Source: an uncultured Planctomycetia bacterium
GTDB lineage: Bacteria; Omnitrophota; Gorgyraeia; JABMRG01
Direction of reading: 5' to 3'
Assembly: GCA_964634945.1 (NCBI GenBank)
Contig: CAZWMG010000004.1
Location: 52,528 to 116,527 of the forward strand
Length of the DNA stretch: 64,000 nucleotides
Under the pieces are notes generated by a model. That model was not told where the DNA came from. It made no database searches and worked only from the letters and a program-made list of their open reading frames with translations. Positions within the stretch are counted from its first letter, which is position 1. The number at the start of each line of letters is the position of its first letter. Both the position numbers and the translations under genes were made by a program. Shown here in pieces: positions 1 to 64,000 of the stretch.

Positions 1-1310
1 TAACGCGCACTCTGTTACGCTTTGCTTGATCCTGCAAGAACTCCATCCAGCTCGCTGTGTTAAAATCGTTGCGATGCTTCTTATAATACTTAAAGTCATT
101 TGGCACGAGTTTAAGATTTAGAAAATTATTCAGCACCTGTAAGCTTTTCGAAATTTCGTATAGCTTGCGCTGTTTGTCGTTTTTTATTAATACATTTTCT
201 ATCGCAGTTGACAGTCCGTCCGCTTCTTCGAACAATTTAACGGTATCTATGTCCTCATGCGCGCGCACATACGCCACGTATTTTTCTAGGTTCGGATAAT
301 CGCTAATCGGCTCTTGCGCGTTGTTTGCCTCGCTTACCAGGTATTCATGATACTCCGATGGAGTAAGCTTGTTAAGCCGAAATTCAAGCGACTTTGTGAC
401 CAAATTCGTCAGTTGTTGTTTTGTGAGTTTTTTAGACAGCTGCTCAATAAGCGCGCTTCTCTCTTTTTCCACAACAGGGAATTTAATATCCTTTTCCATG
501 CCCGTAACTTCAATAAAGCGTGTAAAATCAGGGTAAGTACTGAGGCCCTGCCTGGTCTTGCCTGCAAGCATGTTTATATATTTGTAATAATCCGCCAAAC
601 TTATCTGCTCGTCTTCATATTCTTGCCGCGCCTTGTCGAGCTCTAGTAACTGCGGGGAATAAATCTTCTTTTGCAACGCTCTCACGACCGTGCTTATACC
701 GCCAATCTCCTTGTTCGCTTTTTCGCGAAATTGCTCTATAGCAAAAAAGGTGTCGAGATTGGCCTTGTATAGCTCTTCCTCTTCAAGCCCTTCAAGCACT
801 AGGTCGTAATCGGAGATTATATCGAGATATTCCTCTCCTGATATCTTGCCGGATTTAAGGTATTCCTCCGCTACGTCAAGCCTGCGCTCCTTATCCGCGT
901 ATGAACGCAGATACGAAAGGCTAACATCGCCCCAGCCGCCCTCTACCATAACTAGTCGTAAGTCATTATTTTGAACAAGCGCGTCTATAATGCGGCTTGA
1001 GTTCTTCTGCGCCTCATAGTTAGTGTGAATATCCTGAATATGTATTACTATCTTCGCGTCATCAGATTGTGCCTTATAACCTTCTACTATATGACCGGCG
1101 CCTTCTGGGATATCGATAGATAAAGGCAGGCTATCCTTGGCACTGCCCACATCGGAATCCGCTGGTAGCGCGGCCGGCAATACGGGCTGAACCGCTAGTC
1201 GATGTTTCTGCTTTTCGTAAAACCTCGCTATTCTTGGTGCGACTATCACAAGTATCGCCAGCGCGCACAATATTGCTGATGATAATACCACTATTCGTTT
1301 TTTAAGCACA
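1..1310 (-). CDS. 5'-partial gene running off the window edge. It encodes a signal-anchored protein whose N-terminal domain (IHIQDxH...EG...) is a paralog of the N-terminal domain of the giant ORF at 32288..38890. Probable GTG start at 1308-1310.
   Basis: Hand translation of the minus strand is open from about 1310 to position 1, with no stop. The N-terminus MLKKRIVVLSSAILCALAILVIV is hydrophobic. The stretch KIVIHIQDIHTNYEAQKNSSRIIDAL..VEGGWG aligns with KLIIHIQDRHVDPVTQNNIASIIEAL..LEGAFN of the giant ORF, and further blocks are colinear. The ORF track omits it because it has no stop inside the window. Confidence 0.55.
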
Positions 1311-1492
1311 ATGTCTCCTTGTTTTAGTGTCGTTATATCACTTATAAAATACTTTTACCAACTTAATATGAAGTATAGCACACCATTTTCCGGATGTCAA
1401 GCCCTAGATGCGGACATTTGCAACTACACTTACTCTACAACGTCATGGTTAAGCGCCGGATCTGGCCTATCAAAAAAATGAGGCCGCGGTGC

Positions 1493-3265
1493 TTATACGC
1501 GAAACAGGTTCTTCAGCCCCTCCTTATGCAAGATCTTGAGAGCTTGACGCACATGCTTCTTGTTGCGGGGATCCTTGTATTGTAAGAGCGCCCTTTGCAT
1601 CGCCCTTTCTCCCTGGGTTTTGGCCACATATATTTTTTTTCCTGTGTACGGATCCTTCTCTGTATAGTACATGGAACCTGATGTCGTCATGGGCAAAGGA
1701 ATGTAATCCTGTACCTGTTCCGGGTGAATGTGGTTTTTCGCGAGGTAGACTGCCAATTCAAGGGCATCACACAAGCGTGCGCCGGGGTGCGCTGTTATAA
1801 AATAATTTACTAGGTACTGCCTTTTGCCGGCTCTTTTACTAGCAGCCTCAAACCTGCTGATAAGCCTTGGATATTTATCAAACGCGGGTTTATTCATCAG
1901 CTTTAGCACAGGCGCGCTACAATGCTCGGGAGCAACTTTTAGTTGCCCGCTTACGTGAGATGCGCACAATTCATCCAGATATGCGTCTGAATAGTGGTCT
2001 ATTAATAGGTCATACCGCACCCCGCTACCAACAAATACATGTTGTACTCTGGGAACCTTCTTAAGCTCCTTCCAAAGCCGGATCGAATGTTCATAGCCCA
2101 GCTTCAGGTTCTTGCATTTTTCCGGCACAAGACACTGCTTATCGCGGCACGCGCCTGTTTTTTCCCACAAAGCGCAGGTTGCCATATACAGGTTTGCCGT
2201 TGGGCCACCAATATCTGTGACTGTCCCATGAAATGTTTTTTCTTTTGCGATCACTGATATCTCCTTTGCAATAGAGCGCGTGCTGCGACTTTGCACAATC
2301 CTACCCTGATGCAGGCCTAAGGAGCAAAAGCTGCATCCACCTGCGCACCCGCGGTGAGATGTGATCGAATGCTGCACAGTCGCGAACCCCGGAACCCCGC
2401 CATCTTTATCATACACGGTGTGCCAAGCGCGCATATATGGCAGGGCGTATATTCCATCTATCTCACTTGCTGTAAGCGGGGAAGCGGGGGGTTTCTGAAC
2501 AAGAAATCTATCGCCACATTGCTGGACAACTGCCTTACCTGAAAGCGGGTCTGATTCAGAGCATATAATCTTAAACGCTGCGTTAAACGCGTTCTTATCT
2601 TTTGCCATGCTCTCGAAAGAAGGGGACAAGACATAATCCTTAACCCCATCGAGCGTTTTTGCCACAACCACTGTACCGTTAATGTTGCTCAGATCAGGGG
2701 CGCCGATTGATTGTTTGAAGCGAGAAGCTATCTCTATAACTTGTTTCTCCCCCATGCCATAAACCAGAATATCAGCCTTTGCGTCCACTAAGAGCGAGCG
2801 CCTTACCTTGTTTGACCAGTAATCATAATGCGCGAGCCTGCGCATGCTTGCCTCTATGCCGCCTAAAACAATCGGCACGCCCTTAAATGCCTGTTTCAAT
2901 TTATTCGTATATATAATGCTTGCTCTTTCAGGCCTAAGAAACGCTTGCCCTCCTGGGGAATAATCATCTACATTGCGGATTTTCTTATTCGCGGTGTAGC
3001 GCGCGAGCATGGAATCAATATTACCTGCTGTAACCCCGAAAAAAAGCCTTGGCCTGCCCAGTATCTTAAAATCATCGAGGGTATGCCAATCCGGTTGAGC
3101 GATAATGCCCACTTTGAAGCCTGCGCCTTCTAATACCCTGCCTATAAGCGCGGCACCGTACGATGGGTGATCGACATACGCGTCTCCTGTGACCAACACT
3201 ATGTCCAGGCTGGACCAGCCACGTCTTGTCATATCCTTTTTTGATATCGGGAGAAAATCATTCAT
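1493..3265 (-). CDS. ygiQ: YgiQ-family radical SAM protein (UPF0313)
   Basis: 590 aa. The N-terminus WSSLDIVLVTGDAYVDHPSYGAALIGRVLEGAGFKVGIIAQPDW matches the conserved YgiQ N-terminal domain. A CxxxCxxC-type cluster (GCAGGCSFCS) is present. Confidence 0.8.
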   Translation of the reverse strand: MNDFLPISKKDMTRRGWSSLDIVLVTGDAYVDHPSYGAALIGRVLEGAGFKVGIIAQPDWHTLDDFKILGRPRLFFGVTAGNIDSMLARYTANKKIRNVDDYSPGGQAFLRPERASIIYTNKLKQAFKGVPIVLGGIEASMRRLAHYDYWSNKVRRSLLVDAKADILVYGMGEKQVIEIASRFKQSIGAPDLSNINGTVVVAKTLDGVKDYVLSPSFESMAKDKNAFNAAFKIICSESDPLSGKAVVQQCGDRFLVQKPPASPLTASEIDGIYALPYMRAWHTVYDKDGGVPGFATVQHSITSHRGCAGGCSFCSLGLHQGRIVQSRSTRSIAKEISVIAKEKTFHGTVTDIGGPTANLYMATCALWEKTGACRDKQCLVPEKCKNLKLGYEHSIRLWKELKKVPRVQHVFVGSGVRYDLLIDHYSDAYLDELCASHVSGQLKVAPEHCSAPVLKLMNKPAFDKYPRLISRFEAASKRAGKRQYLVNYFITAHPGARLCDALELAVYLAKNHIHPEQVQDYIPLPMTTSGSMYYTEKDPYTGKKIYVAKTQGERAMQRALLQYKDPRNKKHVRQALKILHKEGLKNLFRV

Positions 3266-3396
3266 ATTCTATGCGAAAGTTTGTTGGTTGCGCTTTCCAA
3301 GTCCATTATAACATTTAACTTGGGGGAGAGCCATAACTCTTTAACTAAAGAACATAAAAGACATACCAAAAAAATCTGTTTTAGGACATAAAAAAA

Positions 3397-3422
3397 CGCG
3401 GATTCTGGTATAGAATCCGCGC
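3397..3422 (-). terminator. Intrinsic terminator hairpin (GCGGATTCT-ggtat-AGAATCCGC). On the minus strand it is followed by a T-run.
   Basis: Perfect 9-bp stem flanked by A/T runs; could function on either strand. Confidence 0.4.
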
Positions 3423-3638
3423 AACAAAAAAGTGGGCCCCCTTCGCCTCACATATTAGAATATACTCGCAAGGCTACGGTGCCCATTACAGTAAAACAGG
3501 CGAAGTTTAAGAACCTATGATGCGGATTGCAGAACGGGGACTGACGGCGGTCCCAGCGGGCAGGCTTCGCTTTTTCCGAAGTTACATCGCGCCCAAGCTA
3601 CACCAGCCTATCCCGCAAGCTCAGGCTCATGGTAAGCA

Positions 3639-3659
3639 AAACCCGCCAAAAGGCGGGTT
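3639..3659 (-). terminator. Terminator hairpin (AACCCGCC-aaaa-GGCGGGTT) immediately 3' of tRNA-Glu on the minus strand
   Basis: 8-bp GC-rich stem. On the minus strand it is followed by TTTTGCTT. Confidence 0.45.
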
Positions 3660-3670
3660 GCATCGAACCA

Positions 3671-3746
3671 TGGTGACCCCAGCGGGACTCGAACCCGCGT
3701 AAACGGCTCGAAAAGCCGTTGTCCTAGACCGCTAGACGATGGGGCC
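3671..3746 (-). tRNA. tRNA-Glu (anticodon TTC)
   Basis: The reverse complement folds as a cloverleaf. Acceptor GGCCCCA/TGGGGTC, D-arm GTCTAGCGGTCTAGGAC, anticodon stem CGGC/GCCG with loop TTTTCGA, T-arm GCGGGTTCGAGTCCCGC, and an encoded CCA. Confidence 0.8.
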
Positions 3747-3757
3747 ACTTAATATAC

Positions 3758-6187
3758 TTATTCGCCGGCAGCTACTAAGGCGATTGCTGAAACACTGTCT
3801 TTCGGGGTCTTTAGTGTGATCATCTTAACCCCCTGCGTAGAGCGGCCGCTTGCGCGAATACCTTTCACCGATGTTCGTACAATCGTACCGCTTTCCGTAA
3901 TAATCATGAGCTCGTCTCTGTCTGTCACCATCTTTAAGCCGATTGCGCAACCTATTTTTGGCGAAGTTTTGAGATTAATTATACCTTTTCCCCCGCGTGA
4001 TTGCAATCTATATTCGCCGACCGGCGTACGTTTTCCAAAGCCCTTTTCTGATGCTGTTAGTAGTGTCGCGTCATCCTGCGCCACTACCATACCGATCACG
4101 CTGTCTTTTTTACCCAGCGATATGCCCTTGACCCCTCGTGCGGCACGACCCATGCTGCGAATGTCTTGTGCCTTAAAGCGTATTGCCTTTCCGTCGCGTG
4201 TCGCAAGAATAACATCTTGATGATCATCTGTAAGCACAACCTCAATAAGGCTGTCATCCGCATCGATGGTAATGCCTATAATCCCGCCTTTACGCGGGTT
4301 TGCGTACGCAGCTAGTTCTGTCTTTTTGATAATTCCTTTTGCGGTAGCCATCACCAGAGCGCCACCTTTATCAAATTCCTTGACTCGCATAAACGCGCTT
4401 ATCCTCTCTCCCGGCATAAGCTGTAATAAATTTACCAGCGCCTTGCCTTTGGAAGTGCGAGCTGCCTGAGGTATTTCATGCACCTTAAGCCAAAAGACCT
4501 TGCCCTTGTCACTAAAAAACAATATATGCTCATGCGTTGTCGCAATGAACAAGTGCTCGATAAAATCTTCGTCTTTAAGTTCCGCGCCCATCACGCCTCG
4601 CCCGCCTCGGTTTTGTTTGCGGTAAGAACTAACAGGCAACCGCTTAATATATCCTCCGTGGCTTACTGTAATCACAACGTCTTCTTCCGCTATCATATCT
4701 TCAATCTGCAGGTCTTCTACCTCTCCTACGATATCTGTCCTGCGCTCGTCTCCATATTTTTTCTGCAGCTCCACTAACTCGTCTTTTATAATCTTAAGGA
4801 CTTTTTTGGCGCTGGCAAGTATTGATTCATAAAGCTCTATTTTTTTCAGCAACTCAAGATACTCCTCCTCTAACTTAGTTCTCTCAAGCGCCGTAAGGCG
4901 CTGTAGCTGCATCTCTAATATGGATTGGGCCTGTATCTCGCTTAAGCCAAAGTTTTTCACAAGCGCCTTCTTGGCGGATTGCGTATCTTTTGACTGCTTG
5001 ATTGTCTTAATAATCTTGTCTATGTGCGTAAGCGCTATCTTTAAACCCTCTAATATGTGCGCTCTATCTTGCGCCTTTTTTAATAAGTATTGTGTTCGCC
5101 TTGTTATGATCTCTTTTCTGTGGTCGATATATATATCCAGAAGCTGCCTAAGGGTCAGCACGCGCGGCTGGTTGTTAACAAGCGCAAGCATGATAATGCC
5201 AAAGGTCGATGAAAGCTGTGTATGTTTATAGAGCTGGTTAAGTACTACCTGAGCAGGCCTATCACGTTTTAGCTCAACCACAACGCGAATACCCTCTTTG
5301 TCTGATTCGTCTCTAATATCTGAAATGCCCTCGATCTTTTTATCGGTGACGAGCTTCGCTATAGATTCGATAAGATTGGACTTGTTAGCCTGATAAGGCA
5401 GCTCTGTGATGATGATTGATGATTTGCCGTTCTTCTGTTCTTCGATCTGCGCGCGTGCGTGTAGCTTGATACGCCCGCGGCCTGTTGTATATGCGCTATG
5501 GATACCGCTCTTGCCGCAAATAGTCGCGCCTGTCGGAAAATCGGGCCCCTTCACGATCTTTAAAAGGTCCTTTACCGGTATATTTGGCTCATCGATGATT
5601 CTTATGATAGCGCCTGCTATCTCATTAAGGTTATGAGGAGGCATATTGGTTGCCATCCCTACCGCTATGCCACTACACCCATTTACTAATAACGTAGGCA
5701 GCGCAGAGGGCAATAAGACCGGTTCTTTTAAAGAACCATCAAAGTTAGGGGCAAAATCTATCGTGTCTTTATCGATGTCTGTTAATAACTCGTCAGAAAT
5801 TGAGGCCATGCGCGCCTCTGTATATCTCATGGCAGCCGCGGGATCTCCGTCAACAGAGCCCCAGTTGCCTTGTCCATCAACTAGCGGGTAACGCAAAGCA
5901 AAATCCTGCACCATGCGCACTAAGGCGTCATAAATAGAAGAGTCCCCATGCGGATGGTAACGGCCTAAGCAGTCCCCTACTATACGCGCGCTTTTCTTGT
6001 ATGGCTTGCTGTGCTGTAACGCTAAGCCGTGCATAGTGTAGAGGATTCTACGCTGCACCGGCTTGAGGCCGTCGCGCGCGTCTGGAAGCGCTCGCCCAAC
6101 AATAACACTCATCGCATAATTGATATATGACTCTTTAATCTCCGCTTCCACATATCTCTTTGTAATTCTCTCGCCGTGCGTATACAT
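3758..6187 (-). CDS. gyrA: DNA gyrase subunit A
   Basis: 809 aa. Active-site region [16 protein letters not shown], and C-terminal beta-pinwheel repeats. Confidence 0.95.
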
Positions 6188-6269
6188 ACTATTCCCTTTT
6201 TTAGTGTCTCGTTGTGCGTCGCGCGTATCGCGTATTGCGTAAAAACTGTAACGCGATACGCAATACGAA

Positions 6270-8870
<2,601 letters not shown>

Positions 8871-8882
8871 TTATGCTATTTG

Positions 8883-9191
8883 CTAGCATTCTCCTGCTCT
8901 GAATTTGATTTTTATCGGGTTTTTGTTTTTCAAGTATCTATTAAGCCTTTTTTCTATTTTACTTCTGTTTATGTTTAATTGGTAAATCCATGTTGGACTA
9001 TCTACGTCTATTATTAGCGTTGTTTTGGTTATTTTTTTTGGTTTTGTGTGCCTTGCCGCGTTTTGCCCGGCCGCGTCTACCCACGCGGACCAGACCTCCT
9101 CTTCGCTTAAGAGGCCCTTTTTTTGTTCTTCCGCTGTCTTTATCGCCGCCTTAAGTACCTCTTTTAATGGTGTTGGGCCTGTATGTTTCAT
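8883..9191 (-). CDS. dciA: DUF721 / DciA-like small protein (putative replicative helicase loader/operator)
   Basis: 102 aa, basic. It sits between dnaN and gyrB, the conserved DciA position. Assignment rests on size and context. Confidence 0.5.
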   Translation of the reverse strand: MKHTGPTPLKEVLKAAIKTAEEQKKGLLSEEEVWSAWVDAAGQNAARHTKPKKITKTTLIIDVDSPTWIYQLNINRSKIEKRLNRYLKNKNPIKIKFRAGEC

Positions 9192-9194
9192 TAT

Positions 9195-10286
9195 TTATAT
9201 TATTTGCATGGGCAGCACTATATATATGTATGTATCGTCTATACGTATAACGCCTGGTTTCTCCGGGCCTGTTAACTCTATCTCTACAATGTCTTGCTTT
9301 ATGCTTTTTAGCGCTTCTTGCAGGTATGTGGGATTAAACCCCACTAACAAGTCGTTGCCTGTATACTTAACCTCTATCTCTTCTTTTGTCTCTCCTATCT
9401 CTGGCGTTGCCTTCGAAACGACTAATTTGTTTTTTGTTAACTGTAGTTTTATCGCCTGTGATTCTGGTGTTGTAAGCAGGCTGGCCCTCTTTATAGCAGG
9501 TATAAGTTTATTGCGTTCTACTACAAGTTTTTTATCTGCCTCATTAGGTATCGCTTGCTTATAATCCGGGAATTCCCCCTCTACGAGCCTTGACACTATA
9601 TACAAGTTGTTTAAAGAAAATGTGACTTGGTTTTTTGAAAATTGTATTTTTATTTGTTCTGTATCATTTAAATTTTTTAAAAGTTCTTGTGTTGTTTTTG
9701 TGGGTATTATATATTTTTTTTCTTCTTGTGCGCTTGTCGCTTGTTTGTGTTTTACTATTGATAATCTTCTTCCGTCTGTTGCTATTAGTTTTATATTATT
9801 TTTTGATATAGCGCAGCAAATGCCGTTTAATACATATCTTGTTTCATCTCTGCTCATCGCGAACGTTGTTGCTAATAACATTTGTTTTAAGTCTGTTTGT
9901 TTTATTACAATTTCCTCTATTGTGGTTGGTGTTGGTAGTTGTGGGAATTCATCTTTTGGTGTAGTTAAGATTTTACATGTGGTTGTCTCTGTTTTTATAA
10001 TAATGGTGTTGTTTTTTTTAGCTGTTATCTCTATCTCTGTATTTGGTAGTTCTTTTATAATGTCTGCGAAGCGCTTTGCCGGTACGGTGACTGCTCCTTT
10101 TTCGTGAATCTTTGCCTCTGTTGTCGCTGTTATTCCTATATCTAGATCTGTTGCTGTGATTCTCACGTTGTTATTTACTTCTAGCAGTACGTTTAATAAT
10201 ATGGGTAATGTATTTTTTTGCGTTATCGCGCCAATAACAGCTTGTATTCCTAATAACAGATCATCTTTTTTTATACTTATCCTCAT
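9195..10286 (-). CDS. dnaN: DNA polymerase III beta sliding clamp
   Basis: 363 aa. Begins MRISIKKDDLL..; three-domain length; located next to dnaA. Confidence 0.9.
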   Translation of the reverse strand: MRISIKKDDLLLGIQAVIGAITQKNTLPILLNVLLEVNNNVRITATDLDIGITATTEAKIHEKGAVTVPAKRFADIIKELPNTEIEITAKKNNTIIIKTETTTCKILTTPKDEFPQLPTPTTIEEIVIKQTDLKQMLLATTFAMSRDETRYVLNGICCAISKNNIKLIATDGRRLSIVKHKQATSAQEEKKYIIPTKTTQELLKNLNDTEQIKIQFSKNQVTFSLNNLYIVSRLVEGEFPDYKQAIPNEADKKLVVERNKLIPAIKRASLLTTPESQAIKLQLTKNKLVVSKATPEIGETKEEIEVKYTGNDLLVGFNPTYLQEALKSIKQDIVEIELTGPEKPGVIRIDDTYIYIVLPMQII

Positions 10287-10367
10287 ATCAACAACCCTTA
10301 TTATTATAAATATATACTTTCTTAAAATAGTAATAGTAATTACTATTGTGTATAAGTCAATAACTCT

Positions 10368-11741
10368 TTAACTAACGTCACGTATTTTAGTTACGATATT
10401 CTCTACCACACTCTTAATATGTGGATTCTTTTTAATATCTTCTTCTATCTTATCACACGCATGGATTATAGTGGAATGATCCCTGCCGCCAAATAATCCG
10501 CCAATCTCAACAAGAGGAAGTTTTGTCATTTCCCTAGATAAAAACATTGCGACTTGCCTGGGGTATGCCACTTTCTTGGTCCGCTTTTTAATCCGCATGT
10601 CATTACTGCCAATACCAAAATATTCCGCGACAACAAATTGTATCCTCTCAACATTTATATTAACCTTGTTTTCAACAACAATTTCCTTTAATACGTCGCG
10701 AGCAACAGCGATATCTATCTTATGGCTGACAAGGGACGAATACGCAATTACCCTAATTAACGCCCCCTCTAATTCACGAATGTTGGCGGTAACATTATCC
10801 GCTATATAAGTAATTACATCCATAGGGACAACAACAGTCTCTTTTTCAAGTTTTTTCTTTAATATGGCGATGCGCGTTTCCATGTCAGGTGGCTGCATAT
10901 CCGTAACAAGGCCCCACTCAAAACGAGATACAAGCCTCTTCTCCATCGCCGGCATCTCTTTTGGGGATCTGTCACTAGAAAAAACAATCTGCTTATGCGC
11001 GTCATAAAGCGTGTTAAAGGTGTGAAAAAACTCTTCCTGAGTAGCCTCTTTACCGGATATAAAATGTATATCATCTATTAAAAGAACATCCTGGTGCCGG
11101 TATTTATCTTTAAATTTTTGCGCAGTCCGGTTCTGAATAGAGTTAATAAGTTGATTAGTAAATTTTTCACTCGATATATAAGTTACTTTCAAGCGGGGTT
11201 GTTTTGCAAGGAGATGTAGGCCAATGGCCTGCATTAAATGGGTCTTACCAAGCCCTACGCCGCCATAAATAAACAGAGGGTTGTACGCCTTGGCAGGGCT
11301 ATCAGCGACGGCAAGGGCAGCGGCATGCGAGAAGCGGTTGCACCCGCCTATTACAAAATTATCAAACGTGTAGCGCTGGTTAAGAGTGGTGTCTTGCCCC
11401 CGGGCAAGTCTATCAAAAGAACGAGAAAATAGTTTAAAGCCCCCCTTCTTGTCGTTTATTTGCTCCGCGTCTTGGCCCTCCTGCGGAGCGTGCGCGCACA
11501 CAACAAAATTAATTTTTATTCCTTCGCTGCCAATCTCCCGGACTGCAGCATTAACCTGATCCATATAATGGTCAAGGAGCCACTCCTTAAAAAAATTATT
11601 CGGCACCTCAACAATAATTGTATCGCCTTCTACCTTAGTTTGCTTAGTAGGCACAAACCACGTCTCATAGCTTTGCGGGCTGATCTGTTTATGTAAACAA
11701 GCTAGAATCGACGTCCAGGTGTTATCTGTTGCGTGTACCAT
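10368..11741 (-). CDS. dnaA: Chromosomal replication initiator DnaA. Start probably at the internal Met (MVHATDNTW); the track's longest frame runs to 11804.
   Basis: AAA+ Walker A GGVGLGKTHLMQAIG. Box VII. C-terminal HTH KVAYPRQVAMFLSREMT. Confidence 0.9.
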   Translation of the reverse strand: MVHATDNTWTSILACLHKQISPQSYETWFVPTKQTKVEGDTIIVEVPNNFFKEWLLDHYMDQVNAAVREIGSEGIKINFVVCAHAPQEGQDAEQINDKKGGFKLFSRSFDRLARGQDTTLNQRYTFDNFVIGGCNRFSHAAALAVADSPAKAYNPLFIYGGVGLGKTHLMQAIGLHLLAKQPRLKVTYISSEKFTNQLINSIQNRTAQKFKDKYRHQDVLLIDDIHFISGKEATQEEFFHTFNTLYDAHKQIVFSSDRSPKEMPAMEKRLVSRFEWGLVTDMQPPDMETRIAILKKKLEKETVVVPMDVITYIADNVTANIRELEGALIRVIAYSSLVSHKIDIAVARDVLKEIVVENKVNINVERIQFVVAEYFGIGSNDMRIKKRTKKVAYPRQVAMFLSREMTKLPLVEIGGLFGGRDHSTIIHACDKIEEDIKKNPHIKSVVENIVTKIRDVS

Positions 11742-12007
11742 ATAGAAAGACCTTGAAGTTTGCGTAAATTGTGTACAACTTGATATCATAATCAAGCGGC
11801 ACAAAAACGCACATATAATAAACAGCTACAATAAACATGTTGCCGCAGCCTTGCCGACGACAAAATAGTGAAAACAACAACACGGCTATTACTTTTTGCG
11901 TACAACACAGACAAGGTAGAACATAGCGCGCAAGACAACAGAACGCTTGCGCTAAACGAAATGATTATAACAGAAACAAGGGCATTTGCAAGAAAAAAGT
12001 TTTTAAC

Positions 12008-12035
12008 TTGACTTAGCGTGTGTTTATGATATACT
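12008..12035 (+). promoter_or_regulatory. Sigma70-like promoter for rpmH-rnpA-yidD-yidC (TTGACT, 16 nt, TGaTATACT extended -10)
   Basis: Read directly. The spacing and the extended -10 TG are good. Confidence 0.4.
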
Positions 12036-12043
12036 TTCTTACT

Positions 12044-12181
12044 ATGAAAAAACATATTAAACAGAAATCAAACTTGAAGCGAAAGCGCACGCACGGATTC
12101 AGGCAGCGCATGAGCACCACGGGTGGCCAGGCAGTGCTTAAGCGGCGAAGACAAAAAGGTCGGAAAGTTTTGTCTGCATGA
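12044..12181 (+). CDS. rpmH: 50S ribosomal protein L34
   Basis: 45 aa: [45 protein letters not shown]. Below the ORF-track size cutoff. Stop overlaps the rnpA start (ATGA). Confidence 0.85.
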
Positions 12182-12558
12182 TACTTACCCCGCCTGCCCC
12201 GCGGCAGGCACCACCGCACCAGAAATTCAAACGACTTATCCGCACCAGTGATTTTATGCGCGCATATCGTCAAGGGCGCCGCGTTAGGGGTCATGTTGCG
12301 CGAATATATTATTTACCGAACCAACGAGCCTTCAGTCGTTTAGGTGTAGTAGTGAGTAAGCGGGTCAGTAAAAAGGCAACAGATCGCAATTGGCACAAGC
12401 GCGTTATCCGAGAGTGGTTCATGCAACACGCTAATATTGCTACTGTAGGCCACCTCGACATTGTAATTATGGTCATTAAGGCAATGCCCACGACGCAACC
12501 TGGTTCTGCCGAGCTCAGGAGAGCGCTTGCACTACTTAGTCAACAAATATTAACATAA
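12178..12558 (+). CDS. rnpA: RNase P protein component
   Basis: Basic 126-aa protein directly after rpmH with an ATGA overlap. Confidence 0.8.
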
Positions 12559-12565
12559 ATCCACT

Positions 12566-12775
12566 ATGACATCTCTTATTAAACAGATAATACGCCTATA
12601 TCAGCACGCCTTTTTTTACAATAGACAATTCATGCAATGCAAATACCACCCAAGCTGTTCCGATTATATGATGCTTGCGCTAGACCGGTATGGTCTCTGG
12701 GGAGGCACTCTTAGGGGGCTTTGGCGCATTGTGCGCTGCAACCCTTTTGCAAAGGGCGGTATGGATATGCCGTAA
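12566..12775 (+). CDS. yidD: Membrane protein insertion efficiency factor YidD
   Basis: 69 aa. CKYHPSCSDY...RCNPF..GG.D motif. Confidence 0.85.
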   Translation: MTSLIKQIIRLYQHAFFYNRQFMQCKYHPSCSDYMMLALDRYGLWGGTLRGLWRIVRCNPFAKGGMDMP

Positions 12776-12878
12776 CGCATACTACAAGGCCAAGTGCACA
12801 AGGTTACGGCAATAGCAGTATAACCGTATCATCTTGAACCGTATCATCGCACAACACACTGAAAACAAAGGATTTATA

Positions 12879-14492
12879 ATGAATAACGAGAAAAGATTAT
12901 TTTTAGCTATCGGCCTATCAGTGCTTATAATAGTAAGTTATCAAGCATATATGAGAAAGTATGCTAAACCGTATCATCCGCAAAGCATGAGTGATACGGT
13001 TGTAGAAACCGAAAAAGCGGCGCCGGTAATTCGCAAAACAACAAAAGTGCAAGAGGATTCTGTTAGCGTGCGCGCTGTTCCGGATATTACAACAACCGTA
13101 AGCAACGATGTTTTTACAGCAATTTTTACAGATAATGGGGCAGCGATAAAAGAGCTATATCTAATGCAATATTTAAATAGCGCAGGCGAGCCCACATTAC
13201 TATGCAGGCCAATAGAGCAGACACCGTACTTATTAGCAACAACAGAGAAGGCAGAGGCTATGCGCAAATGGCGCGTGGTTAGCAATAATAGCAATCATAT
13301 TGTGTATAAAAGCACACTAGATGGAATAGAAATAATTAAAACATTTAATTTCTATAACACTAAGCATATTATAGGGTTAGAAGTCGCAATACGCAACACA
13401 ACGCAGACACATAAACAGGTAAATTACGCACTTGGTAGTGGAGCGGTTGAGGCAAGTAGTGGCTACCTAGACAGTAGGTATATTGGGGCTGATGTGGATA
13501 TAGCGGGTAAGGTTCTGAGAAAGCGGCCATCAGGAAAAACCATAACAGACGGCATTTACGTAACCGGTTCCCCCGCATGGGTTTCAGTGCACGATAGGTA
13601 TTTTTCATTAGTCTTAAAGCCAGAGCAGCAAGAAGAAGGGGCGATCATAAAAAGCAGTACAAAGAAGAATATATGGTCAAGCATAATATCAGGGCCAGTG
13701 GCTTTAGGCCCAAGCCAAGTTGTTACGAGAAGCTACGTTCAGTATGCAGGCCCAAGTGATATTGCATCGATCTCAGAGTTAGGCGCATCAGCAGGCAATG
13801 TAATAAGTTACGGGTTTTTCCATCCCGTAGCAAAGGTGCTTTTCAGGGCCCTGCGCATGTTTTATCGAATAACAGGTAATTACGGTTTATCCATTATTCT
13901 TTTATCGCTTACTATCAGCTTAATAATGATGCCGCTTACGAGAAAGAGCCTGCATTCCATGAAGGCTATGCAGGCGATTCAGCCGGAAACAGAACAAATA
14001 CGCAAGGCCTATAGCGACAATCCGCAAAAAATGAACAAAGAGATCATGGATCTCTATAAAAAGCATAAGATAAATCCTGTAGGAGGCTGTTTGCCAATGT
14101 TGTTGCAACTGCCGATTTTTATGTCTCTATATCAGGTCTTGTTGCGTAGCGTGGCATTGCGTGGGGCACATTTTTTATGGATTAAAGATCTCGCAGGGCC
14201 GGATGCGGCATTTACATTGCCGCAAAAATTCCCAATAATTGGCAACCATATTAATATATTACCAATTTTAATGGCTATTGCTATGTGGGGACAGCAAAAG
14301 ATGTCACAGGGTGGAGGTAAGGAGGTATCAGACCAGCAAAAGATGATGGCAACAATCATGCCTATAATGTTTGGCTTTATCTTTTATAACATGCCTTCCG
14401 GTCTTGTATTATATTGGTTCACAAACACACTGTTTATGCTGCTCATACAGGAAGTCGTCTTAAAGGTGCGCAAACCGGCGATCAGCCAGTAG
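12879..14492 (+). CDS. yidC: Membrane protein insertase YidC (start at MNNEKRLFLAIGL; the track ORF begins at 12834)
   Basis: Large periplasmic domain, then the conserved C-terminal 5-TM core (PMLLQLPIF..LYQ). Confidence 0.9.
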   Translation: MNNEKRLFLAIGLSVLIIVSYQAYMRKYAKPYHPQSMSDTVVETEKAAPVIRKTTKVQEDSVSVRAVPDITTTVSNDVFTAIFTDNGAAIKELYLMQYLNSAGEPTLLCRPIEQTPYLLATTEKAEAMRKWRVVSNNSNHIVYKSTLDGIEIIKTFNFYNTKHIIGLEVAIRNTTQTHKQVNYALGSGAVEASSGYLDSRYIGADVDIAGKVLRKRPSGKTITDGIYVTGSPAWVSVHDRYFSLVLKPEQQEEGAIIKSSTKKNIWSSIISGPVALGPSQVVTRSYVQYAGPSDIASISELGASAGNVISYGFFHPVAKVLFRALRMFYRITGNYGLSIILLSLTISLIMMPLTRKSLHSMKAMQAIQPETEQIRKAYSDNPQKMNKEIMDLYKKHKINPVGGCLPMLLQLPIFMSLYQVLLRSVALRGAHFLWIKDLAGPDAAFTLPQKFPIIGNHINILPILMAIAMWGQQKMSQGGGKEVSDQQKMMATIMPIMFGFIFYNMPSGLVLYWFTNTLFMLLIQEVVLKVRKPAISQ

Positions 14493-14505
14493 CTAGTTTT
14501 TTTTC

Positions 14506-14534
14506 TTGACAGCAGTCAGGTTGTCAGGTAAGAT
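14506..14534 (+). promoter_or_regulatory. Sigma70-like promoter for parAB (TTGACA, 17 nt, TAAGAT)
   Basis: Read directly from sequence. Confidence 0.4.
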
Positions 14535-14596
14535 ATAAAGCAGCACAACACAAGCGCAATGATTCTATGTTCCACGTGAAACAAAAAGGGGATGGA

Positions 14597-15535
14597 TTGG
14601 GCAAAACCATATCAGTATGCAACCAAAAAGGTGGAGTTGGCAAAACTACCACATCGATTAACTTATCAGCTTATTTGGCTGCTGCGGGGCAACGTGTGCT
14701 TATTATTGATATCGACCCTCAAGCTAATGCAACAAGCGGCATCGGCGTAGACAAACAAGCTATTAAAAAGAGCATATATAATGTGTTAATAGATAACACG
14801 CCACTAAACGAGGTGGTTATAAAGACGCCGGTACAAAACATGTTTCTTGCGCCAGCGGATTTGCATCTGACAGGCGCACAAATAGAGCTAGTGAGCGCGT
14901 TTAATAGGGAGCAGCAATTAAAGAATAGCATCTTACCAATAAAACAGGATTATGATTTTGTTGTCATAGACTGTCCGCCAAGCTTAGGCTTACTTACGAT
15001 TAATGCGTTAACCGCATCAGAAACCACGCTTATTCCTCTACAGTGTGAATATTATGCCATGGAAGGCCTAAGCCAGTTATTGCACACAATAAAACTCGTG
15101 CAGAATAATCTCAATCCAGTTCTTGATATAGAAGGGGTTGTCTTGACTATGGCAGATTACCGTACAAAGCTGACAAATGAAGTCATAGGGGAGGCAAGGG
15201 CGTTTTTTAAAGAGAAGGTATATGATACGGTTATACCGCGCTCTATCAGGCTGAGCGAAGCTCCGGGCCATGGTAAGCCGGTGATGCTCTACGATCAACA
15301 CTCGAATGGCGCAGAAGCTTACAAGGCGCTTGCAGGCGAGATTATTAACCGTAACACATTACCACCATTAGGGTTAGACGATAAACAGGCTGATGCCCAC
15401 ACCACGATCCCGCAAGAACAGGCTAACCAGGACACGCAGAAAGACGTAGATATGCACGCAGCGGTTCCGGTTGAAAACGACACTATAGCGACCAAAATCA
15501 TAGAAGAGGACGGAGGCGATAATGGAGAAACATAA
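14597..15535 (+). CDS. parA: ParA/Soj chromosome-partitioning ATPase with an acidic C-terminal extension of about 60 aa. Likely TTG start after the AAAAAGGGGA RBS; alternative ATG at 14567.
   Basis: Deviant Walker A NQKGGVGKTT. Overlaps parB. Confidence 0.85.
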   Translation: MGKTISVCNQKGGVGKTTTSINLSAYLAAAGQRVLIIDIDPQANATSGIGVDKQAIKKSIYNVLIDNTPLNEVVIKTPVQNMFLAPADLHLTGAQIELVSAFNREQQLKNSILPIKQDYDFVVIDCPPSLGLLTINALTASETTLIPLQCEYYAMEGLSQLLHTIKLVQNNLNPVLDIEGVVLTMADYRTKLTNEVIGEARAFFKEKVYDTVIPRSIRLSEAPGHGKPVMLYDQHSNGAEAYKALAGEIINRNTLPPLGLDDKQADAHTTIPQEQANQDTQKDVDMHAAVPVENDTIATKIIEEDGGDNGET

Positions 15536-16391
15536 GGCATTGGGCAAGGGATTGCAAGCGCTTATACCAGAGGTGCAGGAGAGTGACACGAGCGAGTTGG
15601 CGGTTAGTGCGCGAACAGGCTTGACGACAGTGGCGATTTCAGAGATCAAACCTAACCGTTATCAGCCACGCACCGCTTTCAAGACAGAAAAATTAGATGA
15701 GCTCGTAGCGTCAATTAAAGAAAAGGGGATTGTGCAACCGGTGCTTGTCAGGAAAGCAGACATAGGATATGAGCTTATAGCCGGGGAGAGGCGTTTCAGG
15801 GCAGCCAAAAAATTGAATTTGCAAAAGATCCCTGTTATTATCAAAGACGTCGATGATGTTAACGCGATGGAGATAGCGCTTGTAGAAAATATCCAGCGGG
15901 AAGACTTAAACCCGATAGAGGAAGCCAAGGCGTACAAGCGCCTGAGTAACGAATTTGGTTTTACACAAGAAAAAATTGCCCAATCCGTAGGCCGCGACAG
16001 AACCTCAGTGACAAATATTTTGCGGCTGTTAAGCCTGCCGGGACAGGTACAGCAGTTGATCCTTGATGATGCCATATCAATGGGGCACGCGAGGGCCTTG
16101 CTCAGTATATCCGGCGAGCGTAAACAGTTAGCTATATGCGACAAGATAGTCCGTAAACGTCTTTCAGTAAGAGAGGTAGAGCAGTTGGTGAGGCCGCAGG
16201 CACCGAAGAGGGGGCAATCCGCGTATCGCAATCCGGACCTCCATATAAAGGCGGTTGAAGATGAGCTTCAGCAAGCTTTTGGCACAAAAATAAAGATCCA
16301 GCATGGTAAAAAACGCGGTAAAATCGTTATCGACTACTACTCTTTAACCGATTTGAACCGTATTGTAAAAATCTTAAAACATAAATCTTAA
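15522..16391 (+). CDS. parB: ParB/Spo0J partition protein
   Basis: GERRFRAAK motif and HTH. Confidence 0.9.
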   Translation: MEKHKALGKGLQALIPEVQESDTSELAVSARTGLTTVAISEIKPNRYQPRTAFKTEKLDELVASIKEKGIVQPVLVRKADIGYELIAGERRFRAAKKLNLQKIPVIIKDVDDVNAMEIALVENIQREDLNPIEEAKAYKRLSNEFGFTQEKIAQSVGRDRTSVTNILRLLSLPGQVQQLILDDAISMGHARALLSISGERKQLAICDKIVRKRLSVREVEQLVRPQAPKRGQSAYRNPDLHIKAVEDELQQAFGTKIKIQHGKKRGKIVIDYYSLTDLNRIVKILKHKS

Positions 16392-16399
16392 CATATATA

Positions 16400-16428
16400 T
16401 TGACTTTTTCGTAGCACAACATATAATA
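16400..16428 (+). promoter_or_regulatory. Promoter (TTGACT, 17 nt, TATAAT) upstream of the ndk leader
   Basis: Read directly. It is followed by a GATACTAGGTGC element. Confidence 0.4.
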
Positions 16429-16458
16429 AATAGATACTAGGTGCAAAGGAAAAAAAGC

Positions 16459-16514
16459 ATAAAGTATAAAGTATAAAGTATAAAGGATAAAGGATAAAGG
16501 ATAAAGGATAAAGG
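16459..16514 (+). repeat. Tandem heptanucleotide array: (ATAAAGT)x3 then (ATAAAGG)x5
   Basis: Seen directly in the 5' leader of ndk. Confidence 0.9.
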
Positions 16515-16607
16515 TATATGTCTTGATATGGAATAAACAATAGTCCGCAACTTACAACTTAATCGTTACAACTAAACACGAATATAACTTATTACAAAAG
16601 GCAAATA

Positions 16608-17108
16608 ATGGAAGAAGCGACATTAGTACTAATTAAACCAGATGGCCTGAAAAAATCATTAACAGGCAATATCTTAACGCGCCTTTCAGAGACAAAACTA
16701 GATATTGCAGCAGCTAGGATAGTGCATGTCAGCACAGGCCTTGCTAGAGAGCACTACGAAGCGTTGTCAGGCAAGCCGTTTTTTGATGACTTAATACAAT
16801 ATATAAGAGGCGAGTTCCACGAGAAGCGGAAAGTTATGGCAATGGTTTATTATGGAGAAGGCGCCATAGCGAAGGTGCGCCAGCTAGCAGGCGCGACTAA
16901 CCCGGAAGAAGCGGACGCGGTAAGCATCCGCGGGCAATATGGCCGCATTACGACAAAAGGTGTGTACGAAAACGTTATACACGCTTCAGCGGACAAGGAA
17001 GACGCGGAGCGGGAAATCAAGCTTTGGTTTGAGCCTGAGGAAGTCATAGTAGATCTCTATCCTACCAAAATGCACGAGAAGAAAATACTCGGTAAGGCCT
17101 GGGCGTAA
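16608..17108 (+). CDS. ndk: Nucleoside diphosphate kinase
   Basis: LIKPDG.., active-site NVIHASAD. 166 aa. Confidence 0.8.
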   Translation: MEEATLVLIKPDGLKKSLTGNILTRLSETKLDIAAARIVHVSTGLAREHYEALSGKPFFDDLIQYIRGEFHEKRKVMAMVYYGEGAIAKVRQLAGATNPEEADAVSIRGQYGRITTKGVYENVIHASADKEDAEREIKLWFEPEEVIVDLYPTKMHEKKILGKAWA

Positions 17109-17187
17109 ATAAGTTACAAGGCATAAGGATTTCCGCTGCAGGCGGGCCAGCCTTGGCTGGAAATACAAAATAGACGTTAATCCACGA

Positions 17188-17232
17188 CTTACAATTTACC
17201 ACTTACCACTTACCACTTACAACTTACAACCA
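17188..17232 (+). repeat. Tandem heptanucleotide array (ACTTACA / ACTTACC), about 6 copies
   Basis: Seen directly. The same family appears in reverse-complement orientation at 32046..32090. Confidence 0.85.
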
Positions 17233-17272
17233 ATCACGGATAAGACTCGTGATAAAAGCAAAGGCACAGCAT

Positions 17273-18154
17273 ATGTTGCGCAGTATGACAGGTTTCGGCA
17301 AAGGTGTGGCAGAAGGCAGGCAAGGCACAGTAAAAGTAGAGATCAAGAGCCTGAACTGTAAATTTTTTGAGGTGGTGAGCAAATTACCGCCTAACCTTAC
17401 TATGTTGGAAGATAAGATACGCGAGTTACTACAGAGACGCATATCGCGCGGCAGATTAACGCTCTTTTTAAGTTACACCTCGAGGGTGACAAAGGGTGAC
17501 GAAGTCCATATCGACAAAAAAATAGCAAAGCAGTACCATAATAGGATTAAGGCACTGCAAAAGTTTCTAGGCATTAAGGGAGATATCGAGCTTGAGCAGA
17601 TCATAGCCTTGCCCGGAGTCATAGCGTATCATCCGCAGGCAGACGACGCTAAGAAGCTTTGGCCGCTTATTTCTAAAGCGCTTGTCTTGTCTATAGAAGA
17701 CATTACACGCTCCAAGGCAAGAGAAGGAGCGATGCTGGGCAAGAACCTGCGCCAGATAGTCAAGACGGTTGAGGCCGGGCTTAAAAAGATACAAAAAAGA
17801 GCGCCTATAGTGGCGTTTGATTACAAGAAACGGCTCAGGCAAAATGTAAAGGCATTGACCGGCACCAGAAAGATACATAGCCCGGAAAGAATAGAAGAAG
17901 AAGCGGCTATCTTTGCGCGCAATTGTGATGTTACCGAAGAGATGCATAGGCTCTGTGCCCATATATCAGGGTTTAGAAAAATTCTTTCAAATAATGGGGA
18001 AACAGGCAGGCGGCTTGATTTTGTCGCGCAGGAGATGTACCGCGAGGCGAATACAATAGGCGCGAAGGCGAACGATTTTTTTATAGCAAAAGAGATCATT
18101 AAGATCAAGAGTCAAATAGAAAAAATAAGAGAGCAGGCTCAAAATGTCGAATAA
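17273..18154 (+). CDS. yicC: YicC-family (UPF0701) stress-induced protein. Start probably at [11 protein letters not shown]; the track ORF begins at 17249.
   Basis: N-terminal MxRSMTGFG motif. Conserved position upstream of DUF370-gmk-rpoZ. Confidence 0.8.
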
Positions 18155-18395
18155 GAAAAAGCAGTCAACATTGATCAGCTTAGGCTTTAATAATGTTGTA
18201 GTAAAGGATAAGATAGTTGCGGTTGTCGCCCCGGAGGCAGCGCCCATAAAGCGATTAAAAGAAGAGGCGCGGCAAAGCAAGAAGCTGATCGACGCTACAA
18301 GCGGCCGCAGGACCCGCGCGGTGATTATTACGGAAAGTGATCATATCATACTCGCGAGCGTACAACCGGAAACAATAGCACAGAGGTTTAGTTGA
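18144..18395 (+). CDS. DUF370 (RemA-like) small protein
   Basis: 83 aa in the conserved yicC-DUF370-gmk-rpoZ context. Confidence 0.7.
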
Positions 18396-19006
18396 TGGAG
18401 AAAAAGCACTTGCCTCGTTTTATTGACAGATATCTGAAGAAACAGGGTGCGCTCTTTGTTGTTTCTGGGCCTTCAGGATGCGGCAAGACTACACTCTGCG
18501 ACAGATTGCTGAAAAGCCGGCTAGGGCTTGTACGTTCTGTTTCAGCTACAACGAGAGAATTGCGGGGAAAGGAAAAGAACAACAAGGATTATATTTACAT
18601 CGGTAGGCAGGAGTTTAATAGACAGCTTGCAAAGGGCATGTTTCTCGAGCATGCGGAAGTCTTTGGACACTACTACGCTACGCCAAAGAAGTTTGTTGAG
18701 AAGAGCCTACGAAGCAACCAAGACGTGCTCATGAACATTGATGTGCAGGGCGCGGCACAGATAAAACGTAAGTTTAAACAGGCGGTGCTTATTTTTATTC
18801 TACCACCTACAATGGAGGCGCTTGAGGCAAGGTTGCGCAACCGCTCGTCAGATACGCGCTCCCAGATATGTAAACGGCTTGCGATAGCGCATAAGGAGCT
18901 AACGGCTATTAAGATATATGATTATGCGGTGATTAATGATAGGATAGATAAGGCGGTGCGCCAACTTGCGTCGATTATCACCTCTACACGGCAGCGAATA
19001 AAATAG
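18392..19006 (+). CDS. gmk: Guanylate kinase
   Basis: P-loop [10 protein letters not shown]. Confidence 0.9.
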
Positions 19007-19016
19007 GAGAAGAATC

Positions 19017-19220
19017 TTGGATACCTTAAAGATACCACTCGAGAGTTTGTACGACAAGATACAAAGCATGTATAAGCTTGTTGCTTTGGCCTCTATGCGC
19101 GCGCTAGAATTGAACGCGGGCGCAGCGCAGTTGACAGAGAATGAGAGAAGCAATGTTCTACAGACAGCCTTGCATGAAATCCTGGAAGAGAAGATAACGT
19201 ACGCGCAGATCAATAAGTAG
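19017..19220 (+). CDS. rpoZ: RNA polymerase omega subunit
   Basis: 67 aa. KLVALASMRALEL helix. Follows gmk. Confidence 0.8.
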   Translation: MDTLKIPLESLYDKIQSMYKLVALASMRALELNAGAAQLTENERSNVLQTALHEILEEKITYAQINK

Positions 19221-19234
19221 TGATAGGATAAGCC

Positions 19235-19774
19235 ATGAAGAGACCAACTCTTTTGTTAGGCGTCAGCGCGGGTATCGCCGCATACAGGGCGTGCGATATA
19301 ATAAATTGCCTGAGACAGAACAATATAGAAGTTGTAGTATGTTTAAGCAAAGATGCCCATCATTTTGTCTCCCCGCTTGCGCTGCAGACATTGTCAGGCA
19401 ACCAAGTCTTCCAGGAGATGTTTAATGTTCAGGATGACTGGAACCCTGTCCATATCGCGCTTTCAGACAGAACAGATATAACATTAGTAATGCCCGCTAC
19501 ATCGAACATTATCTCAAAAGTAGCAACCGGCATATGCGACGATTTGCTTACCTGCACCATAGCCGCCTTCCAGGGGCCAGTGGTCTTCGCGCCTGCGATG
19601 AACGAGGCGATGTACGCGAATAAGATTTTGCAGGCCAACATCAAAAAGCTAAAGACCCTTGACTACCATTTTGTGGGCCCGATTAAAGGGCACCTTGCCT
19701 GTGGCAGGCAGGGCATGGGCCACATAGCAGACACAAAAGATATAGCACAGTTTATAAAGACCCTCCTCAAATGA
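19235..19774 (+). CDS. coaC: Phosphopantothenoylcysteine decarboxylase (flavoprotein; standalone CoaC)
   Basis: 179 aa flavoprotein fold. Stop overlaps the coaB start. Confidence 0.8.
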   Translation: MKRPTLLLGVSAGIAAYRACDIINCLRQNNIEVVVCLSKDAHHFVSPLALQTLSGNQVFQEMFNVQDDWNPVHIALSDRTDITLVMPATSNIISKVATGICDDLLTCTIAAFQGPVVFAPAMNEAMYANKILQANIKKLKTLDYHFVGPIKGHLACGRQGMGHIADTKDIAQFIKTLLK

Positions 19775-20448
19775 AGCCCATGAATATTATTGTTTCCGCA
19801 GGCCCGACACAAGAACCTATCGATCCCGTGCGTTTTCTTACGAATCACTCAACCGGCACAATGGGTTACGCTGTCGCTGAAGCGGCACGTGACGCAGGCC
19901 ACAATGTTGTGCTTGTGACCGGCCCCACTCAACTGGAGCCACCGCGAGGAGTGGACGTGATAGGGGTGACTACAGCAGTAGAGATGCACAGGGCCGTGTT
20001 GTCGCGTTTTGGGAAAGCAGATTGTGTGGTTATGGCGGCAGCGGTCTCCGATTTTAAGCCAGTACACTATAGCGCTAAAAAAATAAAACGCGCAGGTGCG
20101 GCGCGCACACTGAAACTTGCGAGAAATCCCGACATACTCTCGTTGCTTGGGCAGCAAAAGGGCGATAAGGTGTTGGTTGGTTTTTGCATGGAAACATCAG
20201 CGCTTATAGCCAATGCACGCAATAAGCTGAAAGCCAAAAACATAGACCTTGTAGTCGCGAATAAGATAGATGCGGGGAAAAGTGCTTTTGGGTCCGGCCC
20301 AACCTCGGTCTTTATTATTGGCCCGATGCGGCAGAAGGTAGCGCTTAAGGGTATGAGCAAGCGCAAGATCTCGCGGATTCTTCTTGAAAAGATAGAGCGT
20401 CTATGGTATAAAAGGTGTCCACATAAGGCGTACAAGAGTGCTTATTAA
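19771..20448 (+). CDS. coaB: Phosphopantothenate-cysteine ligase (standalone CoaB)
   Basis: 225 aa, DFP-domain motifs (AAVSDF). Split coaBC arrangement. Confidence 0.8.
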   Translation: MKPMNIIVSAGPTQEPIDPVRFLTNHSTGTMGYAVAEAARDAGHNVVLVTGPTQLEPPRGVDVIGVTTAVEMHRAVLSRFGKADCVVMAAAVSDFKPVHYSAKKIKRAGAARTLKLARNPDILSLLGQQKGDKVLVGFCMETSALIANARNKLKAKNIDLVVANKIDAGKSAFGSGPTSVFIIGPMRQKVALKGMSKRKISRILLEKIERLWYKRCPHKAYKSAY

Positions 20449-20461
20449 GTTTAGCGTATGA

Positions 20462-20536
20462 GGCGTGGTAGCCAAGTGGTAAGGCAACGGTTTGCAAAAC
20501 CGTTATTCATCGGTTCGAATCCGATCCACGCCTCCA
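20462..20536 (+). tRNA. tRNA-Cys (GCA)
   Basis: Cloverleaf: acceptor GGCGTGG/CCACGCC, anticodon loop TTGCAAA, T-arm ATCGGTTCGAATCCGAT, CCA encoded. Confidence 0.75.
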
Positions 20537-20593
20537 TTATGCGGAGAGGCAAAGGCAAGGGTAGAGGAAAAGGTATATAGCATACATTTATGT

Positions 20594-20670
20594 GGGCGGT
20601 TGGCGCAGTTGGTTAGCGCGTTTGCTTGACATGCAAAAGGCCGGAGGTTCAAATCCTCTACCGCCCACCA
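20594..20670 (+). tRNA. tRNA-Val (GAC)
   Basis: Acceptor GGGCGGT/ACCGCCC, D-arm GCGCAGTTGGTTAGCGC, anticodon loop TTGACAT, CCA encoded. Confidence 0.7.
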
Positions 20671-20791
20671 TGCACCACTCACTTTGCTTATATGGTGCAT
20701 GCCCTGAACCCGAACTGCGAAGCAGTGAGTGGTTTAGGGCAAGTCACGATTCCCGGGTGCTGTTACGAAGGAATTACAAAAGGTCACAAAA

Positions 20792-21208
20792 ATGAAGAAG
20801 CTGCTTAGTGCGATATGCTTGATATTGCTTATAACAAACAATGTAATGGCAGCAGGATCGCCCGCGACAGAAGTTGACGTGTTAGCAAAGTCGAGTTCAA
20901 GTTGGGACGGAGAAACGTTGCCGGAATATCCAGAAGGCGCGCCGGAGGTAACTATCTTGCGCATCACTATCCCCCCAGGCACACAGCTGCCAATACATGA
21001 ACACCCGGTAATAAACGCGGGCGTATTGTTATCAGGCGAACTGACTGTAAAGACAGCAGATGGCCACACGCTGCACTTAAACGCGGGGGATCCGATTGTA
21101 GAAGTTGTGGATACGTGGCATTACGGTACAAACGAAGGTAGCCAGCCAGCAGAGATAATAGTTTTCTATGCTGGTATAAAGGATATGCCAATAACAATAA
21201 AACAGTAA
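20792..21208 (+). CDS. Secreted cupin-domain protein
   Basis: Signal peptide MKKLLSAICLILLITNNVMA. Cupin motif PIHEHP..G. Confidence 0.65.
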   Translation: MKKLLSAICLILLITNNVMAAGSPATEVDVLAKSSSSWDGETLPEYPEGAPEVTILRITIPPGTQLPIHEHPVINAGVLLSGELTVKTADGHTLHLNAGDPIVEVVDTWHYGTNEGSQPAEIIVFYAGIKDMPITIKQ

Positions 21209-21423
21209 TATGAGAAGGGTAGGCACCTTGCGACAACCAGGCGCCCGCCCTTTTTCTGCTTTGGGCCGACAGCCCACAGTTGGCAGCTGACAAATGGTAG
21301 ATAAAAGGTAATGTGATAGGCAGGAGCATTAGGGTATTATATAACAAAATATAGTTTTATTATACTTAGTTTAACTCAAGGCAACTATATTGCCTTATTA
21401 TAAGTATAAAGTATGAGTAATGA

Positions 21424-21452
21424 TTGACAAAGCATACCTTTTTTGGTATATT
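21424..21452 (+). promoter_or_regulatory. Promoter (TTGACA, 17 nt, TGgTATATT) for tRNA-Leu/thrS
   Basis: Read directly. Confidence 0.4.
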
Positions 21453-21519
21453 ACGCACAGAACTATGCGCCATGCTCCATTTATCAGTAGGGGTTTGTTT
21501 GCGCGTAGCAGTTTTAAGT

Positions 21520-21608
21520 GCCGGGATGGCGGAATTGGCAGACGCCTTGGACTTAAAATCCAATGGGCAGTAATGCCCGTGCCGGTTCAAGTCCGGCTCC
21601 CGGCACCA
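21520..21608 (+). tRNA. tRNA-Leu (TAA), type II with a long variable arm
   Basis: Acceptor GCCGGGA/TCCCGGC, anticodon loop CTTAAAA, variable stem GGGCA/TGCCC, T-arm GCCGGTTCAAGTCCGGC, CCA. Confidence 0.8.
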
Positions 21609-21678
21609 TGCACCACTCGAAAAAACCATAAGGTTGTTTCTCGGATGCATGGCAGGCCACAATTCACAGGAGATAATT

Positions 21679-23385
21679 TTGGATTTAGAGACATTAAGAC
21701 ATAGTACAGCGCATGTAATGGCGCAGGCGGTGAAGAGTCTGTGGCCTGATGTAAAAATAGCTATCGGCCCAGCTATATCAGATGGTTTTTATTATGATTT
21801 TGACAAAACAGAGCCTTTTTTGCCGGAAGACCTTGTTAAGATAGAGAAGAAGATGGCTGATATCATCGGCAAGAATCAAAAATTTGAGCGAAAGGCTATC
21901 GCCAAAGGCGAAGCGCTTAAATTGTTTAAAAAAGAGCCGTACAAGCTTGAACTTATAAAAGAGTTGCCCGATGAAGAATTGATAATTTACACAAACGGTG
22001 ATTTTGTTGACCTTTGTAAAGGACCACATTTACCCGCGACAGGAGAGATAAAGGCCTTTAAACTACTAAGTATTGCCGGTGCTTATTGGCGTGGCAACGA
22101 AAACAACCCTATGCTACAGCGCATCTATGGTACAGCGTTTGCTTCCAGAAAAGACCTAGCTAAATATCTACAGATGCTGGAAGAAGCGAAGAAGAGGGAT
22201 CACAGAAAACTTGGACGTGAGCTGGAGCTTTACATAACTGACGATACAGCAGGCGCGGGATTGATAATATATCAACCAAAAGGAGCGCTGTTGCGGACCG
22301 TTATCGAAGATTGGGAAAAAGCGGAACATCTGAACAGGGGCTACGATCTTATTATAAGTCCGCATATATTGAAATCAGATATTTGGGTACGTTCAGGGCA
22401 CTATGAATTTTATAAAGAGAACATGTATATCTTTGATGTCGAGGGCGCGGAGTATGCGGTAAAGCCTATGAACTGCCCGGCGCACATGCTTGTTTATAAA
22501 ACAAAAACAAGAAGCTACAGGGACCTGCCAATAAGATTTTTTGAATTAGGCAGTGTTTACAGACACGAAAAAAGCGGCGTATTACATGGGTTGCTTAGAG
22601 TGCGCGGCTTTACTCAGGATGACGCGCATATATTTTGTTTGCCTGAGCAATTAAAGCATGAGATAGAATCGGTCATAGATTTTGTCATAGACGCGATGGT
22701 TGTCTTCGGGTTTGAGGACTATATGGTAGAAATAAGCACAAGGCCGGAAAAGTCGATAGGAACGGACAAGGATTGGGAACATGCTACTTTGGCACTTGAA
22801 GAATCCTTGAAATCCAAGAACATAAAATATGAGATTAACGAAGGTGACGGCGCTTTTTACGGACCCAAGATAGATATCAAGCTTAAGGACGCGCTCGGCC
22901 GCTTTTGGCAGTGCGCTACCATACAATGTGATTTTGCTTTGCCAGAACGCTTTGAGTTGGAATACGCGGCACAAGATGGCAGCACAAAGCGCCCCGTAAT
23001 GATTCACAGGGTCTTACTAGGCAGCATGGAGCGTTTTATAGGCGCTCTAATTGAACATTACGCGGGGGCATTACCTTTATGGCTTGCGCCGGAGCAGATA
23101 CGCATAGCCCAGATCACAGATAATCAATTTAAATATGCTGAGGCTATATTCGACGCTCTTAAGAATGCCGGTTTTAGAGTTAAACTGGATGCGCGCAATG
23201 AGACCATAGGATACAAAATACGAGAGGCGCGTACGCAAAAGATACCTTATATGATTATTCTTGGGCAGAAGGAAGAGGCGTCAGGCAAGGTCGCTGTAAG
23301 AAGCAGAGAAAAGGGCGATGAAGGAGAGGCGCTGTTGAGCGATTTTGTCGAGAGGCTATCGCATCAGGTACGGAATAAGGTATAG
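21679..23385 (+). CDS. thrS: Threonyl-tRNA synthetase lacking the N-terminal TGS domain. Probable TTG start 5 nt after an AGGAGA RBS; the track's ATG is at 21634.
   Basis: Begins at the N2/editing-domain motif RHSTAHVMAQAV, which aligns with E. coli ThrRS at about residue 70. Class II catalytic core present. Confidence 0.88.
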   Translation: MDLETLRHSTAHVMAQAVKSLWPDVKIAIGPAISDGFYYDFDKTEPFLPEDLVKIEKKMADIIGKNQKFERKAIAKGEALKLFKKEPYKLELIKELPDEELIIYTNGDFVDLCKGPHLPATGEIKAFKLLSIAGAYWRGNENNPMLQRIYGTAFASRKDLAKYLQMLEEAKKRDHRKLGRELELYITDDTAGAGLIIYQPKGALLRTVIEDWEKAEHLNRGYDLIISPHILKSDIWVRSGHYEFYKENMYIFDVEGAEYAVKPMNCPAHMLVYKTKTRSYRDLPIRFFELGSVYRHEKSGVLHGLLRVRGFTQDDAHIFCLPEQLKHEIESVIDFVIDAMVVFGFEDYMVEISTRPEKSIGTDKDWEHATLALEESLKSKNIKYEINEGDGAFYGPKIDIKLKDALGRFWQCATIQCDFALPERFELEYAAQDGSTKRPVMIHRVLLGSMERFIGALIEHYAGALPLWLAPEQIRIAQITDNQFKYAEAIFDALKNAGFRVKLDARNETIGYKIREARTQKIPYMIILGQKEEASGKVAVRSREKGDEGEALLSDFVERLSHQVRNKV

Positions 23386-23493
23386 CACGGTAGGCGCTTA
23401 TTAGCGGTGAGCCACTATAGGCTCACTATAGCATGTGACAGCAGCCGCTTAAACTAAAACGAAGAAGTGGCTTGTGTACGAAAGGAGGAGGTT

Positions 23494-24003
23494 ATTATAG
23501 AAAAGCGTTTAAGAGTTAATGAGCAGATCAGAATAAGTGAGATCCGGGTTGTGGGCCCTGCGGGAGAGCAGCTTGATGTGATGAGCCCCCAGGACGCATT
23601 GATAAAAGCTCGAGAAGCAGGACTGGATCTTGTAGAGGTAGCGCCAACATCCAGGCCGCCGGTCTGTAGAATCATGGATTACAGTAAATATAAGTACGAC
23701 CAGGACAAGAAAAAGAAAGAGGCAAGAAAGCGCCAGCATACCGTGAAGCTAAAAGAGATACGGTATAAGACCAGGATAGAAGAGCACGACTACCAGACAA
23801 AGCTCGCCCATATAAAGGACTTCATGACAAAGGGGAGCAAGGTCAAGATTAGCTTACGTTTTCGCGGCAGAGAGCTAGCGCATCAAGAGATAGGAGGCGC
23901 TTTATTGGATAGAATAATAAATGATATATCCAGCATAGGGGAGCCAGAAAAGCGTCCGTCTCGAGAAGGCCGCTTTTTGAACATGGTCTTAGTGCCAAAA
24001 TAA
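23494..24003 (+). CDS. infC: Translation initiation factor IF-3, probably starting at a non-canonical ATT/ATA codon
   Basis: RBS AAGGAGG at 23482-23488, then in-frame ATT (23494) and ATA (23497). The protein continues IIEKRLRVNEQIRISEIRVVGPAGEQLDV, which is IF3-like. Confidence 0.85.
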   Translation: MIEKRLRVNEQIRISEIRVVGPAGEQLDVMSPQDALIKAREAGLDLVEVAPTSRPPVCRIMDYSKYKYDQDKKKKEARKRQHTVKLKEIRYKTRIEEHDYQTKLAHIKDFMTKGSKVKISLRFRGRELAHQEIGGALLDRIINDISSIGEPEKRPSREGRFLNMVLVPK

Positions 24004-24137
24004 GATAAGCCCTCGCTTGTTTAAAGAGATATCGCAGGCATAAGGCCGGGCTTTTATATAGATTCCTCATTACGAATACAGCAAGTACCGCTGTTAGAGG
24101 GCAGTATAGTATTGTATATTTACGAAAGGTAAAGATT

Positions 24138-24329
24138 ATGCCAAAACTCAAGACAAGAAAAGCAGTAAAAAAACGTGTGACAATTACCAAGACAGGGAAG
24201 GCAAAGGCGAAAAAATCATTTTCCGGGCATCTAATGACATCTAAAAACAGAAAACGAAAGCGCAACTTGAAGCAGAAAGCTGTGCTTACAAAGACCGAGT
24301 CTGCTAAGTTGAGGATAATGATTACTTAG
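24138..24329 (+). CDS. rpmI: 50S ribosomal protein L35
   Basis: MPKLKTRKAVKKRV.., 63 aa. Confidence 0.9.
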   Translation: MPKLKTRKAVKKRVTITKTGKAKAKKSFSGHLMTSKNRKRKRNLKQKAVLTKTESAKLRIMIT

Positions 24330-24348
24330 CAGGAGATATAAGTTGTGG

Positions 24349-24457
24349 GTAATTGCTACCCCCGCTGTTTCGCTTTGCGAAACAAAGCGACAGGGGTTAA
24401 TTCATCCCTCTTCTTGCTTGCGCAAGAAAGCAGAGGGGCTCATTAAGGAGACAAATC
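24349..24457 (+). promoter_or_regulatory. Structured leader: hairpin-1 (ends GGGG), TTAATTC, hairpin-2 (CCCTCTTCTTGC..GCAAGAAAGCAGAGGG), then SD AAGGAG. Duplicated upstream of the COG1900 gene (40145..40230).
   Basis: About 60 nt are nearly identical at the two loci. A third variant lies upstream of trkH. Confidence 0.5.
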
Positions 24458-24802
24458 ATGGCAAGAGTAAAACACAGTGTAGCGTCACTAAAAAAACGAA
24501 AGAGGGTCTTGAAAGCCGCCAAGGGTTATGTGGGCGGGCGCAGTAAGCTTTTTAGGACCGCTAAAGAGACGGTTATGCGGGCAGAGGCATATTCTTACAG
24601 GGACAGAAAAGTTAAGAAACGCACTTTTCGTTCTTTGTGGATTGCTAGAATAAGTGCCGCTTGTAAGGTAAATGGCCAGACATATGCGCGCTTTATCAAC
24701 GGCCTAAAGAAGGCTAAGATAGCCCTTGACAGAAAGATGTTAGCAGAGATAGCGGTTTCGCACAAGACTGCCTTTAAGCGCCTCGCGGAGCTTACAAAAT
24801 AG
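24458..24802 (+). CDS. rplT: 50S ribosomal protein L20
   Basis: MARVKHSVASLKKRKRVLK.., 114 aa. Confidence 0.9.
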   Translation: MARVKHSVASLKKRKRVLKAAKGYVGGRSKLFRTAKETVMRAEAYSYRDRKVKKRTFRSLWIARISAACKVNGQTYARFINGLKKAKIALDRKMLAEIAVSHKTAFKRLAELTK

Positions 24803-24954
24803 TTTGCTAGTAATAGCAGAGGAAGTGGATAGTGGGTACCCCGATACCACAAACTTTGTTTGGGTACGGGGTTAATTCGCGCTTGTGAGTTATGTCGTTA
24901 CTTCGACACTCCATAACTCACGCGCTCATGAAAAAAACAAGCACATAATTCCCT

Positions 24955-26319
24955 ATGAGAAAAATCAGGCTACAGCCTTCACAGGTAATAGTTTTAAGCT
25001 TTTTTTTCGTAATCTTAGCAGGCGCTGCATTGCTTAGCTTGCCGCTGTCTACGGCGGGTAACCAGAGCCCCGGAATCATAAATAGCCTTTTTACGGCAAC
25101 AAGCGCTACCTGTGTTACAGGGCTTACGGTCAAAGACACAGGCAGTTTTTTTTCGCCATTTGGCAGGCTAGTAATACTCTGCCTGGTCCAGGCTGGCGGA
25201 CTTGGAATAATGACTTTTTCAACGATGTTCGCTATCTTGTTAGGCAGAAAACTTTCAATATCGCAAAACATGACTATAAAGAGTGCGCTTGGGCATACAG
25301 AGATAGAGGGCTTAAGGCGGCTCATTTTTTATATTATAGCCTTTACATTCAGCGTTGAGGCGATCGGCGCTATAGTGCTTTATTTTAGATGGGTGGCAAC
25401 AACAGGCTGGTCAAAACTGCTTGTAGCCGAGCGCGCGATATTTCACGCGGTCTCAGCTTTTTGTAATGCGGGTTTTTCACTATTCTCATCGAGCTTATCA
25501 GATTTTGCTTCAGATTGGGTTACAATGACCGTAATCGCCGCGTTGATAGTGATAGGAGGCATGGGGTTTATTGTTTTTCTCGATATCCCAAAGCTAAAAT
25601 TCTGGAGAAAAGACAGGCGCCTGATACTTTCTCGTGTAAGCCTGCAGACCAAGATAGTCGTTTTAGTGACACTGCTCTTGATCATAATAGGCGCTCTGGG
25701 CATATACCTCTTGGAAAACAATTCCGCGCTTTATGGAATGGGGCTTAAGGAAAAGGTAACGTCCTGCGCATTTACTTCTATTACACCAAGAACAGCGGGC
25801 TTTAATATCCTTAATACGGCGACACTAAGGCCAGCCACGCTTTTTCTGCTGATTATATTGATGTTTATAGGCGCGTCTCCCGGTTCAACAGGCGGCGGCA
25901 TCAAGACAGTTACCCTTGGTATTGTTCTTGCCGCGTTATATTCGATGTTTCGAAGCAAGGAAAGGATCAGCCTGTTCGGGCGGACAATACCAAAAGATAC
26001 ATATCGCCGCGCGGCGGTCATAATATTTCTCGCTCTTTGTGTTGTCATATGTTCTACGTTTTTGCTCTCAGCAACAGAGACGGTTGCGGCGCAGAGCAGC
26101 CATTATTTTTTAGGCGTACTGTTTGAATCGACTTCCGCTTTTGGCACAGTAGGCCTGTCAACCGGCATTACCCCCAACCTGACGCCTCTTGGGAAAATAA
26201 TAATTATGCTTACTATGTTTGTGGGCCGTGTAGGCCCGCTTACTCTCGCGCTCGCGTTAGCGATGCGCAGGGAAAAACTATCGTTTAGCTATCCTGAAGA
26301 GGCGCTTATGGTGGGGTAA
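24955..26319 (+). CDS. trkH: TrkH/KtrB-family K+ uptake transporter
   Basis: 454 aa polytopic protein with repeated selectivity-filter-like GxG segments (TGLTV, AGFN, GFNI..). Confidence 0.8.
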   Translation: MRKIRLQPSQVIVLSFFFVILAGAALLSLPLSTAGNQSPGIINSLFTATSATCVTGLTVKDTGSFFSPFGRLVILCLVQAGGLGIMTFSTMFAILLGRKLSISQNMTIKSALGHTEIEGLRRLIFYIIAFTFSVEAIGAIVLYFRWVATTGWSKLLVAERAIFHAVSAFCNAGFSLFSSSLSDFASDWVTMTVIAALIVIGGMGFIVFLDIPKLKFWRKDRRLILSRVSLQTKIVVLVTLLLIIIGALGIYLLENNSALYGMGLKEKVTSCAFTSITPRTAGFNILNTATLRPATLFLLIILMFIGASPGSTGGGIKTVTLGIVLAALYSMFRSKERISLFGRTIPKDTYRRAAVIIFLALCVVICSTFLLSATETVAAQSSHYFLGVLFESTSAFGTVGLSTGITPNLTPLGKIIIMLTMFVGRVGPLTLALALAMRREKLSFSYPEEALMVG

Positions 26320-26543
26320 TTTGGGTATTGGTACAAGGATAAAGGCTAAACACTAAATCCTAATATCGAAATCCTAAACAATATCAAATGACCAAAATGC
26401 AAAATTCAAAACAATACGATTTAGCAGAAGGAACATTTGTTGAGAAGCTAAAGCAATGTTTTGAACACTCGATATTGGAATTTTGAATTTGTTTAGAATT
26501 CAGGATTTAGTGCTTAGGATTTAATATTTAAAAGGGAGATAAA

Positions 26544-27209
26544 ATGAGACAATTTGCCGTAGTTGGGTTAGGAAGATTTGGCTCTAGTGTCGCGGAAACC
26601 CTAAGCAGCAAGGGATGTCAGGTGCTGGCCATTGATACGGATGAGGAGAAGGTTCAGGATCTTTCAGAGGTTGTGGCGCAAGCAGTTTGCGTTGACGCTA
26701 CCGACGGGAAAGCGTTAAAGGCTGTTGGTATAGAACCTGTAGACGTGGCAATAGTAAGTGTCGGAGGCAATATTGAGTCTTCGGTCCTGATTACTCTGGT
26801 GCTCAAGGAGATAGGGATCAAGGAGGTGATCGCGAAAGCGGTCACAAAAGACCACGGAAAGGTGCTGGAAAAAGTAGGAGCGGATAGGGTGGTATTTCCG
26901 GAACGGGACATGGGTATCAGAATAGCTAACGCGCTTACGTCGCCAAAAGTAAGCGAACATATCGATCTTTCCTCAGAGTGCAGCATAATAGAAATAAAGG
27001 CTCCGGAAGAGTTTATGGGCAAGAGCCTAAAACATTTGAATTTGCGTGTCGAGTTTGGCCTGAATATCGTGGCGATTAAAAGCAAAGACGCAAAAGGTGA
27101 GGAAGTGATTAATCCTACGCCGGAGGCAGATTACAAGATTAGGCCGCAGGATAAGCTTATGATAGTAGGGCCAAATCAGAACATTGAAAAACTTAAGAAG
27201 AAAGCATAA
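26544..27209 (+). CDS. trkA: TrkA/KtrA K+ transport regulatory subunit (RCK_N + RCK_C)
   Basis: Rossmann motif VVGLGRFG. 221 aa. Confidence 0.85.
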   Translation: MRQFAVVGLGRFGSSVAETLSSKGCQVLAIDTDEEKVQDLSEVVAQAVCVDATDGKALKAVGIEPVDVAIVSVGGNIESSVLITLVLKEIGIKEVIAKAVTKDHGKVLEKVGADRVVFPERDMGIRIANALTSPKVSEHIDLSSECSIIEIKAPEEFMGKSLKHLNLRVEFGLNIVAIKSKDAKGEEVINPTPEADYKIRPQDKLMIVGPNQNIEKLKKKA

Positions 27210-27215
27210 CCTTCT

Positions 27216-28256
27216 ATGCAGGATCGGTTAAATAATACAGAAACAAAAGCCGCCGGGGAGATAGACAGCGCTCAGACCAAGGATGAGTTAGAACAGGTCA
27301 GGGTGAGATATCTTGGACGCAAGGGTATCGTCGCGCAATTGTTCAAGGAATTGGGCGCAGTCGCGTCAGAGGAGAGGGCCCCCCTCGGGCAGGCCCTTAA
27401 CAGGCTTAAAACTGTGTTGACGCAGGATATTAAACAGCGCGAAGATGAGCTATCGCTTAATGCTGATGTAGCAGATAGCGCGGGCGTTGACATTACTATG
27501 CCGGGCGTTGACCCGGACATAGGCAGGCTCCACCCGGTTACAAAGACATTGAGAGATATATGCAACATCTTTTCTCATATGGGCTTCGCTGTTGTAGAGG
27601 GCCCGGAGATAGAGACAGAGTTTAATAATTTTGAGGCATTAAATATACCCCTAGAGCACCCCTCAAGAGATACTTTTGATACTTTTTATATAGACACAAA
27701 GGATTTTGATACAGATACAGAAAAAAGAAGGCTTCTAAGGAGCCATACTTCACCGGTACAGATAAGGTATATGCAAAATACAAAGCCACCCTTTTCGATA
27801 GTAGCGCCGGGCAAGGTCTTCCGCCCTGATGCTACGGACGCAAGCCATTCTTTTATGTTTTTTCAGGTGGAGGGGTTGGTTGTCGGTAAAGAGATAAATT
27901 TCGCGCACCTGAAATGGACGCTTTATGAATTTGCCAGGCAATGCTTCGGCCCATCCTCAAAGGTCCGGTTTCGCCCGCATTTTTTCCCATTTACAGAACC
28001 TAGCGCAGAGGTCGATATATCATGCATGATATGTAATGGCGAAGGTTGCAGGGTCTGTTCGAATAGCGGGTGGCTTGAGATACTCGGTGCCGGGATGGTG
28101 GACCCGAATGTATTCGACGCGGTGAATATAGACCCGGATCAATATAGCGGCTTCGCTTTTGGCATGGGAGTTGAGAGGACAGCCATGCTTAAGCACGGCA
28201 TTGACGATATACGTTTATTATACGAAAATGATATAAGATTTTTACGACAGTTCTAA
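27216..28256 (+). CDS. pheS: Phenylalanyl-tRNA synthetase alpha subunit
   Basis: Class II motifs FRPHFFPFTEPS, GMGVERTAML. Confidence 0.9.
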   Translation: MQDRLNNTETKAAGEIDSAQTKDELEQVRVRYLGRKGIVAQLFKELGAVASEERAPLGQALNRLKTVLTQDIKQREDELSLNADVADSAGVDITMPGVDPDIGRLHPVTKTLRDICNIFSHMGFAVVEGPEIETEFNNFEALNIPLEHPSRDTFDTFYIDTKDFDTDTEKRRLLRSHTSPVQIRYMQNTKPPFSIVAPGKVFRPDATDASHSFMFFQVEGLVVGKEINFAHLKWTLYEFARQCFGPSSKVRFRPHFFPFTEPSAEVDISCMICNGEGCRVCSNSGWLEILGAGMVDPNVFDAVNIDPDQYSGFAFGMGVERTAMLKHGIDDIRLLYENDIRFLRQF

Positions 28257-28350
28257 TTCTTGTATCGCGTATTGCGTAAAGATACCGCAATACCTGCCTG
28301 CCGGCAGGCAGACGCATAACGCACGACGCAATACTGAACAAAGAAAAATT

Positions 28351-30390
28351 ATGAAAATATCATACGAGTGGCTCAGAGAATATGTAAATACAAAATTGCG
28401 TGCGCAGAACCTTGCCTCTAAACTTACGATGGCGGGACACGAGGTCTCCACTGTTACAAAGCAGGGAAACGATTTTATCTTTGATATGGAGATTACAGCC
28501 AATAGAGCCGATTGTCTTTCACATTTAGGGATAGCGCGGGAGGTGGTCGCGATAACAGGCAAAGAGCCCAAGGTGCCACGCGTAAAGATTAAGAAGGCCT
28601 CGCCATCCGATACATTGTTTAAGGTAGCCATAGAGAATAAAACAGCCTGTCAACGATATACCTGCCGCGTTATTAACAACGTCAAGGTGTCGCCATCTCC
28701 TAAATGGCTTGCCAAGCGGCTAGAATCTGTGGGCCTACGTTCCGTTAATAATATAGTAGATATAACGAATTTTGTACTTTTCGAAACAGGACAGCCCCTG
28801 CACGCGTTCGACGCGGACAAGCTTAAAAGGCAGGAGATCGTAGTTCGTAACGCTAAGATCGGCGAAGTGATTACGACAATAGACGGAGTAGAAAGAAAGT
28901 TAGCCCCAAGCATGCTCGTTATTACAGATGGATTATCACCTGTGGCGATAGCGGGCGTTATGGGCGGCAAGGATACAGAGGTAACAGAACAGACAGAGAA
29001 TATATTGCTGGAGAGCGCGTATTTTGACCCTGTAAGTGTACGGCGCGCGGCTTTTAGCCTGGGGATAAGTACCGATTCAAGCTATCGGTTTGAAAGAGGA
29101 GTGGACTTTGGCGGGATACTGCTCGCATCTGATAGAGCAGCCTCGTTGATATCAGATATAGCAAAAGGACAACCGGGCGGGATAAAAGATGTGGGGATAA
29201 AAAGATGGCCGGTTAGTAAGATTACTTTAAGGCCAACATATTTGAACAAGATATTGGGTACGATACTAAAGCCGGCGGATATAGGTGATATATTATCGCG
29301 CTTAGGCTATGGCGTAAAGATATCAACCGATCTAATCGTGACAGCGCCGACATATCGCAGTGACACTACCAGAGAAGCGGATCTGATAGAAGAGGTAGCG
29401 AGGATATATGGGTATGACAATATAGCTCCTTGCCCACTCAAGGCAGTGGCCACGCATGAGAATTCGCAATCAAAGGATTTTGCCAACAAGCGCGACATAA
29501 CAAAACAGATGCTTGTCGCTTCGGGCTTTAACGAGATAATCACTTATAGCTTAATTAATAGTGACACTGTCAAGGGTACAGCGCTTTTAGAAGAGGGCTT
29601 TGCAAGAATAAAGAACCCTTTGAGCAAGGAACAGGATATCATGCGCCCTTCTCTGCTGCCTGGCATGTTAAAAACAGTAGCTCATAATCTTAGTAGGCAA
29701 GTCTACGACATCAAGCTTTTTGAGCTTTCCAATATCTATTTTCAACAAGAGGCAGATTATAGCGAAGAGCCATCACTTGTGATGGCTCAATATGGCAAGC
29801 CTCAGACAAAGACAGCGCGAGGAGATTATGCCGCAACAGGGCTCTTCCAGATAAAAGGCGTTATATCCGAGCTTACCAAAAGGCTGGGCATAAAAGAACT
29901 CGTTTTTGAAAATACCTCACATCCCGCCTTCAAAAAAGCAGAAGTAGCGGCTATGCTATCGGGCAATACAATGATAGGCACGATAGGCAGCGTCGATGAA
30001 AAGACCTTGCGCGCCTTTAATATTAAAGGGGAACTCTTTATCGCGGAGATCAACTTTAATGTGTTGGTAGAATGCGCACGCGTAGAGAGCTATTACAAGC
30101 CGCTTCCGCGTTTTCCTTATTCCTACAGAGACGTATCGTTTTCCATAGAGCCAACCATATCTTATGGAGAGCTAGCGGACTTTTTCAAAAAAACAGGCGG
30201 TACGCAACTTAAGAAAATAGAACTCTTAAGTGAATATCGAGGCAAGGACATAAACAAGAAGCACAGGGCCCTAGCGATAAGAATGATATTCTCTTCCAAG
30301 GAAAAAACCCTTACAGAAGAGGAGATAGACATAGCGGACACCGCTATCAGGCAGGGGTTAGAGGAAAAATTCAACGCATCTCTACGATAA
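28351..30390 (+). CDS. pheT: Phenylalanyl-tRNA synthetase beta subunit (short form, 679 aa)
   Basis: Begins MKISYEWLREYV. Has B3/B4, B5 and a C-terminal FDX-ACB-like region. Confidence 0.9.
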   Translation: MKISYEWLREYVNTKLRAQNLASKLTMAGHEVSTVTKQGNDFIFDMEITANRADCLSHLGIAREVVAITGKEPKVPRVKIKKASPSDTLFKVAIENKTACQRYTCRVINNVKVSPSPKWLAKRLESVGLRSVNNIVDITNFVLFETGQPLHAFDADKLKRQEIVVRNAKIGEVITTIDGVERKLAPSMLVITDGLSPVAIAGVMGGKDTEVTEQTENILLESAYFDPVSVRRAAFSLGISTDSSYRFERGVDFGGILLASDRAASLISDIAKGQPGGIKDVGIKRWPVSKITLRPTYLNKILGTILKPADIGDILSRLGYGVKISTDLIVTAPTYRSDTTREADLIEEVARIYGYDNIAPCPLKAVATHENSQSKDFANKRDITKQMLVASGFNEIITYSLINSDTVKGTALLEEGFARIKNPLSKEQDIMRPSLLPGMLKTVAHNLSRQVYDIKLFELSNIYFQQEADYSEEPSLVMAQYGKPQTKTARGDYAATGLFQIKGVISELTKRLGIKELVFENTSHPAFKKAEVAAMLSGNTMIGTIGSVDEKTLRAFNIKGELFIAEINFNVLVECARVESYYKPLPRFPYSYRDVSFSIEPTISYGELADFFKKTGGTQLKKIELLSEYRGKDINKKHRALAIRMIFSSKEKTLTEEEIDIADTAIRQGLEEKFNASLR

Positions 30391-30727
30391 TATCTTGATT
30401 TCATACAAAAATATTGATATAGTAAAAGTGTCCCTGCTGTGTGCGTGGCGCTTTGATGCAACTTTGAGCCAACACCTTTATACCGGGAGCCCGACGTAAC
30501 AAGAGATAATGGCATGCTCTTGATAGCAAAGAGAAGCCTGAATGCTTGGACAGGGCACCCACCTAAATATAAGGGTTCAAAGTCCATCAGTTGCCCGGCA
30601 CGTGCGGGGATTGTTTTTCGTATTGCGTCGTGCGCCTGCCTGCCGGTAGGCAGGTATATCGTATCGCGTGACAATATTAACATAAAATATAAACGCAATA
30701 CGAGTCACTAGTAAACAAAATCATGCC

Positions 30728-32038
30728 ATGGATCTATTCCAACAACAAAAAAATTTCCTAAAAGATCTGCCACTTGCTGCACGCGTGCGCCCGCAGACAT
30801 TAGATACCTTTATGGGGCAGAGGCATATAATAGGCCCGGGAAAGCTTCTTAATCGTGCCATAGACGCGGATAAAGTGCACTCTCTTATTTTATACGGGCC
30901 AAGTGGGACAGGTAAAAATTGCCTTGCCTACATCATAAGCAACCTTACAAAGGCCCATTTTGACGAGATTAACGCCGTATCTTCCAATGTAGCCCAGATG
31001 CGTAAGCTGATAGAAGCGGCTAAAATAAGGCGCGCCGCAACCGGGCACAGGACGATACTCTTTATCGATGAGATCCACCGCTTTAATAAGGCGCAACAGG
31101 ACGTTCTTATGCCGTATGTGGAGAATGGAGACGTTACATTAATAGGAGCTACTACTCACAACCCTTTCTTTTTTATAGCACCGGCACTGATATCGCGTTC
31201 ACTTGTCTTTGAGTTGCAGCGATTAAGTGAGGACGAGCTAATAGATATATTGAAAAACGCCCTAGCAAATAAAGATAAGGGTTTTGGGCGCAATAAGATC
31301 AAGATAGATGATAAGGCATTAACGTTTCTCGCGAAAATATCAGATGGTGACGCGCGCCGCGCGCTAAACGCGTTAGAGATAGGCGTATTGACTACGCAGC
31401 CACAAAAAAATGGTTACATACATTACACATTAAAGGTGGCGCAGGAATCTATTCAGAAAAAAGCCGTAGTATATGACAAAGATGGAGATGGGCATTACGA
31501 TACTATATCAGCGTTTATAAAATCAATGCGCGGTTCAGACCCTAATGCGGCGCTATATTGGCTCGCTAAGATGCTCTATGCCGGAGAAGACCCGCGTTTT
31601 ATCGCTCGCCGTATTGTAATTTGCGCGGCAGAGGATGTAGGCAACGCTGATCCACAGGCGCTGGTATTAGCAAGCGCGGCATTAAATATCTCAGAATTTG
31701 TAGGAATGCCTGAGGCGCGCATACCACTTGCGCAGGCAGTAACATATATAGCTACAGCACCTAAATCTAACGCGGCGTATATGGGCATTGAAAAGGCCAT
31801 GGACGATGTAACCAATGGCAGGACCCTTGAGGTGCCGACACATCTTAAGGATGCAAGTTACAAGGGCGCTAAGCAATTAGGCCGTGGCAAGGACTACAAA
31901 TACGCCCATGCTTATAAAGGCCATTATGTAGAACAGGAATATATCCCCGCAAAGAAACAGTATTATGAGCCTACAGACATAGGTTATGAGCAAAATATCA
32001 GAGAATATCTTAGCAAGATAAAAAGAGACCTTAGTTAA
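30728..32038 (+). CDS. rarA: Replication-associated recombination protein A (MgsA/RarA AAA+ ATPase)
   Basis: Walker A GPSGTGKN, Walker B FIDEIHRF, sensor and C-terminal MgsA domains. Confidence 0.85.
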   Translation: MDLFQQQKNFLKDLPLAARVRPQTLDTFMGQRHIIGPGKLLNRAIDADKVHSLILYGPSGTGKNCLAYIISNLTKAHFDEINAVSSNVAQMRKLIEAAKIRRAATGHRTILFIDEIHRFNKAQQDVLMPYVENGDVTLIGATTHNPFFFIAPALISRSLVFELQRLSEDELIDILKNALANKDKGFGRNKIKIDDKALTFLAKISDGDARRALNALEIGVLTTQPQKNGYIHYTLKVAQESIQKKAVVYDKDGDGHYDTISAFIKSMRGSDPNAALYWLAKMLYAGEDPRFIARRIVICAAEDVGNADPQALVLASAALNISEFVGMPEARIPLAQAVTYIATAPKSNAAYMGIEKAMDDVTNGRTLEVPTHLKDASYKGAKQLGRGKDYKYAHAYKGHYVEQEYIPAKKQYYEPTDIGYEQNIREYLSKIKRDLS

Positions 32039-32098
32039 TATAAAAACTATATAGCTGTAAGTTGTAAGTTTTAAGTCGTAAGTCCTAAGCATTAACTT

Positions 32099-32146
32099 CA
32101 AGACCGGTTCTCAAGCACAGGTGGTTGTGCTTGAGAACCGGTCTTG
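32099..32146. repeat. 48-nt perfect palindrome (REP-like): CAAGACCGGTTCTCAAGCACA-ggtggt-TGTGCTTGAGAACCGGTCTTG
   Basis: 20-21 bp stem. A near-identical copy (46/48) in inverted orientation lies at 61691..61738. Confidence 0.9.
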
Positions 32147-32186
32147 TCAAGTAGTTAATAATTTTATATGTTTTAATCTGTTTTTC

Positions 32187-32215
32187 TTGACTTAACCCCA
32201 TATATAGTGTATATA
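32187..32215 (+). promoter_or_regulatory. Promoter (TTGACT, 17 nt, TATATA) for the giant ORF
   Basis: Read directly. Confidence 0.4.
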
Positions 32216-32287
32216 TAAGGTATGAAACGAGGCTTTATTTGCCTTATTAATACATACTTTTAAAAACATAATAGTAACGAGATAAAG

Positions 32288-35200
32288 ATGACAAAAAAAA
32301 CTATAACACTTATACTTATAATAAGTTATATCATAACATCTAGCGGTCCTTGCTACGGTTTCGGCGCTAAGACGCTATTCACGCGCAAATCTCATGCACA
32401 AAGGCATGTAAATGCTTCTGCCAAGGCTGCGGAGAAGGATATTCTGGAGGCTTCTTCATCTCTTAGTATACCAAAAAGCCTCGGCCGCGTAGTTGAATCC
32501 TATAAAGGCAAAAATAAGAAGTTAATAATCCATATTCAGGACCGCCACGTAGACCCGGTTACGCAGAACAATATCGCGTCAATAATAGAGGCCTTGAATC
32601 TGCAGCACAATATTTATCTTATGTGCCTTGAAGGCGCTTTTAATGAACTTGATACATCGTTTTACAATAGTTTTGAGGATGCAGTGCTAAAAAAGAAGGT
32701 TGCGGAGGTTTTTGTGCAACAAGGCCTTTTTACAGGCCCGGAATTCTACAAGATAACCAATGCGGAAAATTACATAAGGGCCGTTGGCGCGGAGGATCGT
32801 GCGTTATATTTAAAACATCTTGCCAATTATAAGGAGAACCAGATCAATAAAGATGAAATTACAAGGCTCCTCAGGCATATGGGCAAAGCTACAGACGCGC
32901 TTAAGAAGCATGTTTTCTCTAAGGAGTTGATAGCATTAGACAAGGTTTCTCGCGATTACGTTAACAAGCAGATCGACCTGCCTGAATATCTTCTCCAGCT
33001 GAACGCGTATGCAGCCAAGTCCGACATATTGCCAGAGGAGTATTCTAATCTAAACAAATTTATCCATCTTACGGAAAGAGAACGCAGCATAGATTTTAAA
33101 GCAGCGGAGCAAGAGAGAGAATCGCTGATAAGATATTTTTCAGAGCGCCTGCCAAAAGAAGGCGTCCAGGCGCTCGTCCAATTAAGCCTTGATTTCCGTT
33201 CAAACAAGGTCTCAGATATTGTTTTTCACGACTACCTTGAGAGCTTAGCAGTTGAGCATGGGTTAAATAGCGCTATTTATAAAAACCTTGTTGCGTATAC
33301 AGAATATTTGAGGCTTTCTAGGGAGATAAACCATCTAAAGGTCTTTGATGAAGCACAAGATCTAGAGGAAAGAACGCAGATAGCGCTTTGCAATAACCAA
33401 GACCAGCAGAGCCTTGTTCAATATTCAAAATCAGTGAGCATGTTAAAAGATCTATATGCACTCAAGCTTACGCATCGTCATCTAGATTATATGGACGAGC
33501 ACCCGGGCTCGTTTGATATAGCAAACATACAAAAGTTTTTAAACAAAACATCTGCCAAATACGGCTTAGATACATTGTTAACCGATAGCTTAATAAGCCC
33601 GGATAGGCAGGCGCTTAATAATTCAAAAGAATTTTACCGCCTCGCGCTAATGCGTGACATTGCCCTTACAGACAACACATTAAAGCGCATGAAGCAGTAT
33701 CGTAAGGACAAGGCGATTCTTGTTACAGGAGGCTTTCATACTCAGGGCATAACAAATATTTTAAGGAAAAAAGACATATCATATGTTGTCATATGTCCTA
33801 CCATAGGCCTTAATGATTGCGATAAGATCTACGAAAAGCGGATAAATGGCACTCTTCCTAGTATGTATGCGTTGCAAACAGCATTGGCTAATATGTTATC
33901 TGTGCAGCTTAAGTCTGGCGAGGCTGATGTGCAGGAGCTCTTTTCTAAGGCCTACCAGAGCGTTTCTCAGCCTGCTGTAGAAGCCCAGGATATATTGATA
34001 GCCAAAGCCTCGTCATCAGGATTAGGTGGTTATGTAGTCAAAAACTTAATAGTTGCTGCAACAGTAGCGCTATTGGGAACAGGGATTTATATCCAGCAGT
34101 CTTCAGTAAGTTCTCAGAAAGACGCAATGGATACATTTGTGATAGCAAAGGCATTGCCATCGGATCAGTGGCAGATTATTTTAGATACATTAAGAGAGAT
34201 TTACGCCCTTATAAAAGACATAGAAGCGCCGAAGCCGCGCCAGATGGAGATGAAATTCAAGGTTGGCAAGGCGGCACGCATTTTACGTGATTACATAACG
34301 AATAATTTAGATAGTATACATAAGTATGCTAAGGAGGAGGGGATAGAACCGAATTATCTTGCGGCAATAATCATAGCAGAGCAGATGGATATAGACGAAT
34401 TTAGTTTAAAAGGTGAGGGCACAGATAAGATTCTGCCGCGTCTTCATATACGTGATACATCGCGGGGCCCGGGGCAGATAACAGAGCGGGCGCTTAAAAA
34501 GCATTGTAAAGAGACGCGGTGGCCCGCGTATGATAATCGATCTACGGAAGAGCTCTCCGATTCCGAGATAAATGCTATCCTAATGGGTGAAGGGGGCAAC
34601 CTGACAGACCACATAAGGGCGATAGCGATAATCTTAAGGGGAAAACGTGATTCTATTAAAGATTCTGCCGCGCTCTCTCTTGTTCAAGGCAAGCTGCAGT
34701 TAGGCGCGCTTTATACATCAACATACAGGGGCCTCGTAAAGGAGGATAAGGAGGATTTCTGTACATTCAGACAACTAAGAGAGAGCGAAAAAATACGGAC
34801 ACAGGTTTATGCGCATGCTGTAATTATCTATGAAGACTTTGTAAGCAAATGGCTGCGCTACCATAAATATGCATATGTGCCAGATGACATGTTATCTATG
34901 ACACTGCCTACCGATAACGCGGTTGATAGCGGCGCTGACGGCATTCAAGATATACAGGCAAAGGCCTCATCATCAGGCAGGAAGATAATGCATGTATGGG
35001 AGAATGGACACCCTGTCCTACCAGGGGGTTCACAAGCTACGCTTATGGCAGGATTAGGCGTATGTTTTGCAGTAGCTGCTAAACATACAAAAACAGAAGA
35101 AAGGTATATGGCGCACCTGTATCCGCTTCGACAAACAGGGGGCGCAGCAGGGAACTGGAAAGACGCGTATATCAATACGATGCTTAGCCGGCTCGATAGT

Positions 35201-38200
35201 TTCAATGTTCAACCACCAGGCCACAGGATAGATAAAGCCCGTAAGGGGAATGGATGGAATGCCGTTGTTATCCCGTCAGGTAAAGAGCTTGACGGTTATC
35301 CAAAAGAGGATAGAATCACGTTAGAGGACATAACAGAGAGGCTGGAGGCGGCTGGTGTAGATTTTATCGCAGACATTAACAGGGCCCACAAGTTAGTTAG
35401 ATTCCAAAAAGACGGCTCCATAAATATTATTCTGCCGGAAACGCCGGAAGCCTCTTATGACATTACTGCGCTGACGAAGGCTTCATCATCAGGCCGCGAT
35501 ATAGACAGAGGCTCTTTTTATAATCTTATACCTTCTGAAACCAGGCCAAGCGCAAAGATATATGATTACACCGATACAGAGGACAGGTATGAGATAATAG
35601 AATCGCTTAAGAGCAGTAATTGGTATTACCAGGCAGACGGTGATGGCCAGAAAGCCGCGATAATCAACAGGGCCTTTAACACGCTATCCGACTCTGCTAT
35701 TAACCAGCTAAAGAGTATTATAACAGAGCGCATGCAGGAAAACGGCAATGCTATAACAGAAGACACTATAGAGAGTATTATGGTATATGGAAGTTGGATA
35801 TATAATTTCGATGACAAGAAGATTTCTAATGATATCGATTTCGCGGTTATAGCAAAAGGAGATATACCCGTTCAGTCTATAAGAGGCGTAAGGATTCCGA
35901 AAACACTTTTTAAGGACACAGCCGATATAATACCGGTAGAACAAGCCGACATAAGGATTATAGGCACAGAACAACTCTTGTTAGCACCCGATGAAAAGGA
36001 GTACGAGACTACCCACTTTGAGGTATCTATGCAGGGCCACGGCATATTGCTCTGGGGCAGGAACTTCTTTCAGAGGCAGCCTATGGCGCACAATCTTATG
36101 GTGATGGCCAGAACGTTTTTATCTATTATGGAATTTTATCTGGATGTAAAATTACACAGCACGCATTATCCAGAAGAGTATTTAGATACTCTGAATAAAA
36201 GGCTGGATGAGGTGTATAATATTTTTAAGGTGCTGTTTAAAAATCTTGACCAGCCGGAACAGCCTTTAGCTGTAGGTATTATTCCCGTAGATAAGGCAGT
36301 AAAAGATATGAAGGCAGTAATGCGTAATGTAAGAAAATACTTAGACGGCTATTCTTATGAAGCGTTCCAGGATATCCTTAATACCGGTGTAGCGTCTGGA
36401 TTGAATGCACTTTATGTCCAGACCGAGACCAAGTTCATGAAAGAGTCGTTAGAAGCTCTTGGAAAAAAGACACAGGCCAGGACTTCATCATCAGGGGCAA
36501 TAATTACGCGCCCATTAGATAAGATACCGCCGGAAGAGATAAAGAATATTCTTGTTGTAGGTGATTACAAAAAGATAATACCAATGCCTAAATTAGGCGA
36601 GACAATAATAGATTTATGGCCGCTTGTTACTTCTCTTTGTAAGAAATACCCGGAATCAAAGATATTCGTATCAGCCCCTTATACGGAATTTTATTTAGCA
36701 GGCGACTTTAAGGGGCAGGTGGTCCCCATACCAAGCACAATAAAAGATATCCGTGACTGGGGCTACGCTAAATCAACATGGATTACAGATGATATTAACG
36801 GAGAGAAGGTATTGCGGTATAATGCGAAAGATATGTGCGCGTTAACACAGGCCGGCTATAAGGCGCGAAAGGAATTTATTCAGGACGAGATAATATTTGA
36901 GAGAAAACAGGAAGACCGGACAGGCGGTGAGGCGGGAACGGGAATCGATATGGTTTTTGATGTATCTGTGGCGCAGGGCCTGCGCAATGAGTTTTTAGGT
37001 AAGCAGCGCGGCAGACAGCCGTATTATTTTTCCATAGCCTCTTTTCTTAAGTATGCAAGCGCAACGAACGTATCCGTCGGACGCTATGATCAGGAATGTC
37101 CTGCGCAATACCGTGACAAGAAGGGTGATATTCACGACGTAAATTATGGTAATACGCTGGATGGCTTTCTTAACGTTCCTATGCTTAAACAGGCAGATAT
37201 ATGGAAGGCATCAATCGCTATTACCGCCGGCCTGGGCCTTGATGTAACGCAAGATAGTCTCAGATATATAACTTTAACCGAAAGTGAACGCCAAAACGCG
37301 ATAAGTTTTTTATCAGAAGTAAGCGGTATTTTTGATGGAAAGAACGAGACTGCTATTTTTGATACGACGAAGAAGATTATTCTTGTTAATGTATACGCAC
37401 AGACACAAAGTGTTTTAATGGGTTATACAATCGACCAGCAGATAGACACTTGGGTAGATTGCATAAGCACAACTCTCAAATCAATGAGAAACACCTATAT
37501 TGTTTTTACGAGAGGCGGGGAGATGGATGATAACTATACGTTTGTTGACCAGGTTGCAAGGGAGCTGATAAAAAGAAGCAAGGGCTCTGTCGCTCCACAT
37601 CAGAACGCTGTAATCCTGCCAAAAGAATCATTATATTCAAGGATTAACGAGGTTGTTGGCTTATCAGATGCGGTAATAACCCTGGATACGGGTATGAGCC
37701 ATTATGCTAACGGGGTATTTAATAAGCCTACACTCCTTATTACATCATCCAATATTCTGCACTGGGCTGCACCAAGAGAGAATGTATACCCGATAATACG
37801 CACCACGATACCGCAAAAAAATACTCACTATACAGAATTAGACAGTATTAAGCACGCAACCATGCTTTTGAACGCATTGTTAGGTGTAAAATCAGTCCGT
37901 GAAATACTTAAAAGCAGAAAACAGGCCAAGGCATTATCGTGGCTCGATTCCAATGATAGAATGCAGCAGCTCAGGACGCTTATGCAGCGCAAGTACGACC
38001 CTGCCGCAGAGATAGTTATGGATGATGTTGTGGATCAAATATTTCCAAAAGTTGTAGCGGATTTTATCGAGAAGAAAGCCGGGCGAAACGCAGAATATCT
38101 TTGGCCGCTTAGTGTTTCACCTAAAGCCTCTTCCGCTGGTACGAAGATATTGGATGAGGAATTATATTATGACGTAAGCGAGGCTATAGAGAAGAGCATA

Positions 38201-38890
38201 GAGCCTCTTTATGAGAAGGCCAGCAGTCTTGGGCTTGGGCGGCTGACATTTATTACAACGGTGCGCGAACTTACAGAGATAGATAAGAAACATTTAAGAA
38301 ACCTCGCCAGGCAAAATTCAGGGCTGCCGGATGATGCCCCGAAAAAGATAACCATAATAGCCTTGCACGATCAGCTGATAGGCGCGCTGAAAGGGTGCGG
38401 TTTTACTGATACAGGCGCCAGGCCTTCTGTGTTAGGTGTTAATTCCTTCAGTTTCTTGCCGGACTTTTTGGGCAGGGGCTGGGATAACATAGATGACGAT
38501 GAAAAGATGGCTATGGTAGCTGCGCATGCACGCACTCAGAATAAGGCCGTCATAACGATAACGGATGATATAGCTGCACAGGGTATCGCCTCTGTGATAC
38601 CCGCATACCTAAACGACAGGATGAAAGGAAGAGTCGTTATAGCGTCTATGAAAGGGGCAGAGCAAAAGACGCGGATCGGATACGATACAATAGAAGAAAA
38701 CGGCATACTCTTTAGTGCGATACTCGCCAATGCCGTTAAGGAGATAGGCACACAACTTATAGGGAGCAAGGATCAGGAATTATTTATACTGAATATATTG
38801 CCGCCTATTAATAGCAAGGCATTCGAAGAATTTATTCATAGCCTCATGGATATCAAAACCGCGGTTGAAGCAACTGCTTCAGCAGCCTAA
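32288..38890 (+). CDS. Giant 2200-aa mosaic protein. Signal peptide, then an N-terminal IHIQDRH/GGFHTQG domain (TraB/TIKI-like?), then a TM helix near residue 585. A minimal nucleotidyltransferase domain (GSx12DIDF) follows, then a GT9 heptosyltransferase-like domain. Six K/T-A-S-S-S/A/L-G linker motifs separate the domains.
   Basis: Single uninterrupted frame. Motifs read from the translation: VYGSWIYNFDDKKISNDIDFAVI; ILVVGDYKKIIP..LITLDTGMSHYANGV; KASSSG at about residues 570, 890, 1060, 1400 (TSSSG), 1960 (KASSAG) and 1990 (KASSLG). Confidence 0.85.
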   Translation: MTKKTITLILIISYIITSSGPCYGFGAKTLFTRKSHAQRHVNASAKAAEKDILEASSSLSIPKSLGRVVESYKGKNKKLIIHIQDRHVDPVTQNNIASIIEALNLQHNIYLMCLEGAFNELDTSFYNSFEDAVLKKKVAEVFVQQGLFTGPEFYKITNAENYIRAVGAEDRALYLKHLANYKENQINKDEITRLLRHMGKATDALKKHVFSKELIALDKVSRDYVNKQIDLPEYLLQLNAYAAKSDILPEEYSNLNKFIHLTERERSIDFKAAEQERESLIRYFSERLPKEGVQALVQLSLDFRSNKVSDIVFHDYLESLAVEHGLNSAIYKNLVAYTEYLRLSREINHLKVFDEAQDLEERTQIALCNNQDQQSLVQYSKSVSMLKDLYALKLTHRHLDYMDEHPGSFDIANIQKFLNKTSAKYGLDTLLTDSLISPDRQALNNSKEFYRLALMRDIALTDNTLKRMKQYRKDKAILVTGGFHTQGITNILRKKDISYVVICPTIGLNDCDKIYEKRINGTLPSMYALQTALANMLSVQLKSGEADVQELFSKAYQSVSQPAVEAQDILIAKASSSGLGGYVVKNLIVAATVALLGTGIYIQQSSVSSQKDAMDTFVIAKALPSDQWQIILDTLREIYALIKDIEAPKPRQMEMKFKVGKAARILRDYITNNLDSIHKYAKEEGIEPNYLAAIIIAEQMDIDEFSLKGEGTDKILPRLHIRDTSRGPGQITERALKKHCKETRWPAYDNRSTEELSDSEINAILMGEGGNLTDHIRAIAIILRGKRDSIKDSAALSLVQGKLQLGALYTSTYRGLVKEDKEDFCTFRQLRESEKIRTQVYAHAVIIYEDFVSKWLRYHKYAYVPDDMLSMTLPTDNAVDSGADGIQDIQAKASSSGRKIMHVWENGHPVLPGGSQATLMAGLGVCFAVAAKHTKTEERYMAHLYPLRQTGGAAGNWKDAYINTMLSRLDSFNVQPPGHRIDKARKGNGWNAVVIPSGKELDGYPKEDRITLEDITERLEAAGVDFIADINRAHKLVRFQKDGSINIILPETPEASYDITALTKASSSGRDIDRGSFYNLIPSETRPSAKIYDYTDTEDRYEIIESLKSSNWYYQADGDGQKAAIINRAFNTLSDSAINQLKSIITERMQENGNAITEDTIESIMVYGSWIYNFDDKKISNDIDFAVIAKGDIPVQSIRGVRIPKTLFKDTADIIPVEQADIRIIGTEQLLLAPDEKEYETTHFEVSMQGHGILLWGRNFFQRQPMAHNLMVMARTFLSIMEFYLDVKLHSTHYPEEYLDTLNKRLDEVYNIFKVLFKNLDQPEQPLAVGIIPVDKAVKDMKAVMRNVRKYLDGYSYEAFQDILNTGVASGLNALYVQTETKFMKESLEALGKKTQARTSSSGAIITRPLDKIPPEEIKNILVVGDYKKIIPMPKLGETIIDLWPLVTSLCKKYPESKIFVSAPYTEFYLAGDFKGQVVPIPSTIKDIRDWGYAKSTWITDDINGEKVLRYNAKDMCALTQAGYKARKEFIQDEIIFERKQEDRTGGEAGTGIDMVFDVSVAQGLRNEFLGKQRGRQPYYFSIASFLKYASATNVSVGRYDQECPAQYRDKKGDIHDVNYGNTLDGFLNVPMLKQADIWKASIAITAGLGLDVTQDSLRYITLTESERQNAISFLSEVSGIFDGKNETAIFDTTKKIILVNVYAQTQSVLMGYTIDQQIDTWVDCISTTLKSMRNTYIVFTRGGEMDDNYTFVDQVARELIKRSKGSVAPHQNAVILPKESLYSRINEVVGLSDAVITLDTGMSHYANGVFNKPTLLITSSNILHWAAPRENVYPIIRTTIPQKNTHYTELDSIKHATMLLNALLGVKSVREILKSRKQAKALSWLDSNDRMQQLRTLMQRKYDPAAEIVMDDVVDQIFPKVVADFIEKKAGRNAEYLWPLSVSPKASSAGTKILDEELYYDVSEAIEKSIEPLYEKASSLGLGRLTFITTVRELTEIDKKHLRNLARQNSGLPDDAPKKITIIALHDQLIGALKGCGFTDTGARPSVLGVNSFSFLPDFLGRGWDNIDDDEKMAMVAAHARTQNKAVITITDDIAAQGIASVIPAYLNDRMKGRVVIASMKGAEQKTRIGYDTIEENGILFSAILANAVKEIGTQLIGSKDQELFILNILPPINSKAFEEFIHSLMDIKTAVEATASAA

Positions 38891-39206
38891 TGCTGGGACG
38901 GTCCTAAAGGGGACACCCCTGAGCGCGCTATCACACTGTTTTTTATGTTTTTACCAAACATTCTCAATAAGGAACATAAATTTTTTATTGTATTTTTTTA
39001 TTTAAAGCGCGCCCCTTCTACTTGTTTTCTATTTCCTACTAAAATAGTAATATATTGCCCCTGTTTTTTACTATCAAAGTTGACAAAATGAGTATAATAT
39101 GCTACAGTTGGCACTATGCTTACAACATAGGAAAGCATTAAATGCCTATGTGCATATTTTTAACATTAGATTCTTAACAAAAACCGATAACCGGGCACCG
39201 AAAAAA

Positions 39207-40127
39207 ATGAGCTGTATATATAACGATATAACAGAGACCATAGGTAATACCCCTCTTGTAAGGATATCGAATATAAGTACCTTTGGAGCAAGAGTCCTGG
39301 TAAAACTCGAATCATTCAATCCTCTATCAAGCATAAAAGACAGAATAGGCATTGCTATGATACGAGATGCCGAAAAAAGAGGCCTGCTAAAAAAAGGTGC
39401 AACTATAATCGAGCCTACAAGCGGTAATACGGGTATCGCCTTAGCCTTTGCCGCTGCGGTCAAGGGGTATAGATTGATATTGACAATGCCGGATACTATG
39501 AGCATAGAGCGTCAAAAGCTCCTCAAGTTGATAGGCGCGGAGATAGTGCTTACTCCTGGTGAAAAAGGCATGAAAGGCGCGATTAAAAGAGCAGAAGAGG
39601 TCTTAGAGCAAACCCCTGGGGCATTTATGCCGCAACAATTTAAAAACCCGGCTAATCCACAGATTCATCGTGAGACCACAGCAAAAGAGATATTACAGGA
39701 TACGGAAAGACACGTAGATTTTTTTGTATCCGGCGTTGGTACGGGTGGCACATTGACAGGCATCGGTTCGGTTCTTAAAGAGAATATACCAACAGTAAAG
39801 ATTGTAGCGGTTGAACCAGAGGGTTCAGCTGTTCTTTCAGGTTCAAAGCCCGGGCCGCACAAGATACAGGGCATCGGTGCCGGCTTTATCCCAGAGATAT
39901 TACAAAAAGAGTTGATAGACGAGATTATAGTTGTAAGTAACGCTGATGCTAAGGATATGGCACAAGCCCTCGCCAAGAAAGAAGGGATATTAGCAGGCAT
40001 ATCAAGCGGCGCAGCGCTCTCAGCGGCTTTGAGTATCGCCAAAAGGCGTGATAGCAAGGGAAAGAACATAGTTGTGATCCTGCCTGATACAGGCGAGCGC
40101 TATCTTAGTACAGATCTTTTTGATTAG
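39207..40127 (+). CDS. cysK: Cysteine synthase A (O-acetylserine sulfhydrylase). Start at MSCIYNDITETIGNTPLV; the track ORF begins at 39099.
   Basis: PLP-lysine motif NPLSSIKDR, GTGGT loop, 306 aa. Confidence 0.85.
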   Translation: MSCIYNDITETIGNTPLVRISNISTFGARVLVKLESFNPLSSIKDRIGIAMIRDAEKRGLLKKGATIIEPTSGNTGIALAFAAAVKGYRLILTMPDTMSIERQKLLKLIGAEIVLTPGEKGMKGAIKRAEEVLEQTPGAFMPQQFKNPANPQIHRETTAKEILQDTERHVDFFVSGVGTGGTLTGIGSVLKENIPTVKIVAVEPEGSAVLSGSKPGPHKIQGIGAGFIPEILQKELIDEIIVVSNADAKDMAQALAKKEGILAGISSGAALSAALSIAKRRDSKGKNIVVILPDTGERYLSTDLFD

Positions 40128-40144
40128 ATTTTATTGATAATATA

Positions 40145-40230
40145 TAAAAATCCCTCGCTATTGCTTGGGATTAATTCGCCCCTCTTCTTGCTTTTGCAAG
40201 AAAGCAGAGGGGCTCATTAAGGAGACGATA
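40145..40230 (+). promoter_or_regulatory. Second copy of the hairpin-TTAATTC-hairpin-SD leader, upstream of the COG1900 gene
   Basis: TTAATTCGCCCCTCTTCTTGCTTTTGCAAGAAAGCAGAGGGGCTCATTAAGGAGAC is nearly identical to 24399..24452. Confidence 0.5.
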
Positions 40231-41442
40231 ATGGCAAAGACATATGCCGAGATAAACAAAAAGATAAAACAGGGTAAGGCGGTTGTGGTAACAGCGGAAG
40301 AGGTCATAGGTATAGCGAAAAAAGAGGGTACAAAAAAGGCATCAGAAAGAATAGACGTTGTCACCACAGGGACATTTGGCCCCATGTGTTCTAGCAGTGC
40401 TTATTTTAATACAGGGCATACCAAGCCGAAGATAAAGCTTGGCGGTGGGAGAGCTACATTGAACAATGTTCCTGCTTATGCGGGACTTGCCGCGGCAGAT
40501 CTCTACATAGGTGCTTCAGTTTCAACCGAGGATGATCCTAAAAATAAAGTGTTCCCCGGAAAATTTGAATATGGCGGAGCCCATGTAATAGAGGATCTGG
40601 TAGCGGGCAAGGATATCAAGCTTTCTGCGACAGCCTATGGAACAGACTGTTACCCACGTAAAAAGCTTGATACTTATATCAATATAAAGGATCTTAACGA
40701 AGCGATCCTGTTTAACCCGCGCAATAGTTATCAGAATTATAACGTTGCTGTAAATCTTCATAAGGATAGGGCCATATATACATACATGGGTATACTAAAA
40801 CCCCAACTTGGAAATGCGAATTATTGTTCAGCCGGCCAGCTTTCGCCGCTCTTAAACGACCCATATTACAAGACAATAGGCATCGGCACGAGGATATTCT
40901 TAGCTGGCGGCGAAGGGTATATAGCATGGCATGGCACACAGCATAACCCGGGAGTAAAGCGCGCATCCAATGGCGTTCCAAAGGCACCGGCAGGTACAGT
41001 AGCAATAATAGGTGACCTAAAAGGCATGAAGTCAGAATGGCTGCGCGGAACTTCATTTGAAGGTTATGGAGTTACATTGGTTGTTGGACTTGGCATACCT
41101 ATACCGATACTCAACGAGGAGATGCTCAAATATACTGCGATAAAGGATGAAGATATATACACGCAGATCGTTGATTATTCCAGCGACTACCCAAATGGTG
41201 TATCGCGTTCGCTTGGTGAAGTAAATTACAAAGAGCTCAAGACAGGCAGTATAAAAGTAAAGGGCAAAGATGTGCCTACCGCCTCTTTGTCGAGCTATTC
41301 AAAAGCCAGGTCCATCGCGGAGGAATTAAAAGACTCAATTATAAAAGGCAAGTTCTTCTTAGGTGAGCCGGTCCAGCTGCTTCCTTCTTCGGATGCCGGT
41401 ATTAATTTTAAGCCCTTAAAAGAACGTCCTGTGCAAGATTAA
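40231..41442 (+). CDS. COG1900/DUF39 homocysteine biosynthesis protein (methanogen MA1821-type sulfur-incorporating enzyme)
   Basis: Begins MAKTYAEINKKIKQGKAVVVTAEEV..TTGTFGPMCSSSAYFN. About 400 aa. Adjacent to cysK. Confidence 0.65.
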   Translation: MAKTYAEINKKIKQGKAVVVTAEEVIGIAKKEGTKKASERIDVVTTGTFGPMCSSSAYFNTGHTKPKIKLGGGRATLNNVPAYAGLAAADLYIGASVSTEDDPKNKVFPGKFEYGGAHVIEDLVAGKDIKLSATAYGTDCYPRKKLDTYINIKDLNEAILFNPRNSYQNYNVAVNLHKDRAIYTYMGILKPQLGNANYCSAGQLSPLLNDPYYKTIGIGTRIFLAGGEGYIAWHGTQHNPGVKRASNGVPKAPAGTVAIIGDLKGMKSEWLRGTSFEGYGVTLVVGLGIPIPILNEEMLKYTAIKDEDIYTQIVDYSSDYPNGVSRSLGEVNYKELKTGSIKVKGKDVPTASLSSYSKARSIAEELKDSIIKGKFFLGEPVQLLPSSDAGINFKPLKERPVQD

Positions 41443-41491
41443 GTATTTGCGGTAAGTTAGCGGTTTTTTCTCAGATATGGGAGGAGACGTT

Positions 41492-41914
41492 ATGCGACAA
41501 GGTTTTTTGTATGCATTGCTGGTTATGATATGTTGGGGCAGTGCCCCAATATTTGCCAAGCTAGGCCTTTCTAAACTACCCCCGCTTACCGCTCTGGTCT
41601 TTAGAAATACATTTATAGCGATAATGTTTTTATCGGCCATGCTTATAAATGGCAGCATAAAGACACTTGCCGCTAGTGATATTAAGAGTGTTGTATTGAT
41701 ATTGATAGAGGCATCATTGGCAGGGCTGGTAGGGCAGTATTTTTATTACAAAGCGGTAAAGGTGTGGGAGGCTTCACGCGTTGTGCCTATTGTAGGCGCC
41801 TTTCCCTTGGTTACTTTTTTTATAGCTGTTATTATCTTGTCAGAAAAAATAACCCTGCTAAAAGTGCTGGGCGCATTATTCATAGTAGCAGGGGTTGGGT
41901 TATTGGGTATATAA
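41492..41914 (+). CDS. Small EamA-like (DMT superfamily, single-domain, 4-TM) membrane protein
   Basis: Hydropathy pattern and an EamA-like WGS.PIF motif. RBS GGGAGGA. Confidence 0.55.
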   Translation: MRQGFLYALLVMICWGSAPIFAKLGLSKLPPLTALVFRNTFIAIMFLSAMLINGSIKTLAASDIKSVVLILIEASLAGLVGQYFYYKAVKVWEASRVVPIVGAFPLVTFFIAVIILSEKITLLKVLGALFIVAGVGLLGI

Positions 41915-41925
41915 AGGAGGTTATG

Positions 41926-42141
41926 ATGAACAAGATGGCGCTTGTACTTGTATTGGCAGTTGTTTGTACAGCCGGTTTGGTTGCATTGGACAGGTTAGAA
42001 GGTTTACACGCAGCGGAGGCAGGAAAGGCTGATTTAAGCGCTAAGATCGATGACGCGCTTGACAACCAGCAGACAATATTGCAGAAACTTGATGAGATGG
42101 CAGAACAGATACAGATTGTCAAGATAAGAGCGACGAGGTAA
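41926..42141 (+). CDS. Small membrane-anchored hypothetical protein (71 aa)
   Basis: RBS AAGGAGG 5 nt upstream. N-terminal TM MNKMALVLVLAVVCTAGLVAL. Confidence 0.4.
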   Translation: MNKMALVLVLAVVCTAGLVALDRLEGLHAAEAGKADLSAKIDDALDNQQTILQKLDEMAEQIQIVKIRATR

Positions 42142-42235
42142 GCGCAAAAATAGTGAGATGCTTGATACTAGATGCAGGATGAAAACATTAAAGGCGCTTA
42201 ACTTTGTAACATAACTAGTGAAGATAGGATGAGAT

Positions 42236-42688
42236 TTGAAGGTAAGTAAAAAATTTAGGTATGGCTTAAGGGCTATGGTCGAGTTAGCCATATGTTATAA
42301 GTCCGGCCCCTTATCCGCAAAGTCTATTGCTAAGGCAGAGGCCATTCCATTGCAGTATCTTGAGCAGATATTTCACTTGCTTAAAAAGGCGGGCCTTGTA
42401 AAGACCATAAGAGGAGCAAAAGGCGGTTATCTTCTGGCGCGCGAACCAGCAAGGATAAAAATAAGCCATATTATGGATATATTGGATACAAACTCTTATT
42501 TAGCAGATTGTCTGGCACAAAAGAAAAACATCGGCTGTGATAGGATTGACGCCTGTGCCGCCACGAAATTTTGGCAAAAACTCCATAAGAGCATAAAAGC
42601 AGTGGCAGATTCTACAACTCTCAAGGATTTAGCGATAAAAAGGTTAAAAGACGCCAGCATAGGCCATAATTACATGTTTCAAATATAA
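42236..42688 (+). CDS. Rrf2-family transcriptional regulator (IscR/NsrR-like; Cys ligands near 100-110)
   Basis: N-terminal wHTH MKVSKKFRYGLRAMVELA. C..C....C cluster (CLAQKKNIGCDRIDAC). Confidence 0.8.
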   Translation: MKVSKKFRYGLRAMVELAICYKSGPLSAKSIAKAEAIPLQYLEQIFHLLKKAGLVKTIRGAKGGYLLAREPARIKISHIMDILDTNSYLADCLAQKKNIGCDRIDACAATKFWQKLHKSIKAVADSTTLKDLAIKRLKDASIGHNYMFQI

Positions 42689-42763
42689 AATGCGGGATTA
42701 TAGCTTGATTTGGCTATAATCCATTGAGAAATAGCTCATTTTGCTTGACCATATGGAGATGGT

Positions 42764-43342
42764 ATGGTAAAATCAAATACTGAAAAACAAGAAAAGAGAG
42801 ACCAAATAAGAAAGGATATCTTAACACTGTTGCGTTCGCAGCAAGATACAGAGCGTGCAATTAAGAGTGAGCAGATAAAAAGGAGGTTATTCCAGGAGAA
42901 GAGTTTCCATCAGGCTGAAACTATCATGTTTTATGCGGCAAAATCGTATGAAGTAGATACTTTGCCCATGATAGAAGATGCGCTTGGATTAGGTAAAAGA
43001 GTGGTTATACCAGTGACAAAAACCCATGAAAAACGTTTGATCCCTTCAGAAATACGAGACCCGAAAAAGGAGCTTGCAAGAGGCCCTTTCGGGATATATG
43101 AACCTAAGAAAGAATACATGAAGACCGTTGACCCTAAAGAGATAGATGTAGTTATTGTTCCGGGCGTTGCCTTTGACAAAACAGGCAACCGTATCGGTCA
43201 TGGTCAAGGTTATTTCGACAGATTCTTAAAGAACCTGCCTTCAACAACACCTACTATTGGGCTGGCATTCAAGCTCCAGCTTGTGAAAAAAATCATCGCT
43301 TTTTCATGGGATATACCTGTCACTAAATTAATCACAGCGTAA
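42764..43342 (+). CDS. 5-formyltetrahydrofolate cyclo-ligase
   Basis: 192 aa. Motifs [13 protein letters not shown] and [19 protein letters not shown]. Confidence 0.75.
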
Positions 43343-43538
43343 TAAAAATAAGCAGATATATTGTGTCCGCTTTATTCGCGGGCCAGGGTATTGGTTTGTT
43401 TGCGTAAGCAGACAGAGCACTCAGTGCTTTAATAGTCGCATCTCGCCTTATACGAAAAAAGTTGTAATGGAAAACGGGCGGGAGCTTCAGCAGTTTTATA
43501 CAGACTGCTTTAAACATAGAAAGGAAGAAGGTGTAGCT

Positions 43539-45113
43539 ATGTCAAACAACATGAATCCAATAGTGCTTTCCTTAAGCATTATCGCGATAGCGACGCTGTT
43601 TTTTATGATAGGTTATTTTATCAGTAGCCTGATCAAATCAAAAACACACAAGTTCGCGGGTGAGAAGGCGAAACAGATAGTAGAGCAGGCGCAAAAAGAG
43701 GCTCAAAACTTACGTAAAGAAGTTGAACTTGAGTCAAAGGACCTTAAATTAAAAATACGTTCTGAATTTGAGCAGGAGACAAAGGATACACGACGTGAGA
43801 CAAAAGAAGCGGAGAGAAGGCTTACACAGCGCGAAGAGAATCTCGAGAGAAAAGTCGATCTCTTAGATGGAAAAGAAAAGAAGATAACGCAAAAAGAGAA
43901 TGAGATTATACAGAAGGAACAGAATATCACCAAAAAAGAAGCAGAGCTAAATAGGGCCCTTGAGGAAGAAAGGCAGAAACTGCAGCGTGTTGCCGGGATG
44001 TCATCGGACGAAGCAAAGAAGCTGCTTCTCGTCAGGATGGAGGAGGAGGCAAAGCAGGAAGCCGCTGTTATGCTGAAGAAGCTTGAGGAGCAGACTAAGG
44101 CAGCAGCTACCAAAAAGGCAAGGGATGTAATAAGTCTCGCGATACAGCGTTACGCCGCGGACCACACAGTAGAATCGACAGTAAGTGTTGTAAGCCTTCC
44201 TAGCGATGACATGAAAGGAAGAATCATAGGCAGAGAAGGAAGAAATATACGCGCGTTAGAGGTAGCTACCGGGGTCGATGTTATTGTCGATGACACGCCG
44301 GAAGCTGTTACGCTTTCAGGTTTTGATATAGTAAGGCGTGAGATCGCCAAGCGGACATTAGAACGACTAATAGAAGATGGTAGGATACATCCGGCAAGGA
44401 TAGAAGAGGTTGTTGAGAAGATTAAGAAAGAGATGGAGATAGGCATACGCGAAGAAGGGGAAAAAGCGGCCTTTGACGTTAATATACATGGCCTGCATCC
44501 GGAGATCATAAAACTTCTTGGACGCTTAAAATATAGAACAAGTTATGGACAAAACGCGCTCCAGCATTCCAAGGAGGTCGCGTATATAATGGGCGTTATG
44601 GCGGGTGAGCTTGGCATAGATTTTAATTTCGCCAAACGTATAGGGCTTTTACATGATATTGGTAAGGCGGTAAGCCATGAAGTTGAAGGCGGCCATGCCA
44701 AGATAGGCGCTGATTTGGCGCGCAAATACGGCGAGACAGAAGCGGTAATACATGCCCTGGAGGCGCACCACGAAGACATAGAGGCAAATTCTGTTTTTGC
44801 TGTATTAGTCCAGGCGGCAGACGCGATTAGCGCTACACGCCCGGGCGCAAGGCGAGAGACGCTTGAGACTTATGTTAAGAGACTGGAAAAACTCGAAGGC
44901 ATAGCGGATTCTTTTAAAGGTGTGGAAAAGTCATTTGCTATACAAGCAGGCAGAGAAGTGCGTGTTATTGTCCAGCCTGACAAGATTAACGATCTTCAGT
45001 CAATAAGCATGGCAAGAGATATCAGTAAGAAGGTTGAGGACAATCTACAGTACCCAGGCCAGATAAAGGTAACAGTAATACGCGAGACCCGCGCGACAGA
45101 ATACGCAAAATAA
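43539..45113 (+). CDS. rny: Ribonuclease Y
   Basis: N-terminal TM, long coiled coil, KH domain ([15 protein letters not shown]), HD domain (LLHDIGKA). Confidence 0.9.
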
Positions 45114-45264
45114 ATAAGCGTATAACTTACGCTACGAAGCGATGTAATCTTAAGTTTACATTTTCTGCATTGCAGATTTTGTAAACTTAAGAGTTAAGTT
45201 GACAAATTATACAATACTCAAAATGTAAAGTTAAGGATAGCACAGATATAACAAAGGATGTAAT

Positions 45265-46035
45265 TTGAAGGTTTTATTGATAGGTGATATAACAGGTTCC
45301 CCGGGTAGAAATATCTTAGGGGAGAAATTACACGCACTACAAAAAAAAGAGTCCATAGATTTTACTATCGCGAATGCCGAGAACGCGGCAGGGGGAAGCG
45401 GGATAACCCCCGCTATCGCAAATGAGCTCTTTTCATACAACATTGATGTGCTGACATCAGGAGATCATGTCTGGCGGAAGAAGGAGATAGTAGAGTTTAT
45501 AGCGCGCGAGAACAGGGTTCTGCGGCCTGCCAATTATCCTGATGGCGCACCGGGCCAGGGTTTTTGTATCTACGAATCACACAGTGGTGAGAAGATAGGA
45601 GTAATCAATCTTTTAGGACGTGTCTTTATGCAGCCGGTTGATTGCCCGTTTCGCAAGGTAGCTGAATGTATCGAGCGGATATCCTCTATCACAAAGACAA
45701 TCTTTGTGGATATGCATGCTGAGGCAACCAGTGAAAAAGTGGCGCTTGGATGGTATTTGGATGGCAAGGTAAGCTGTATTTACGGTACACATACTCATGT
45801 GCAGACAGCGGATGAGAAGATATTGCCGCACAATACAGCATATATTACTGATATAGGTATGACAGGGCCGTTTGATTCTGTAATCGGAAGAAACAAAGAA
45901 CAGATCCTTGAGCGCTTTATTACACAGATGCCGACCAGATTTGAAATGGCAGATAAGGATGCTCGTATTAATGGCGCTATAGTGGATGTAGACACAGATA
46001 CAGGGCGCGCGACATCCATAAAGCGAGTTGGTTAA
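45265..46035 (+). CDS. ymdB: YmdB-family metallophosphoesterase (TIGR00282; 2',3'-cNMP phosphodiesterase), TTG start
   Basis: VLLIGDITGSPGR..; conserved rny-ymdB pairing. Confidence 0.8.
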   Translation: MKVLLIGDITGSPGRNILGEKLHALQKKESIDFTIANAENAAGGSGITPAIANELFSYNIDVLTSGDHVWRKKEIVEFIARENRVLRPANYPDGAPGQGFCIYESHSGEKIGVINLLGRVFMQPVDCPFRKVAECIERISSITKTIFVDMHAEATSEKVALGWYLDGKVSCIYGTHTHVQTADEKILPHNTAYITDIGMTGPFDSVIGRNKEQILERFITQMPTRFEMADKDARINGAIVDVDTDTGRATSIKRVG

Positions 46036-46189
46036 TAATATAGTTTAATATAAGCAATTTGACAAGGCACAAGGTGTAAGGCGCAAGGCGATTACTGCTA
46101 TCCCAAGCAGCCATCGCGTTATTCTTAGTCTTTGACTATAGATGATAATCTTGCGCCCTGTGCCTAATACCTATTTTCATCATAAAGCT

Positions 46190-47395
46190 ATGAGTGACAA
46201 TATTACCCAAGACAAGAAGATTTATTCTGTAAGCGAACTGACCCGTGACATCAGCCTACTGCTAGAGGGTGAATTTTCCAGGGTATGGGTTGAAGGCGAG
46301 GTATCAAATTTTATTCTTCACACCTCAGGGCATTGCTATTTTAGCCTGAAGGACGCGGAAAGCGTAATCGCTTGCGTGATATTTAAAAGTTCTGCCAATA
46401 AACTCAAATTTGATATAGAAAATGGCATGAGCCTTGTCTGTTCAGGCAGGATAGGCGTATATAATAAAAGGGGCCAGTACCAATTATATATTGATAAGGC
46501 AGAACCAAAAGGCGTAGGCTCTTTGCAGCTTGCCTTTACCCAGCTTAAAGAAAAACTTTTCAAAGAGGGGCTATTCGATCAGGCACATAAAAAACCGCTC
46601 CCGTATTTACCCGAAACAATCGGGATAGTTACATCGCCGACAGGAGCCGCCATCCGCGATATGCTAGATATCATAAATCGGCGTTTTCTAAATATGCATA
46701 TCATACTTTTTCCATCAAAGGTACAAGGTGAGACAGCGGGCTCAGAGATAGTTGCGGGGATAGAGGCGTTTAATCGCTTGAAAAACGTAGATCTCATTAT
46801 CATAGGACGCGGAGGCGGAAGCATAGAAGACCTATGGGCCTTTAATGAAGAATTGGTAGCAAGAGCTATATATAATTCTGAGATTCCTCTGGTTTCAGCG
46901 GTTGGACACGAGATAGATTATACTATCTCGGATTTTGTAGCAGATTTGCGCGCGCCGACGCCTTCCGCGGCAGCGGAACTTGCGGTGCCTGAAAAAAGCG
47001 ATATCCTTCAGCAGATAGAGCTGTTACAGGGAAGGCTCAAGCAGGCCCTTAAAAGCAGGGTCGACGCTCTACAAAAACATCTAGACGCTATCATGCAAAG
47101 ATACGCCTTCCGCCAGCCACAGTTTTTAATAGAGCAATATCAGCAGAGACTTGATGAACAGAGCAGATCGCTTTCGCAGAGTTTATCGCATTTTATCTCC
47201 ATAAAGAAAGAGAAGATATCGAGTGTTAATGGGAGATTGAAGGCTCTTAATCCAACAGCGATATTGTCAAGAGGCTATAGTATTACCATGACGCACCCTA
47301 GCGGTGATATTATAAAAGACGCCTCCAAGGCCAGGCAAGGTTCCTATGTGAGGACGAAGCTGGCAAAAGGAGAGATTATTAGTACGGTAGAATGA
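46190..47395 (+). CDS. xseA: Exodeoxyribonuclease VII large subunit
   Basis: OB fold, then catalytic region (IGIVTSPTGAAIRD, GRGGGS.EDL). Confidence 0.85.
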   Translation: MSDNITQDKKIYSVSELTRDISLLLEGEFSRVWVEGEVSNFILHTSGHCYFSLKDAESVIACVIFKSSANKLKFDIENGMSLVCSGRIGVYNKRGQYQLYIDKAEPKGVGSLQLAFTQLKEKLFKEGLFDQAHKKPLPYLPETIGIVTSPTGAAIRDMLDIINRRFLNMHIILFPSKVQGETAGSEIVAGIEAFNRLKNVDLIIIGRGGGSIEDLWAFNEELVARAIYNSEIPLVSAVGHEIDYTISDFVADLRAPTPSAAAELAVPEKSDILQQIELLQGRLKQALKSRVDALQKHLDAIMQRYAFRQPQFLIEQYQQRLDEQSRSLSQSLSHFISIKKEKISSVNGRLKALNPTAILSRGYSITMTHPSGDIIKDASKARQGSYVRTKLAKGEIISTVE

Positions 47396-47447
47396 TTTTG
47401 TGTTGCGCCCGCCTGCGGCGGGAGAAAATAAAACCAGAGGTGATAAG

Positions 47448-47753
47448 ATGGCAGAACAAAAATTTGAAGACGCGCTCAATAAACTGGAAAAAATAGTGAG
47501 CGATTTAGAGGACGGGGAGCTTAAGCTGGATGACGCTATTAAAAAATACGAGGAAGGCGTCAAGCTCTCAAGAGTCTGTAATAAAAAATTAAACGAAATT
47601 ACAAAAAAGATAAAAGTGCTTGTAGAGGATGATTCAGGCGATCTGGCGGAAGAAGAGTTCGACGCGCCTACTCTTGCCGCGGATGAGGGTGCGGACAAGG
47701 ATAAGCCGGCACGCAGAAAGAGCCTGCCCAAGGGAGAGAAGTATTTGTTCTAA
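47448..47753 (+). CDS. xseB: Exodeoxyribonuclease VII small subunit (with an acidic C-terminal tail)
   Basis: FEDALNKLEKIVSDLEDGELKLDDAIKKYEEG. Confidence 0.8.
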   Translation: MAEQKFEDALNKLEKIVSDLEDGELKLDDAIKKYEEGVKLSRVCNKKLNEITKKIKVLVEDDSGDLAEEEFDAPTLAADEGADKDKPARRKSLPKGEKYLF

Positions 47754-47808
47754 AAAGGCGCATGTGATAAGGCACAAGGAAAAAGGATAAAGGTTAAAGG
47801 TTAAAAAA

Positions 47809-48636
47809 GTGACAAAAATGAAAAAAGACACATTAAACTATCTTAAAAAAAGAAGAGCGATTATAGATAAGGCATTATCGAGCCTCGTTGTAGCGCCGAA
47901 GGGCAAATCAAAAACAGTATATACAGCTATGAACCACGCCTTAAAAGGCGGTAAAAGAATACGTCCGATACTCTGTTTAGCTTGTGCGGAAGCAGTTGGC
48001 GGCAGGGTAATCGACGCGCTTAAAGTTGCGTGCGCCATAGAATTGACCCATAGTTATTCACTTGTCCATGATGATCTTCCTTGTATGGACAACGACGATT
48101 ACCGCAGAGGGCGTTTAACATGCCATAAAAAATTCGGTACAGCAAACGCGGTATTGGCAGGAGACGCGCTTCTTACATACGCCTTTAATATTTTATGCTT
48201 TGCAACTAAGAGCGCATCTGTTAATATGCAGCTAGTAGAAGTTGTATCACAAGCAGCCGGTATACGCGGCATGATAGGCGGCCAGGTTGCGGATATCGCT
48301 ACCAACAAAAAAAGCCAGGCCATGCAGGAATATATAAATATCCAAAAAACAGGGGCGCTTATCGCGGCATCCTGCAAAATGGGCGCCATTTCAGCGAAGG
48401 CAAGCAAAAAGGATACAGGATTATTATTAAAATTTGGCGAGCATATAGGCATGGCCTTTCAGGTGGTTGATGATATTGTTGATAACGAAGGGCTCTCTTT
48501 AATAATGGGTCAGAGAGACGCATTTGAATACGCGAAAGGCCTGACCATAAGAGCCAAAGCTACAATAGCGGGCCTTGGCAAAAAAGCGGGGCCTCTTCAT
48601 GTAATAGCAGATTTTCTGCTTCATAGAACGCACTGA
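47809..48636 (+). CDS. ispA: (2E,6E)-farnesyl/geranyl diphosphate synthase
   Basis: FARM motif LVHDDLPCMDNDDYRRG and second DDxxD (VVDDIVD). Confidence 0.85.
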   Translation: MTKMKKDTLNYLKKRRAIIDKALSSLVVAPKGKSKTVYTAMNHALKGGKRIRPILCLACAEAVGGRVIDALKVACAIELTHSYSLVHDDLPCMDNDDYRRGRLTCHKKFGTANAVLAGDALLTYAFNILCFATKSASVNMQLVEVVSQAAGIRGMIGGQVADIATNKKSQAMQEYINIQKTGALIAASCKMGAISAKASKKDTGLLLKFGEHIGMAFQVVDDIVDNEGLSLIMGQRDAFEYAKGLTIRAKATIAGLGKKAGPLHVIADFLLHRTH

Positions 48637-48655
48637 TAATAACAGGACAAGGTAA

Positions 48656-50521
48656 ATGAGTTTATTGAAAAAGATAGATTGCCCAGATGATTTAAAGGCC
48701 TTAAGCGTAGAAGAGCTTTCGAAATTATCAGAAGAGATACGCGGTTTTATGATAGACTCCGTAGCCAATACAGGCGGGCATCTCGCGCCAAGCTTAGGCG
48801 CTGTAGATTTTACAGTAGCGCTTTATTATTGTTTACACACGCCTCAGGATAAGATCGTCTGGGATGTTGGCCACCAGTCATATGCTCATAAGATACTAAC
48901 AGGAAGAAAAGAAAGATTTCACACCTTGCGTCAAAAGAACGGCATCAGCGGGTTCCCAAACGCTAAAGAGAGCGATTATGATATATTTACAGTCGGGCAT
49001 GGTTCTACTTCTATTTCAACAGCGCTTGGCCTCTGCGCGGCACGTGATTTAAAAGAGACAAGCGAAAAGATAGTAGCAGTTATAGGAGACGGATCATTAG
49101 GCGGGGGCATGGCATTTGAAGGGCTTAACCACGCGGGACAGCTCCATAAAGATTTATTGATTATCTTAAATGATAATGAATTCTCAATCTCCCCTAGCGT
49201 AGGGGCATGGAGCCGTTACTTAAACCGTGTTATTACAAATCCGGTTTATAACAGGGTAAGAGCGGATGTAGATAGGTTGATACGGCGCGTACCAAAACTA
49301 GGCTTTCGCTTAGCAGGTGCGGCCCGGAAATTGGAAGAGGGCCTAAAAAATCTGCTTGTACCGGGTATGATGTTTGAGGAGATGGGCATAAGATATTTTG
49401 GCCCTGTAGATGGCCATAATATACCCGCCCTTATAGAAGTTATGAACAATGTTCTTCCGCTGGATGAGCCGCGGCTCATACATGTCATAACAAAGAAAGG
49501 CAAAGGTTTTAAGTTTGCTGAAGATGCGCCCTCTAAGTTTCATGGAACAGCGCCGTTTGATCTGGAGAAAGGCGAGACTGCGGTTTCATCAGGAACCAGT
49601 TTTACGCAAGCCTTCAGTGATAAGATCGTAGAGCTTGCAGGCAAGAATAACAGGATAGTTGCTATAACAGCGGCAATGCCTGATGGGACAGGCCTCGATG
49701 GATTTGAGAAGACATTCCCTGATCGGTTTTTTAATGTTGGCATGGCAGAAGAGCATGCTGTAGGTTTTAGCGCCGGGCTTGCCAAGAAAGGGCTTATACC
49801 GATAGTAGCGATATATTCAAGTTTTTTGCAGCGCGCCTATGACCAGATTATACACGATGTAGCGTTACAGAATTTACATGTTGTCTTCTGTATTGACAGG
49901 GCAGGCATAGTAGGCGAGGACGGGCCGACCCACCACGGAGTCTTTGATATTTCATACCTGCGGCACATACCGAACCTTGTGTGTATGGCACCGAAGGATA
50001 TAGAAGAGCTTGCCGCGATGCTTGATTTTGCCGTAGGACATATAGGCCCCATTGCTATACGGTATCCGCGCGGTAACGCGATAGGAAAGCCTGACATGGA
50101 TATACCTATCCAAAGAATAGAGCTTGGTGTTTCAGAAATGCTGCGAGCTGGCAATGACATAGCAATATTTGCCATAGGCGACATGGTATTGCCTGCTCTT
50201 GAGGCAGCGCATCTTCTAGCGCAGGATAACATCCATGCGGAGGTTATTAATACGAGGTTTATCAAGCCGATAGATAGTGATATAATATTAAGGACAGCGC
50301 AAAGAATCAAAAAATTTCTTGTTGTAGAAGATAATGCCTTGGAAGGCGGCATGGGCTCTTGTTTATTAGAAGTCTTGGCTGACAATAATCAGGATGTAGA
50401 GGTAAAGAGATTGGGTGTACCGGATAGATTCATAACCTATGCCAAGAGAGATGAGTTGCTGGAAGAGCTCGGTTTGTCATCTCAAGCTATCGCCGGAAAG
50501 GTGCGCGAATGGCTAAAATAA
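48656..50521 (+). CDS. dxs: 1-deoxy-D-xylulose-5-phosphate synthase
   Basis: TPP motif GDG(S)LGGG, transketolase-like domains, 621 aa. Confidence 0.9.
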   Translation: MSLLKKIDCPDDLKALSVEELSKLSEEIRGFMIDSVANTGGHLAPSLGAVDFTVALYYCLHTPQDKIVWDVGHQSYAHKILTGRKERFHTLRQKNGISGFPNAKESDYDIFTVGHGSTSISTALGLCAARDLKETSEKIVAVIGDGSLGGGMAFEGLNHAGQLHKDLLIILNDNEFSISPSVGAWSRYLNRVITNPVYNRVRADVDRLIRRVPKLGFRLAGAARKLEEGLKNLLVPGMMFEEMGIRYFGPVDGHNIPALIEVMNNVLPLDEPRLIHVITKKGKGFKFAEDAPSKFHGTAPFDLEKGETAVSSGTSFTQAFSDKIVELAGKNNRIVAITAAMPDGTGLDGFEKTFPDRFFNVGMAEEHAVGFSAGLAKKGLIPIVAIYSSFLQRAYDQIIHDVALQNLHVVFCIDRAGIVGEDGPTHHGVFDISYLRHIPNLVCMAPKDIEELAAMLDFAVGHIGPIAIRYPRGNAIGKPDMDIPIQRIELGVSEMLRAGNDIAIFAIGDMVLPALEAAHLLAQDNIHAEVINTRFIKPIDSDIILRTAQRIKKFLVVEDNALEGGMGSCLLEVLADNNQDVEVKRLGVPDRFITYAKRDELLEELGLSSQAIAGKVREWLK

Positions 50522-50715
50522 CCATAGATCAGGAAAGATGTAAAGGGTGTGGATTATGTATAATCTATTGCCCACATAATCTTATAGTAAGCGCGGCAAA
50601 GATTAATAAGCGCGGTGTAAAACCAGCGCAATTTAAAAAAGGGCACAAGTGCGCAGGGTGCACGCTATGCGCTGTTATCTGTCCTGATAACGCCATTGAG
50701 GTATATAAAAGTTAA
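50509..50715 (+). CDS. 2x[4Fe-4S] ferredoxin (delta subunit of 2-oxoacid:ferredoxin oxidoreductase)
   Basis: Two CxxCxxCxxxCP clusters. Overlaps the dxs stop. Confidence 0.75.
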   Translation: MAKITIDQERCKGCGLCIIYCPHNLIVSAAKINKRGVKPAQFKKGHKCAGCTLCAVICPDNAIEVYKS

Positions 50716-50808
50716 TTATAATGGATACTAGATGCTGGATGCAAGATGCTAGATACAAGGGTACAAGGCATAGGGCACAAGGAAAAAGGCAAAAGCAAAA
50801 AGGTTAAC

Positions 50809-51897
50809 ATGAAAAGAAAACCAAAAATAGAGAAGCGAAAACCGAAAAAGCATCTTATGACAGGAAATGAAGCTATTGGTGAGGGGGCGGTTCGCGCGGG
50901 ATGCGATCTCTACGCGGGATACCCTATTACGCCGCAGAATGAGCTTACCGCTTTTATGTCAAGGAGGATGCATGAGAAGAAAAGGATATTCATCCAGTCA
51001 GAAAGTGAGATATCTGCGATAAGCATGGTCTTTGGGGCTTCATTGACAGGCAAGCGGGCGATGACTTCTTCGTCGAGCCCTGGGATTAGTTTAAAGCAGG
51101 AAGGCATATCGTATCTCGCGGGTTGTCGTCTTCCGGGTGTAATAGTAAATGTTACGCGCGGCGGTCCCGGGTTAGGTAATATATCACCTAGTCAGGCAGA
51201 CTATTTTCAGGCAACAAAAGGTGGTGGCCATGGGGACTATCATGTTATAGTGTTGGCGCCTTCAACAGCCCAAGAGGCGATGAGCCTTACTATGTTAGCG
51301 TTCGATCTCGCGGATACTTATAGGTGCCCGGCTATGATACTTACAGATGGCATGTTAGGGCAGATGATGGAACCTGTCGAGATATCTAAGTTTAAATTTA
51401 AAAATTCAAATTCTGTTAGTAAAAAATGGGCATTGACAGGCGCTAAAGGGAGAAAGCCGCAATTTATTAAGTCGCTTTATCTCAAACCAGGCGGCTTAGA
51501 AAGACACAATACTAACCTGCAAGCCACTTATAATGAGATAAAAAAAAGAGAGGTAAGATGCGAGTCTCTGTATTGCAATAACGCGGAACTTATTGTGGTT
51601 GCTTATGGTAGTGTCAGTCGTATTGTACGCGCGGCGGTCAAACGCTTAAAAAGTAAGGGAAAACATGTAGGCATGCTAAGGCCCATATCTCTGTGGCCGT
51701 TTCCGGAGAAGGCATTAAAAAAGTATACAAATAAAACAAAGAGGTTTTTAGTAATAGAGATGAGCGCGGGCCAGATGATAGAAGATGTCAAGCTTGCGGT
51801 AGAGGGGAACGCAAAGGTAGATTTCTACGGCAGGACAGGAGGCGGCATCCCTACGCAGAAAGAGGTTGAGGCCAGGATCTCTAGGTGTCTAAGATGA
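50809..51897 (+). CDS. 2-oxoacid:ferredoxin oxidoreductase alpha subunit (start uncertain; the track ORF begins at 50746)
   Basis: TGNEAIGEGAVRAGCDLYAGYPITPQNE N-terminal signature. Confidence 0.75.
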   Translation: MKRKPKIEKRKPKKHLMTGNEAIGEGAVRAGCDLYAGYPITPQNELTAFMSRRMHEKKRIFIQSESEISAISMVFGASLTGKRAMTSSSSPGISLKQEGISYLAGCRLPGVIVNVTRGGPGLGNISPSQADYFQATKGGGHGDYHVIVLAPSTAQEAMSLTMLAFDLADTYRCPAMILTDGMLGQMMEPVEISKFKFKNSNSVSKKWALTGAKGRKPQFIKSLYLKPGGLERHNTNLQATYNEIKKREVRCESLYCNNAELIVVAYGSVSRIVRAAVKRLKSKGKHVGMLRPISLWPFPEKALKKYTNKTKRFLVIEMSAGQMIEDVKLAVEGNAKVDFYGRTGGGIPTQKEVEARISRCLR

Positions 51898-52631
51898 AAA
51901 AAATATTTCAAAGATCTAAGTCCACGTTGGACGTAGCGACGCATTATTGCGCAGGTTGTGGGCATGGTATTATCCACAGGCTTATCGCGGAGATTATAGA
52001 TGAACTCAAGGTCCGCGAGAAAATTATAGCGATTGCGCCTGTTGGGTGCGCTGTCTTAGCTTATGATTATTGGAATTTTGATACAACAGAGGCGGCGCAT
52101 GGTAGATGCCCCGCGGTTGCCACAGCGATAAAGAGATTACGTCCTGAAAATATAGTATTTACATATCAGGGAGATGGAGATTTAGCGTCAATAGGTATCG
52201 CGGAGACTATACATGCCGCTAATAGAGGGGAAAACATTACTATTGTATTTGTGAATAATGGCGTATATGGGATGACAGGCGGGCAGATGGCCCCGACAAC
52301 TCTTATAGGGCAAAAGACAGCCACTTCTTTGTTAGGCAGGGATTCCATTTCAGATGGAAACCCCATGAAGATGCTTGAAATGCTCGCTGTTTTGGATAGT
52401 GTAAAATATTTGGAAAGGGTTTCGGTGCATTCTCCCCGGCATGTTTTAAAGACCAAACAGGCAATAAGAAAGGCGTTTAAAAATCAGATTAATAATAAAG
52501 GTTTTTCCATGGTTGAGGTTCTTTCCATGTGCCCAACATATACAAGCCGCTCGATAGAGGCGTCTATTCAATGGATTAAAGAGAGGGTGTTGAAAGACTA
52601 CCCGCTAGGCATTATCAAGGATGAAGGTTAA
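51885..52631 (+). CDS. 2-oxoacid:ferredoxin oxidoreductase beta subunit (TPP-binding)
   Basis: HYCAGCGHG, GDGD..IG TPP motif. Confidence 0.8.
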   Translation: MSKMKKIFQRSKSTLDVATHYCAGCGHGIIHRLIAEIIDELKVREKIIAIAPVGCAVLAYDYWNFDTTEAAHGRCPAVATAIKRLRPENIVFTYQGDGDLASIGIAETIHAANRGENITIVFVNNGVYGMTGGQMAPTTLIGQKTATSLLGRDSISDGNPMKMLEMLAVLDSVKYLERVSVHSPRHVLKTKQAIRKAFKNQINNKGFSMVEVLSMCPTYTSRSIEASIQWIKERVLKDYPLGIIKDEG

Positions 52632-53190
52632 GAGCATGAAAGACGAGAGAATAATATGCGCCGGCTTTGGCGGCCAAGGCATAATGATACTGGGTAAGTT
52701 GATTGCCTACAGCGTAATGGAAAGAAACTACAATGTTACATGGATGCCGTCATATGGCGCGGAGGTAAGGGGTGGTACCGCTCATTGCATGGTTATTGTC
52801 TCGGATAAAGAGATCGCCTCGCCAATAACTTCTTATTGCGATACGGCCATTATATTGAATAACCCATCCATGGATAAGTTCCGCTCAATAATTAGCCCGC
52901 GTTCGATCCAAACAGGTAGGCGGGGCCTTATTATACTTAATAGTTCGCTTGTTACTAAAGAGGTCAAGAGAAAAGATGTCGATATTCTCAGGATTCCTAT
53001 GACGGAGATCGCGCTTGAGCTCGGGAATGTACGAGCGGCGAATATGGTCGCGCTTGGCGCGTATATGAAGTTAAGAGGATTATTTGTTAAGAAAGATGTT
53101 ATTAGAGGCATAAGGATAGCCTTTTCAGGTAACAAAGATATTATAGATATCAATATAAGGGCATTGGATAGAGGTGAGGCCCTGGCATGA
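52621..53190 (+). CDS. 2-oxoacid:ferredoxin oxidoreductase gamma subunit
   Basis: IICAGFGGQGI motif. Translationally coupled to beta. Confidence 0.75.
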   Translation: MKVKSMKDERIICAGFGGQGIMILGKLIAYSVMERNYNVTWMPSYGAEVRGGTAHCMVIVSDKEIASPITSYCDTAIILNNPSMDKFRSIISPRSIQTGRRGLIILNSSLVTKEVKRKDVDILRIPMTEIALELGNVRAANMVALGAYMKLRGLFVKKDVIRGIRIAFSGNKDIIDINIRALDRGEALA

Positions 53191-54536
53191 ATAATAAAAC
53201 GCAGATAGAAAAAGGCAAACAAGTCAATCTCAATAATGGTGTAAGAGTCCGCTTTGCCCCCTCACCCACAGGTTCCCTGCATATAGGCAGCGCTAGAACA
53301 GCGCTGTTTAATTGGCTGTATGCCAGGAATCAAGGTGGCGAGTTCATATTACGTATAGAGGATACGGATAAAGAGCGTTCCGACGAACAACATATAGATG
53401 AGATACTATCGAGCCTGAAATGGCTGGGCTTAAATTGGGATGGCGAGGTATTGTATCAAAGCAAAAGATTTGATATCTATAAGCAATATGCTGAAGAGCT
53501 TGTAGCCCAGGAAAAGGCTTATTATGAAGAGTCAGATAAAGGCAGGGCCATCAAATTAAAGGTTATAAAGGATGAGCCCATTATCTTTTATGACGCGGTC
53601 CATGACAAGATAGAGGTCAACTCAAATACTGTCGATGACTTTGTAATCATAAAATCAGATGGTTCCCCAACATATAATTTTGCATGCGTAGTAGATGACG
53701 CGGATATGAATATAACGCATATAATAAGAGGCGATGACCACATTACAAATACCTCGAAACAGCTGATCATATATCAGGCCTTAGGCAAAAAGCCGCCGAA
53801 ATTCGCGCACATACCATTGATTCTTGGCGAGGATAAGTCGCGCATGTCAAAGCGACACGGCGCTACATCGATACAAGAGTACAAAACAAGAGGGTATTTT
53901 TCCAAGGCGCTTGTGAACTTTTTATCGCTTATGGGCTGGTCGCCAAAAGATGACAGAGAAAAGATGAGCCTTGACCAGATAGTAAAGCTGTTTTCTTTAA
54001 AGGCGATCGTTAAGACGGGCGCCGTGTTTAATATACAGAAACTTAACTGGCTAAATGGAGAATATATAAGAGAAGCGCCTATCAGTGAACTTACGGATTT
54101 TGTGGCAGCGCACCTGACAGAGAAAGGCATAATCAAAGAAGATTGTGATAGACAATGGCTCGAGGCTGTTGTAAAATCTTTCCAAACACGCTTCTGTAAT
54201 ATAGATGATTTTATCGAACGGTCAGGGTTTTTGTTCAGTGAGGATATTGATATAGACCAGTCGATTGTTAGCGAGCACCTAAGCAATGAAAAGACGCGTA
54301 ATTTGCTCTTAAAATTAAAACAGAGCCTTGAAACGCTAGATCCGTTTACAGTAGAGTCGATAGAGCAGGCAGTACGTTCTTTAGCAGCTGTGGAAGAAGT
54401 TAAGGCAGCGGATATAATACATCCGGCACGTGCGGCATTGACAGGCAGAACAGCCGCACCGGGAATATTTGACGTAATACACCTTATTGGAAAAGAGCGA
54501 GCAATTAAACGCTTAGATAAGGCTATAAAGCATTAA
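53187..54536 (+). CDS. gltX: Glutamyl-tRNA synthetase
   Basis: HIGSART (HIGH), KMSKR (KMSKS). Confidence 0.9.
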   Translation: MNNKTQIEKGKQVNLNNGVRVRFAPSPTGSLHIGSARTALFNWLYARNQGGEFILRIEDTDKERSDEQHIDEILSSLKWLGLNWDGEVLYQSKRFDIYKQYAEELVAQEKAYYEESDKGRAIKLKVIKDEPIIFYDAVHDKIEVNSNTVDDFVIIKSDGSPTYNFACVVDDADMNITHIIRGDDHITNTSKQLIIYQALGKKPPKFAHIPLILGEDKSRMSKRHGATSIQEYKTRGYFSKALVNFLSLMGWSPKDDREKMSLDQIVKLFSLKAIVKTGAVFNIQKLNWLNGEYIREAPISELTDFVAAHLTEKGIIKEDCDRQWLEAVVKSFQTRFCNIDDFIERSGFLFSEDIDIDQSIVSEHLSNEKTRNLLLKLKQSLETLDPFTVESIEQAVRSLAAVEEVKAADIIHPARAALTGRTAAPGIFDVIHLIGKERAIKRLDKAIKH

Positions 54537-54549
54537 CACAGTTAATCGC

Positions 54550-54717
54550 TGCCCCGTGGTATAATTTTTTAACCATGCATCGTGATTGCAGAGCAATCTC
54601 TGATGCATGGGGCAACACGGCTGATTCTGCAGTGAACCAGAGCCCCGAAGGGGCACGGTACACTGCAGCAGTAAACCGTGTTTTGTGTAACAAAACTCTG
54701 GTTTGCTGCTGGTTCAG
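54550..54717 (+). pseudogene. Degenerate partial copy of the 5' half of tRNA-Gln. Two hairpin-rich insertions interrupt it. The first 24 nt, including a TGgTATAAT, are duplicated from the intact gene.
   Basis: TTAATCGCTGCCCCGTGGTATAAT matches 54748..54771. GGCAACACGGCTGATTCTG and CTGGTTCAG match internal tRNA segments. There is no T-arm or acceptor 3' half. Confidence 0.6.
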
Positions 54718-54755
54718 TATAATATTTATGAAAGAAAAGTTCTCTGATTAATCGC

Positions 54756-54830
54756 TGCCCCGTAGTATAATTGGCAACACGGCTGATTCTGGTTCAGCTA
54801 TTCTTGGTTCGAGTCCAAGCGGGGCAGCCA
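54756..54830 (+). tRNA. tRNA-Gln (CTG)
   Basis: Acceptor TGCCCCG/CGGGGCA, anticodon stem GCTGA/TCAGC with loop TTCTGGT, T-arm CTTGGTTCGAGTCCAAG, CCA. One A-C mismatch in the D-stem. Confidence 0.7.
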
Positions 54831-54892
54831 TCAGCCTTCGCGCTTTTAACGCGCAGGTTACTTATGCGCTACGGCTGATTGGCTAGCATATT

Positions 54893-55144
54893 ATGTATTA
54901 CACCTATATTCTTAGAAGCAAGAAAGATAATAGTAAATTCTATATTGGATATACAGCTAATTTAGAGAAGCGGTTAAAGGAGCATAACGAAAGTAGAATG
55001 TTGTATACTAAGCGTCATGCTCCTTGGTATGTAGAGACATACGTATCATTCACTAATCAGCAGCTAGCCAAGCAGTTTGAACAATATCTCAAAAGTGGTT
55101 CTGGCAAAACATTTCTCAAGCGAAGGCTGACAAGTCAGCCGTAG
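54893..55144 (+). CDS. Standalone GIY-YIG nuclease-domain protein (YhbQ/UPF0213-like), 83 aa
   Basis: YYTYIL and FYIGYT motifs, plus conserved R and E (KEHN). Confidence 0.75.
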   Translation: MYYTYILRSKKDNSKFYIGYTANLEKRLKEHNESRMLYTKRHAPWYVETYVSFTNQQLAKQFEQYLKSGSGKTFLKRRLTSQP

Positions 55145-55246
55145 CTGCCAAGTTATATTGCCTGAGAAAATGCGAAGGCTGATGGCACATGGATAAGGCC
55201 GGCGAAGCCTGGACACGATATAGCCTGTTGCAAAGGCGAAGCTGTG

Positions 55247-55262
55247 CCAAGCGGGGCAGCCA
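55247..55262 (+). repeat. 16-bp direct repeat (CCAAGCGGGGCAGCCA) identical to the 3' end of tRNA-Gln (54815..54830). Together they bracket the GIY-YIG cassette.
   Basis: Exact match seen in sequence. Confidence 0.9.
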
Positions 55263-55287
55263 CATTGTATGCGCAACACTTATGAAG

Positions 55288-55983
55288 GGATATTCTATCA
55301 TGCCGCATATAAAAGGAAAGACAGTAATACAGGACAGGTTTGTTCATCTCCTTGTAGTGCTTCTGTCGCTTTTTTTGTTATATCCATTTTTCCAGGATAC
55401 AGAAGCCACGATTCCCGTTGTTCCATTGATATTTTTAATATCGATCGTATTGATTTTAAGGGCCCTTCGCCTTCATAGAAAAATATTTAAGTTTTCTATA
55501 GCTATAGCAGCCCTTGTCTATCTGGCAGATCTCTTCTTTGCCTTTGAAAAGATTATTTACCTTAAAGAACTTTTTGCGGTAATTACTGCCCTTATATATA
55601 CGGGTTTTCTTATTATAGCGATCATAGCTCTTACCAGAAAACTCTTCTCTGTGAGAAAAGTTAGTACCGATACTATAGTTGGCGGGATATGCGTATATAT
55701 GCTTATTGGATTTCTATGGACACTTCTCTATTACCTTATATATAGTTTTGATAAGGGCGCTTTTTCTCTGCAGGCGCAAAACGCTAACCCTAATCTCTTT
55801 TATTTTAGCTTTACTACATTAACCACAACCGGTTTTGGCGATATATATCCGTTGGACAAGGTTGCCATGGCGCTAGCAAGCCTGGAGGCTGTAGTCGGGC
55901 AGATATATCTTGCTGTGCTTATTGCGCGATTGGTAGGCCTTCATGTTATCAACCAGATGGAACGAGATATCCAAAAAAAATAG
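55288..55983 (+). CDS. Two-TM potassium-channel-like protein (selectivity filter TTTGFGD). Start uncertain; the track ORF begins at 55189.
   Basis: Pore helix plus TTTGFGD signature, with flanking TM helices. Confidence 0.65.
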   Translation, partial: GYSIMPHIKGKTVIQDRFVHLLVVLLSLFLLYPFFQDTEATIPVVPLIFLISIVLILRALRLHRKIFKFSIAIAALVYLADLFFAFEKIIYLKELFAVITALIYTGFLIIAIIALTRKLFSVRKVSTDTIVGGICVYMLIGFLWTLLYYLIYSFDKGAFSLQAQNANPNLFYFSFTTLTTTGFGDIYPLDKVAMALASLEAVVGQIYLAVLIARLVGLHVINQMERDIQKK

Positions 55984-56044
55984 CAAGCCTTTTTTTAAAT
56001 AATTTACTCAAACCCCCCCACAAGAAAGTTTAACAGATTAAAAT

Positions 56045-57199
56045 ATGCAAAAAGAGTACGAGATAGATATATATAGCCTCGCTTACGGAGGAGATGGCAT
56101 AGGAAGGCTCGATGAGAAGGTCTGCTTTGTAGCGGGCGCCTTGCCCGGCGAGAGGGTCTGTTTTAAAAAACAGGTTGAAAAGAAGAGTTTTATACGGGGT
56201 GTGACCACAAAGGTTCTTACAAGATCAAACGACCGCATAGAACCTGTTTGCCAGTATTATGGTAAATGCGGAGGATGTCAATACCAGCATATTGATTACA
56301 AAAAAGAGGTATTTTATAAGGCCCAGCAGGTTCAAGACATCTTTAAGCGTATCGGCGGCTTTGAAGAATTTGAGTTTCAGGGCATAAAACCCTCTTCTTC
56401 GGAATACGGGTATCGTTCGTCCATTACGCTTCATAAATCGGCCGATGGCTACGGCTATTTTACAAAGCATGATAACATTATTATTCCTATAAAGTCATGC
56501 CCGCTTGCTGTTGATAGCATTAATACAACTTTTGCCACGCTCTCCGATCTTACCAATAAAAGAGACGTTACAATCAAGTGCGATAATTTAGGTAATACAT
56601 GGATAAGCGGCTATCAGGGGCATAGATTTTTTAAGGATAGTTTTTTGAATGCAGAACTCACGTTTTCACCAATGGCGTTTTCGCAATCAAACAAGCACAT
56701 CGCTCCCACTATAGTAGAGCTGCTTCGCGAATGGATGAAAGATGAGGAGAGCGCCACACTTTTTGATCTCTATTGTGGAGTAGGTTTTTTTAGTATGCTT
56801 CTTAGTTATATGTTTAAGACCATTATTGCTATAGATGACAACAGCGTGGCCATAGATTGCGCCAAGGCTACCAAAAAAAATATTTCTGCTGATAAGATAA
56901 AATTTTATTGCGGGGACACGGATATAATCTTTCCTTCCTGTTATGAGAGGTCGCATTCTGCGACAAACACCATCCTTATTGATCCCCCCCGCACAGGCAT
57001 AAGCAAAAAGCTCGTTAATATCTTAATGGATATAAAGGACACAAAGAGCCTGTATTACATATCATGCGATCCAGCCACACTCGCGCGTGACGCGAAGCTT
57101 CTTACGCAGTCAGGCACGTGGACATTAAGCCGTGTTAGCTCATTCGATATGTTTCCCCGAACAAAACACATTGAATCCGTTGCCTTATTTAAAAGGTGA
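56045..57199 (+). CDS. rlmD: RumA/RlmD-family 23S rRNA (uracil-C5)-methyltransferase (TRAM + Fe-S + SAM MTase)
   Basis: TRAM N-terminus. 4-Cys cluster CQYYGKCGGCQYQH. SAM motif DLYCGVG. C-terminal catalytic YISCDP motif. Confidence 0.8.
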   Translation: MQKEYEIDIYSLAYGGDGIGRLDEKVCFVAGALPGERVCFKKQVEKKSFIRGVTTKVLTRSNDRIEPVCQYYGKCGGCQYQHIDYKKEVFYKAQQVQDIFKRIGGFEEFEFQGIKPSSSEYGYRSSITLHKSADGYGYFTKHDNIIIPIKSCPLAVDSINTTFATLSDLTNKRDVTIKCDNLGNTWISGYQGHRFFKDSFLNAELTFSPMAFSQSNKHIAPTIVELLREWMKDEESATLFDLYCGVGFFSMLLSYMFKTIIAIDDNSVAIDCAKATKKNISADKIKFYCGDTDIIFPSCYERSHSATNTILIDPPRTGISKKLVNILMDIKDTKSLYYISCDPATLARDAKLLTQSGTWTLSRVSSFDMFPRTKHIESVALFKR

Positions 57200-57254
57200 T
57201 AAGCAAGATAGTCCTTATGTGCCACAACCGTTATTCCATATCAAAAAATACATT

Positions 57255-58001
57255 AAATAGGGACAGCGCCCATTTAAATTTTTTCTTGCTTATGGGCGAT
57301 TCCTGTAATATTATATATTCATGCCAAGAACCGCAAGAATAGTTTTCGAAGAATATCCGCACCATATCACTCAAAAAGGAAATTACGGGCAGAAGGTATT
57401 TACTAAAAATTCCGAATACAGTATTTACCTCGAATGGCTAAATGAATATGCTATCAAGTATAAATTAAGCATACTTGCATATTGCCTTATGCCCAACCAT
57501 GTTCATTTTGCTGCTATTCCAAATAAGTCCGATTCTCTATCCAAGACTTTTAATACATGTCATATGCGTTATGCGCAGTATTTTAACAAACGCAATAGAA
57601 TTTCAGGCCACTTGTGGAAAGGCAGATTTTATTCCGCTGTTTTAGATGATAATCATTTATATTACGTTGTAAGATACATAGAAAATAACCCGGTGCGAGC
57701 CAAGCTTGTAAAAAGAGCGGGGGATTGGAAGTGGTCGAGTGCGAATACCCATTTAAATGGCGCAAAAAGTATTTTGCATCTGGGCAACATAAGGAAATAT
57801 ATTGATAATATAGACTGGGCAGACTATCTGCAAAAAAGAGAAGATGACGCAATTGTCAAAACCATAAGAGATACGACACTGAGCGGGAAGCCCATGGGAA
57901 GTGATTCGTTTATAGAAAAGCTAGAAAAACTATCAGGAAAAAGTTTAAGGACATTACCGCGCGGCAGGCCTCGGCAAAAATAAATGGGCGCTGTCCCTAT
58001 T
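57255..58001 (+). mobile_element. IS200/IS605-type Y1 (REP-associated tyrosine transposase-like) unit. 21-nt imperfect-palindromic ends in inverted orientation (57255..57275 and 57981..58001) flank the transposase gene.
   Basis: AAATAGGGACAGCGCCCATTT on the left is the exact reverse complement of AAATGGGCGCTGTCCCTATTT on the right. Confidence 0.7.
57321..57983 (+). CDS. Y1 HUH transposase (IS200-like / RAYT family)
   Basis: HUH motif MPNHVHF. Catalytic Tyr region YIENNPVRAKLV. 220 aa. No tnpB partner. Confidence 0.8.
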   Translation: MPRTARIVFEEYPHHITQKGNYGQKVFTKNSEYSIYLEWLNEYAIKYKLSILAYCLMPNHVHFAAIPNKSDSLSKTFNTCHMRYAQYFNKRNRISGHLWKGRFYSAVLDDNHLYYVVRYIENNPVRAKLVKRAGDWKWSSANTHLNGAKSILHLGNIRKYIDNIDWADYLQKREDDAIVKTIRDTTLSGKPMGSDSFIEKLEKLSGKSLRTLPRGRPRQK

Positions 58002-58202
58002 TAACGGCTTTTTTGACTATAGCGGGAATCCCTCTAACATGTTCGATATCAAATGGGCTCGCCTTCGGGTTTACAGCGTATCCTATGTGCAAGATATTTT
58101 CCAGATATAAAAACAGCATTAATTTGGATTATTATTGAAATGTATTGTTTAAGCAGATAGAATATTAGATAGTATAAGTATATTCCCAAAAAAGGAGGAC
58201 GT

Positions 58203-58568
58203 ATGCCGCTAGAGGTAATGGTATTAGAAAAAGAAGAGGGTGTGTTTGTTGTCTCTCCAACAGGTTCTGTTGACTCGGATACTTACTTGGTTTTAGAAAA
58301 AGAAGTGGATATGATTTTAGAAAAAAAACCCAAGGTAGTTATCTTTGACATGCGCGGAGTAAACTATATAAGCAGTTCCGGTTTAGGGGTTGTCTTTAAA
58401 GCAAAAAAGACCCTTAGGCAGAACCAGGGAAAGCTCTATCTTGTAAATCTTACTCCGCCGGTAAAAAAAGTATTTGATGTTGTAAATGCCCTTCCTGAGC
58501 AGGAGGTCTTCGCGAGCGTAGAAGAGCTGGATAACTATCTCGATAAGATACAGAACGAAGAGCGCTGA
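58203..58568 (+). CDS. STAS-domain anti-sigma-factor antagonist (SpoIIAA/RsbV-like)
   Basis: 121 aa. Phospho-serine motif DMRGVNYISSSGLGVV. RBS AAGGAGGA. Confidence 0.8.
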   Translation: MPLEVMVLEKEEGVFVVSPTGSVDSDTYLVLEKEVDMILEKKPKVVIFDMRGVNYISSSGLGVVFKAKKTLRQNQGKLYLVNLTPPVKKVFDVVNALPEQEVFASVEELDNYLDKIQNEER

Positions 58569-58708
58569 TTTTCGGTCTTTGTTTTTCAATTGCAGGTTGT
58601 AGCTAAAACCGGATATAAAACATTATTAGCGTGGAAAGACACCCATTTTGTTTGAAGCCCAAGTAATAGTTATTTATCACTACGACTGTATCAGCCCGGT
58701 ATGAAATT

Positions 58709-59716
58709 ATGCATAAAGTGTCTACGAAAATATTCTTAAATACAGCCATATTAACCTGTCTTTTTCTTGCTATAAATCTTTCATATGCGTCAGAAGATGA
58801 ATTAGAAAAAGCCTCCTTTATCTCTCAATGGGTTCCTCAGGCACAGTTCGCGGGATATTACCTTGCGCATGAAAAGGGGATATATAAAAAATACGGCTTA
58901 GATGTTGATATTATCAATGGCGGGCCGCATATTTCTCCATGTGACTCTCTTAAGGAGAAGAGGGTGGATTTTATCAATATCGGCCTTAATACCGCGATTG
59001 AGGCAAGGGCTAACGGTTTGAACCTTGTCAATATAGGACAACTTGTGCAAAAGTCAGCAATGATGCTGGTGGCTAAGAAATCCAGCGGCATAGAAAAAAT
59101 AGAGGATATAAATAATAAAAAGATAGGCGTATGGACAGGGATCTCGCAAATTCAGGCCTTAAGTTTTATAAAAAAATACAATCTTAACGTGGAGGTCGTG
59201 CCACAGACATATTCTGTAAACCTTTTTCTTCGCGATGGCGTTGATGTGGCATCAGCTACGTGGTACAACGAATACCACACTATTCTTAATTCCGGTTATG
59301 ACGCGGATGAGCTGATAACGTTTTTCTTTAGCGAGTATGATTTGAATTTCCCGGGAGATGGTATCTATACACTGGAGGAGACATTTCAGAGTAGGCCGAA
59401 TTTTTGCGGTGATTTTGTCAGGGCATCTATAGAAGGATGGATCTATGCCTTTACCCATTCGGAGGAAGCCTTAGATATTGTCTTAAGACATACTAAAGAG
59501 GCCAATATCCCCGCGAATAGAATGCATCAGAAGTGGATGCTGGAGAGGATGGAGGATCTGATGCTTATTGATAAGAGCATTGAGATCTCAGGTGTCTTGC
59601 GAAAAGATGATTATTATCGGGTAGCAAAGGAATTAAAAAACGCGGGCATAATAAGCAATATTCCCCCGTTTAATGTTTTTTATAAAGATTGTGATAATTA
59701 TTATGATAAAAAATAG
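58709..59716 (+). CDS. Periplasmic substrate-binding protein (NMT1/THI5- or SsuA/TauA-like ABC-type SBP)
   Basis: Signal peptide and a two-lobe SBP pattern. No permease or ATPase genes adjacent. Confidence 0.6.
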   Translation: MHKVSTKIFLNTAILTCLFLAINLSYASEDELEKASFISQWVPQAQFAGYYLAHEKGIYKKYGLDVDIINGGPHISPCDSLKEKRVDFINIGLNTAIEARANGLNLVNIGQLVQKSAMMLVAKKSSGIEKIEDINNKKIGVWTGISQIQALSFIKKYNLNVEVVPQTYSVNLFLRDGVDVASATWYNEYHTILNSGYDADELITFFFSEYDLNFPGDGIYTLEETFQSRPNFCGDFVRASIEGWIYAFTHSEEALDIVLRHTKEANIPANRMHQKWMLERMEDLMLIDKSIEISGVLRKDDYYRVAKELKNAGIISNIPPFNVFYKDCDNYYDKK

Positions 59717-61628
59717 AGGCATAACCTTTAAGCTCATATTTTTTATATTGACCAGTTGTACGCTTATCTTTACACTTGCGTTTGGGTACAACTATCTCTT
59801 CTCCCGCAGAATGATTATTAAAGGTATTGAGAATAATGCCAGAGATCTGACTCAACTTACGGTAAATAAGATAGAGTCGATTCTGCGTCCGATAGAAAAA
59901 GTACCGCAGAGTTTGGCGTTTTTGCTTGAGCAGTCTCTCTGTGAAAAAGAAGACCTGTTAAGCGTATTGCGTTCTTTAGTAGTGAACAACCCTGAGGTAT
60001 ACGGAGCAGCTATCGCCTTTGAGCCATACGCTTTTGAAAAAGATTCTTTATATTTCGCGCCTTATTTTTACCGAGATAAAGATACGATCAAATCCACTTA
60101 CTTAGGGGGCGACTCTTACCAGTACTTTTACTGGGATTGGTACCAGATCCCAAAAGAGATAGCGCGGCCCGTATGGAGTGAGCCGTATTACGACGAAGGC
60201 GGCGGAAATATTATCATGTCGACCTACTCGGTTCCGTTTTATAGATATGACGGAGACAAAAAAGTCTTTAAGGGCATCGTGACCGCTGATGTCTCCTTAT
60301 CCTGGCTTCAGGATATCGTCTCATCGATAAAGATCGGAGATACGGGTTATGGATTTCTGATATCTAATAATGGCAGGGTCGTTACTCATCCGCATAAGGA
60401 CCTTATTATGCATGAGACTATATTCAGCGTAGCTGAATCTCGAGGTGACGCTCGCCTGCGCAGGATAGGCAAGGATATGATAAATGGAAAGACTGATTTT
60501 ACCCCATTTAAAAGCCTTGTTACAGGCAATAAATGCTGGATCTCTTATAACAGGATACCTGCTACTGCCTGGAGCTTAGGAGTACTTTTTCCGCAAGATG
60601 AATTGATGAATGATATAATAAGGCTCAATTGGGTCGTATTCTTCTTGGGCATATTCGGTTTTTTGTTTCTCTTGATGGTCATTGTATTGATAGCAGGTAC
60701 TATTGCCCATCCGCTCAGGGGGCTATATAAGGCGACTAAAGATATCGGAACAGGCAATTTAGATTTCGAGCTGCCTGCTGTTAAGTCACAAGACGAGGTA
60801 GGCAAACTTACAGAGTCGTTTAGGTATATGAGAGAAGCTCTTAAGCGGTATATAAAAGATCTCAAAGAGACAACAGCGGCTAAAGAGAGGATAGAGAGTG
60901 AATTAAAGATAGCCCACGATATCCAGATGAATATCGTGCCTAAGACATTTCCGCCTTTCCCGGAAAGAAAAGAGATCGATCTCTACGCGCTTTTAGAACC
61001 CGCAAAAGAAGTAGGCGGGGATCTTTATGATTTCTTCTTTATTGGCGAAGACCGCCTCTGTTTTGTCATTGGGGATGTTTCAGGCAAGGGTGTTCCGGCA
61101 GCGCTTTTCATGGCTGTGGTTAAAACCATGATTAAGACCGTTGCCCATGAACTTGATAGCCCTGAAAAGATTTTCGAGACTGTAAACAAGGAGATGTGCC
61201 AGGGCAACGATTCCTGCATGTTCGTGACTGTATTTTGCGGGATACTGAATATAAAAACAGGAAAGCTTCGCTATGCTAATGCCGGGCACAATCCACCATT
61301 AATAATTAAGAATGCAGGCAGCGTAGATTTTTTAAAGATAGCACAAAATCCCGCTATAGGCATTATTGAAGAAATAGTCTTTATGGGGCAGGAGTTAGCG
61401 CTGACCCCCGGTGACGCTATCTATATGTATACGGATGGCGCTACAGAGGCATTTAGCAAAGACAGAGAGATGTTTTCAGAAGAAAGGTTAAAAAATGAAG
61501 TAGCTGCTTGCAAAGAGAGTTCTGCGCAAAGGATAGCCAAAAATACATTGGAGAAAATAAAAGACTTCACAAAAAATGCGCCTCAATCAGATGATATTAC
61601 CATTATGGTACTTAAGTATTTGAAGTAA
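59703..61628 (+). CDS. Membrane sensor phosphatase: TM, periplasmic Cache-like domain, TM, HAMP, PP2C/SpoIIE (RsbU-like)
   Basis: HAMP segment (PLRGLYKATKDIGTGNLDFELP). PP2C motifs GGDLYDFF..GDVSGKGVPAALFMA..DG.TEA. 14-nt overlap with the SBP gene. Confidence 0.8.
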   Translation: MIKNRGITFKLIFFILTSCTLIFTLAFGYNYLFSRRMIIKGIENNARDLTQLTVNKIESILRPIEKVPQSLAFLLEQSLCEKEDLLSVLRSLVVNNPEVYGAAIAFEPYAFEKDSLYFAPYFYRDKDTIKSTYLGGDSYQYFYWDWYQIPKEIARPVWSEPYYDEGGGNIIMSTYSVPFYRYDGDKKVFKGIVTADVSLSWLQDIVSSIKIGDTGYGFLISNNGRVVTHPHKDLIMHETIFSVAESRGDARLRRIGKDMINGKTDFTPFKSLVTGNKCWISYNRIPATAWSLGVLFPQDELMNDIIRLNWVVFFLGIFGFLFLLMVIVLIAGTIAHPLRGLYKATKDIGTGNLDFELPAVKSQDEVGKLTESFRYMREALKRYIKDLKETTAAKERIESELKIAHDIQMNIVPKTFPPFPERKEIDLYALLEPAKEVGGDLYDFFFIGEDRLCFVIGDVSGKGVPAALFMAVVKTMIKTVAHELDSPEKIFETVNKEMCQGNDSCMFVTVFCGILNIKTGKLRYANAGHNPPLIIKNAGSVDFLKIAQNPAIGIIEEIVFMGQELALTPGDAIYMYTDGATEAFSKDREMFSEERLKNEVAACKESSAQRIAKNTLEKIKDFTKNAPQSDDITIMVLKYLK

Positions 61629-61690
61629 CCCCCCCCTAGCGATACCCCTATGGCACTTACCAATTTTTCCCAGGAACAGTTCTTTTTAGC

Positions 61691-61738
61691 CAAGACCGGT
61701 TCTCAAGCACAACCACCTGTGCTCAAGAACCGGTCTTG
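61691..61738. repeat. Second copy of the 48-nt REP-like palindrome, inverted relative to 32099..32146, with 2 substitutions
   Basis: CAAGACCGGTTCTCAAGCACAACCACCTGTGCTCAAGAACCGGTCTTG. Confidence 0.9.
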
Positions 61739-61781
61739 AGCCATAATCAGCTAATAATGTTTAATTTTCCTGGGTTTTTTC

Positions 61782-61810
61782 TTGACAACATAAACAGTTT
61801 CTGATAAAAT
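61782..61810 (+). promoter_or_regulatory. Promoter (TTGACA, 17 nt, TAAAAT) for the terminal gene
   Basis: Read directly. Confidence 0.4.
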
Positions 61811-61896
61811 CTTTTTTATACCTTTTAAAATATCATTAGAATAGCATTGAGGACATCTAAGCCTTTCCGCATATCCTTAGATAGCGGAAAAACAAG

Positions 61897-64000
61897 GGGG
61901 CAGATCATGGGAATACGGGTCAATAAACTTATATCAATCTTAATTGTACTGGCTTTTATATCTACCAGTACCAACCTAAACTATATATCTTCTTATATAA
62001 GCAACGATAAAGACGCTCTTAGGAGCATGTCCGCAAATAAGGCCGTGGCAGGCGATTTAAAGCAGGCGCTTATAGCGGCACCTGCATTGCAAGCGCTTTT
62101 AGGCGTACCTTCTACTAAAACATCCTCTGCAGGAGATCTGACAGATGTAACAGCCAAGCTAAAGCAGATACTCAAAAATCCTGATTTAAAACCGCCTGTT
62201 AGGATGCTTATAGATTCTTTAAGCGTATGGATTCAAGAGAATTCCGGACAGAAAAACAAAAACCATATATTGCAAAGGGCCGAACTTGACAAAAGGATAG
62301 ATGAGATAGAGGGCTTACTTGAGGAGATCGAGCTGGATATTCAGACTCCGGGAACAGGACATCTTCCTGAACTGGCAATTATATCTGATTATCATGGTGA
62401 GATTAACCTATTTCTTAAGTATGTTGCTGATATAATATCCCAAAAAATAGGCAAAAAGATAGAGCTAGACCATAAGATATTTCCACAGCAGTCGCTTAAA
62501 GAGCAGCTTGCTGCTCAAGGCGTTGATATCGCGCAGATAGATATAACCTTTTTTCTGTTGGGAGATTTTTTAGACAGGGGCGCTTATGGCGTCAAATGTT
62601 TCAGGCTTGCGGAAGAGATGATTAACCTTGGAATAGCAAAATATGTTACCGGTAATCATGATTTATGGGCATTCTTAAATGTTATGGGGTTTCATCTACC
62701 CGCTTATAAGGGGTATAATTTTTATGGGCAGGCAAAATCTGAGCAACTGGTTACTGACCATTGGAGCGATTCAGAGATAGCAGATAACAGGATTGCCTGG
62801 TGGACAGATAATCTTGCCGAGTATAATGCCTCGCAGCAGGAGCTCCAGAAAGACCTATTGCTTACTTATCGCGGCAAAAAGAAAACAGCTAATGTTATAA
62901 GAGAAGACCTTAAGGCAGTGTATTTGACAATTGAGCACATGCTTACAGAGCAGGAAAAGAAATTATGGCAGGATCTTGTAGGCTATTATTTCGGAACCAC
63001 AGATGTGTATACGGGTTTTCGCGCGGTAGGCATGATGTCAGCGCAGTGGTGGAAAAACAAGGTACAGGCCCTAGATAGAATCATTGAGACAAGCTTGGAG
63101 TATCAATCTCCGGAATCAGTTGCAACAGAGATATGGTATCAGGTAAAGGAATATACGGATCAGGCTGCTCTTGTTGTACAGACACGGTTGGACGACGCTA
63201 TTGCGCAAGGAGAGTGGTGGTATCAGGTATTTAATGATATCAATCATCAGAATTATGTATCTGTTGAATGGTGGGGCAAGGATTGGTCATCACATAAAGG
63301 ATGGGGTACAAGTGTTATAGATGAGTTAAACCTTTTAGAAAATAACGGAGTTTGGAACCAGGCAAACTACGTTGAGAATCAGCACCTTAAAGACCTGGCA
63401 ATGTTTTACAGAAAGAATTTTACGCTATATCAGAAAGACTCTTACGGTAACGTATACACACATGGCTGGCTGCCTATTAATATGGAGACAGGACGCATAT
63501 CTTTTCAATACAAAGGTGTTACATATGAAGATAGAGATGTATGGAACGGCCTGGAAGCCATACAGAACGATGTACGGGATTTGAGCAAGCCTCTTTCAGA
63601 GCTCCACGAAGCGCTTAGCCTGGTCAACTCCTGGTATGCGGATAAGACTACAAAGATAAAACCGGATCATATTAAGGCTTATCTCCAAGAGGTAGGACTA
63701 GAAAAAATATATAGTAAGCTTGGCATCAGATGTTGGTTTACGTGCCATAATCCGCTTAATAAGCTAGCTTCTAAAGGCATAAGTTTTAAGACCCAACAGG
63801 ATTTGTTGCTGCATTTTTCAGTTGATAAAGGTATGAGCTATAAAAAATTCAAAGACTTAGGAGCATATACAAGAGTAAGCTCAGAAGGCATTTTCCTAAG
63901 AGGATTTGCAAGTTCGAGTTTTCAGAGGATAATCGATAGCCCGCCTACTGTGACATTGCAGAAGGATGAAGAGTTTGGTTATGTTGCAAGAAAGAGATTT
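61897..64000 (+). CDS. 3'-partial calcineurin-like metallophosphoesterase with an N-terminal signal/TM. Possibly class III fructose-1,6-bisphosphatase-like. It runs off the window end.
   Basis: Open frame to position 64000. Motifs IISDYHGE, LLGDFLDRG, VTGNHDLW. Confidence 0.55.

Follow-up and report, generated by a model that had tools for sequence, protein, structure and literature searches.

What kind of element occupies the spacers between gyrB and gyrA, between pheS and pheT and between the 6S RNA gene and rarA in this genome, and how might it have arrived there? The window, by which we mean the whole stretch of DNA analysed (64,000 nt of the forward strand of an Omnitrophota bacterium, GCA_964634945.1, CAZWMG010000004.1:52,528-116,527), contains the replication origin, with a sign switch in GC skew near 12 kb and with dnaA, dnaN, dciA, gyrB and gyrA arranged leftward and rpmH, rnpA and yidC rightward. 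By its PheS and GyrA homologues the organism belongs to Candidatus Omnitrophota. A preliminary description of this DNA reported a palindromic repeat in three intergenic copies (sites 1 to 3) and matched it to BIME/REP-type elements. It placed the copies between convergent or co-directional genes; all three spacers were co-directional and none was convergent. The 7-nt tandem substructure of the repeat was overlooked in that description.

The elements were non-coding and about 45 to 95 nt in size. Terminal inverted repeats, CGTATTGCG(T)...(A)CGCAATACG, closed every copy and enclosed between 10 and 66 nt. The arms were made of two to four tandem units of the heptamer GCGTATY, with the variants GCGTCGT and GCGTTAT, followed by the complement. 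A GC-rich palindrome, (CCTG)2CC/GG(CAGG)2, was found inside the stem in two of the three copies (2 and 3). TRF detected a period of 7 at 6222-6241 (2.9 copies, 92% match), a separate array scan gave 6214-6241, and the arms of sites 2 and 3 were also in 7-nt register.

Copy 1 (6214-6269, minus strand) lies in the gyrB-gyrA spacer, on the minus-strand transcript that runs from gyrB to gyrA. On that strand it begins 3 nt past the gyrB stop codon (6270-6272) and ends 36 nt short of the gyrA start (6187). Its plus-strand array is GTGCGTC GCGCGTATC GCGTATT GCGT, with one arm at 6223-6240, a loop at 6241-6250 and the complementary arm ACGCGATACGCAATACG at 6251-6267. Read in the direction of transcription, it is TAA-TTC-GTATTGC-GTATCGC-GT, loop, AC-GCAATAC-GCGATAC-GCGCGAC-GCACAAC. 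Copy 2 (28257-28350, plus strand) takes up the entire 94-nt spacer between pheS and pheT. Its left arm, GTATCGC GTATTGC GT (28262-28277), and inner complement CGCAATAC (28286-28293) precede an inner hairpin formed by a perfect 18-nt palindrome of the (CCTG)n/(CAGG)n type, CTGCCTGCCGGCAGGCAG (28294-28311). The rest of the copy (28312-28350) holds the right arm ACGCATA ACGCACG ACGCAATAC (28312-28334) and an A-rich tail that runs to the pheT ATG (28351). In transcription direction the order is TAA-TTCTT-GTATCGC-GTATTGC-GT..CGCAATAC-[CTGCCTGCCGGCAGGCAG]-AC-GCATAAC-GCACGAC-GCAATAC.

Copy 3 (30615-30705, plus strand) was placed upstream of rarA by the preliminary description, which is correct but omits the 6S RNA gene (ssrS; 30428-30614, plus strand) whose 3′ end abuts the copy. 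This gene matched Rfam RF00013 with 87.6 bits (E 5.7e-16), and a promoter-like TTGATT-17-TGnTATAGT lies ahead of it at 30395-30423. The first base of the element was 5 nt past the 3′ end of the 6S RNA and its last base about 25 nt before rarA. The left arm CGTATTG CGTCGTG CG (30619-30634) is followed by the palindrome CCTGCCTGCCGGTAGGCAGG (30635-30654); the remainder (30655-30702) comprises GTATATC GTATCGC GT (30655-30670), an AT-rich loop and the right arm ACGCAATACG (30693-30702). As transcribed, it reads TTTTTC-GTATTGC-GTCGTGC-GC-[CTGCCTGCCGGTAGGCAG]-GTATATC-GTATCGC-GT..AC-GCAATAC. One mismatch interrupts the palindrome, and on the sense strand it is a G-U pair. The composite reported for this site was present, though its label of "inverted orientation" is ambiguous because the elements are quasi-palindromic.

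Folding each copy, as the preliminary description had proposed, gave stable predicted RNA hairpins, ranging from -24.8 kcal/mol in copy 1 (z -2.4) through -28.7 kcal/mol in copy 2 (z -3.7) to -34.1 kcal/mol in copy 3 (z -2.9; its core alone -32.6 kcal/mol, z -3.7). In the predicted folds the outermost pairing, CGUAUUGCG/CGCAAUACG, shuts every copy and, in copies 2 and 3, surrounds the (CCTG)n/(CAGG)n hairpin. The predicted outer stem of copy 2 extends from 3 nt past the UAA to 8 nt before the AUG. None of the three hairpins was followed by a U-tract, their tails being A-rich or mixed, and a scan with a terminator consensus called none of the three. The elements are not intrinsic terminators, since they lack the U-tract, and that reading was ruled out. 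Rfam, at the gathering threshold and at E<=1, returned no family for the elements and matched the 6S RNA alone.

The motifs that define the repeat were far more frequent than expected by chance. The 19-mer GTATCGCGTATTGCGTAAA matched the window exactly at 6225 and 28262 and nowhere else, against 0.01 matches in shuffles, and its exact recurrence in the pheS-pheT spacer, claimed earlier, was confirmed. The terminal motif CGCAATACG occurred seven times against an expected 0.65, and five of the seven occurrences were inside the three spacers. With up to one mismatch, CGTATTGCGT was found 14 times against 3.9 expected; nine matches fell within the three elements, which total about 290 nt, and the other five were in coding sequence, at chance level. 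The pattern CCTGCCTGCCGG[C/T]AGGCAG was present at 28293 and 30635, with zero expected. Sites 2 and 3 shared an inverted match of 45 nt (82%; 28290-28334 and 30613-30657), and only one inverted repeat in the window is longer. The preliminary description had put the 19-mer, the CGCAATACG motif and the (CCTG)n/(CAGG)n palindrome in the right places, and all of them were far above the shuffle counts. Because the motif counts above chance cluster at these places, the three-site family of hairpin repeats is real and, within the window, confined to the three sites.

Comparison with relatives was most informative at pheS-pheT. In all five relatives examined at this locus (L124-L128; PheS identity 79-90%) the gap between the two genes was 1 nt (TAA/TGA-T-ATG), and in the window both coding sequences were intact on either side of copy 2. 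Since the gap is 1 nt in five relatives, the 94-nt spacer is, on this comparison, the product of an insertion of about 93 nt, set exactly between the pheS stop codon and the pheT start codon. A target-site duplication at the junction could amount to one T at most. The gyrB-gyrA spacers of three relatives (L141-L143, with GyrA identities of 94, 92 and 91% among them) were alignable at their ends only and were otherwise unrelated to that of the window. Two of them (L141 and L143) contained different hairpins, one of which was heptad-built with the arms TTNTTGG / ATAACNG, and the third (L142) was an unstructured spacer of 49 nt. After the 6S RNA, two relatives (L124 and L127) carried unrelated hairpins. 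These other hairpins at the gyrB-gyrA and post-6S positions had z-scores down to -4.4.

The GTATTGCG element was absent from about 135 kb of syntenic loci of the nearest relatives, which carried other heptamer arrays. The preliminary description held that restriction to the three sites together with absence from close relatives would count against its reading; the absence was borne out in this syntenic sequence, while two distant Omnitrophota MAGs carried the same unit combination, as CGTATTGCGTCGTGCG and ACGCACGACGCAATACG. In one relative the 20-mer of the copy 2 palindrome was also found, capping a different, long hairpin (L128:17521). Among the relatives' loci and in a metagenome scan, the composite with the palindrome was found in the source species only: the nine metagenome matches to its core, CCGGCAGGCAG..CGACGCAATAC, were all due to chance and fell within a conserved coding gene in genomes of high GC content. 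A phage vector was considered and received no support, the scan of viral contigs giving one match. The comparison shows that the elements are not ancestral spacer sequence. To judge from the same loci, they are lineage-specific, patchy in distribution and, it seems, recently acquired. They are also dispensable, because close relatives do without them.

Within the species, copies 1 and 2 were each identical in assembled contigs from three other samples. No unit-number polymorphism was seen in the assembled contigs examined from three to five samples, so slippage is not fast. In at least five samples, short-read contigs ended or began at 30628-30653, inside copy 3, and the same breaks occurred at a repeated 49-nt palindrome. 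These breaks suggest further copies elsewhere in the genome; strain heterogeneity is the alternative. A practical consequence is that short-read assemblies of Omnitrophota genomes break at such elements.

We suggest, with slightly better than even confidence, that the elements are a lineage-specific and probably selfish or neutral foldback repeat, derived from heptanucleotide simple sequence repeats (SSRs), inserted or copied and then remodelled by slippage. The pheS-pheT copy would have been inserted whole into the 1-nt junction of two translationally coupled genes. Sites 2 and 3 were probably copied from another copy and not grown in place, copying being favoured because an ordered run of different units and the palindrome are common to both. 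The arms would lengthen and diversify by slipped-strand mispairing in 7-nt steps, the same process that would fill the genome's other spacers with heptamer arrays, and, since the element persists only when it is a compact hairpin, the two arms would stay complementary. Further copies may arise by some copy-and-insert route that acts on the extruded hairpin. Within operons the elements would be transcribed as stable stem-loops whose first base lies 3-5 nt past the preceding stop codon or RNA end, and would be tolerated there because each folds on itself. Their effect is most likely neutral to mildly useful, and a barrier to 3′-exonucleases that protects the upstream RNA, as for REPs, is a plausible role by analogy. 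At pheS-pheT the modelled stem would leave the two codons no more than about 10 nt apart, stop to start, so termination-reinitiation or coupling could persist. The absence of the elements from relatives, as read from their spacers, argues against necessity.

Several observations weigh against a selfish or neutral foldback repeat. Coverage of the source genome amounted to 64 kb plus about 3 kb, and only three copies were found there. The copies were about 80% alike over 45 nt, and since they are no more alike than this there is no sign of very recent bursts. Neither a target-site duplication nor a mobilising enzyme for the GCGTATY elements was identified in the window data. That sites 1 and 2 have an identical 19-mer says less about common descent than it appears to, because any two arrays of the same two units can share it. 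Finally, hairpins of some kind were present in relatives at two of the three sites, which could mean selection for structure.

This last point leads to the view that the elements are selected cis-acting RNA structures, acting as processing or decay barriers, as Rho- or factor-dependent terminators or attenuators, or as coupling devices for the gyrB/gyrA, pheS/pheT and 6S/rarA ratios. All three copies start 3-5 nt past the stop codon or RNA end that precedes them, their sense-strand folds are stable, the sole mismatch of the copy 3 palindrome is a sense-strand G-U pair, and the other hairpins at gyrB-gyrA (L141, L143) and after the 6S RNA (L124, L127), with z-scores as low as those given above, are in keeping with such selection. 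However, the five relatives need no pheS-pheT spacer, the 49-nt gyrB-gyrA spacer of L142 was unstructured, gyrB/gyrA and pheS/pheT each encode 1:1 complexes, and a U-tract is lacking. Since the sequence is not conserved across the relatives, covariation cannot separate a maintained structure from repeated insertion. We regard selected cis-acting structure as a rather unlikely explanation of the elements.

The derivation from heptanucleotide SSRs, which is part of our preferred reading, draws on a wider background of heptamers. Period 7 was the dominant tandem period in the window, with six arrays against zero or one for each of periods 6 and 8-11. Intergenic autocorrelation peaked at lags of 7, 14 and 21 (0.353, 0.326 and 0.314, against about 0.28), and no such peak was seen in coding sequence. 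The other arrays in the window included AAAGGAT (8.7 units), ACTTACC (6), TGTAAGT (4), CAAGGCG and AAAGGTT, and the AAAGGAT array was longer than the arms of the elements, which have two to four units each. The idea that all heptamer arrays form inverted pairs around GC palindromes was rejected: the purine-rich arrays of the AAGG and CTTAC types at 16.4 and 17.1 kb folded no better than shuffled sequence (z -0.4 and -0.5). Only the GCGTATY class and a few others have the hairpin habit.

We scanned 185,579 public species genomes for the 18-mer GTATYGCGTATTGCGTAA and found at least 120 loci, against about 35 that we estimate would be expected by chance over the whole collection. In most of the matches listed Y is T, which makes these perfect tandem units. 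The complement CGCAATAC was found within 120 nt downstream in 46 of the 125 matches listed (median gap 21 nt) and upstream in one. Among the matches listed, 64% fell outside stop-to-stop ORFs, although such ORFs make up 87% of the sequence. The at least 120 loci included 79 in Chloroflexota, nine in Calditrichota, seven in Planctomycetota and seven in Bacteroidota/Rhodothermota, and among the loci listed there were smaller numbers in Omnitrophota, Atribacterota, Armatimonadota, Kiritimatiellia, Gemmatimonadota, Poribacteria and Deltaproteobacteria. The [GTATTGC]n unit was present in at least 11 phylum-level groups, mostly Chloroflexota. Period 7 was again dominant among the loci listed (318 arrays, against 36-115 for other periods), and the units CGTGAAA, GATGCGT and ACTGATT recurred in different MAGs, often as inverted pairs. 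The loops were not conserved among the loci listed. What is common to the phyla is the heptad unit and not a mobile element. Genes flanking the other-phyla matches were co-directional in 37 cases, convergent in 11 and divergent in six, with no clear difference from background gaps. No description of GCGTATT/GTATTGC arrays, of heptad-armed hairpins or of Omnitrophota intergenic repeats was found in the open literature searched, in which the only string match to a GTATTGC dimer came from an unrelated crustacean study.

Examples of heptad-armed hairpins are GTATTGC/GCAATAC here and CGTGAAA/TTTCACG and GATGCGT/ACGCATC in Chloroflexota. We offer as a speculation, and one that we would not expect to hold, that such hairpins are a distinct and undescribed class of element spanning phyla. 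Their shared vocabulary and C-G-T core would then be kept by a heptad-periodic binding factor or by a specialised process of hairpin-dependent slippage and insertion, and in Omnitrophota such a mechanism would be able to place a whole element into a 1-nt junction of coupled essential genes.

The REP/BIME reading of the preliminary description, made specific, is that the elements are the cognate repeats of a RAYT, spread by single-strand hairpin transposition, and serve, like those of E. coli, as mRNA 3′ stabilisers and as gyrase or IHF sites. Part of this matched our results. At all three sites the element is a short imperfect palindrome in intergenic DNA that is transcribed, the layout of the family is a mosaic, the pheS-pheT copy was inserted without an evident target duplication, as expected of HUH-mediated insertion, and a RAYT-like gene is present in the same 64 kb. 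This Y1 transposase gene (57321-57983, plus strand; 57241-58016 with its flanks) encodes a protein that scored 73 bits with the NCBIfam model for REP-associated tyrosine transposases (cut-off 80), E 2e-13 with Pfam Y1_Tnp and 21 bits with an IS200 model. It has classical inverted flanking hairpins, in 41-nt inverted repeats at 57241-57281 and 57976-58016, each with the hairpin AAATAGGGACAGCGCCCATTT.

The link between this gene and the elements did not hold. The preliminary description proposed comparing copy counts with the presence of a RAYT; the RAYT-like gene in the window is flanked not by GCGTATY arrays, to which its repeats do not belong, but by that other hairpin, AAATAGGGACAGCGCCCATTT, which occurs nowhere else in the window. 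The same is true of the flanking hairpin as GGGACAGCGCCC, found at those two places only in the window. The RAYT is thus not flanked by inverted copies of the repeat studied here. In the direction of transcription the elements start with TTC(TT)GTAT(T/C)GCG, and they have no GT[AG]G head, GTAG or GTGG being found in none of them, and the heptamer unit is common to many phyla and not species-specific. No RAYT homologue was detected by tblastn beside any of 120 other-phyla loci (758 kb), which is weak evidence because RAYTs are single-copy genes. Of the likeness first proposed, an intergenic hairpin family with a mosaic layout and the insertion at pheS-pheT stand, and the RAYT link, the GTAG head and a species-specific unit do not. 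With a different palindrome on either side of the window RAYT, the REP/BIME reading has only analogy to support it. Membership proper is not supported, the likeness appearing to be functional and architectural, and we consider it quite unlikely that these are true REP/BIME elements.

The heptad arrays might instead be periodic sites at which an oligomeric protein binds RNA or DNA with one subunit every 7 nt, and the hairpin would be a switch that hides or exposes them. Comparable periodic binders are HutP (NAG-N4 repeats), the cold-shock proteins (about 7 nt per domain) and ribosomal protein S1. Over the 179 units found beside seeds in other phyla, mismatches by position of G-T-A-T-T-G-C numbered 28, 29, 45, 62, 26, 56 and 10, a non-uniform distribution in which the C-G-T core seems to be spared among neighbouring units. 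The pattern is suggestive, but it is weak evidence since the units of an array are not independent of each other. The recurrence of the same few units (CGTGAAA, GATGCGT and GTATTGC) in different classes and phyla agrees with periodic binding, and binding of S1, Csp or CsrA has been proposed for TAACTGA repeats (MacGregor 2015, PMC4679880). However, many different units make up the 138 arrays that are over 300 nt away from seeds, neither a candidate protein nor a co-occurrence was found, and the window copies have only two to four units per arm. Periodic binding therefore strikes us as improbable.

That there is no real family, and that the three sites are independent local expansions of the same simple-sequence unit, is very improbable: heptamer arrays are common in the spacers of this genome and the 19-mer common to sites 1 and 2 amounts to only 2.7 units, but slippage cannot grow a 93-nt structured insert from a 1-nt junction, sites 2 and 3 have the same ordered series of different units and a near-identical 20-nt palindrome, and the motif counts far exceed those of shuffles.

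As a repeat family of three copies, these elements are ordinary genome furniture and need no new biology. The pheS-pheT copy is nevertheless a natural experiment, in which a 93-nt hairpin stands, apparently harmlessly, between the pheS stop and the pheT start, which are coupled in every relative examined. It makes testable the idea that an insert which folds on itself preserves translational coupling. The elements would also tie REP-like foldback elements to heptanucleotide SSRs, with heptad hairpins recurring in Chloroflexota, Planctomycetota, Calditrichota, Omnitrophota and other groups. The dominance of 7-nt units among long bacterial SSRs has been a question since 2007, and arrays of heptads paired in hairpins offer a concrete substrate for it. 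In our opinion this cross-phylum pattern of heptad hairpins is the part most worth following.

Among known systems, intrinsic terminators share with the elements a GC-containing stem-loop just past the end of a gene or RNA, but the elements have no U-tract and two of them lie inside operons for obligatory 1:1 partners. REP/BIME elements of E. coli, Pseudomonas and Stenotrophomonas are likewise short imperfect palindromes in transcribed spacers, built as mosaics of hairpin modules; as in those systems, at least one copy here was inserted without an obvious target duplication, and the window holds a RAYT-like gene with its own flanking hairpins. REPs and BIMEs are dispersed in tens to hundreds of copies per genome, and the repeat is specific to a species or a narrow clade. 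Unlike them, the elements have arms of tandem heptamers, lack a GTAG-type head, coexist with a RAYT whose palindrome is unrelated, and use a unit that crosses phyla.

Bacterial MITEs and foldback elements (Correia/NEMIS, RUP, BOX and ERIC) are closer in several respects. They too have terminal inverted repeats around a short non-coding core, which form a long hairpin once transcribed, they vary in presence between relatives and they insert into operon spacers; all three copies here have terminal inverted repeats, and an empty site was found in relatives at pheS-pheT. The elements differ in being much shorter (45-95 nt), in showing no target-site duplication, in having no known parent IS and in diverging by unit turnover and not by point mutation alone.

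Heptamer repeats supply the other half of the comparison. The STRR sequences of cyanobacteria are heptamers. Heptanucleotide repeats are the most abundant class of long SSR in prokaryotes according to Mrazek et al. (2007), as that study is summarised in PMC4679880. The TAACTGA repeats of Beggiatoaceae, Cyanobacteria and Bacteroidetes, for which protein binding was proposed as noted above, are scattered across phyla, with 169 direct sets against one indirect (MacGregor 2015, PMC4679880). The elements share with STRRs, long SSRs (LSSRs) and TAACTGA repeats a 7-nt tandem unit, a strictly intergenic location, the sporadic recurrence of one heptamer across phyla and a presumed origin by slippage. 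Their units are arranged head to tail and are confined to non-coding DNA within a general 7-nt periodicity; unit number did not vary between strains in the assembled contigs (three samples each for copies 1 and 2). Whereas those repeats are direct arrays and mostly unstructured, the arrays here are inverted pairs that form hairpins, with two to four units per arm and, in addition, a palindrome based on a tetranucleotide. The elements thus combine two known kinds of repeat, a REP- or MITE-like foldback and STRR- or LSSR-like heptamers.

The 6S RNA gene (30428-30614) lies directly 3′ of pheT, has a promoter-like site of its own (30395-30423) and was kept in all five relatives. The spacer 3′ of this gene was a hot spot for hairpin elements of different kinds. 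In one of the relatives (L128) the corresponding spacer contained a 38-nt and a 62-nt sequence, each perfectly duplicated in tandem (L128:13303-13562; 2.0 copies of each, 100% match). This is a mode of spacer growth unlike that of the heptad arrays.

Heptad hairpins carrying GTATTGC were also found in other genomes. In the Anaerolineae MAGs JALWZT01 (loci L004, L009, L027, L063, L070, L073, L076, L087 and L119) and DRQW01 (loci L090, L112 and L123), the hairpin formed part of a larger repeat unit, about 200 nt long. This unit occurred many times in each genome (75-98% identity), at scattered positions and in local tandem runs, and ACTGATT and GATGCGT heptad arrays adjoined it. In the Omnitrophota MAG STD1_39, nested arrays of the heptads CGTATTG, AAAACGC, GTATTGC, TAAGCTT and GCGCTTT made up nearly the whole of a 240-nt spacer (L092:5540-5780). 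Since several of these arrays are complementary to one another, their sequence suggests that the spacer could fold into long multi-register hairpins.

Other palindromic repeats occurred in the window. A 60-nt repeat, organised as GGGGTTAATTC-hairpin-CTCATTAAGGAGAC, was present at 24393-24452 and 40167-40226 (92% identity), ending in a Shine-Dalgarno sequence just 5′ of two genes that are unrelated to each other. The GGGGTTAATTC motif flanked other hairpins as well, at 24860-24935 and in a relative (L127:13360-13400). This repeat is probably the "first" palindromic family that the preliminary description had implied. A near-perfect palindrome of 49 nt (CAAGACCGGTTCTCAAGCACA..TGTGCTTGAGAACCGGTCTTG) was found in two copies, at 32098-32146 and 61691-61739, placed after rarA and a SpoIIE-domain gene, with the central loop in opposite orientation in the two. 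Its predicted RNA fold was strong (-50 kcal/mol, z -9), and all Logan contigs ended inside it. Given its position 3′ of these two genes, it could be terminator-like, or else represent a further foldback family. A further palindrome, AAATAGGGACAGCGCCCATTT, formed a hairpin in each of the inverted 41-nt repeats on both sides (57241-58016) of a RAYT-like Y1 (HUH) transposase gene at 57321-57983, in which an HVH motif and the tyrosine motif YIENNP were recognised. No copies of AAATAGGGACAGCGCCCATTT were found in the window beyond these two.

The tRNA-Gln region (54537-55188) resembles a scar left behind by an integrated element. A second copy of a 5′ fragment of tRNA-Gln (CGCTGCCCCGTGGTATAAT) precedes the intact gene (54756-54830) by about 210 nt, and a small GIY-YIG ORF (about 54893-55150) follows the gene. 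The replication origin region was located at 10287-12177, where GC skew changes sign between the divergent gene sets dnaA-dnaN-dciA-gyrB-gyrA and rpmH-rnpA-yidD-yidC. All three GCGTATY elements are no more than about 20 kb away from this region.

Direct heptamer arrays whose core is AAGG/TAAG or the complementary CTTAC were found in spacers at 16452-16514, 17184-17230, 20557-20589, 32053-32089, 46057-46090, 47762-47805 and 50722-50850. Most of them preceded genes and lay on the sense strand; one stopped 3 nt short of a GTG start at 47809. They showed no RNA structure (z about -0.5). These arrays are reminiscent of the TAACTGA repeats of Beggiatoaceae, for which a role as translation-related sites was proposed (MacGregor 2015, PMC4679880).

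Follow-up and report, generated by a model that had tools for sequence, protein, structure and literature searches.

Introduction

Tandem repeats of seven nucleotides have been known in bacteria since the cyanobacterial STRR sequences, whose units STRR1-3 read CCCCAGT, TTGGTCA and CAACAGT. According to Mrazek 2007, as summarised in PMC4679880 and PMC4692102, heptanucleotide repeats are the most abundant class of long simple-sequence repeats in most repeat-rich bacterial genomes, and an origin by polymerase slippage has been proposed for them. In marine Beggiatoaceae, TAACTGA repeats of 2-6 copies, mostly in sense orientation, stand just 5' of the starts of genes that are unrelated to one another and often essential; it was suggested that they act in translation, with S1, Csp and CsrA considered as possible binding proteins (PMC4679880). 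In Haemophilus influenzae, phase-variable 7-base repeats 5' of the adhesin genes hmw1A and hmw2A are reported to tune expression.

Here, we analysed a stretch of 64,000 nucleotides (the window), which is the origin region of an Omnitrophota genome and carries numerous arrays of seven-base units. With the STRR sequences and other bacterial heptanucleotide repeats, as described in PMC4679880 and PMC4692102, these arrays share tandem 7-nt units, several families per genome that run in either orientation and now and then form inverted pairs, a position between genes, variation in length and sequence even among close relatives, the lack of an established function and a proposed origin by slippage. 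They differ in belonging to Omnitrophota, in having units of the AAAGG, CTTAC, GATGC and GCGTAT types, in being short (4-8 units), and in that the commonest unit is the Shine-Dalgarno (SD) core. The first-pass annotation of this DNA had listed STRR-type repeats among several readings and was right as to the kind, namely tandem 7-nt units in non-coding DNA, in recurrent families that change rapidly between relatives; the unit sequences are different, and none of the STRR1-3 units matched an array in the window. The Beggiatoaceae arrays are likewise short, but they are dominated by a single unit that is not complementary to 16S rRNA and apparently takes the place of the SD sequence, whereas the present arrays draw on several units, chief among them the SD word itself; TAACTGA is absent from the window arrays. 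The GGGAATC/GGGGAYT repeats of Xanthomonas and Nostoc show similar inverted arrangements, but are G-rich and capable of forming G-quadruplexes, whereas the present units are A-rich with at most GG or GGG and no quadruplex is expected (PMC4692102). Among other Omnitrophota loci, some carry CAGT-core units such as CCACAGT, and one (L012) has a single TAACTGA within an AAACTGA-type array. No relevant description of heptamer or tandem repeats in Omnitrophota emerged from literature searches; the repeats described here are apparently of a known but little understood bacterial kind that is new for the phylum.

Seven-base arrays in the window

The non-coding DNA of the window, about 6.5 kb, holds 9-10 tandem arrays of period 7 (Table 1), which corresponds to about one per 7 kb of the window. 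With a score of at least 16 matches in 21, nine lag-7 arrays were found in non-coding DNA against 0.03 expected from 200 shuffles, and among lags 4-15 only 14 besides 7 attained this score. The enrichment estimate is conservative, because some 2.1 kb of the 8.6 kb counted here as 'intergenic' is in fact coding: an ORF with its start at 61908 takes up most of the seemingly gene-free stretch 61629-64000 and extends past the window end. Comparing the sequence with itself at every lag from 2 to 21, with 22 or more matches required per 28-nt window, gave hits at lags 7 (four), 14 (four) and 21 (one) and at no other lag. Autocorrelation peaked at 7, 14 and 21 in intergenic DNA, while coding DNA showed period 3 only, and 50 kb of the E. 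coli oriC region, scanned identically, contained no lag-7 array. Pairs of AAGG motifs numbered 17, 14 and 15 at distances 7, 14 and 21, against about 3-4 at other distances, and the complementary CCTT gave one pair at distance 7. Thus, the periodicity that the first-pass annotation had proposed to check against shuffled intergenic sequence is strongly enriched within the window.

At least five unit families are present, in both orientations and in every kind of spacer: 5' leaders, operon-internal spacers, regions 3' of genes and an inter-tRNA spacer. About half of the arrays have the sense-strand unit NN(A/C/T)AAGG, and the remainder are built from ACTTACC, TAGATGC, GCGTATC or TAAATCC, some as hairpin-forming inverted pairs. 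Within the 64 kb, the AAGG type occupies 7-8 loci, the CTTAC and GCGTAT types three each and the GATGC type two. The flanking genes are ndk, yicC, trkA, xseA, ispA, porA and an Rrf2 regulator gene.

Table 1. Seven-base arrays and associated features, with positions in the window
Feature	Position	Strand	Remarks
GCGTATC-type array and inverted copy	6208..6278	-	82-nt spacer between two minus-strand genes
ndk promoter-like site (predicted)	16400..16427	+	TTGACT-16 nt-TATAAT; 11/12 consensus positions, best match in 17 kb
ndk leader array	16459..16514	+	(ATAAAGT)x3 at 16459-16479, (ATAAAGG)x5 at 16480-16514
Two mini-ORFs 3' of the ndk array	16518..16536	+	ATGTCTTGA and ATGGAATAA; two sense codons and a stop each
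Degenerate ACTTAC-type heptamers, distal ndk leader	16544..16592	+	From alignment and 7-nt register; resemble the yicC-leader array
ACAAGGC ATAAGGA (two AAGG units)	17116..17129	+	Immediately 3' of the ndk stop codon
ACTTACA ATTTACC ACTTACC ACTTACC ACTTACA ACTTACA	17187..17228	+	Antisense orientation of GGTAAGT; 44 nt 5' of the yicC start (ATG 17272)
Degenerate AGG-type heptamers	20544..20578	+	tRNA-Cys/tRNA-Val spacer
ACAAGGA TAAAGGC TAAACAC TAAATCC TAATATC GAAATCC TAAACAA	26333..26381	+	3' of the trkH stop; left hairpin arm
Inverted heptamers AGGATTT, TGTTTAG	26490..26531	+	Right arm of the hairpin downstream of trkH
GTATCGC GTATTGC, hairpin CCTGCCTGCCGGCAGGCAG, ACGCATA ACGCACG ACGCAAT	28262..28335	+	Inverted heptamer arms around the hairpin
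TGTAAGT TGTAAGT TTTAAGT CGTAAGT CCTAAGC	32056..32090	+	17 nt 3' of the mgsA-like stop; followed by a hairpin at 32098-32146
GAGATGC TTGATAC TAGATGC AGGATGA	42155..42182	+	5' of the Rrf2-family regulator gene
ACAAGGC ACAAGGT GTAAGGC GCAAGGC	46063..46090	+	ymdB-xseA spacer; register 46062
ATAAGGC ACAAGGA AAAAGGA TAAAGGT TAAAGGT	47767..47801	+	xseB-ispA spacer; ends 16 nt 5' of the ispA ATG (47818)
TGGATAC TAGATGC TGGATGC AAGATGC TAGATAC	50722..50756	+	porD-porA spacer
AAGGGTA CAAGGCA TAGGGCA CAAGGAA AAAGGCA AAAGCAA AAAGGTT	50757..50805	+	porD-porA spacer

Every array site listed in the first-pass annotation exists, though several required a corrected unit, quality or set of coordinates. The arrays it gave at 17188 and 32046 consist of ACTTACC and TGTAAGT units, mutual reverse complements; those beginning at 42155 and 50722 have TAGATGC as their unit, without AAGG, and share GATACTAGATGC; and the one between the two tRNA genes is present in degenerate form. 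Its statement that all arrays are intergenic holds once porA and ispA are restarted at the ATG codons at 50809 and 47818, respectively, porA being called at 362 aa in relatives. The arrays had also been described as filling many 5' leaders, mostly between a -10 box and the start codon. Only the ndk array occupies a demonstrable leader and such a position, and the rest lie in operon-internal spacers, 3' regions and the tRNA spacer. A conserved GGA every 7 nt did not hold up either, since AAGG continues with A, C or T.

The ndk leader array

The ndk array is the only one that lies behind a convincing, conserved predicted promoter. In alignments, both hexamers of this promoter-like site are kept in L084, L085 and L004, and thus in four species including that of the window, which would place the array in a transcribed leader, with the ndk transcript predicted to begin a few nt past 16427. 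Its two blocks are exactly as first described, and Tandem Repeats Finder reports the array at 16454-16514 with period 7, 8.7 copies and 96% matches. The predicted fold of the leader is no different from that of shuffled sequences (z -0.43), and the array itself is predicted to be unstructured. Candidate pairing of the ndk AAGG array with the flanking ACTTAC arrays was rejected, as the energies (-7.6 and -10.0 kcal/mol) were no better than the shuffle means (-10.3 and -8.1).

At the homologous place in L084, L085 and L004, the array is absent and a single AAAGG or TAAGG is found; L084 and L085 carry a single 'AAAAAGGCATATAATGG' or 'CATAAGGTATATTATGG' there. The eight-unit array is missing even from a species whose proteins are about 91% identical, where a single AAAGG stands; it was born in the window lineage after that split, and is therefore not an old regulatory element. 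The segment of the leader found only in the window comprises the array, which is 56 nt long, and 74 nt more. An extra segment of 80 nt in this leader is bounded by ATGGAA at either side, and the ATGGAA of the mini-ORFs matches the ndk start (compared with 'AAGGTATATTATGGAA' in L085), so that the mini-ORF region may be a relic of the ancestral ndk start. Downstream of the ndk stop codon, L084 carries AAAGGCACAAGGCGTTAAGG at the place equivalent to the two AAGG units of the window. Independent assemblies agree on the arrays, and an assembly artefact is unlikely; Logan contigs end inside (ATAAAGG)5 because the repeat is longer than k=31.

The ndk leader also bears on the possibility that the arrays act as protein platforms on RNA, bound either by CsrA/RsmA, as the first-pass annotation had suggested, or by a single-OB-fold or cold-shock-domain protein with one heptamer per monomer. 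We consider this very improbable. The strict 7-nt register does match the footprint reported for CspB of B. subtilis on repeated heptamers (reviewed in PMC4679880), the unit families recur across many loci, and part of the units contain GGA. Like CsrA/RsmA targets and CsrB/Rsm decoys, the arrays offer repeated purine-rich, SD-like motifs in untranslated RNA. However, GGA is unconserved, occurring in about one third of the AAGG units, and GGA pairs show no clear lag-7 peak (22 at lag 7 versus 29 at lag 6). The 7-nt spacing is narrower than that of known CsrA sites (PMC4679880), and the ndk array is predicted to be single-stranded and outside hairpin loops. An Rfam search of the complete window at gathering thresholds assigned none of the arrays to an RNA family, and a search of 16350-17300 with E values up to 10 returned only three chance-level matches to unrelated families and none of the CsrB/CsrC/Rsm type. 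The look-up of csrA that had been proposed was likewise negative: tblastn searches for csrA, hfq and cspA homologues found none in the window and 2.08 Mb of related loci, a limited region rather than a whole genome, and literature searches on CsrA in Omnitrophota found nothing relevant. Furthermore, the units vary by species and are present in both orientations.

AAGG arrays and translation initiation

AAGG is the commonest SD core in the window: of 53 genes, 13 have it 5-10 nt 5' of the start codon and 14 have it somewhere within -20..-4. AAAGG, which pairs with CCUUU, is the most over-represented sense-strand 5-mer in the spacers (25 observed against 8.8 expected, and 4 for the reverse complement). 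The loci were also searched for a 16S rRNA 3' end that would show the anti-SD sequence of the organism, and contained none. In the second array of the porD-porA spacer, the final AAAGG lies 5 nt 5' of the porA ATG and is the SD itself. The earlier description of the arrays as Shine-Dalgarno-like is therefore apt for the AAGG class, and leaves the ACTTACC, TAGATGC, GCGTATC and TAAATCC arrays and those 3' of genes uncovered.

The operon-internal spacers that hold arrays are short or missing in more distant relatives. Between xseB and ispA, the repeats follow period 7 in the window and period 6 in the L165 orthologue, which carries about five AAGG motifs; in L170 the two genes overlap. The porD-porA spacer is degenerate in L165 and absent in L170, with lengths of 93 and 83 nt versus about 0. 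The ymdB-xseA spacer measures 106 nt in the window versus 31 nt in L170, and the trkH-trkA spacer 224 versus 18 nt.

These features would fit a ribosome standby role, in which AAAGG-class arrays are transcribed, single-stranded SD-like runs that hold 30S subunits or terminating ribosomes near the next start, having replaced translational coupling at xseB-ispA and porD-porA and boosting or tuning the translation of ndk. Such a role is possible, and we regard it as rather unlikely. In addition to the SD identity of the unit, it is favoured by the sense-strand orientation of every AAGG array, by the last porA unit, by the position of the ndk array 3' of a conserved promoter in predicted unpaired RNA, by the retention of AAGG motifs in L165 despite the change of period from 7 to 6, and by the overlapping or abutting genes of relatives that lack the spacer. 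Placement in unstructured, transcribed RNA 5' of the true ribosome-binding site is predicted for ndk and would fit the positions of the ispA and porA arrays, but not those of the 3'-of-gene or inter-tRNA arrays. The standby reading leaves the non-AAGG arrays, the antisense ACTTACC arrays, the 3' AAGG units and the tRNA-spacer array without account, and the ndk array is missing in the closely related species mentioned above. Moreover, persistence of the motif can be explained by repeated re-amplification without selection. We are similarly doubtful of a version in which (NNAAAGG)n arrays would be selected, single-stranded, multivalent 30S landing pads that replaced coupling at xseB-ispA, porD-porA and trkH-trkA and tune leaders such as that of ndk, with copy number as a fast-evolving control of translation rate and a 7-nt register in which each unit might accommodate a single protein of the OB-fold or cold-shock-domain type.

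Turnover between relatives and stability within a strain

Array-free spacers aligned with those of L084 and L165 at 85-89% identity with at most 4 gap columns, whereas array-bearing spacers showed 35-57% identity with 21-136 gap columns. The ndk-yicC spacer, for example, is 140 nt long in the window versus 42 and 24 nt. ACTTAC-type degenerate copies occur at the orthologous yicC-leader place in L084 and L085, and the spacer between the tRNA genes is alignable with L085 and L086, while that of L004 is just 11 nt long. Array copy number and sequence therefore shift fast between relatives, but not within the strain sampled. Two samples of the strain differed by no indel over 11,977 nt spanning four arrays, and the xseB-ispA array carried one SNP between two samples. 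No copy-number difference was found in five arrays among Logan and JGI contigs, a small set from one strain, and the yicC-leader array was identical across three Logan assemblies. The proposal that the arrays are slipped-strand elements that vary spacing is thus borne out between species, by the indels and the gain of the ndk array, and not within the strain, where the suggested copy-number comparison revealed no change.

Across about 160 Omnitrophota loci, period 7 was the top period in two independent sets, while unit sequences varied by species, which argues for a length-specific generating process rather than one conserved binding word. AAGG periodicity was not seen outside the window's lineage in the Omnitrophota loci examined.

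Inverted pairs and hairpins

Some of the non-AAGG arrays form inverted pairs. The region at 26320-26546 downstream of trkH folds with z -4.19, and the left arm of its hairpin is about 85% identical to a non-orthologous spacer of L004. The arms and hairpin at 28262..28335 fold with z -4.58, and this hairpin is seen again at 30635. The complementary arrays at 17187 and 32056 could form a duplex of -29.6 kcal/mol, a candidate interaction that we rejected because 15 kb separates them and nothing suggests that they would meet. By blastn, no longer dispersed elements were found among the window spacers, which share only units and two hairpins.

These palindromes raise the question of whether the arrays are DNA-level contingency loci, whose copy number switches or tunes transcription, or subrepeats or end-repeats of MITE-like palindromic elements inserting into spacers. 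The H. influenzae hmw1A/hmw2A tracts provide a precedent: they too are a tandem 7-bp unit 5' of a gene, and copy number could in principle tune expression. Long hairpins formed by inverted heptamer arrays, related palindromes at non-orthologous sites in L004, L088, L056 and L071, and the ATGGAA-bounded segment of the ndk leader also speak for this. We nevertheless judge it quite improbable, as the arrays are flanked by housekeeping genes, none of them separates a -35 from a -10 box, the five arrays compared show no copy-number difference among strain samples, and the window spacers share no longer element bodies. The arrays further differ from the hmw tracts in being imperfect.

Discussion

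We consider it probable that the arrays are slippage-generated heptanucleotide simple-sequence repeats of the same kind as the cyanobacterial STRR, Beggiatoa TAACTGA and Xanthomonas GGGAATC repeats, with replication slippage as the most likely generator. A pre-existing 7-nt spacer word would be duplicated through strand slippage in replication and then amplified, and point mutations would yield variant units that are themselves amplified, producing blocks such as those of the ndk array. Frameshifts would keep the arrays out of coding DNA. In the Omnitrophota genus of the window, the commonest seed would be the local SD word AAAGG with its neighbours, which would explain why many arrays read NNAAAGG on the sense strand, beside or upstream of start codons. 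Slippage would also have lengthened the spacers, also those within operons, where more distant relatives have short spacers or overlapping genes. Most arrays would then serve no function of their own, and any influence on spacer length, on leader structure and perhaps on the binding of 30S subunits would be a by-product.

Several observations fit slippage less well. A few unit families (ACTTACC, TAGATGC, GCGTATC) recur across window loci and at orthologous loci of sister species, which local random seeding would not obviously be expected to give. AAGG units also lie right after stop codons and far from starts (17116 and 26333, and in L084, L086 and L004), and therefore not all are SD-seeded. 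The sense-strand bias of the AAGG arrays (7-8 versus 0), of marginal significance against a background AAGG:CCTT ratio of 1.8:1, hints at an RNA-level constraint. Some arrays are part of palindromic elements at non-orthologous sites in other species, which suggests dispersal instead of slippage in place. Additionally, slippage does not by itself account for the absence of length polymorphism among samples of one strain or for the preferred length of seven.

In practical terms, the arrays produce false 5' extensions of ORFs, as for porA and ispA, and break k=31 assemblies, which matters for the annotation of Omnitrophota genomes. Omnitrophota, which branch deeply, add an independent lineage in which heptanucleotide repeats are locally very dense, and the many metagenome-assembled genomes of the phylum allow individual arrays, such as that of ndk, to be dated. 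Because the main unit is the SD core and arrays stand at junctions where the genes of relatives are coupled, this lineage makes it possible to ask, concretely and at low cost, whether translation is affected by such repeats.

Period-7 arrays in intergenic DNA

The window's period-7 arrays are genuine and far above chance expectation, at a density of about one per 7 kb. Its non-coding DNA holds nine lag-7 arrays (at least 16 of 21 self-matches) against 0.03 in shuffled sequence, which bears out the 7-nt periodicity reported in the first-pass annotation; this enrichment is slightly understated, because about 2.1 kb counted as non-coding is an ORF running off the window. Among lags 4-15 in non-coding DNA, the 16/21 score was attained at 7 and 14 only, and a scan of lags 2-21 gave high-scoring self-matches only at 7, 14 and 21. 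Base autocorrelation peaks at 7, 14 and 21 in spacers and shows period 3 only in coding DNA. An identical scan found no lag-7 arrays in 50 kb around E. coli oriC, against eight in the window's first 50 kb. The array upstream of ndk was exactly as first described, (ATAAAGT)x3 then (ATAAAGG)x5 at 16459-16514. Tandem Repeats Finder counted 8.7 copies of a 7-nt period in it, with 96% matches, and reported further period-7 or period-14 arrays at 17187, 32056, 46063, 47776-47805 and 50722-50803.

The GC skew switches sign at about 12 kb, identifying the window as the chromosomal origin region. The minus strand encodes dnaN and dnaA, and the plus strand from about 12 kb encodes rnpA, yidD, yidC, parA, parB, ndk, yicC, remA, gmk, rpoZ and coaBC. 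Essentially all genes past 12 kb lie on the plus strand, so that almost every spacer treated here has plus as its sense strand. The close relatives of Ndk (encoded at 16608-17108) are all from Candidatus Omnitrophota metagenome-assembled genomes. The largest gene is a 2200-aa ORF at 32288-38890.

Features of the window and related sites in other Omnitrophota loci (L numbers)
Feature	Position	Remark
NN(A/C/T)AAGG arrays	16459, 17116, 20544 (degenerate), 26333, 46063, 47767, 50757	sense strand
TGTAAGT array	32056	same broad family as AAGG class (NNTAAGT)
ACTTACC/ACTTACA array	17187	reverse complement of NNTAAGT family
Degenerate ACTTAC-type units	16544-16592	reverse complement of NNTAAGT family
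TAGATGC/TGGATAC arrays	42155, 50722	
GCGTATC-type inverted pairs	6208/6250, 28262/28311, 30618	around hairpins
TAAATCC-type units	26347-26381, 26490-26531	two arms of ~190-nt hairpin
Arrays directly 3' of stop codons	17116, 26333, 32056	ahead of hairpins
Arrays in short spacers	xseB-ispA, porD-porA, trkH-trkA, ymdB-xseA	operon-internal in relatives
tRNA-Cys/tRNA-Val spacer array	20544	
ndk promoter-like site	16400-16427	TTGACT-16 nt-TATAAT; 11/12 consensus score, best in 17 kb
Two three-codon mini-ORFs (two sense codons + stop)	16518-16536	after ndk array; ATG TCT TGA, ATG GAA TAA
Hairpin CCTGCCTGCCGG(C/T)AGGCAGG	28293-28312, 30635-30654	two copies vs 0.03 expected
49-nt palindrome AAGACCGGTTCTCAAGCACA...TGTGCTTGAGAACCGGTCTT	32098-32146, 61691-61739	96% identity, each after gene end
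6S RNA	30428-30614	full-length Rfam RF00013 match, 87.6 bits; closely upstream of MgsA-like AAA+ ATPase gene
Palindromes related to trkH-trkA hairpin	L004 13915-14040; L088 1770-1905; L056 8417-8494; L071 11471-11522	
ACTG/CAGT-core arrays	L012 7689-7725, 18908-18937; L028 11289-11326; L070 20423-20472; L036 20279-20354; L020 4918-4952	

The main unit and the Shine-Dalgarno word

About half of the arrays share the sense-strand unit NN(A/C/T)AAGG. AAGG-AAGG pairs number 17, 14 and 15 at distances 7, 14 and 21, against 3-4 at other distances, and CCTT pairs at distance 7 number one. GGA, initially named as a conserved core, is not one: AAGG continues with A, C or T. The TGTAAGT array and the ACTTAC-type units place the NNTAAGT family in both orientations. 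AAAGG is the most over-represented 5-mer of sense spacers (25 observed, 8.8 expected, reverse complement 4, in an unbiased count), and 13 of 53 genes have AAGG 5-10 nt ahead of their start codon; the interval -20..-4 contains it in 14 genes, against 10 for GGAG/GAGG. The AAGG-class unit is thus the organism's Shine-Dalgarno (SD) word plus two or three adjoining bases, and the SD of porA is the final unit of its array.

This identity, the sense-strand bias of AAGG, the predicted lack of structure in the ndk leader (fold z -0.43) and the position of arrays where relatives have coupled genes would all suit a multi-SD standby platform, with AAAGG arrays serving as landing pads for 30S subunits. 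However, such a platform does not account for the other units and contexts, and an array as recent as that of ndk cannot be an old regulator; we consider this role unlikely. Binding of a protein to the arrays is the least probable reading. A CsrA/RsmA platform, as first proposed, is disfavoured by four features: unconserved GGA, the 7-nt site spacing, sites not presented in hairpins, and no supporting Rfam match. A cold-shock-domain protein might conceivably bind, each monomer taking one heptamer (PMC4679880).

Placement and gene starts

Arrays had been described as lying mostly between a -10 box and the start codon. That holds for ndk, the only array with a convincing promoter ahead of it (both hexamers are kept in L084, L085 and L004), but not for the others, none of which has a promoter-like match ahead; such matches overall were not commoner than in shuffles. 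Beside arrays, mechanical ORF calling overextends 5' ends (47809 vs 47818, 50746 vs 50809, 17249 vs 17272). Database homologues place the ispA start at ATG 47818 (272 aa) and that of porA at ATG 50809 (362 aa); judged by these homologues, the two starts first called are artefacts of arrays or array flanks. The yicC start, ATG 17272, matches relatives.

Turnover of arrays among relatives

Relatives came from two collection scans and one protein search and were graded by protein identity: the same strain (L001-L003, L169), sister species at ~91% (L084, L164/L165), and loci at ~80% (L085, L086), ~78% (L004), 75% for IspA (L170) and ~60-65% (L005/L087). Gene order is kept. Aligned with L084/L165, the window's spacers that lack arrays show 85-89% identity and no more than 4 gap columns; in those that carry arrays, identity drops to 35-57% and gap columns number 21-136. 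Array-bearing spacers are long in the window's genus, and L004, L005 and L170 have short ones: trkH-trkA measures 224 nt against 18 nt in more distant relatives, ndk-yicC 140 against 42 and 24, ymdB-xseA 106 against 31, and porD-porA 93 and 83 in the genus against ~0. The xseB-ispA spacer has five period-7 AAGG units in the window and period-6 AAGG repeats in L165; in L170 the genes overlap. The ACTTAC array ahead of yicC is present yet degenerate in L084 and L085, and three perfect ACTTACC units mid-array in the window point to recent re-amplification within an older array.

The suggested variation in copy number or spacing is thus seen between species, in indel-rich spacers, but not within the strain. 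Compared with the window, L169 has 5 substitutions, one of them inside an array, and no indel over 11,977 nt spanning four arrays; three assemblies agree exactly in the ndk-yicC array. Logan contigs start within (ATAAAGG)5 for the sole reason that this repeat is longer than their k-mer of 31.

Every species compared can be aligned over the ndk promoter and start region, and the 56-nt array and an extra 74 nt of leader occur in the window alone. At the array position L084 has GAAAAAAAGGCATATAATGG and L085 has AACATAAGGTATATTATGG, one SD word each, so the array arose, once the L084 lineage had split off, from the heptamer next to the SD. The additional leader segment of 74 nt resembles the ACTTAC-type yicC leader and has ATGGAA on each side: the second mini-ORF repeats the ndk start ATGGAA, which recurs 80 nt on (16608). 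This suggests a duplication or insertion between 6-nt direct repeats.

Two other sets of spacers were observed. The tRNA-Cys/tRNA-Val spacer has degenerate heptamers in the window, period-9 repeats TTACAAAGG TTACAAAAG TGCGAAAGG TTAAAAAAG in L084 (~13990-14040), and is 11 nt long in L004. Genes of 178, 63 and 114 aa at 23467-24802 resemble infC-rpmI-rplT in size and order only; their spacers of 128-134 nt carry strong non-heptamer hairpins, and the L004 counterparts are 12-28 nt.

Palindromic elements

The trkH-trkA spacer (26320-26543) folds into a ~190-nt hairpin (z -4.19) with arms of TAAAYYC heptamers. Its left arm is ~85-86% identical over 49 nt to the L004 coaBC-tRNA-Cys spacer; weaker matches in L088, L056 and L071 all fold as hairpins in non-orthologous spacers. 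It has the appearance of a dispersed palindromic element with heptamer periodicity, possibly a mobile one. DNA-level roles for the arrays nevertheless seem improbable: a mobile palindrome is suggested for the TAAAYYC hairpins only, and phase variation is unsupported, given housekeeping flanking genes, no array within a promoter spacer, and no polymorphism in samples of one strain. The CCTGCCTGCCGG hairpin is flanked in the window by inverted GCGTAT-type heptamers, and the L004 dnaA-rpmH spacer (~5490-5520) has a similar hairpin, GCCTGCCTGTTGGCAGGCAG. The two copies of the 49-nt palindrome probably represent one shared element, similar to a terminator or a REP sequence.

Period 7 across Omnitrophota

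Lag 7 was the commonest intergenic array period in 80 genome-assembly loci (36 arrays, 27 without the window; other lags 1-9, apart from its multiple 14) and in 80 metagenome loci (20; lag 9 had 13, others fewer). Units vary (AAAAATC, TAAGAAT, AAAAGTC, CCACAGT, CAGTAGT, GCGATAA, ACGCAAG, TTCGGTG, CAACTTG), in purine-rich and pyrimidine-rich orientations and sometimes between convergent genes, and no AAGG period-7 signal was found outside the window's lineage among the loci compared. Period 7 is thus general and the unit lineage-specific. An ACTG/CAGT core is found in many of the heptamer arrays in other Omnitrophota (AAACTGA, one exact TAACTGA, CAGTAGT, CCACAGT, ACTGCAT) and also in the Beggiatoa TAACTGA repeat. 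This core is also common to cyanobacterial STRR units.

Discussion

The simplest account is that the arrays are heptanucleotide simple-sequence repeats, a kind known in cyanobacteria as STRR; we hold this assignment more firmly than any mechanism. Heptamer repeats also occur as GGGAATC/GGGGAYT in Xanthomonas and Nostoc (PMC4692102) and as TAACTGA in Beggiatoaceae (PMC4679880). As cited in both of these papers, Mrazek et al. 2007 reported that, among long simple-sequence repeats, heptamers form the most abundant class in most repeat-rich genomes, and that ~7 nt may be the interaction length of the replicative polymerase, favouring slippage.

The best-supported explanation, which we think probably correct, is that arrays are born, amplified and decay through slippage, and that selection against frameshifts would exclude them from genes. 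This process fits the blockwise build of the ndk array and its recent origin from one SD word, as well as the indel-rich turnover of spacers and the diversity of units, orientations and contexts; slippage itself and the lack of a dedicated function are what we infer. Slippage does not explain why the same few units turn up at many loci and again in sister species, why AAGG units also follow stop codons far from starts, why AAGG arrays are uniformly in sense orientation, or why some arrays form the arms of palindromes with relatives at non-orthologous sites in other species. These points keep the three alternatives alive.

Heptamer repeats as a kind are already known, and we found no paper describing them in Omnitrophota, so this instance is apparently new. 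What distinguishes it is the high density of arrays, a main unit equal to the SD core, one array whose birth can be dated, and coupled gene junctions replaced by spacers filled with repeats. With these features, the long-standing question of whether such repeats have a function can be put to a direct test.

Follow-up and report, generated by a model that had tools for sequence, protein, structure and literature searches.

The three structured leaders that precede rplT, trkH and a homocysteine-synthesis gene (HcyBio, COG1900) in the 64-kb window, that is, the whole stretch of DNA analysed here, are very probably decayed or fossil non-coding miniature transposable elements (MITEs) of a single family. 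The repeat itself, its absence from orthologous sites, a target duplication with the matching empty site, dispersal, insertion in both orientations and nesting were all observed. MITEs are defined by terminal inverted repeats (TIRs), target duplications, the lack of a transposase gene, stem-loops at the RNA level and the existence of empty and filled sites, with occasional in-frame fusion to ORFs (PMC3184786). The element described here is shorter than about 300 bp and holds no transposase gene, and both target-site duplication and filled and empty orthologous sites were found for it. The family seems to be undescribed and belongs to a phylum known from metagenomes alone; the literature search returned no Omnitrophota-specific description of such an element.

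An earlier note on this DNA reported about 60 near-identical nucleotides before rplT and the COG1900 gene. Alignment bears this out, as positions 24393-24452 and 40167-40226 form a 60-nt direct repeat with 55 of 60 identical positions. The 47-nt 3' part of the repeat was matched twice at up to two mismatches and never in 100 shuffles, and exact GGGRTTAATTC occurs at only three positions of the window (24393, 24868 and 40167). With filters off, a covariance model derived from members of the family and run on the window gave 99.9 bits at rplT, 62.5 bits at HcyBio and 15.1 bits at trkH (E about 0.01), with no other window site above noise. The sequence upstream of trkH, previously described as a variant, is accordingly recovered as a diverged third copy with the same start and an unrelated second hairpin (type B). 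One-mismatch matches to GGGGTTAAGTC / GGGGTTACTTC at 32189 and 61622 were set aside as chance; the one at 32189 overlaps a promoter-like TTGACT (-35).

RNAfold predicts a first hairpin, a single-stranded UUAAUUC, a bulged second hairpin and a free Shine-Dalgarno sequence (SD), with whole-spacer z-scores of -2.2 for rplT, -4.0 for HcyBio and -3.9 for trkH. This is the previously proposed layout of hairpin, TTAATTC, hairpin and SD, with the correction that hairpin 2 is longer than described. Its base pairs as TTAAT...ATTAA around a conserved 2x2 UC/UC internal loop, which makes TTAATTC the 5' strand of the basal stem rather than a free linker. Compensatory changes were found among copies in this basal stem and also in hp1, where the rplT copy reads CUUCGC/GCGAAG and metagenome copies UUUCGC/GCGAAA. 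Such changes fit an RNA function and, equally, a requirement for a DNA hairpin.

Table 1. Positions of the element copies and neighbouring genes in the window.
Feature	Position	Strand	Basis or remark
rpmI	24138-24329		Pfam confirms call
rplT copy of element	24332..24443	+	nhmmer, covariance model, absence from relatives' spacers
hp1 of rplT copy (CCCCGCTGTTTCGCTTTGCGAAACAAAGCGACAGGGG)	24360..24396	+	folds, compensatory changes
Palindromic core hp2A of rplT copy (CCCTCT TCTTGC TTGC GCAAGA AAGC AGAGGG)	24406..24437	+	
TAA (presumed right target duplication), then native GGAG SD, before rplT	24444..24450	+	
rplT	24458-24802	+	Pfam confirms call; ATG at 24458
trkH copy of element	24800..24929	+	inside last rplT codons; right end GCTCAT
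trkH	24955-26319		Pfam confirms call
PALP enzyme	39099-40127		Pfam confirms call
HcyBio copy of element	40150..40217	+	covariance model, absence in L022/L023
TAA, then native GGAG(AC) SD, before HcyBio	40218..40224	+	
HcyBio	40231-41442	+	Pfam confirms call; ATG at 40231

The window copies measure 68-130 nt, and none of the three has an intact left end (Table 1). The rplT copy is 5'-truncated and retains the 3' arm of arm 1, hp1, the linker, hp2 and the right terminal repeat GCTCAT; an nhmmer profile of full-length copies aligned from position 28 to 149 of 151 with 24332-24449 (E 9e-21). Its right junction, GCTCAT-TAA-GGAG, has the same form as that of metagenome locus L042, for which the empty site is known, and relatives carry (T/G)AAGGAG at an equal distance from the rplT ATG. 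The trkH copy is composed of a decayed 5' part, hp1 at 24839-24871, the linker TTAATTCGC and a type-B hp2 at 24879-24925, and BLAST found type-B homologues of it in L022 and L030. At this locus L20 has 114 aa, compared with 120 aa in five relatives, and the alignment ends after ...ELTK. The HcyBio copy consists of a short hp1 (40150-40171), the linker, the hp2A core (40179-40212) and the right end GCTCAT, and L030 joins a short hp1 of this type to a type-B hp2. In both L022 and L023, which lack the element, AAGGAGAC stands at an equal distance from the HcyBio ATG.

The names attached to its closest homologues place the organism in Candidatus Omnitrophota. The orthologous spacers of relatives were compared along the gene order thrS-infC-rpmI-rplT-trkH-trkA-pheST...PALP-HcyBio, in which flanking proteins are 85-92% identical. 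The element sequence was absent from the rplT operon in six related loci. The rpmI-rplT spacer is 28 nt long and free of it in L024, L025/L026, L028/L029 and L030, and the rplT-trkH spacer is reduced to 6-7 nt in L024, L028/L029 and L030. Between PALP and HcyBio, L023 has 29 nt and L022 has 138 nt of unrelated sequence, both without the element. All relatives lacking it keep the AAGGAG SD. Copies do occur elsewhere in these relatives: one of type B in the spacer between pheT and an AAA-ATPase gene of L022 and two in tRNA/cupin spacers of L030, all three antisense to the flanking genes, together with a further variant before trkA in L031 that ends in ...GGCCTCAT-TAA-GGAGAC. Filled and empty orthologous sites were thus paired at four positions, namely rpmI/rplT, rplT/trkH and PALP/HcyBio (window versus L022-L030) and Ddl-like/KamA (L042 versus L075).

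L042 comes from a scan of metagenomes for the hairpin core with the pattern CTCTTCTTGCNNNNGCAAGAAAGCAGAG, for which chance matches were estimated at far below 1. The 34-nt core was found in 42 contigs and 33 distinct flank contexts, and a full-length element of about 140 nt (range 139-191 nt) at 5-6 loci. One metagenome, Ga0105164, accounts for five loci (L041, L042, L043, L050 and L067), which differ in location and all carry the complete element with its three hairpins. The element starts with ATGA(A/G)NCC and ends with GGNCTCAT; at five loci these termini are complementary at 6-7 of 8 positions, which makes them putative terminal inverted repeats, short and imperfect. Between them, three hairpin arms are set in short related inverted 8-9-mers (AATGAAGCC / GGCTGAATT / AATTCGCC / GGCTCATT). 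A 3-bp target, T(A/G)A, is duplicated at the flanks. At L042 the filled site reads ...GCATCA TAA (ATGAAACCC...GGGGGCTCAT) TAA AGGAGGGG..ATG, and in L075, which is 85% identical to it, the empty site reads ...GCATCC TAA AGGAGGGCAGAGCATG, where the single TAA closes the Ddl-like gene upstream as its stop codon. The L067 element is flanked by TGA/TGA and that of L043 by TAA/TAA, whereas the two triplets at L046 and at L049 are unlike each other (TAA versus TGA).

The genes downstream of the copies are unrelated and encode L20, HcyBio, TrkH, a ROK/MarR regulator, a KamA-like radical-SAM enzyme, a PhoU-like DUF47 protein, a PIG-L deacetylase and hypothetical proteins. The nearest named KamA homologues of contigs with full-length copies are from Verrucomicrobiota (64% identical). 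The third arm is either the 34-nt palindromic core hp2A, as at rplT and HcyBio, or the unrelated hairpin hp2B, as at trkH, and the asymmetric interiors of hp1 and hp2A were found in both orientations. Among about 13 distinct modules, eight lie in sense orientation directly before an SD and ATG, more than random insertion would give; this excess may reflect a target preference, selection for a useful leader, or both. In the roughly 440 kb scanned, no transposase gene adjoined any copy, and no matching pair of ends 0.06-4 kb apart was found besides those of the short elements.

On the MITE reading, the element inserts at TAA or TGA; in tight operons the target is typically a stop codon, or else a TAA that immediately precedes the GGAGG of the next gene. 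The left copy of the duplication then leaves the upstream gene its stop codon, and the right copy leaves the native SD and its spacing undisturbed. Sense copies therefore come to resemble a designed series of hairpin, TTAATTC, hairpin, SD and ATG. The hairpin arms are interchangeable. All three window copies are 5'-truncated or decayed, and the trkH copy landed in the last rplT codons, shortening L20 by 6 residues. Mobilisation may have occurred in trans through a DDE transposase of the IS5/PIF-Harbinger kind, as the 3-bp T-N-A duplication suggests; 3-bp TWA/TNA duplications are typical of that superfamily (PMC4482050). Because the copies are co-transcribed, their hairpins are best regarded as mostly neutral passengers of the mRNA that may incidentally change stability, processing or coupling of neighbouring cistrons. 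Any such effect of the element is secondary and putative.

Some features would also suit a dedicated cis-regulatory RNA (a riboswitch, a ribosomal-protein operator or a protein-binding leader) whose regulon includes rplT, HcyBio and trkH. Sixty nucleotides are near-identical at two loci, the conserved two-hairpin fold is stable and adjoins the SD, and an alternative pairing of the hp1 GGGG with the hp2 CCCU, with a predicted AGGGGTTAATTCATCCCT stem-loop, is available at rplT and HcyBio. An attenuator built on this pairing was rejected, as the pairing is impossible in the trkH and type-B copies. Moreover, the core also lies within ORFs, an rRNA and a riboswitch. The modular cis-regulatory RNA or protein-binding leader put forward in the earlier note is rendered highly improbable by the element-free spacers of close relatives, the target duplication with its empty site, the antisense copies and the unrelated downstream genes, which also dispose of a common regulon. 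The same note listed a small mobile repeat as another option, and the duplication, the empty site and the dispersal speak for that one. Its argument against an L20 operator or a SAM riboswitch holds as well: Rfam 15 has no family that matches the element at gathering score or at E<=1, apart from generic hairpin noise from miRNA models; the sequence is missing from the rplT operons of relatives, and the L022 and L023 spacers before HcyBio are free of it. A lack of further copies and of covariation had been named as grounds for abandoning the regulatory reading. Both further copies and compensatory changes were found, but in a hairpin-forming transposable element they are no sign of a regulatory RNA.

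A milder form of the functional argument accepts arrival by transposition and holds that sense copies abutting an SD were kept for useful mRNA hairpins. Once RNase Y or RNase III has cut the transcript, for instance, a hairpin at the 5' end may shield the downstream cistron; alternatively, it may serve to insulate the SD and thus to uncouple rplT from rpmI. The eight sense modules share ...GCTCATT(A/G)AAGGAGG-N5-8-ATG, the SD is unpaired in predicted folds, and the basal stem with its 2x2 UC/UC loop is conserved with compensatory changes. The lineage also has an RNase Y gene (PF12072 in L023, with a syntenic ORF at 43467-45113 of the window), and promoter-like -10 boxes lie just 5' of the element in L067, L046 and L049, which would place it in the 5' UTR there. 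However, targeting of TAA beside GGAGG, together with the few other harmless sites in spacers of 13-28 nt, explains the SD adjacency with no need for function. In relatives these genes are presumably expressed with no element before them, the L022 and L030 copies are antisense and the L043 copy has no SD. Exaptation of this kind is unlikely.

The hp2A core also occurs on its own, and in this respect it behaves as selfish DNA. It stands alone in about two dozen contexts, where it often caps a longer host hairpin (L044, L051, L061 and L063). A 23S rRNA helix carries it in the terminal loop and an FMN riboswitch in a variable loop. Transposase and integrase genes contain it too, and it lies in frame both in the CTP synthase GATase domain and in MurD, where it adds about 28 residues between residues 260 and 266 of PDB 3lk7. 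In L056, one core is nested in another copy of itself. Its interior, like that of hp1, takes both orientations between identical flanks when L042/L067 are compared with L046/L049, and L043 with L042. Several stand-alone cores lie between short direct repeats (ACTTT, ACTCAT).

These solitary cores raise the question of a palindrome similar to REP/REPIN or RPE sequences, which would move by a single-strand (HUH/RAYT-type) or other non-DDE route, at least as far as the core is concerned, spread alone into hairpin tips and be merely nested in the larger element. The exact placement in the terminal loops of the 23S helix and the FMN riboswitch agrees with this, as do self-nesting, the two orientations of hp2A and hp1 interiors between identical flanks and the in-frame location in ORFs, which recalls the RPEs of Rickettsia (PMC3184786). 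Against it, the GTAG or CGTC tag that defines REP palindromes (PMC3733652) was absent from the flanks of all 33 core contexts, and no Y1/RAYT transposase gene occurred among the ORFs scanned. The direct repeats at stand-alone cores and the 3-bp duplication of the full element point instead to cut-and-paste movement. Both the single-strand route and an independent spread of this REP-like type are quite unlikely, and they concern the core, not the origin of the 60-nt repeat of the window. It is conceivable, though on balance doubtful, that the 34-nt core (CCCCTCT-TCTTGCTTTCGCAAGAAAGC-AGAGGGG) is itself the mobile unit, with an undescribed mode of movement and a preference for the tips of existing hairpins. 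If it is independently mobile and nested in a MITE that targets TAA-GGAGG, unrelated genes would repeatedly be supplied with structured 5' leaders. Such leaders would then be spread across uncultivated Omnitrophota and PVC-group bacteria as raw material for new cis-regulatory RNAs.

On this view, the tips that it occupies would be those of MITE arms, the 23S rRNA helix, the FMN riboswitch stem, terminators and another core. It would persist in frame within essential genes and flip its orientation between its 7-9-bp arms. Whichever strand is read, a GNRA-capped hairpin would form from its two overlapping inner palindromes.

Among known systems, the full element is closest in its features to bacterial MITEs such as Correia/NEMIS of Neisseria, ERIC/IRU of enterobacteria and RUP of pneumococcus (reviewed in PMC3184786 and PMC10969869). 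Shared traits include a length of 100-200 nt, no coding capacity, putative TIRs, a short target duplication, filled and empty sites, intergenic or intercistronic location in both orientations, co-transcription and long stem-loops. Correia elements duplicate TA, and not the 3-bp T(A/G)A duplicated here. The body of the element, unlike theirs, is assembled as a mosaic from three exchangeable hairpin arms instead of forming one long hairpin, and the element is strongly associated with the TAA-GGAGG junction. With IS5/PIF-Harbinger (PHIS) and Tourist-like MITEs it shares a 3-bp T-N-A/T-W-A duplication in AT-rich targets (PMC4482050); this tie consists of the duplication alone, with neither a transposase nor a matching long element found, and it is a lead rather than an assignment of membership. 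The core resembles RPEs in lying in frame in protein genes, in RNA genes and in intergenic DNA (PMC3184786), but RPEs are 105-146 nt long and the core only about 34 nt, the phyla are different, and the core occupies hairpin tips and flips its orientation.

The mosaic of short imperfect palindromes, conserved linkers, alternating orientation and placement in transcribed extragenic DNA within operons are reminiscent of REP/BIME sequences. REPs differ by having no target duplication and by their GTAG/CGTC tag and RAYT genes (PMC3733652), and they are strictly extragenic, whereas the core also enters coding sequence and RNA genes. In its position, the element can further be set beside known intercistronic repeats and leaders. 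MIRUs are small repeats found between the cistrons of operons; they are oriented with transcription and touch the flanking stop and start signals. The element likewise lies in intercistronic spacers at the stop and start signals of its neighbours, but MIRUs are tandem-repeat units with small coupled ORFs. The L20 leader (RF00558) and the E. coli L20 operator are also structured RNAs of the infC-rpmI-rplT operon; the element differs from them by its location between rpmI and rplT rather than upstream of infC or rpmI, by the missing Rfam match, by its absence in close relatives and by its occurrence before unrelated genes.

Recognition of the family removes a tempting false positive, as the SD-adjacent leader of ribosomal-protein and sulfur-metabolism genes would be transposon debris and no signal of a regulon. 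The family would also explain the variation in length of intercistronic spacers, 6 to about 480 nt, among close relatives with compact genomes. Its insertion at the junction of stop codon and SD breaks neither signal. The L20 cut by six residues and the core tolerated in 23S rRNA, a riboswitch and essential enzymes represent natural experiments in tolerance, and also in the one-step origin of structured 5' UTRs.

Several other readings were considered and discarded. An RNase E/Y processing module of the type hairpin, AU-rich stretch, hairpin does not fit as the primary explanation, as UUAAU is the paired foot of hairpin 2 and the copies in relatives are antisense. A mimic of the tRNA T-arm (GGGG-TTCAATT-C...) fails on its 3' side, which is not complementary. 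A translational-coupling ORF that would begin with the ATG of the left repeat is open only in the near-identical 140-nt copies of L042, L049 and L067 but broken in L043 and L046. A scan of genome contigs for AAGAAAGCAGAGGGGCTCAT gave 21 matches, none with the element, and all are a conserved coding motif, read from the flanking codons as (K/E)ESRGAH, which is reminiscent of SdhA/NadB-type flavoproteins and may belong to them.

As an earlier note had described from the sequence alone, a stretch of about 60 nt recurs upstream of rplT and of HcyBio, the homocysteine-synthesis (COG1900) gene. The two copies form a direct repeat, identical at 55/60 positions. The rplT copy stops 5 nt short of the start codon and the HcyBio copy 4 nt short. 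The 47-nt 3' part occurs twice at ≤2 mismatches and in none of 100 dinucleotide-preserving shuffles, and exact GGGRTTAATTC is found in the window only at these two sites and before trkH. Pfam confirms the gene names used here (thrS, infC, rpmI, rplT, trkH, trkA and pheS; the PALP enzyme gene directly upstream of HcyBio, HcyBio itself, and EamA). RNAfold reproduces the layout that had been proposed, with a first hairpin (hp1), UUAAUUC, a bulged second hairpin (hp2, predicted at about -17 to -24 kcal/mol) and a free Shine-Dalgarno (SD) sequence. The trkH copy shares this start and, again as noted, carries a different second hairpin (hp2B), unrelated to the 34-nt palindromic core (hp2A) of the other two. 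TTAATTC is indeed present between the hairpins, but it is not merely a spacer: in an alignment of four hp2B copies (19 pairs, 4 with compensatory changes), TTAAT pairs with ATTAA as the foot of hairpin 2, enclosing a conserved 2x2 UC/UC loop.

Coordinates of features in the window and in comparison contigs
Feature	Sequence	Position	Strand
60-nt repeat, rplT copy	window	24393-24452	
rplT start codon	window	24458	
60-nt repeat, HcyBio copy	window	40167-40226	
HcyBio start codon	window	40231	
GGGRTTAATTC (rplT, trkH, HcyBio)	window	24393, 24868, 40167	
Site compared for trkH-trkA placement	window	24803-24954	
6S (SsrS) RNA	window	30428-30614	+
48-nt palindrome	window	32099-32146, 61691-61738	
7-nt unit runs	window	16448-16529, 26330-26357, 46057-46088, 47748-47815, 50772-50804	
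Tandem ~68-nt array	L025	1760-1969	
Tandem ~68-nt array	L026	1751-2233	
tRNA segments	L030	5041-5743, 6161-6863	
ATGTAGGGGTTCAATTTATTGAA(C/G)CC	L052	about 2166	-
ATGTAGGGGTTCAATTTATTGAA(C/G)CC	L073	about 903	+

The covariance model that the earlier note had proposed was derived from seven hp1/hp2A modules, with 30 pairs of which 6 show compensatory changes. Run on the window with filters off, it recovered the rplT (99.9 bits), HcyBio (62.5 bits) and trkH (15.1 bits, E about 0.01) sites, with nothing else above noise; in 119 kb of relatives' loci it gave no credible match. The only Rfam 15 families identified in the window were 6S RNA and, at five loci, tRNA; none matched the element even at E≤1. 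Further copies and covariation thus both exist; hairpin-forming mobile elements also display them.

The choice offered between a regulatory leader and a small mobile repeat was addressed in relatives with the same gene order and flanking proteins 80-92% identical; sources assign the HcyBio and TrkH homologues to Candidatus Omnitrophota. The rpmI-rplT spacer measures 128 nt in the window versus 28 nt in the relatives' contigs L024, L025/L026, L028/L029 and L030, where it reads TAG-CAGnnn(n)GGTTTAyyk-AAGGAG-N6-ATG without hairpins; L031/L032 hold 154 nt of unrelated sequence at the same hot spot. The rplT-trkH spacer is 152 nt versus 6-7 nt in L024, L028/L029 and L030. PALP and HcyBio are 103 nt apart in the window and 29 nt apart in L023; L022 has unrelated sequence of 138 nt there, and L022 and L023 alike retain AAGGAGAC. 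L20 has 114 aa in the window and 120 aa in the relatives. It ends directly after ...ELTK, and a relic of the old rplT 3' end (AAAAACAAGC..ATAATT..TATG) lies 3' of the trkH insert, indicating that this copy inserted within the last rplT codons.

The same rplT-trkH spacer in L025 and L026, from two samples, holds another insert, a tandem array of a ~68-nt unit (GCGAGAAACCGTTAGCATAAAGAATAGCGCAAGTGAGGTTCCTCGCAGATTGGCATAGATTTGATCCT) present 3 and 7 times, respectively, though the TrkH protein is identical. This array is a fast-changing minisatellite at the hot spot that holds the trkH element in the window. Throughout the clade, trkH-trkA lies between rplT and pheS, interrupting the classical infC-rpmI-rplT-pheST arrangement.

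When the three window elements were compared with relatives' loci by BLAST, trkH-type copies (hp1, GGGGTTAATTCGC, hp2B, GCTCAT) emerged between pheT and an AAA-ATPase gene in L022 and, twice, in tRNA/cupin spacers upstream of thrS in L030, all antisense to the genes around them. In one L030 copy, an hp2B is joined to the short hp1 known from the window's HcyBio copy, so the arms are exchangeable modules. A further variant, ending ...GGCCTCAT-TAA-GGAGAC, directly precedes trkA in L031. Each L030 copy adjoins, in reverse orientation, one of two near-identical ~200-nt segments that each contain a tRNA gene and, at ~100 nt from it, its first ~17 nt once more (GGGCGGTTAGCTCAGTT). Partial tRNA duplications of this kind are left behind by integrative elements.

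Scanning metagenome contigs with CTCTTCTTGCNNNNGCAAGAAAGCAGAG (24 specified bases) returned 42 contigs in 33 distinct flank contexts. In L042, L067, L049, L043 and L046, and in L041 with a different hp1, a longer element occurs that has the bipartite module as its 3' two-thirds and the layout T(A/G)A, ATGAAGCC, arm 1 (CAGACTTACG...CGTAAGTCTG), GGCTGAATTTA, hp1, TTCAATTCGC, hp2A, GCTCAT, T(A/G)A, AGGAGG, N5-8 and ATG. Plain copies measure 139-140 nt, and those with further nested palindromes 162-191 nt. The ends, ATGA(A/G)NCC and GGNCTCAT, are imperfect inverted repeats, and the full-length member resembles a MITE, or miniature inverted-repeat transposable element. In a full-length profile of 151 positions, the rplT copy aligns to 28-149 (E 9e-21) and the HcyBio copy to 90-149; both copies are 5'-truncated derivatives.

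An empty site clarifies the target. The KamA-like gene downstream of the L042 element has an 85% identical homologue in L075/L076, preceded by GGCATCC-TAA-AGGAGGGCAGAGC-ATG, where TAA is the stop codon of a Ddl-like gene. The filled L042 site reads GCATCA-TAA-(140-nt element)-TAA-AGGAGGGGGGAGA-ATG. Flanking triplets are TGA/TGA in L067, TAA/TAA in L043 and TAA/TGA in L046 and L049. Both GCTCAT-TAA-GGAGAC right junctions in the window have the L042 form, and the relatives' empty sites read (T/G)AA-GGAG or TAA-AGGAGAC. Insertion occurs at a TAA or TGA abutting GGAGG, restoring a stop codon on the left and keeping the native SD and its spacing on the right, which accounts for the apparent SD module. 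Duplications of 3 bp with the form TWA/TNA typify the PIF-Harbinger/IS5 superfamily (PMC4482050). A DDE transposase of the IS5/Harbinger kind probably moved the copies in trans. The ~440 kb searched contained no autonomous partner.

Genes directly downstream of sense copies encode L20, HcyBio and TrkH in the window and, elsewhere, a ROK/MarR regulator, a KamA-like radical-SAM enzyme, a PhoU-like DUF47 protein, a PIG-L deacetylase and two hypotheticals; they share no regulon, and a common regulon is rejected. Given these unrelated genes, the antisense copies and the absence from relatives' orthologous sites, the reading as a regulatory leader is rejected. That absence, the TAA duplication with its L075/L076 empty site, and the dispersed copies support the mobile repeat. 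The three leaders are thus insertions, specific to this lineage, of a repeat that is dispersed, modular and rich in hairpins. The repeat belongs to the MITE/small dispersed palindromic repeat class, and its intact members show both inverted ends and duplication of T(A/G)A. Its TAA|GGAGG target and mosaic, flip-flopping arms are of particular interest. Copies may persist at stop/SD junctions both as the target and as among the few harmless sites in 6-30-nt spacers. They would be passengers in mRNA, where co-transcription with thrS-infC-rpmI-rplT-trkH and PALP-HcyBio would place stable hairpins directly 5' of an accessible SD. Such hairpins could lend stability to the downstream cistron, introduce a processing site or weaken the coupling of rpmI and rplT.

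The hp2A core behaves as selfish DNA, in the manner known from small repeats such as Rickettsia palindromic elements; like the latter, it lies in frame in genes and in RNA genes (PMC3184786). Its tolerance in rRNA, a riboswitch and essential enzymes is a further point of interest. One copy occupies precisely the terminal loop of a 23S rRNA helix (around 1890-1900 of the LSU model), and one a variable loop of an FMN riboswitch, which nevertheless scores 110 bits. Two lie in frame in proteins: in MurD, adding ~28 residues between 260 and 266 of PDB 3lk7, and in the CTP synthase GATase domain, where the core is nested within a second core. Transposase and integrase genes carry it internally or at their end. 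Frequently a longer host hairpin is capped by it (L044, L051, L061, L063). The asymmetric interiors of hp2A and hp1 are found in either orientation where the flanks are identical (L042/L067 versus L046/L049; L043 versus L042). Each interior comprises two overlapping palindromes, in hp2A UCUUGC/GCAAGA and GCUUUC/GAAAGC, so a hairpin that has a 4-nt bulge and, in one of the registers, a GNRA loop can form on either strand. Direct repeats of ACTTT or ACTCAT flank several stand-alone cores. Two different rve-type transposase ORFs (L034/L065 versus L039/L053) share the downstream sequence, joined as ...TAAAGT-(hp2A core)-AAAGTGAAAATACCAGAAT..., where the core marks a recombination or insertion junction common to different IS-like genes.

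Other repeats and RNAs were also observed. The 48-nt near-perfect palindrome (CAAGACCGGTTCTCAAGCAC-loop-GTGCTTGAGAACCGGTCTTG) has its central 8 nt reverse-complemented between copies (AGGTGGTT versus AACCACCT), with a promoter-like TTGAC(T/A) ~50-60 nt or less after each. It represents a second palindromic repeat family in this genome that likewise shows flip-flop; the copies are possibly bidirectional terminators. Intergenic runs of AAAGTAT/AAAGGAT carry repeated AAGGA motifs, whose A(A/N)GGA pattern recalls CsrA/RsmE-type binding motifs. The 6S RNA (Rfam RF00013, 87.6 bits, full length) lies just downstream of pheT. L052 and L073, otherwise unrelated contigs that both carry the hp2A core, share the ATGTAGGGGTTCAATTTATTGAA(C/G)CC motif, which forms a small hairpin (GGTTCAAT..ATTGAACC) and may represent a further family of small repeats.

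Follow-up and report, generated by a model that had tools for sequence, protein, structure and literature searches.

Repetitive extragenic palindromes (REPs) are repeats that form hairpins in single-stranded DNA (ssDNA), and most work on REP/RAYT systems concerns Proteobacteria and Cyanobacteria. A REP stem often contains a mismatch or bulge, and one genome typically has tens to hundreds of REPs. RAYT genes are single-copy and vertically inherited, and they are bracketed by their own REPs, with which they coevolve (PMC2817692, PMC5581495). In classical RAYT genes, the flanking REPs are inverted, and the RAYT-specific protein motif NP(L/V)(R/K)xG adjoins the catalytic Tyr (Nunvar 2010, PMC2817692). 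[quoted passage not shown] Y1 subclasses with atypical flanking structures have also been described (Quentin et al. 2018, PMC6006769). Among the papers in the full-text library searched that mention RAYTs or repetitive extragenic palindromic sequences, none mentioned Omnitrophica.

Here, we describe a 48-nt palindrome that occurs twice in a 64-kb stretch of DNA, the whole of which was analyzed and is referred to below as the window. With a probability of roughly 80%, we consider the 48-mer to be a non-autonomous REP-type element of an Omnitrophota REP/RAYT system, whose RAYT gene lies between cinA and recA in relatives, dispersed into intergenic DNA. REP/RAYT is a familiar type of bacterial repeat, found here in a little-studied phylum. 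An earlier reading of the same DNA, made from the letters alone (the sequence-only reading), had favored a mobile palindromic repeat over a gene-specific terminator. This view gained support from 18 further sites, the link to a RAYT gene, empty orthologous sites and the lack of a T-tract.

The two hairpin copies and their surroundings

The two copies and the features next to them are as follows.

32099..32146, no strand assigned: REP-type hairpin copy 1, with arms CAAGACCGGTTCTCAAGCACA and TGTGCTTGAGAACCGGTCTTG, a perfect 21-bp stem (CA/TG form) and the loop GGTGGT
61691..61738, no strand assigned: REP-type hairpin copy 2, with arms CAAGACCGGTTCTCAAGCACA and TGTGCTCAAGAACCGGTCTTG, the loop ACCACC and a 2x2 CA/CA stem mismatch
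30728..32038, plus strand: rarA/mgsA, the gene upstream of copy 1 (Pfam MgsA_C, E = 6e-71)
32056..32090, plus strand: heptamer array TGTAAGT TGTAAGT TTTAAGT CGTAAGT CCTAAGC, period 7
32187..32215, plus strand: promoter-like TTGACT-17-TATATA of the 2200-aa (giant) ORF, conserved base for base in the hairpin-free locus L043
59673..61628, plus strand: Cache-HAMP-SpoIIE (RsbU-like) phosphatase gene, upstream of copy 2

The sequence-only reading had described copy 1 as a perfect palindrome of 48 nt with a stem of 20 to 21 bp. The stem was found to be 21 bp long, its 21-nt arms being 100% complementary around a 6-nt loop. The second copy had likewise been reported as 46/48 identical with an inverted loop, and the same figures were obtained by comparing copy 2 with the reverse complement of copy 1; in addition, two stem mismatches came to light. 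In the 3' arm of copy 2, CA takes the place of the TG of copy 1, which creates a 2x2 C.A/A.C mismatch, and the 5' arm is unchanged. In the form that we call the master hairpin, such a 2x2 mismatch lies between a 14-bp basal stem and an upper stem of 5 to 6 bp.

Copy 1 scored 69.3 bits against the covariance model of the hairpin (E = 3e-17). When up to three mismatches were allowed, the 21-mer arm matched only the four arms of copies 1 and 2 in the window, and no match was seen in any of 100 shuffled windows (0/100). The covariance model, run with its filters off, revealed no third copy in the window, intact or degenerate, and no Rfam family matched at copy 1 or copy 2. As ssDNA, copies 1 and 2 were predicted to fold with -27.4 and -21.1 kcal/mol, respectively (z-scores of -9 to -12); the corresponding values for RNA were -42.1 and -35.3 kcal/mol.

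Copy 1 begins 60 nt past the rarA stop codon and ends 40 nt ahead of the -35 element of the giant ORF promoter (TTGACT, 32187-32192). The latter distance, as well as the 8 nt between the heptamer array (32056-32090) and the hairpin, agrees with the sequence-only reading, which had placed the palindrome just downstream of rarA, a gene whose identity is confirmed by its MgsA_C domain. Copy 2 lies 62 nt past the stop codon of the phosphatase gene and 43 nt ahead of a TTGACA-17-TAAAAT promoter. The heptamer array comprises 4 to 4.7 copies (32056-32089/90) and is in 7-nt phase with the 5' end of copy 1, TCAAGAC; it might conceivably have arisen by slippage at the hairpin foot.

The window stems from a genome of Candidatus Omnitrophota; the closest named relatives of RarA were all found in Candidatus Omnitrophota/Omnitrophica MAGs. 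Logan unitigs carrying the exact RarA protein break off inside the hairpin, a pattern consistent with branching of the assembly graph at a repeat or inverted repeat. The window also holds a chromosomal origin region: the minus strand encodes gyrA, gyrB, dnaN and dnaA, the plus strand encodes rnpA and yidC, and the sign of the GC skew switches near 12 kb of the window.

Dispersed copies and a RAYT-like gene in relatives

Outside the window, a scan of one genome per species detected true hairpins in one MAG only, CAZDLP01, on three contigs. This MAG is labelled Planctomycetia, and its synteny agrees with that of Omnitrophota MAGs. Three further hits of the genome scan (L003-L005) were discarded as chance matches of a single arm that form no hairpin. 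Metagenome contigs were scanned with a strict two-arm hairpin pattern, and the resulting 30 metagenome loci, together with 3 MAG loci, represented 18 distinct flank contexts outside the window. Viral contigs yielded no match. Copy numbers stand at 2 in the 64 kb of the window, at least 4 in one public MAG and 18 distinct sites in the pooled metagenomes. Between the window and these loci, the hairpin was the sole nucleotide similarity detected by BLASTN. The two window copies are therefore members of a dispersed family.

The positions of these copies follow a common pattern, as far as crude ORF calling can define it. All 20 distinct sites were intergenic by this criterion, the sole coding overlap being with the 3' end of the RAYT ORF described below. 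Every site with two called neighbors (16/16) was located between co-directional genes. The sequence-only reading had proposed checking for an association with gene 3' ends, and such an association was indeed seen: 14 of the 18 outside sites lie 2 to 81 nt past the stop codon of the upstream gene.

Most dispersed copies are perfect palindromes, in either the CA/TG or the TG/CA form. These two stem forms could not be explained as opposite orientations of one sequence. Since the arms of a perfect palindrome are unchanged by reverse complementation, TG/CA and CA/TG stems are true compensatory variants. When the flanks of 19 sites were aligned, neither GT[AG]G nor any other guide tetranucleotide was seen beside the hairpin foot; conservation in the flanks was confined to T(-1) and A(+1), with which the stem reaches about 50 nt. 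A GTAG located 2 to 4 nt 3' of two copies was dismissed as a guide, being probably a coincidence. We also rejected the idea that each arm is itself a nested REP, as in a REPIN, because the internal palindrome CAAGA-CCGG-T-TCTTG is not kept in the arms of other lineages.

At three of the loci (L006, L022 and L059), two identical hairpin copies bracket an ORF of 193 aa. The encoded protein matched Pfam Y1_Tnp (E = 3e-14), and its best NCBIfam match was REP_Tyr_transpos at 72 bits (72-73), below the equivalog cutoff of 80; the IS200 model of NCBIfam gave no match. A sequence search of the PDB returned a single match, 4ER8, which is E. coli TnpA_REP bound to a REP hairpin (E = 4e-5). The predicted fold pointed in the same direction. 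For an AlphaFold model of the homologue P0125 (pLDDT 92), the best Foldseek match was again 4ER8 (TM 0.69/0.76, E = 6e-8), and TnpA of IS608, ISDra2 and IS200 reached TM values of 0.45 to 0.50 when normalized to the query and 0.57 to 0.69 when normalized to the target (E about 1e-4). The family shares the motifs NHxH (invariant), GHxWQ and YIEMNPVRAGL, with NQVRAG in L006 itself. The N-terminal Thr reported to be invariant in RAYTs (Nunvar 2010, PMC2817692) is absent from the alignment, which reads YHV(Y/M/I/T)(C/S/A)RGNN at this point. By sequence and modelled fold, the protein is thus closer to TnpA_REP than to the TnpA of IS200/IS605 elements.

Homologues of this protein are 52 to 92% identical, and several of them come from MAGs named Omnitrophica. 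In every locus fetched (L044-L054 and L059), the RAYT gene has the same neighbors, an oppositely oriented cinA upstream and recA downstream. The RAYT-like gene is a probably domesticated, transposase-like HUH/Y1 gene encoding about 180 aa. Hairpins of the same design are present on both sides of it in CAZDLP01 and in at least five other Omnitrophota lineages, and the downstream one shares sequence with the final codons of the RAYT ORF. No common tetranucleotide was found beside the RAYT-flanking hairpins of six lineages.

This cinA-RAYT-recA locus is absent from the window. The window does carry a RAYT-like Y1 gene of its own, which is listed here with its boundaries.

57321-57983: RAYT-like Y1 gene, bounded by a 24-nt inverted repeat unrelated to the 48-mer

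The inverted repeats of this gene contain GGGACAG and occur only once in the window. It was ruled out as the partner of the 48-mer because of the different inverted repeat at its ends.

Across lineages, the hairpin retains a conserved core, CTCAAGCAC-N8-GTGCTCAAG. The outer 10 to 11 bp are wholly different between lineages, yet they have kept their complementarity. The following outer-stem types were observed.

AAGACCGGTT/AACCGGTCTT: L006 type
GGGACGGTAC/GTACCGTCCC: second type
GAAACGCTCC/GAAGCGTTTC: third type
GGGGTCAGGCC/GGCCTGACCCC: fourth type
GAACGG..: fifth type

Both window copies have an outer stem that is exactly of the L006 type. In an alignment of 27 hairpins, 93.5% of the cells were paired, and compensatory changes were found in 13 of the 21 pairs; when the pairing was slid by one to three columns as a control, only 22 to 40% were paired. 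The stem variation also follows the enzyme. RAYTs associated with a shared outer stem are at least 88% identical, and those with different outer stems are at most 67% identical. In L045 and L046, RecA is 96% identical, RAYT is 62% identical and the outer stems differ, which hints at replacement of the RAYT module. Judged from these alignments, hairpin and enzyme covary by lineage in the manner of RAYT-type enzyme-repeat coevolution.

The orientation of the RAYT-flanking hairpins was read from the loop and from the asymmetry of the mismatch. The two hairpins are direct repeats in L006, L044, L045, L046 and L054, and they are inverted only in L052 (one of six lineages). Beside the RAYT gene, the stem contains the CA/CA mismatch in L006, L044 and L046, other mismatches in L045 and no mismatch in L052 and L054. 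Copy 2 of the window retains the master CA/CA form, as do RAYT-flanking copies of relatives.

Turnover at the two sites and competing explanations

Comparison of the window with orthologous loci of close relatives revealed that the hairpin is present in some and absent from others. The stretches that differ are the following.

32035..32186, plus strand: site 1 block, 152 nt, with the heptamer array, copy 1 and an AT-rich stretch; 12 unrelated nt take its place in L043
61644..61753, plus strand: site 2 block, 110 nt, with copy 2; absent in L055-L057 and present in L058

In the closest relative at site 1 (L043, RarA 93% identical), rarA runs directly into the conserved promoter TTGACTTAACCCCATATATAGTGTATATA. 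At site 2, the loci L055-L057, whose flanking protein is 85% identical, lack the 110-nt block and retain the promoter. In L058, with a flanking protein 90% identical, the hairpin is present, its 3' arm has decayed and its loop is flipped. The covariance model found no hairpin in the empty loci at either site. At site 1, some of the heptamer sequence is still present in L041, which is more distantly related, so the empty state of L043 may be the result of a deletion. The filled and empty states differ by blocks of 110 to 152 nt and not by clean insertions of 48 to 50 nt. Target-site duplications around the blocks, which had seemed present by eye, received no statistical support, as local alignment of the left with the right flanks scored at chance level (p = 0.38 and 0.47). 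From these comparisons, we conclude that there is turnover at both sites, with gain and loss indistinguishable.

L058 and copy 2 of the window occupy the same site and share the CA/CA asymmetry on the plus strand, and their loops are opposite (AAGTGGTC versus AACCACCT). Because the stem asymmetry is kept and the loop is flipped, it can be concluded that loops invert in place, presumably by exchange between the arms. The sequence-only reading had taken the inverted loop as the behavior of a mobile repeat. The inversion itself was reproduced; as evidence for transposition in the opposite orientation it carries little weight, given that loops flip without a change of site.

We infer from these observations that the hairpin family is mobilized by the RAYT protein. 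By analogy with E. coli TnpA_REP and IS200/IS605, the enzyme would bind the hairpin on ssDNA, for example, on the lagging-strand template at the replication fork, and would probably recognize it by the upper stem, which is conserved, and by the mismatch of 2 nt. Cutting and rejoining of nearby DNA could then seed copies in intergenic DNA. Such copies would build up just past stop codons between co-directional genes, where they would be tolerated, and would subsequently be gained or lost over short evolutionary distances. Copy 1 would have turned into a perfect palindrome, and copy 2 would have kept the master mismatch; perfect copies of the CA/TG or TG/CA form would be expected if one arm templated the correction of the other. 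Since loss of the mismatch abolishes binding by TnpA_REP in E. coli (PMC3333891), copy 1 may be an inactive relic, and perfect copies in general may be inert.

Several observations count against this explanation. Most dispersed copies are perfect, a form to which the E. coli enzyme does not bind, and the window has only two copies in 64 kb and lacks the cognate RAYT locus. Further points against it are the absence of a GT[AG]G head, the direct orientation of the gene-flanking hairpins in five of six lineages, and the block-sized differences between filled and empty sites.

A wider proposal, which we advance tentatively and regard as rather unlikely, is that a RAYT locked beside recA throughout the phylum Omnitrophota, with direct, IS200/IS605-like hairpins that lack GTAG, represents an intermediate between an IS and a domesticated REP system. 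Its function might be linked to RecA and to the processing of ssDNA, and its copies would be perfected from CA/CA to CA/TG or TG/CA and would spawn duplications at the foot such as the heptamer array.

A different explanation, which appears improbable, is that the hairpin primarily marks the boundary of a transcription unit. According to this explanation, it would terminate transcription in a non-canonical way or stabilize RNA 3' ends, protecting the upstream mRNA and insulating the downstream promoter, and it would be repeated since many genes would need such an element. The position of the hairpin fits this, as both window copies and 14 of the 18 other sites lie 2 to 81 nt past a stop codon, ahead of the next promoter. 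So does the stability of the RNA hairpins (-42 and -35 kcal/mol), and a passage of PMC6006769 cites reports that E. coli REPs stabilize mRNA and cause termination. Furthermore, terminators consisting of a stem plus T-tract are barely above chance in the window (24 versus 18 ± 4 expected), so this genome may rely on other signals. However, neither copy is followed by a T-tract. A terminator scan found nothing at either one, the sequences past the stems being TCAAGTAGTT and AGCCATAATC, and the earlier statement that copy 1 is not a classical terminator therefore holds. Close relatives keep the same gene pairs and the downstream promoter without the hairpin. Near-identical 48-mers beside unrelated genes, in genomes with no other DNA in common, argue for copying and not for convergent selection, and a role as terminator alone leaves the RAYT link and the lineage-specific covariation unexplained. 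A boundary effect is nonetheless compatible with a REP/RAYT origin as a secondary, co-opted property. Transcripts of the upstream genes (rarA for copy 1) would carry the two copies as very stable RNA hairpins at their 3' ends, and any action as a barrier to read-through or as a 3'-end stabilizer would then be a by-product.

It is still less probable that an ordinary IS200/IS605-type element, and not a domesticated REP/RAYT system, gave rise to the copies as its solo ends or miniature derivatives. There are clear points of resemblance to elements such as IS608 and ISDra2: the enzyme is a Y1 HUH protein, ssDNA is its expected substrate, a GTAG head is absent, and the two hairpins that frame the gene share a strand and are direct in five of six lineages, like the IS608 ends (PMC3333891). 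What speaks against this origin is the behavior of the gene. It is syntenic and appears immobile, occupying one conserved slot between cinA and recA in every lineage examined at protein identities of 52 to 92%, and a fixed slot is typical of a vertically inherited, single-copy RAYT and not of a jumping IS (PMC5581495). A tnpB gene is missing. Unlike the ends of IS200/IS605 elements, the two hairpins beside the gene are identical, and both match the dispersed copies as near-identical full units. Sequence and predicted fold are closer to TnpA_REP than to the TnpA proteins of IS200, IS608 and ISDra2, the query-normalized TM of the latter (0.45 to 0.50) being lower than that of 4ER8 (0.69).

The least credible alternative is that the palindrome serves as an operator or upstream activating site, at which a dimeric regulator would control promoters of large secreted proteins. 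Both window copies are indeed located 40 to 43 nt ahead of a -35 element, and the genes behind them encode signal-peptide proteins with (K/R)(A/T)SS(S/A/L)G motifs. One outside copy (site 16, L028) precedes a homologue of the N-terminal region of the giant ORF, and at two others (sites 11 and 15), TTTTTTCTTGAC and a large ORF follow after about 30 nt. In addition, the right flanks of copies 1 and 2 resemble each other (score of 43 versus 22.6 ± 4.1 for shuffled sequences), as if hairpin, right flank and promoter formed a larger unit; half of this score, however, derives from TTTTTCTTGAC, a promoter motif that recurs at other promoters of the window and belongs to site 2 even in its empty state. 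We give this alternative little credence, as the genes that follow most sites are unrelated ones, tRNA genes or the RAYT gene, promoters at orthologous loci have been kept where the palindrome is lacking, and a perfect 21-bp stem whose outer half covaries indicates selection for pairing rather than for a fixed protein-contact sequence.

With REP/RAYT as the preferred explanation, the palindrome should be annotated as a repeat element, and neither as a rarA terminator nor as regulating the giant ORF. The covarying pairs of enzyme and hairpin offer a natural series for studying how Y1 nucleases recognize their substrates, and the system can serve to test how generally the requirement of the E. 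coli enzyme for a stem mismatch holds. The hairpin family is also of use as a marker of strain-level variation and of assembly breaks in Omnitrophota MAGs.

Comparison with known REP/RAYT and related systems

The Y1 gene at 57321-57983 of the window belongs in a different comparison from the 48-mer. Like TIRYT / TnpA_Y1 subclass 2.1 (PMC3733652, PMC6006769), it has long terminal inverted repeats, and its GGGACAG resembles the TIRYT motif GGGG[AT][CG]A[CG] (Di Nocera 2013, PMC3733652; Quentin 2018, PMC6006769).

The REPIN-RAYT systems of Pseudomonas (PMC3116915, PMC5581495) are similar to the Omnitrophota system in that the RAYT gene is at a fixed locus, the repeat flanking it is the same as the dispersed repeat, and presence or absence of copies shifts over short evolutionary distances. 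A REPIN, however, is a doublet of two short REPs with a spacer, whereas the Omnitrophota unit is one long hairpin with arms that are not consistently palindromic themselves.

The E. coli REP/BIME repeats and TnpA_REP (YafM; 4ER8; PMC3333891, PMC3479197, PMC2817692) provide the other comparison. In both cases, an intergenic, short palindrome forms a bulged "long hairpin", in which a 2-nt mismatch separates the basal stem from an upper stem that ends in the loop; its copies are dispersed, and the same hairpin brackets one HUH/Y1 transposase gene. TnpA_REP is the best match of the Omnitrophota enzyme, and hairpin and enzyme coevolve in both systems. The differences concern the host, which is not a member of the Proteobacteria, and the enzyme, which scores under the NCBIfam cutoff (72-73 versus 80 bits) and lacks the N-terminal Thr. 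They also concern the repeat. Omnitrophota copies are single units instead of BIME pairs. Two features depart from the canonical REP/RAYT family, namely, the absence of a GT[AG]G head and the orientation of the gene-flanking hairpins, which are mostly direct and not inverted; the stem is very long besides, at 21 bp compared with roughly 10 to 15 bp. These departures have precedent, because atypical flanking structures are described for Y1 subclasses in PMC6006769.

Changes within and at the foot of the hairpin

The site of the second palindromic (REP) copy in the window could be compared with its ortholog in a relative, L058. Between L058:6205-6254 and window positions 61690-61739, the CA/CA asymmetry of the stem was kept while the loop was inverted (AAGTGGTC in L058 against AACCACCT in the window), so the loop has undergone a flip in place, without transposition.

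The terminal bases of the hairpin were included in, or abutted by, short tandem duplications in the window and at three other loci:

L015:1355-1375, TAAAATCAAG, two units
L006:4556-4580, TTGAGGAAGAAA / TTGAGAAAGAAA
L049:4094-4115, TTGAAGAAG, two units (a single unit in L006)
Window 32056-32104, heptamer array and hairpin start TCAAGAC, sharing a 7-nt phase

Arrays detected by TRF lay 10 nt or less from a hairpin end in three of eight cases, against approximately one expected, weakly suggesting an enrichment. These duplications may have arisen by slippage at the foot of the hairpin.

Genomic setting of the two window copies

Both window hairpins are carried by the right replichore. The chromosomal origin region occupies 3758-14492; near 11.8-12.2 kb the genes change orientation and the GC skew switches as well. 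Genes of this region and the RNA gene directly upstream of rarA are as follows:

3758-14492, minus strand: gyrA, gyrB, dnaN and dnaA
3758-14492, plus strand: rnpA and yidC
30428-30614: 6S RNA gene (Rfam RF00013, 87.6 bits)

Outside the window, two REP copies adjoin tRNA genes (L008:6624-6720 and L010:6177-6254). At L010, the tRNA was the only similarity to the window outside the hairpin (window tRNA, 3674-3746).

Each window hairpin is followed by an open reading frame with a signal-peptide-like N terminus. The 2,200-aa product encoded after copy 1 (32288-38890) had no match in a Pfam search. Six (K/R)(A/T)SS(S/A/L)G motifs occur along it, at residues 573, 892, 1064, 1398, 1946, and 1977, and these have the look of boundaries between modules or of processing sites. 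The frame after copy 2 (61907-64000) has one such motif, TKTSSAG, at residue 71, and a weak metallophosphatase match.

Other repeats beside REP sites

A second palindromic repeat family, unrelated to REP and of the form ..GGAACGTAAAATTTTC-loop-GAAAATTTTACTC..GCTCGCTCTC, was seen in relatives within the intergenic slots that correspond to those of the window hairpins, in both cases on contigs that end soon afterward:

L041:11331-11411, after rarA
L058:6290-6349, just after the REP copy

A further sequence, beginning GTAATCCCAATATGATAATGTCACATTATACC, is common to L028:5989-6114 and L033:7800-7878, where it lies 20 to 31 nt from two different REP copies and starts directly before the TGAC of a promoter-like motif, TTTTT(G/C)T|TGAC. 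L009 and L024 lack it at their equivalent sites, and the L028 and L033 contigs both end inside it. It probably represents one end of an insertion sequence whose target is this motif.

Y1 transposase genes in relatives and in the window

At two cinA-RAYT-recA loci, L045 and L046, RecA is 96% and CinA 84% identical. Despite this, the RAYT (REP-associated tyrosine transposase) is only 62% identical, and the outer stems of the hairpins are entirely different, which suggests replacement of the RAYT-plus-hairpin module, or its very fast evolution, at a fixed locus. The MAG CAZDLP01 (L001, L002, and L006), labelled "uncultured Planctomycetia," shares cinA-RAYT-recA-htrA-recX synteny and the RAYT family with Omnitrophica-labelled MAGs; judged from these, its label is probably imprecise.

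Besides the RAYT of the relatives, a second Y1/RAYT-like gene lies in the window, bounded by a perfect inverted repeat:

57321-57983: Y1 gene, 220 aa (Pfam Y1_Tnp; NCBIfam REP_Tyr_transpos, 73 bits)
57253-57276 and 57981-58004: 24-nt inverted repeat, TTAAATAGGGACAGCGCCCATTTA

Its protein is 32% identical to the L006 RAYT. The gene is variable, because a xanthine permease gene fills its slot in the syntenic relatives L055 and L058, accompanied in L055 by a DUF553 gene. The 24-nt repeat has a GGGACAG core similar to the inverted repeats described for TIRYT / subclass 2.1.
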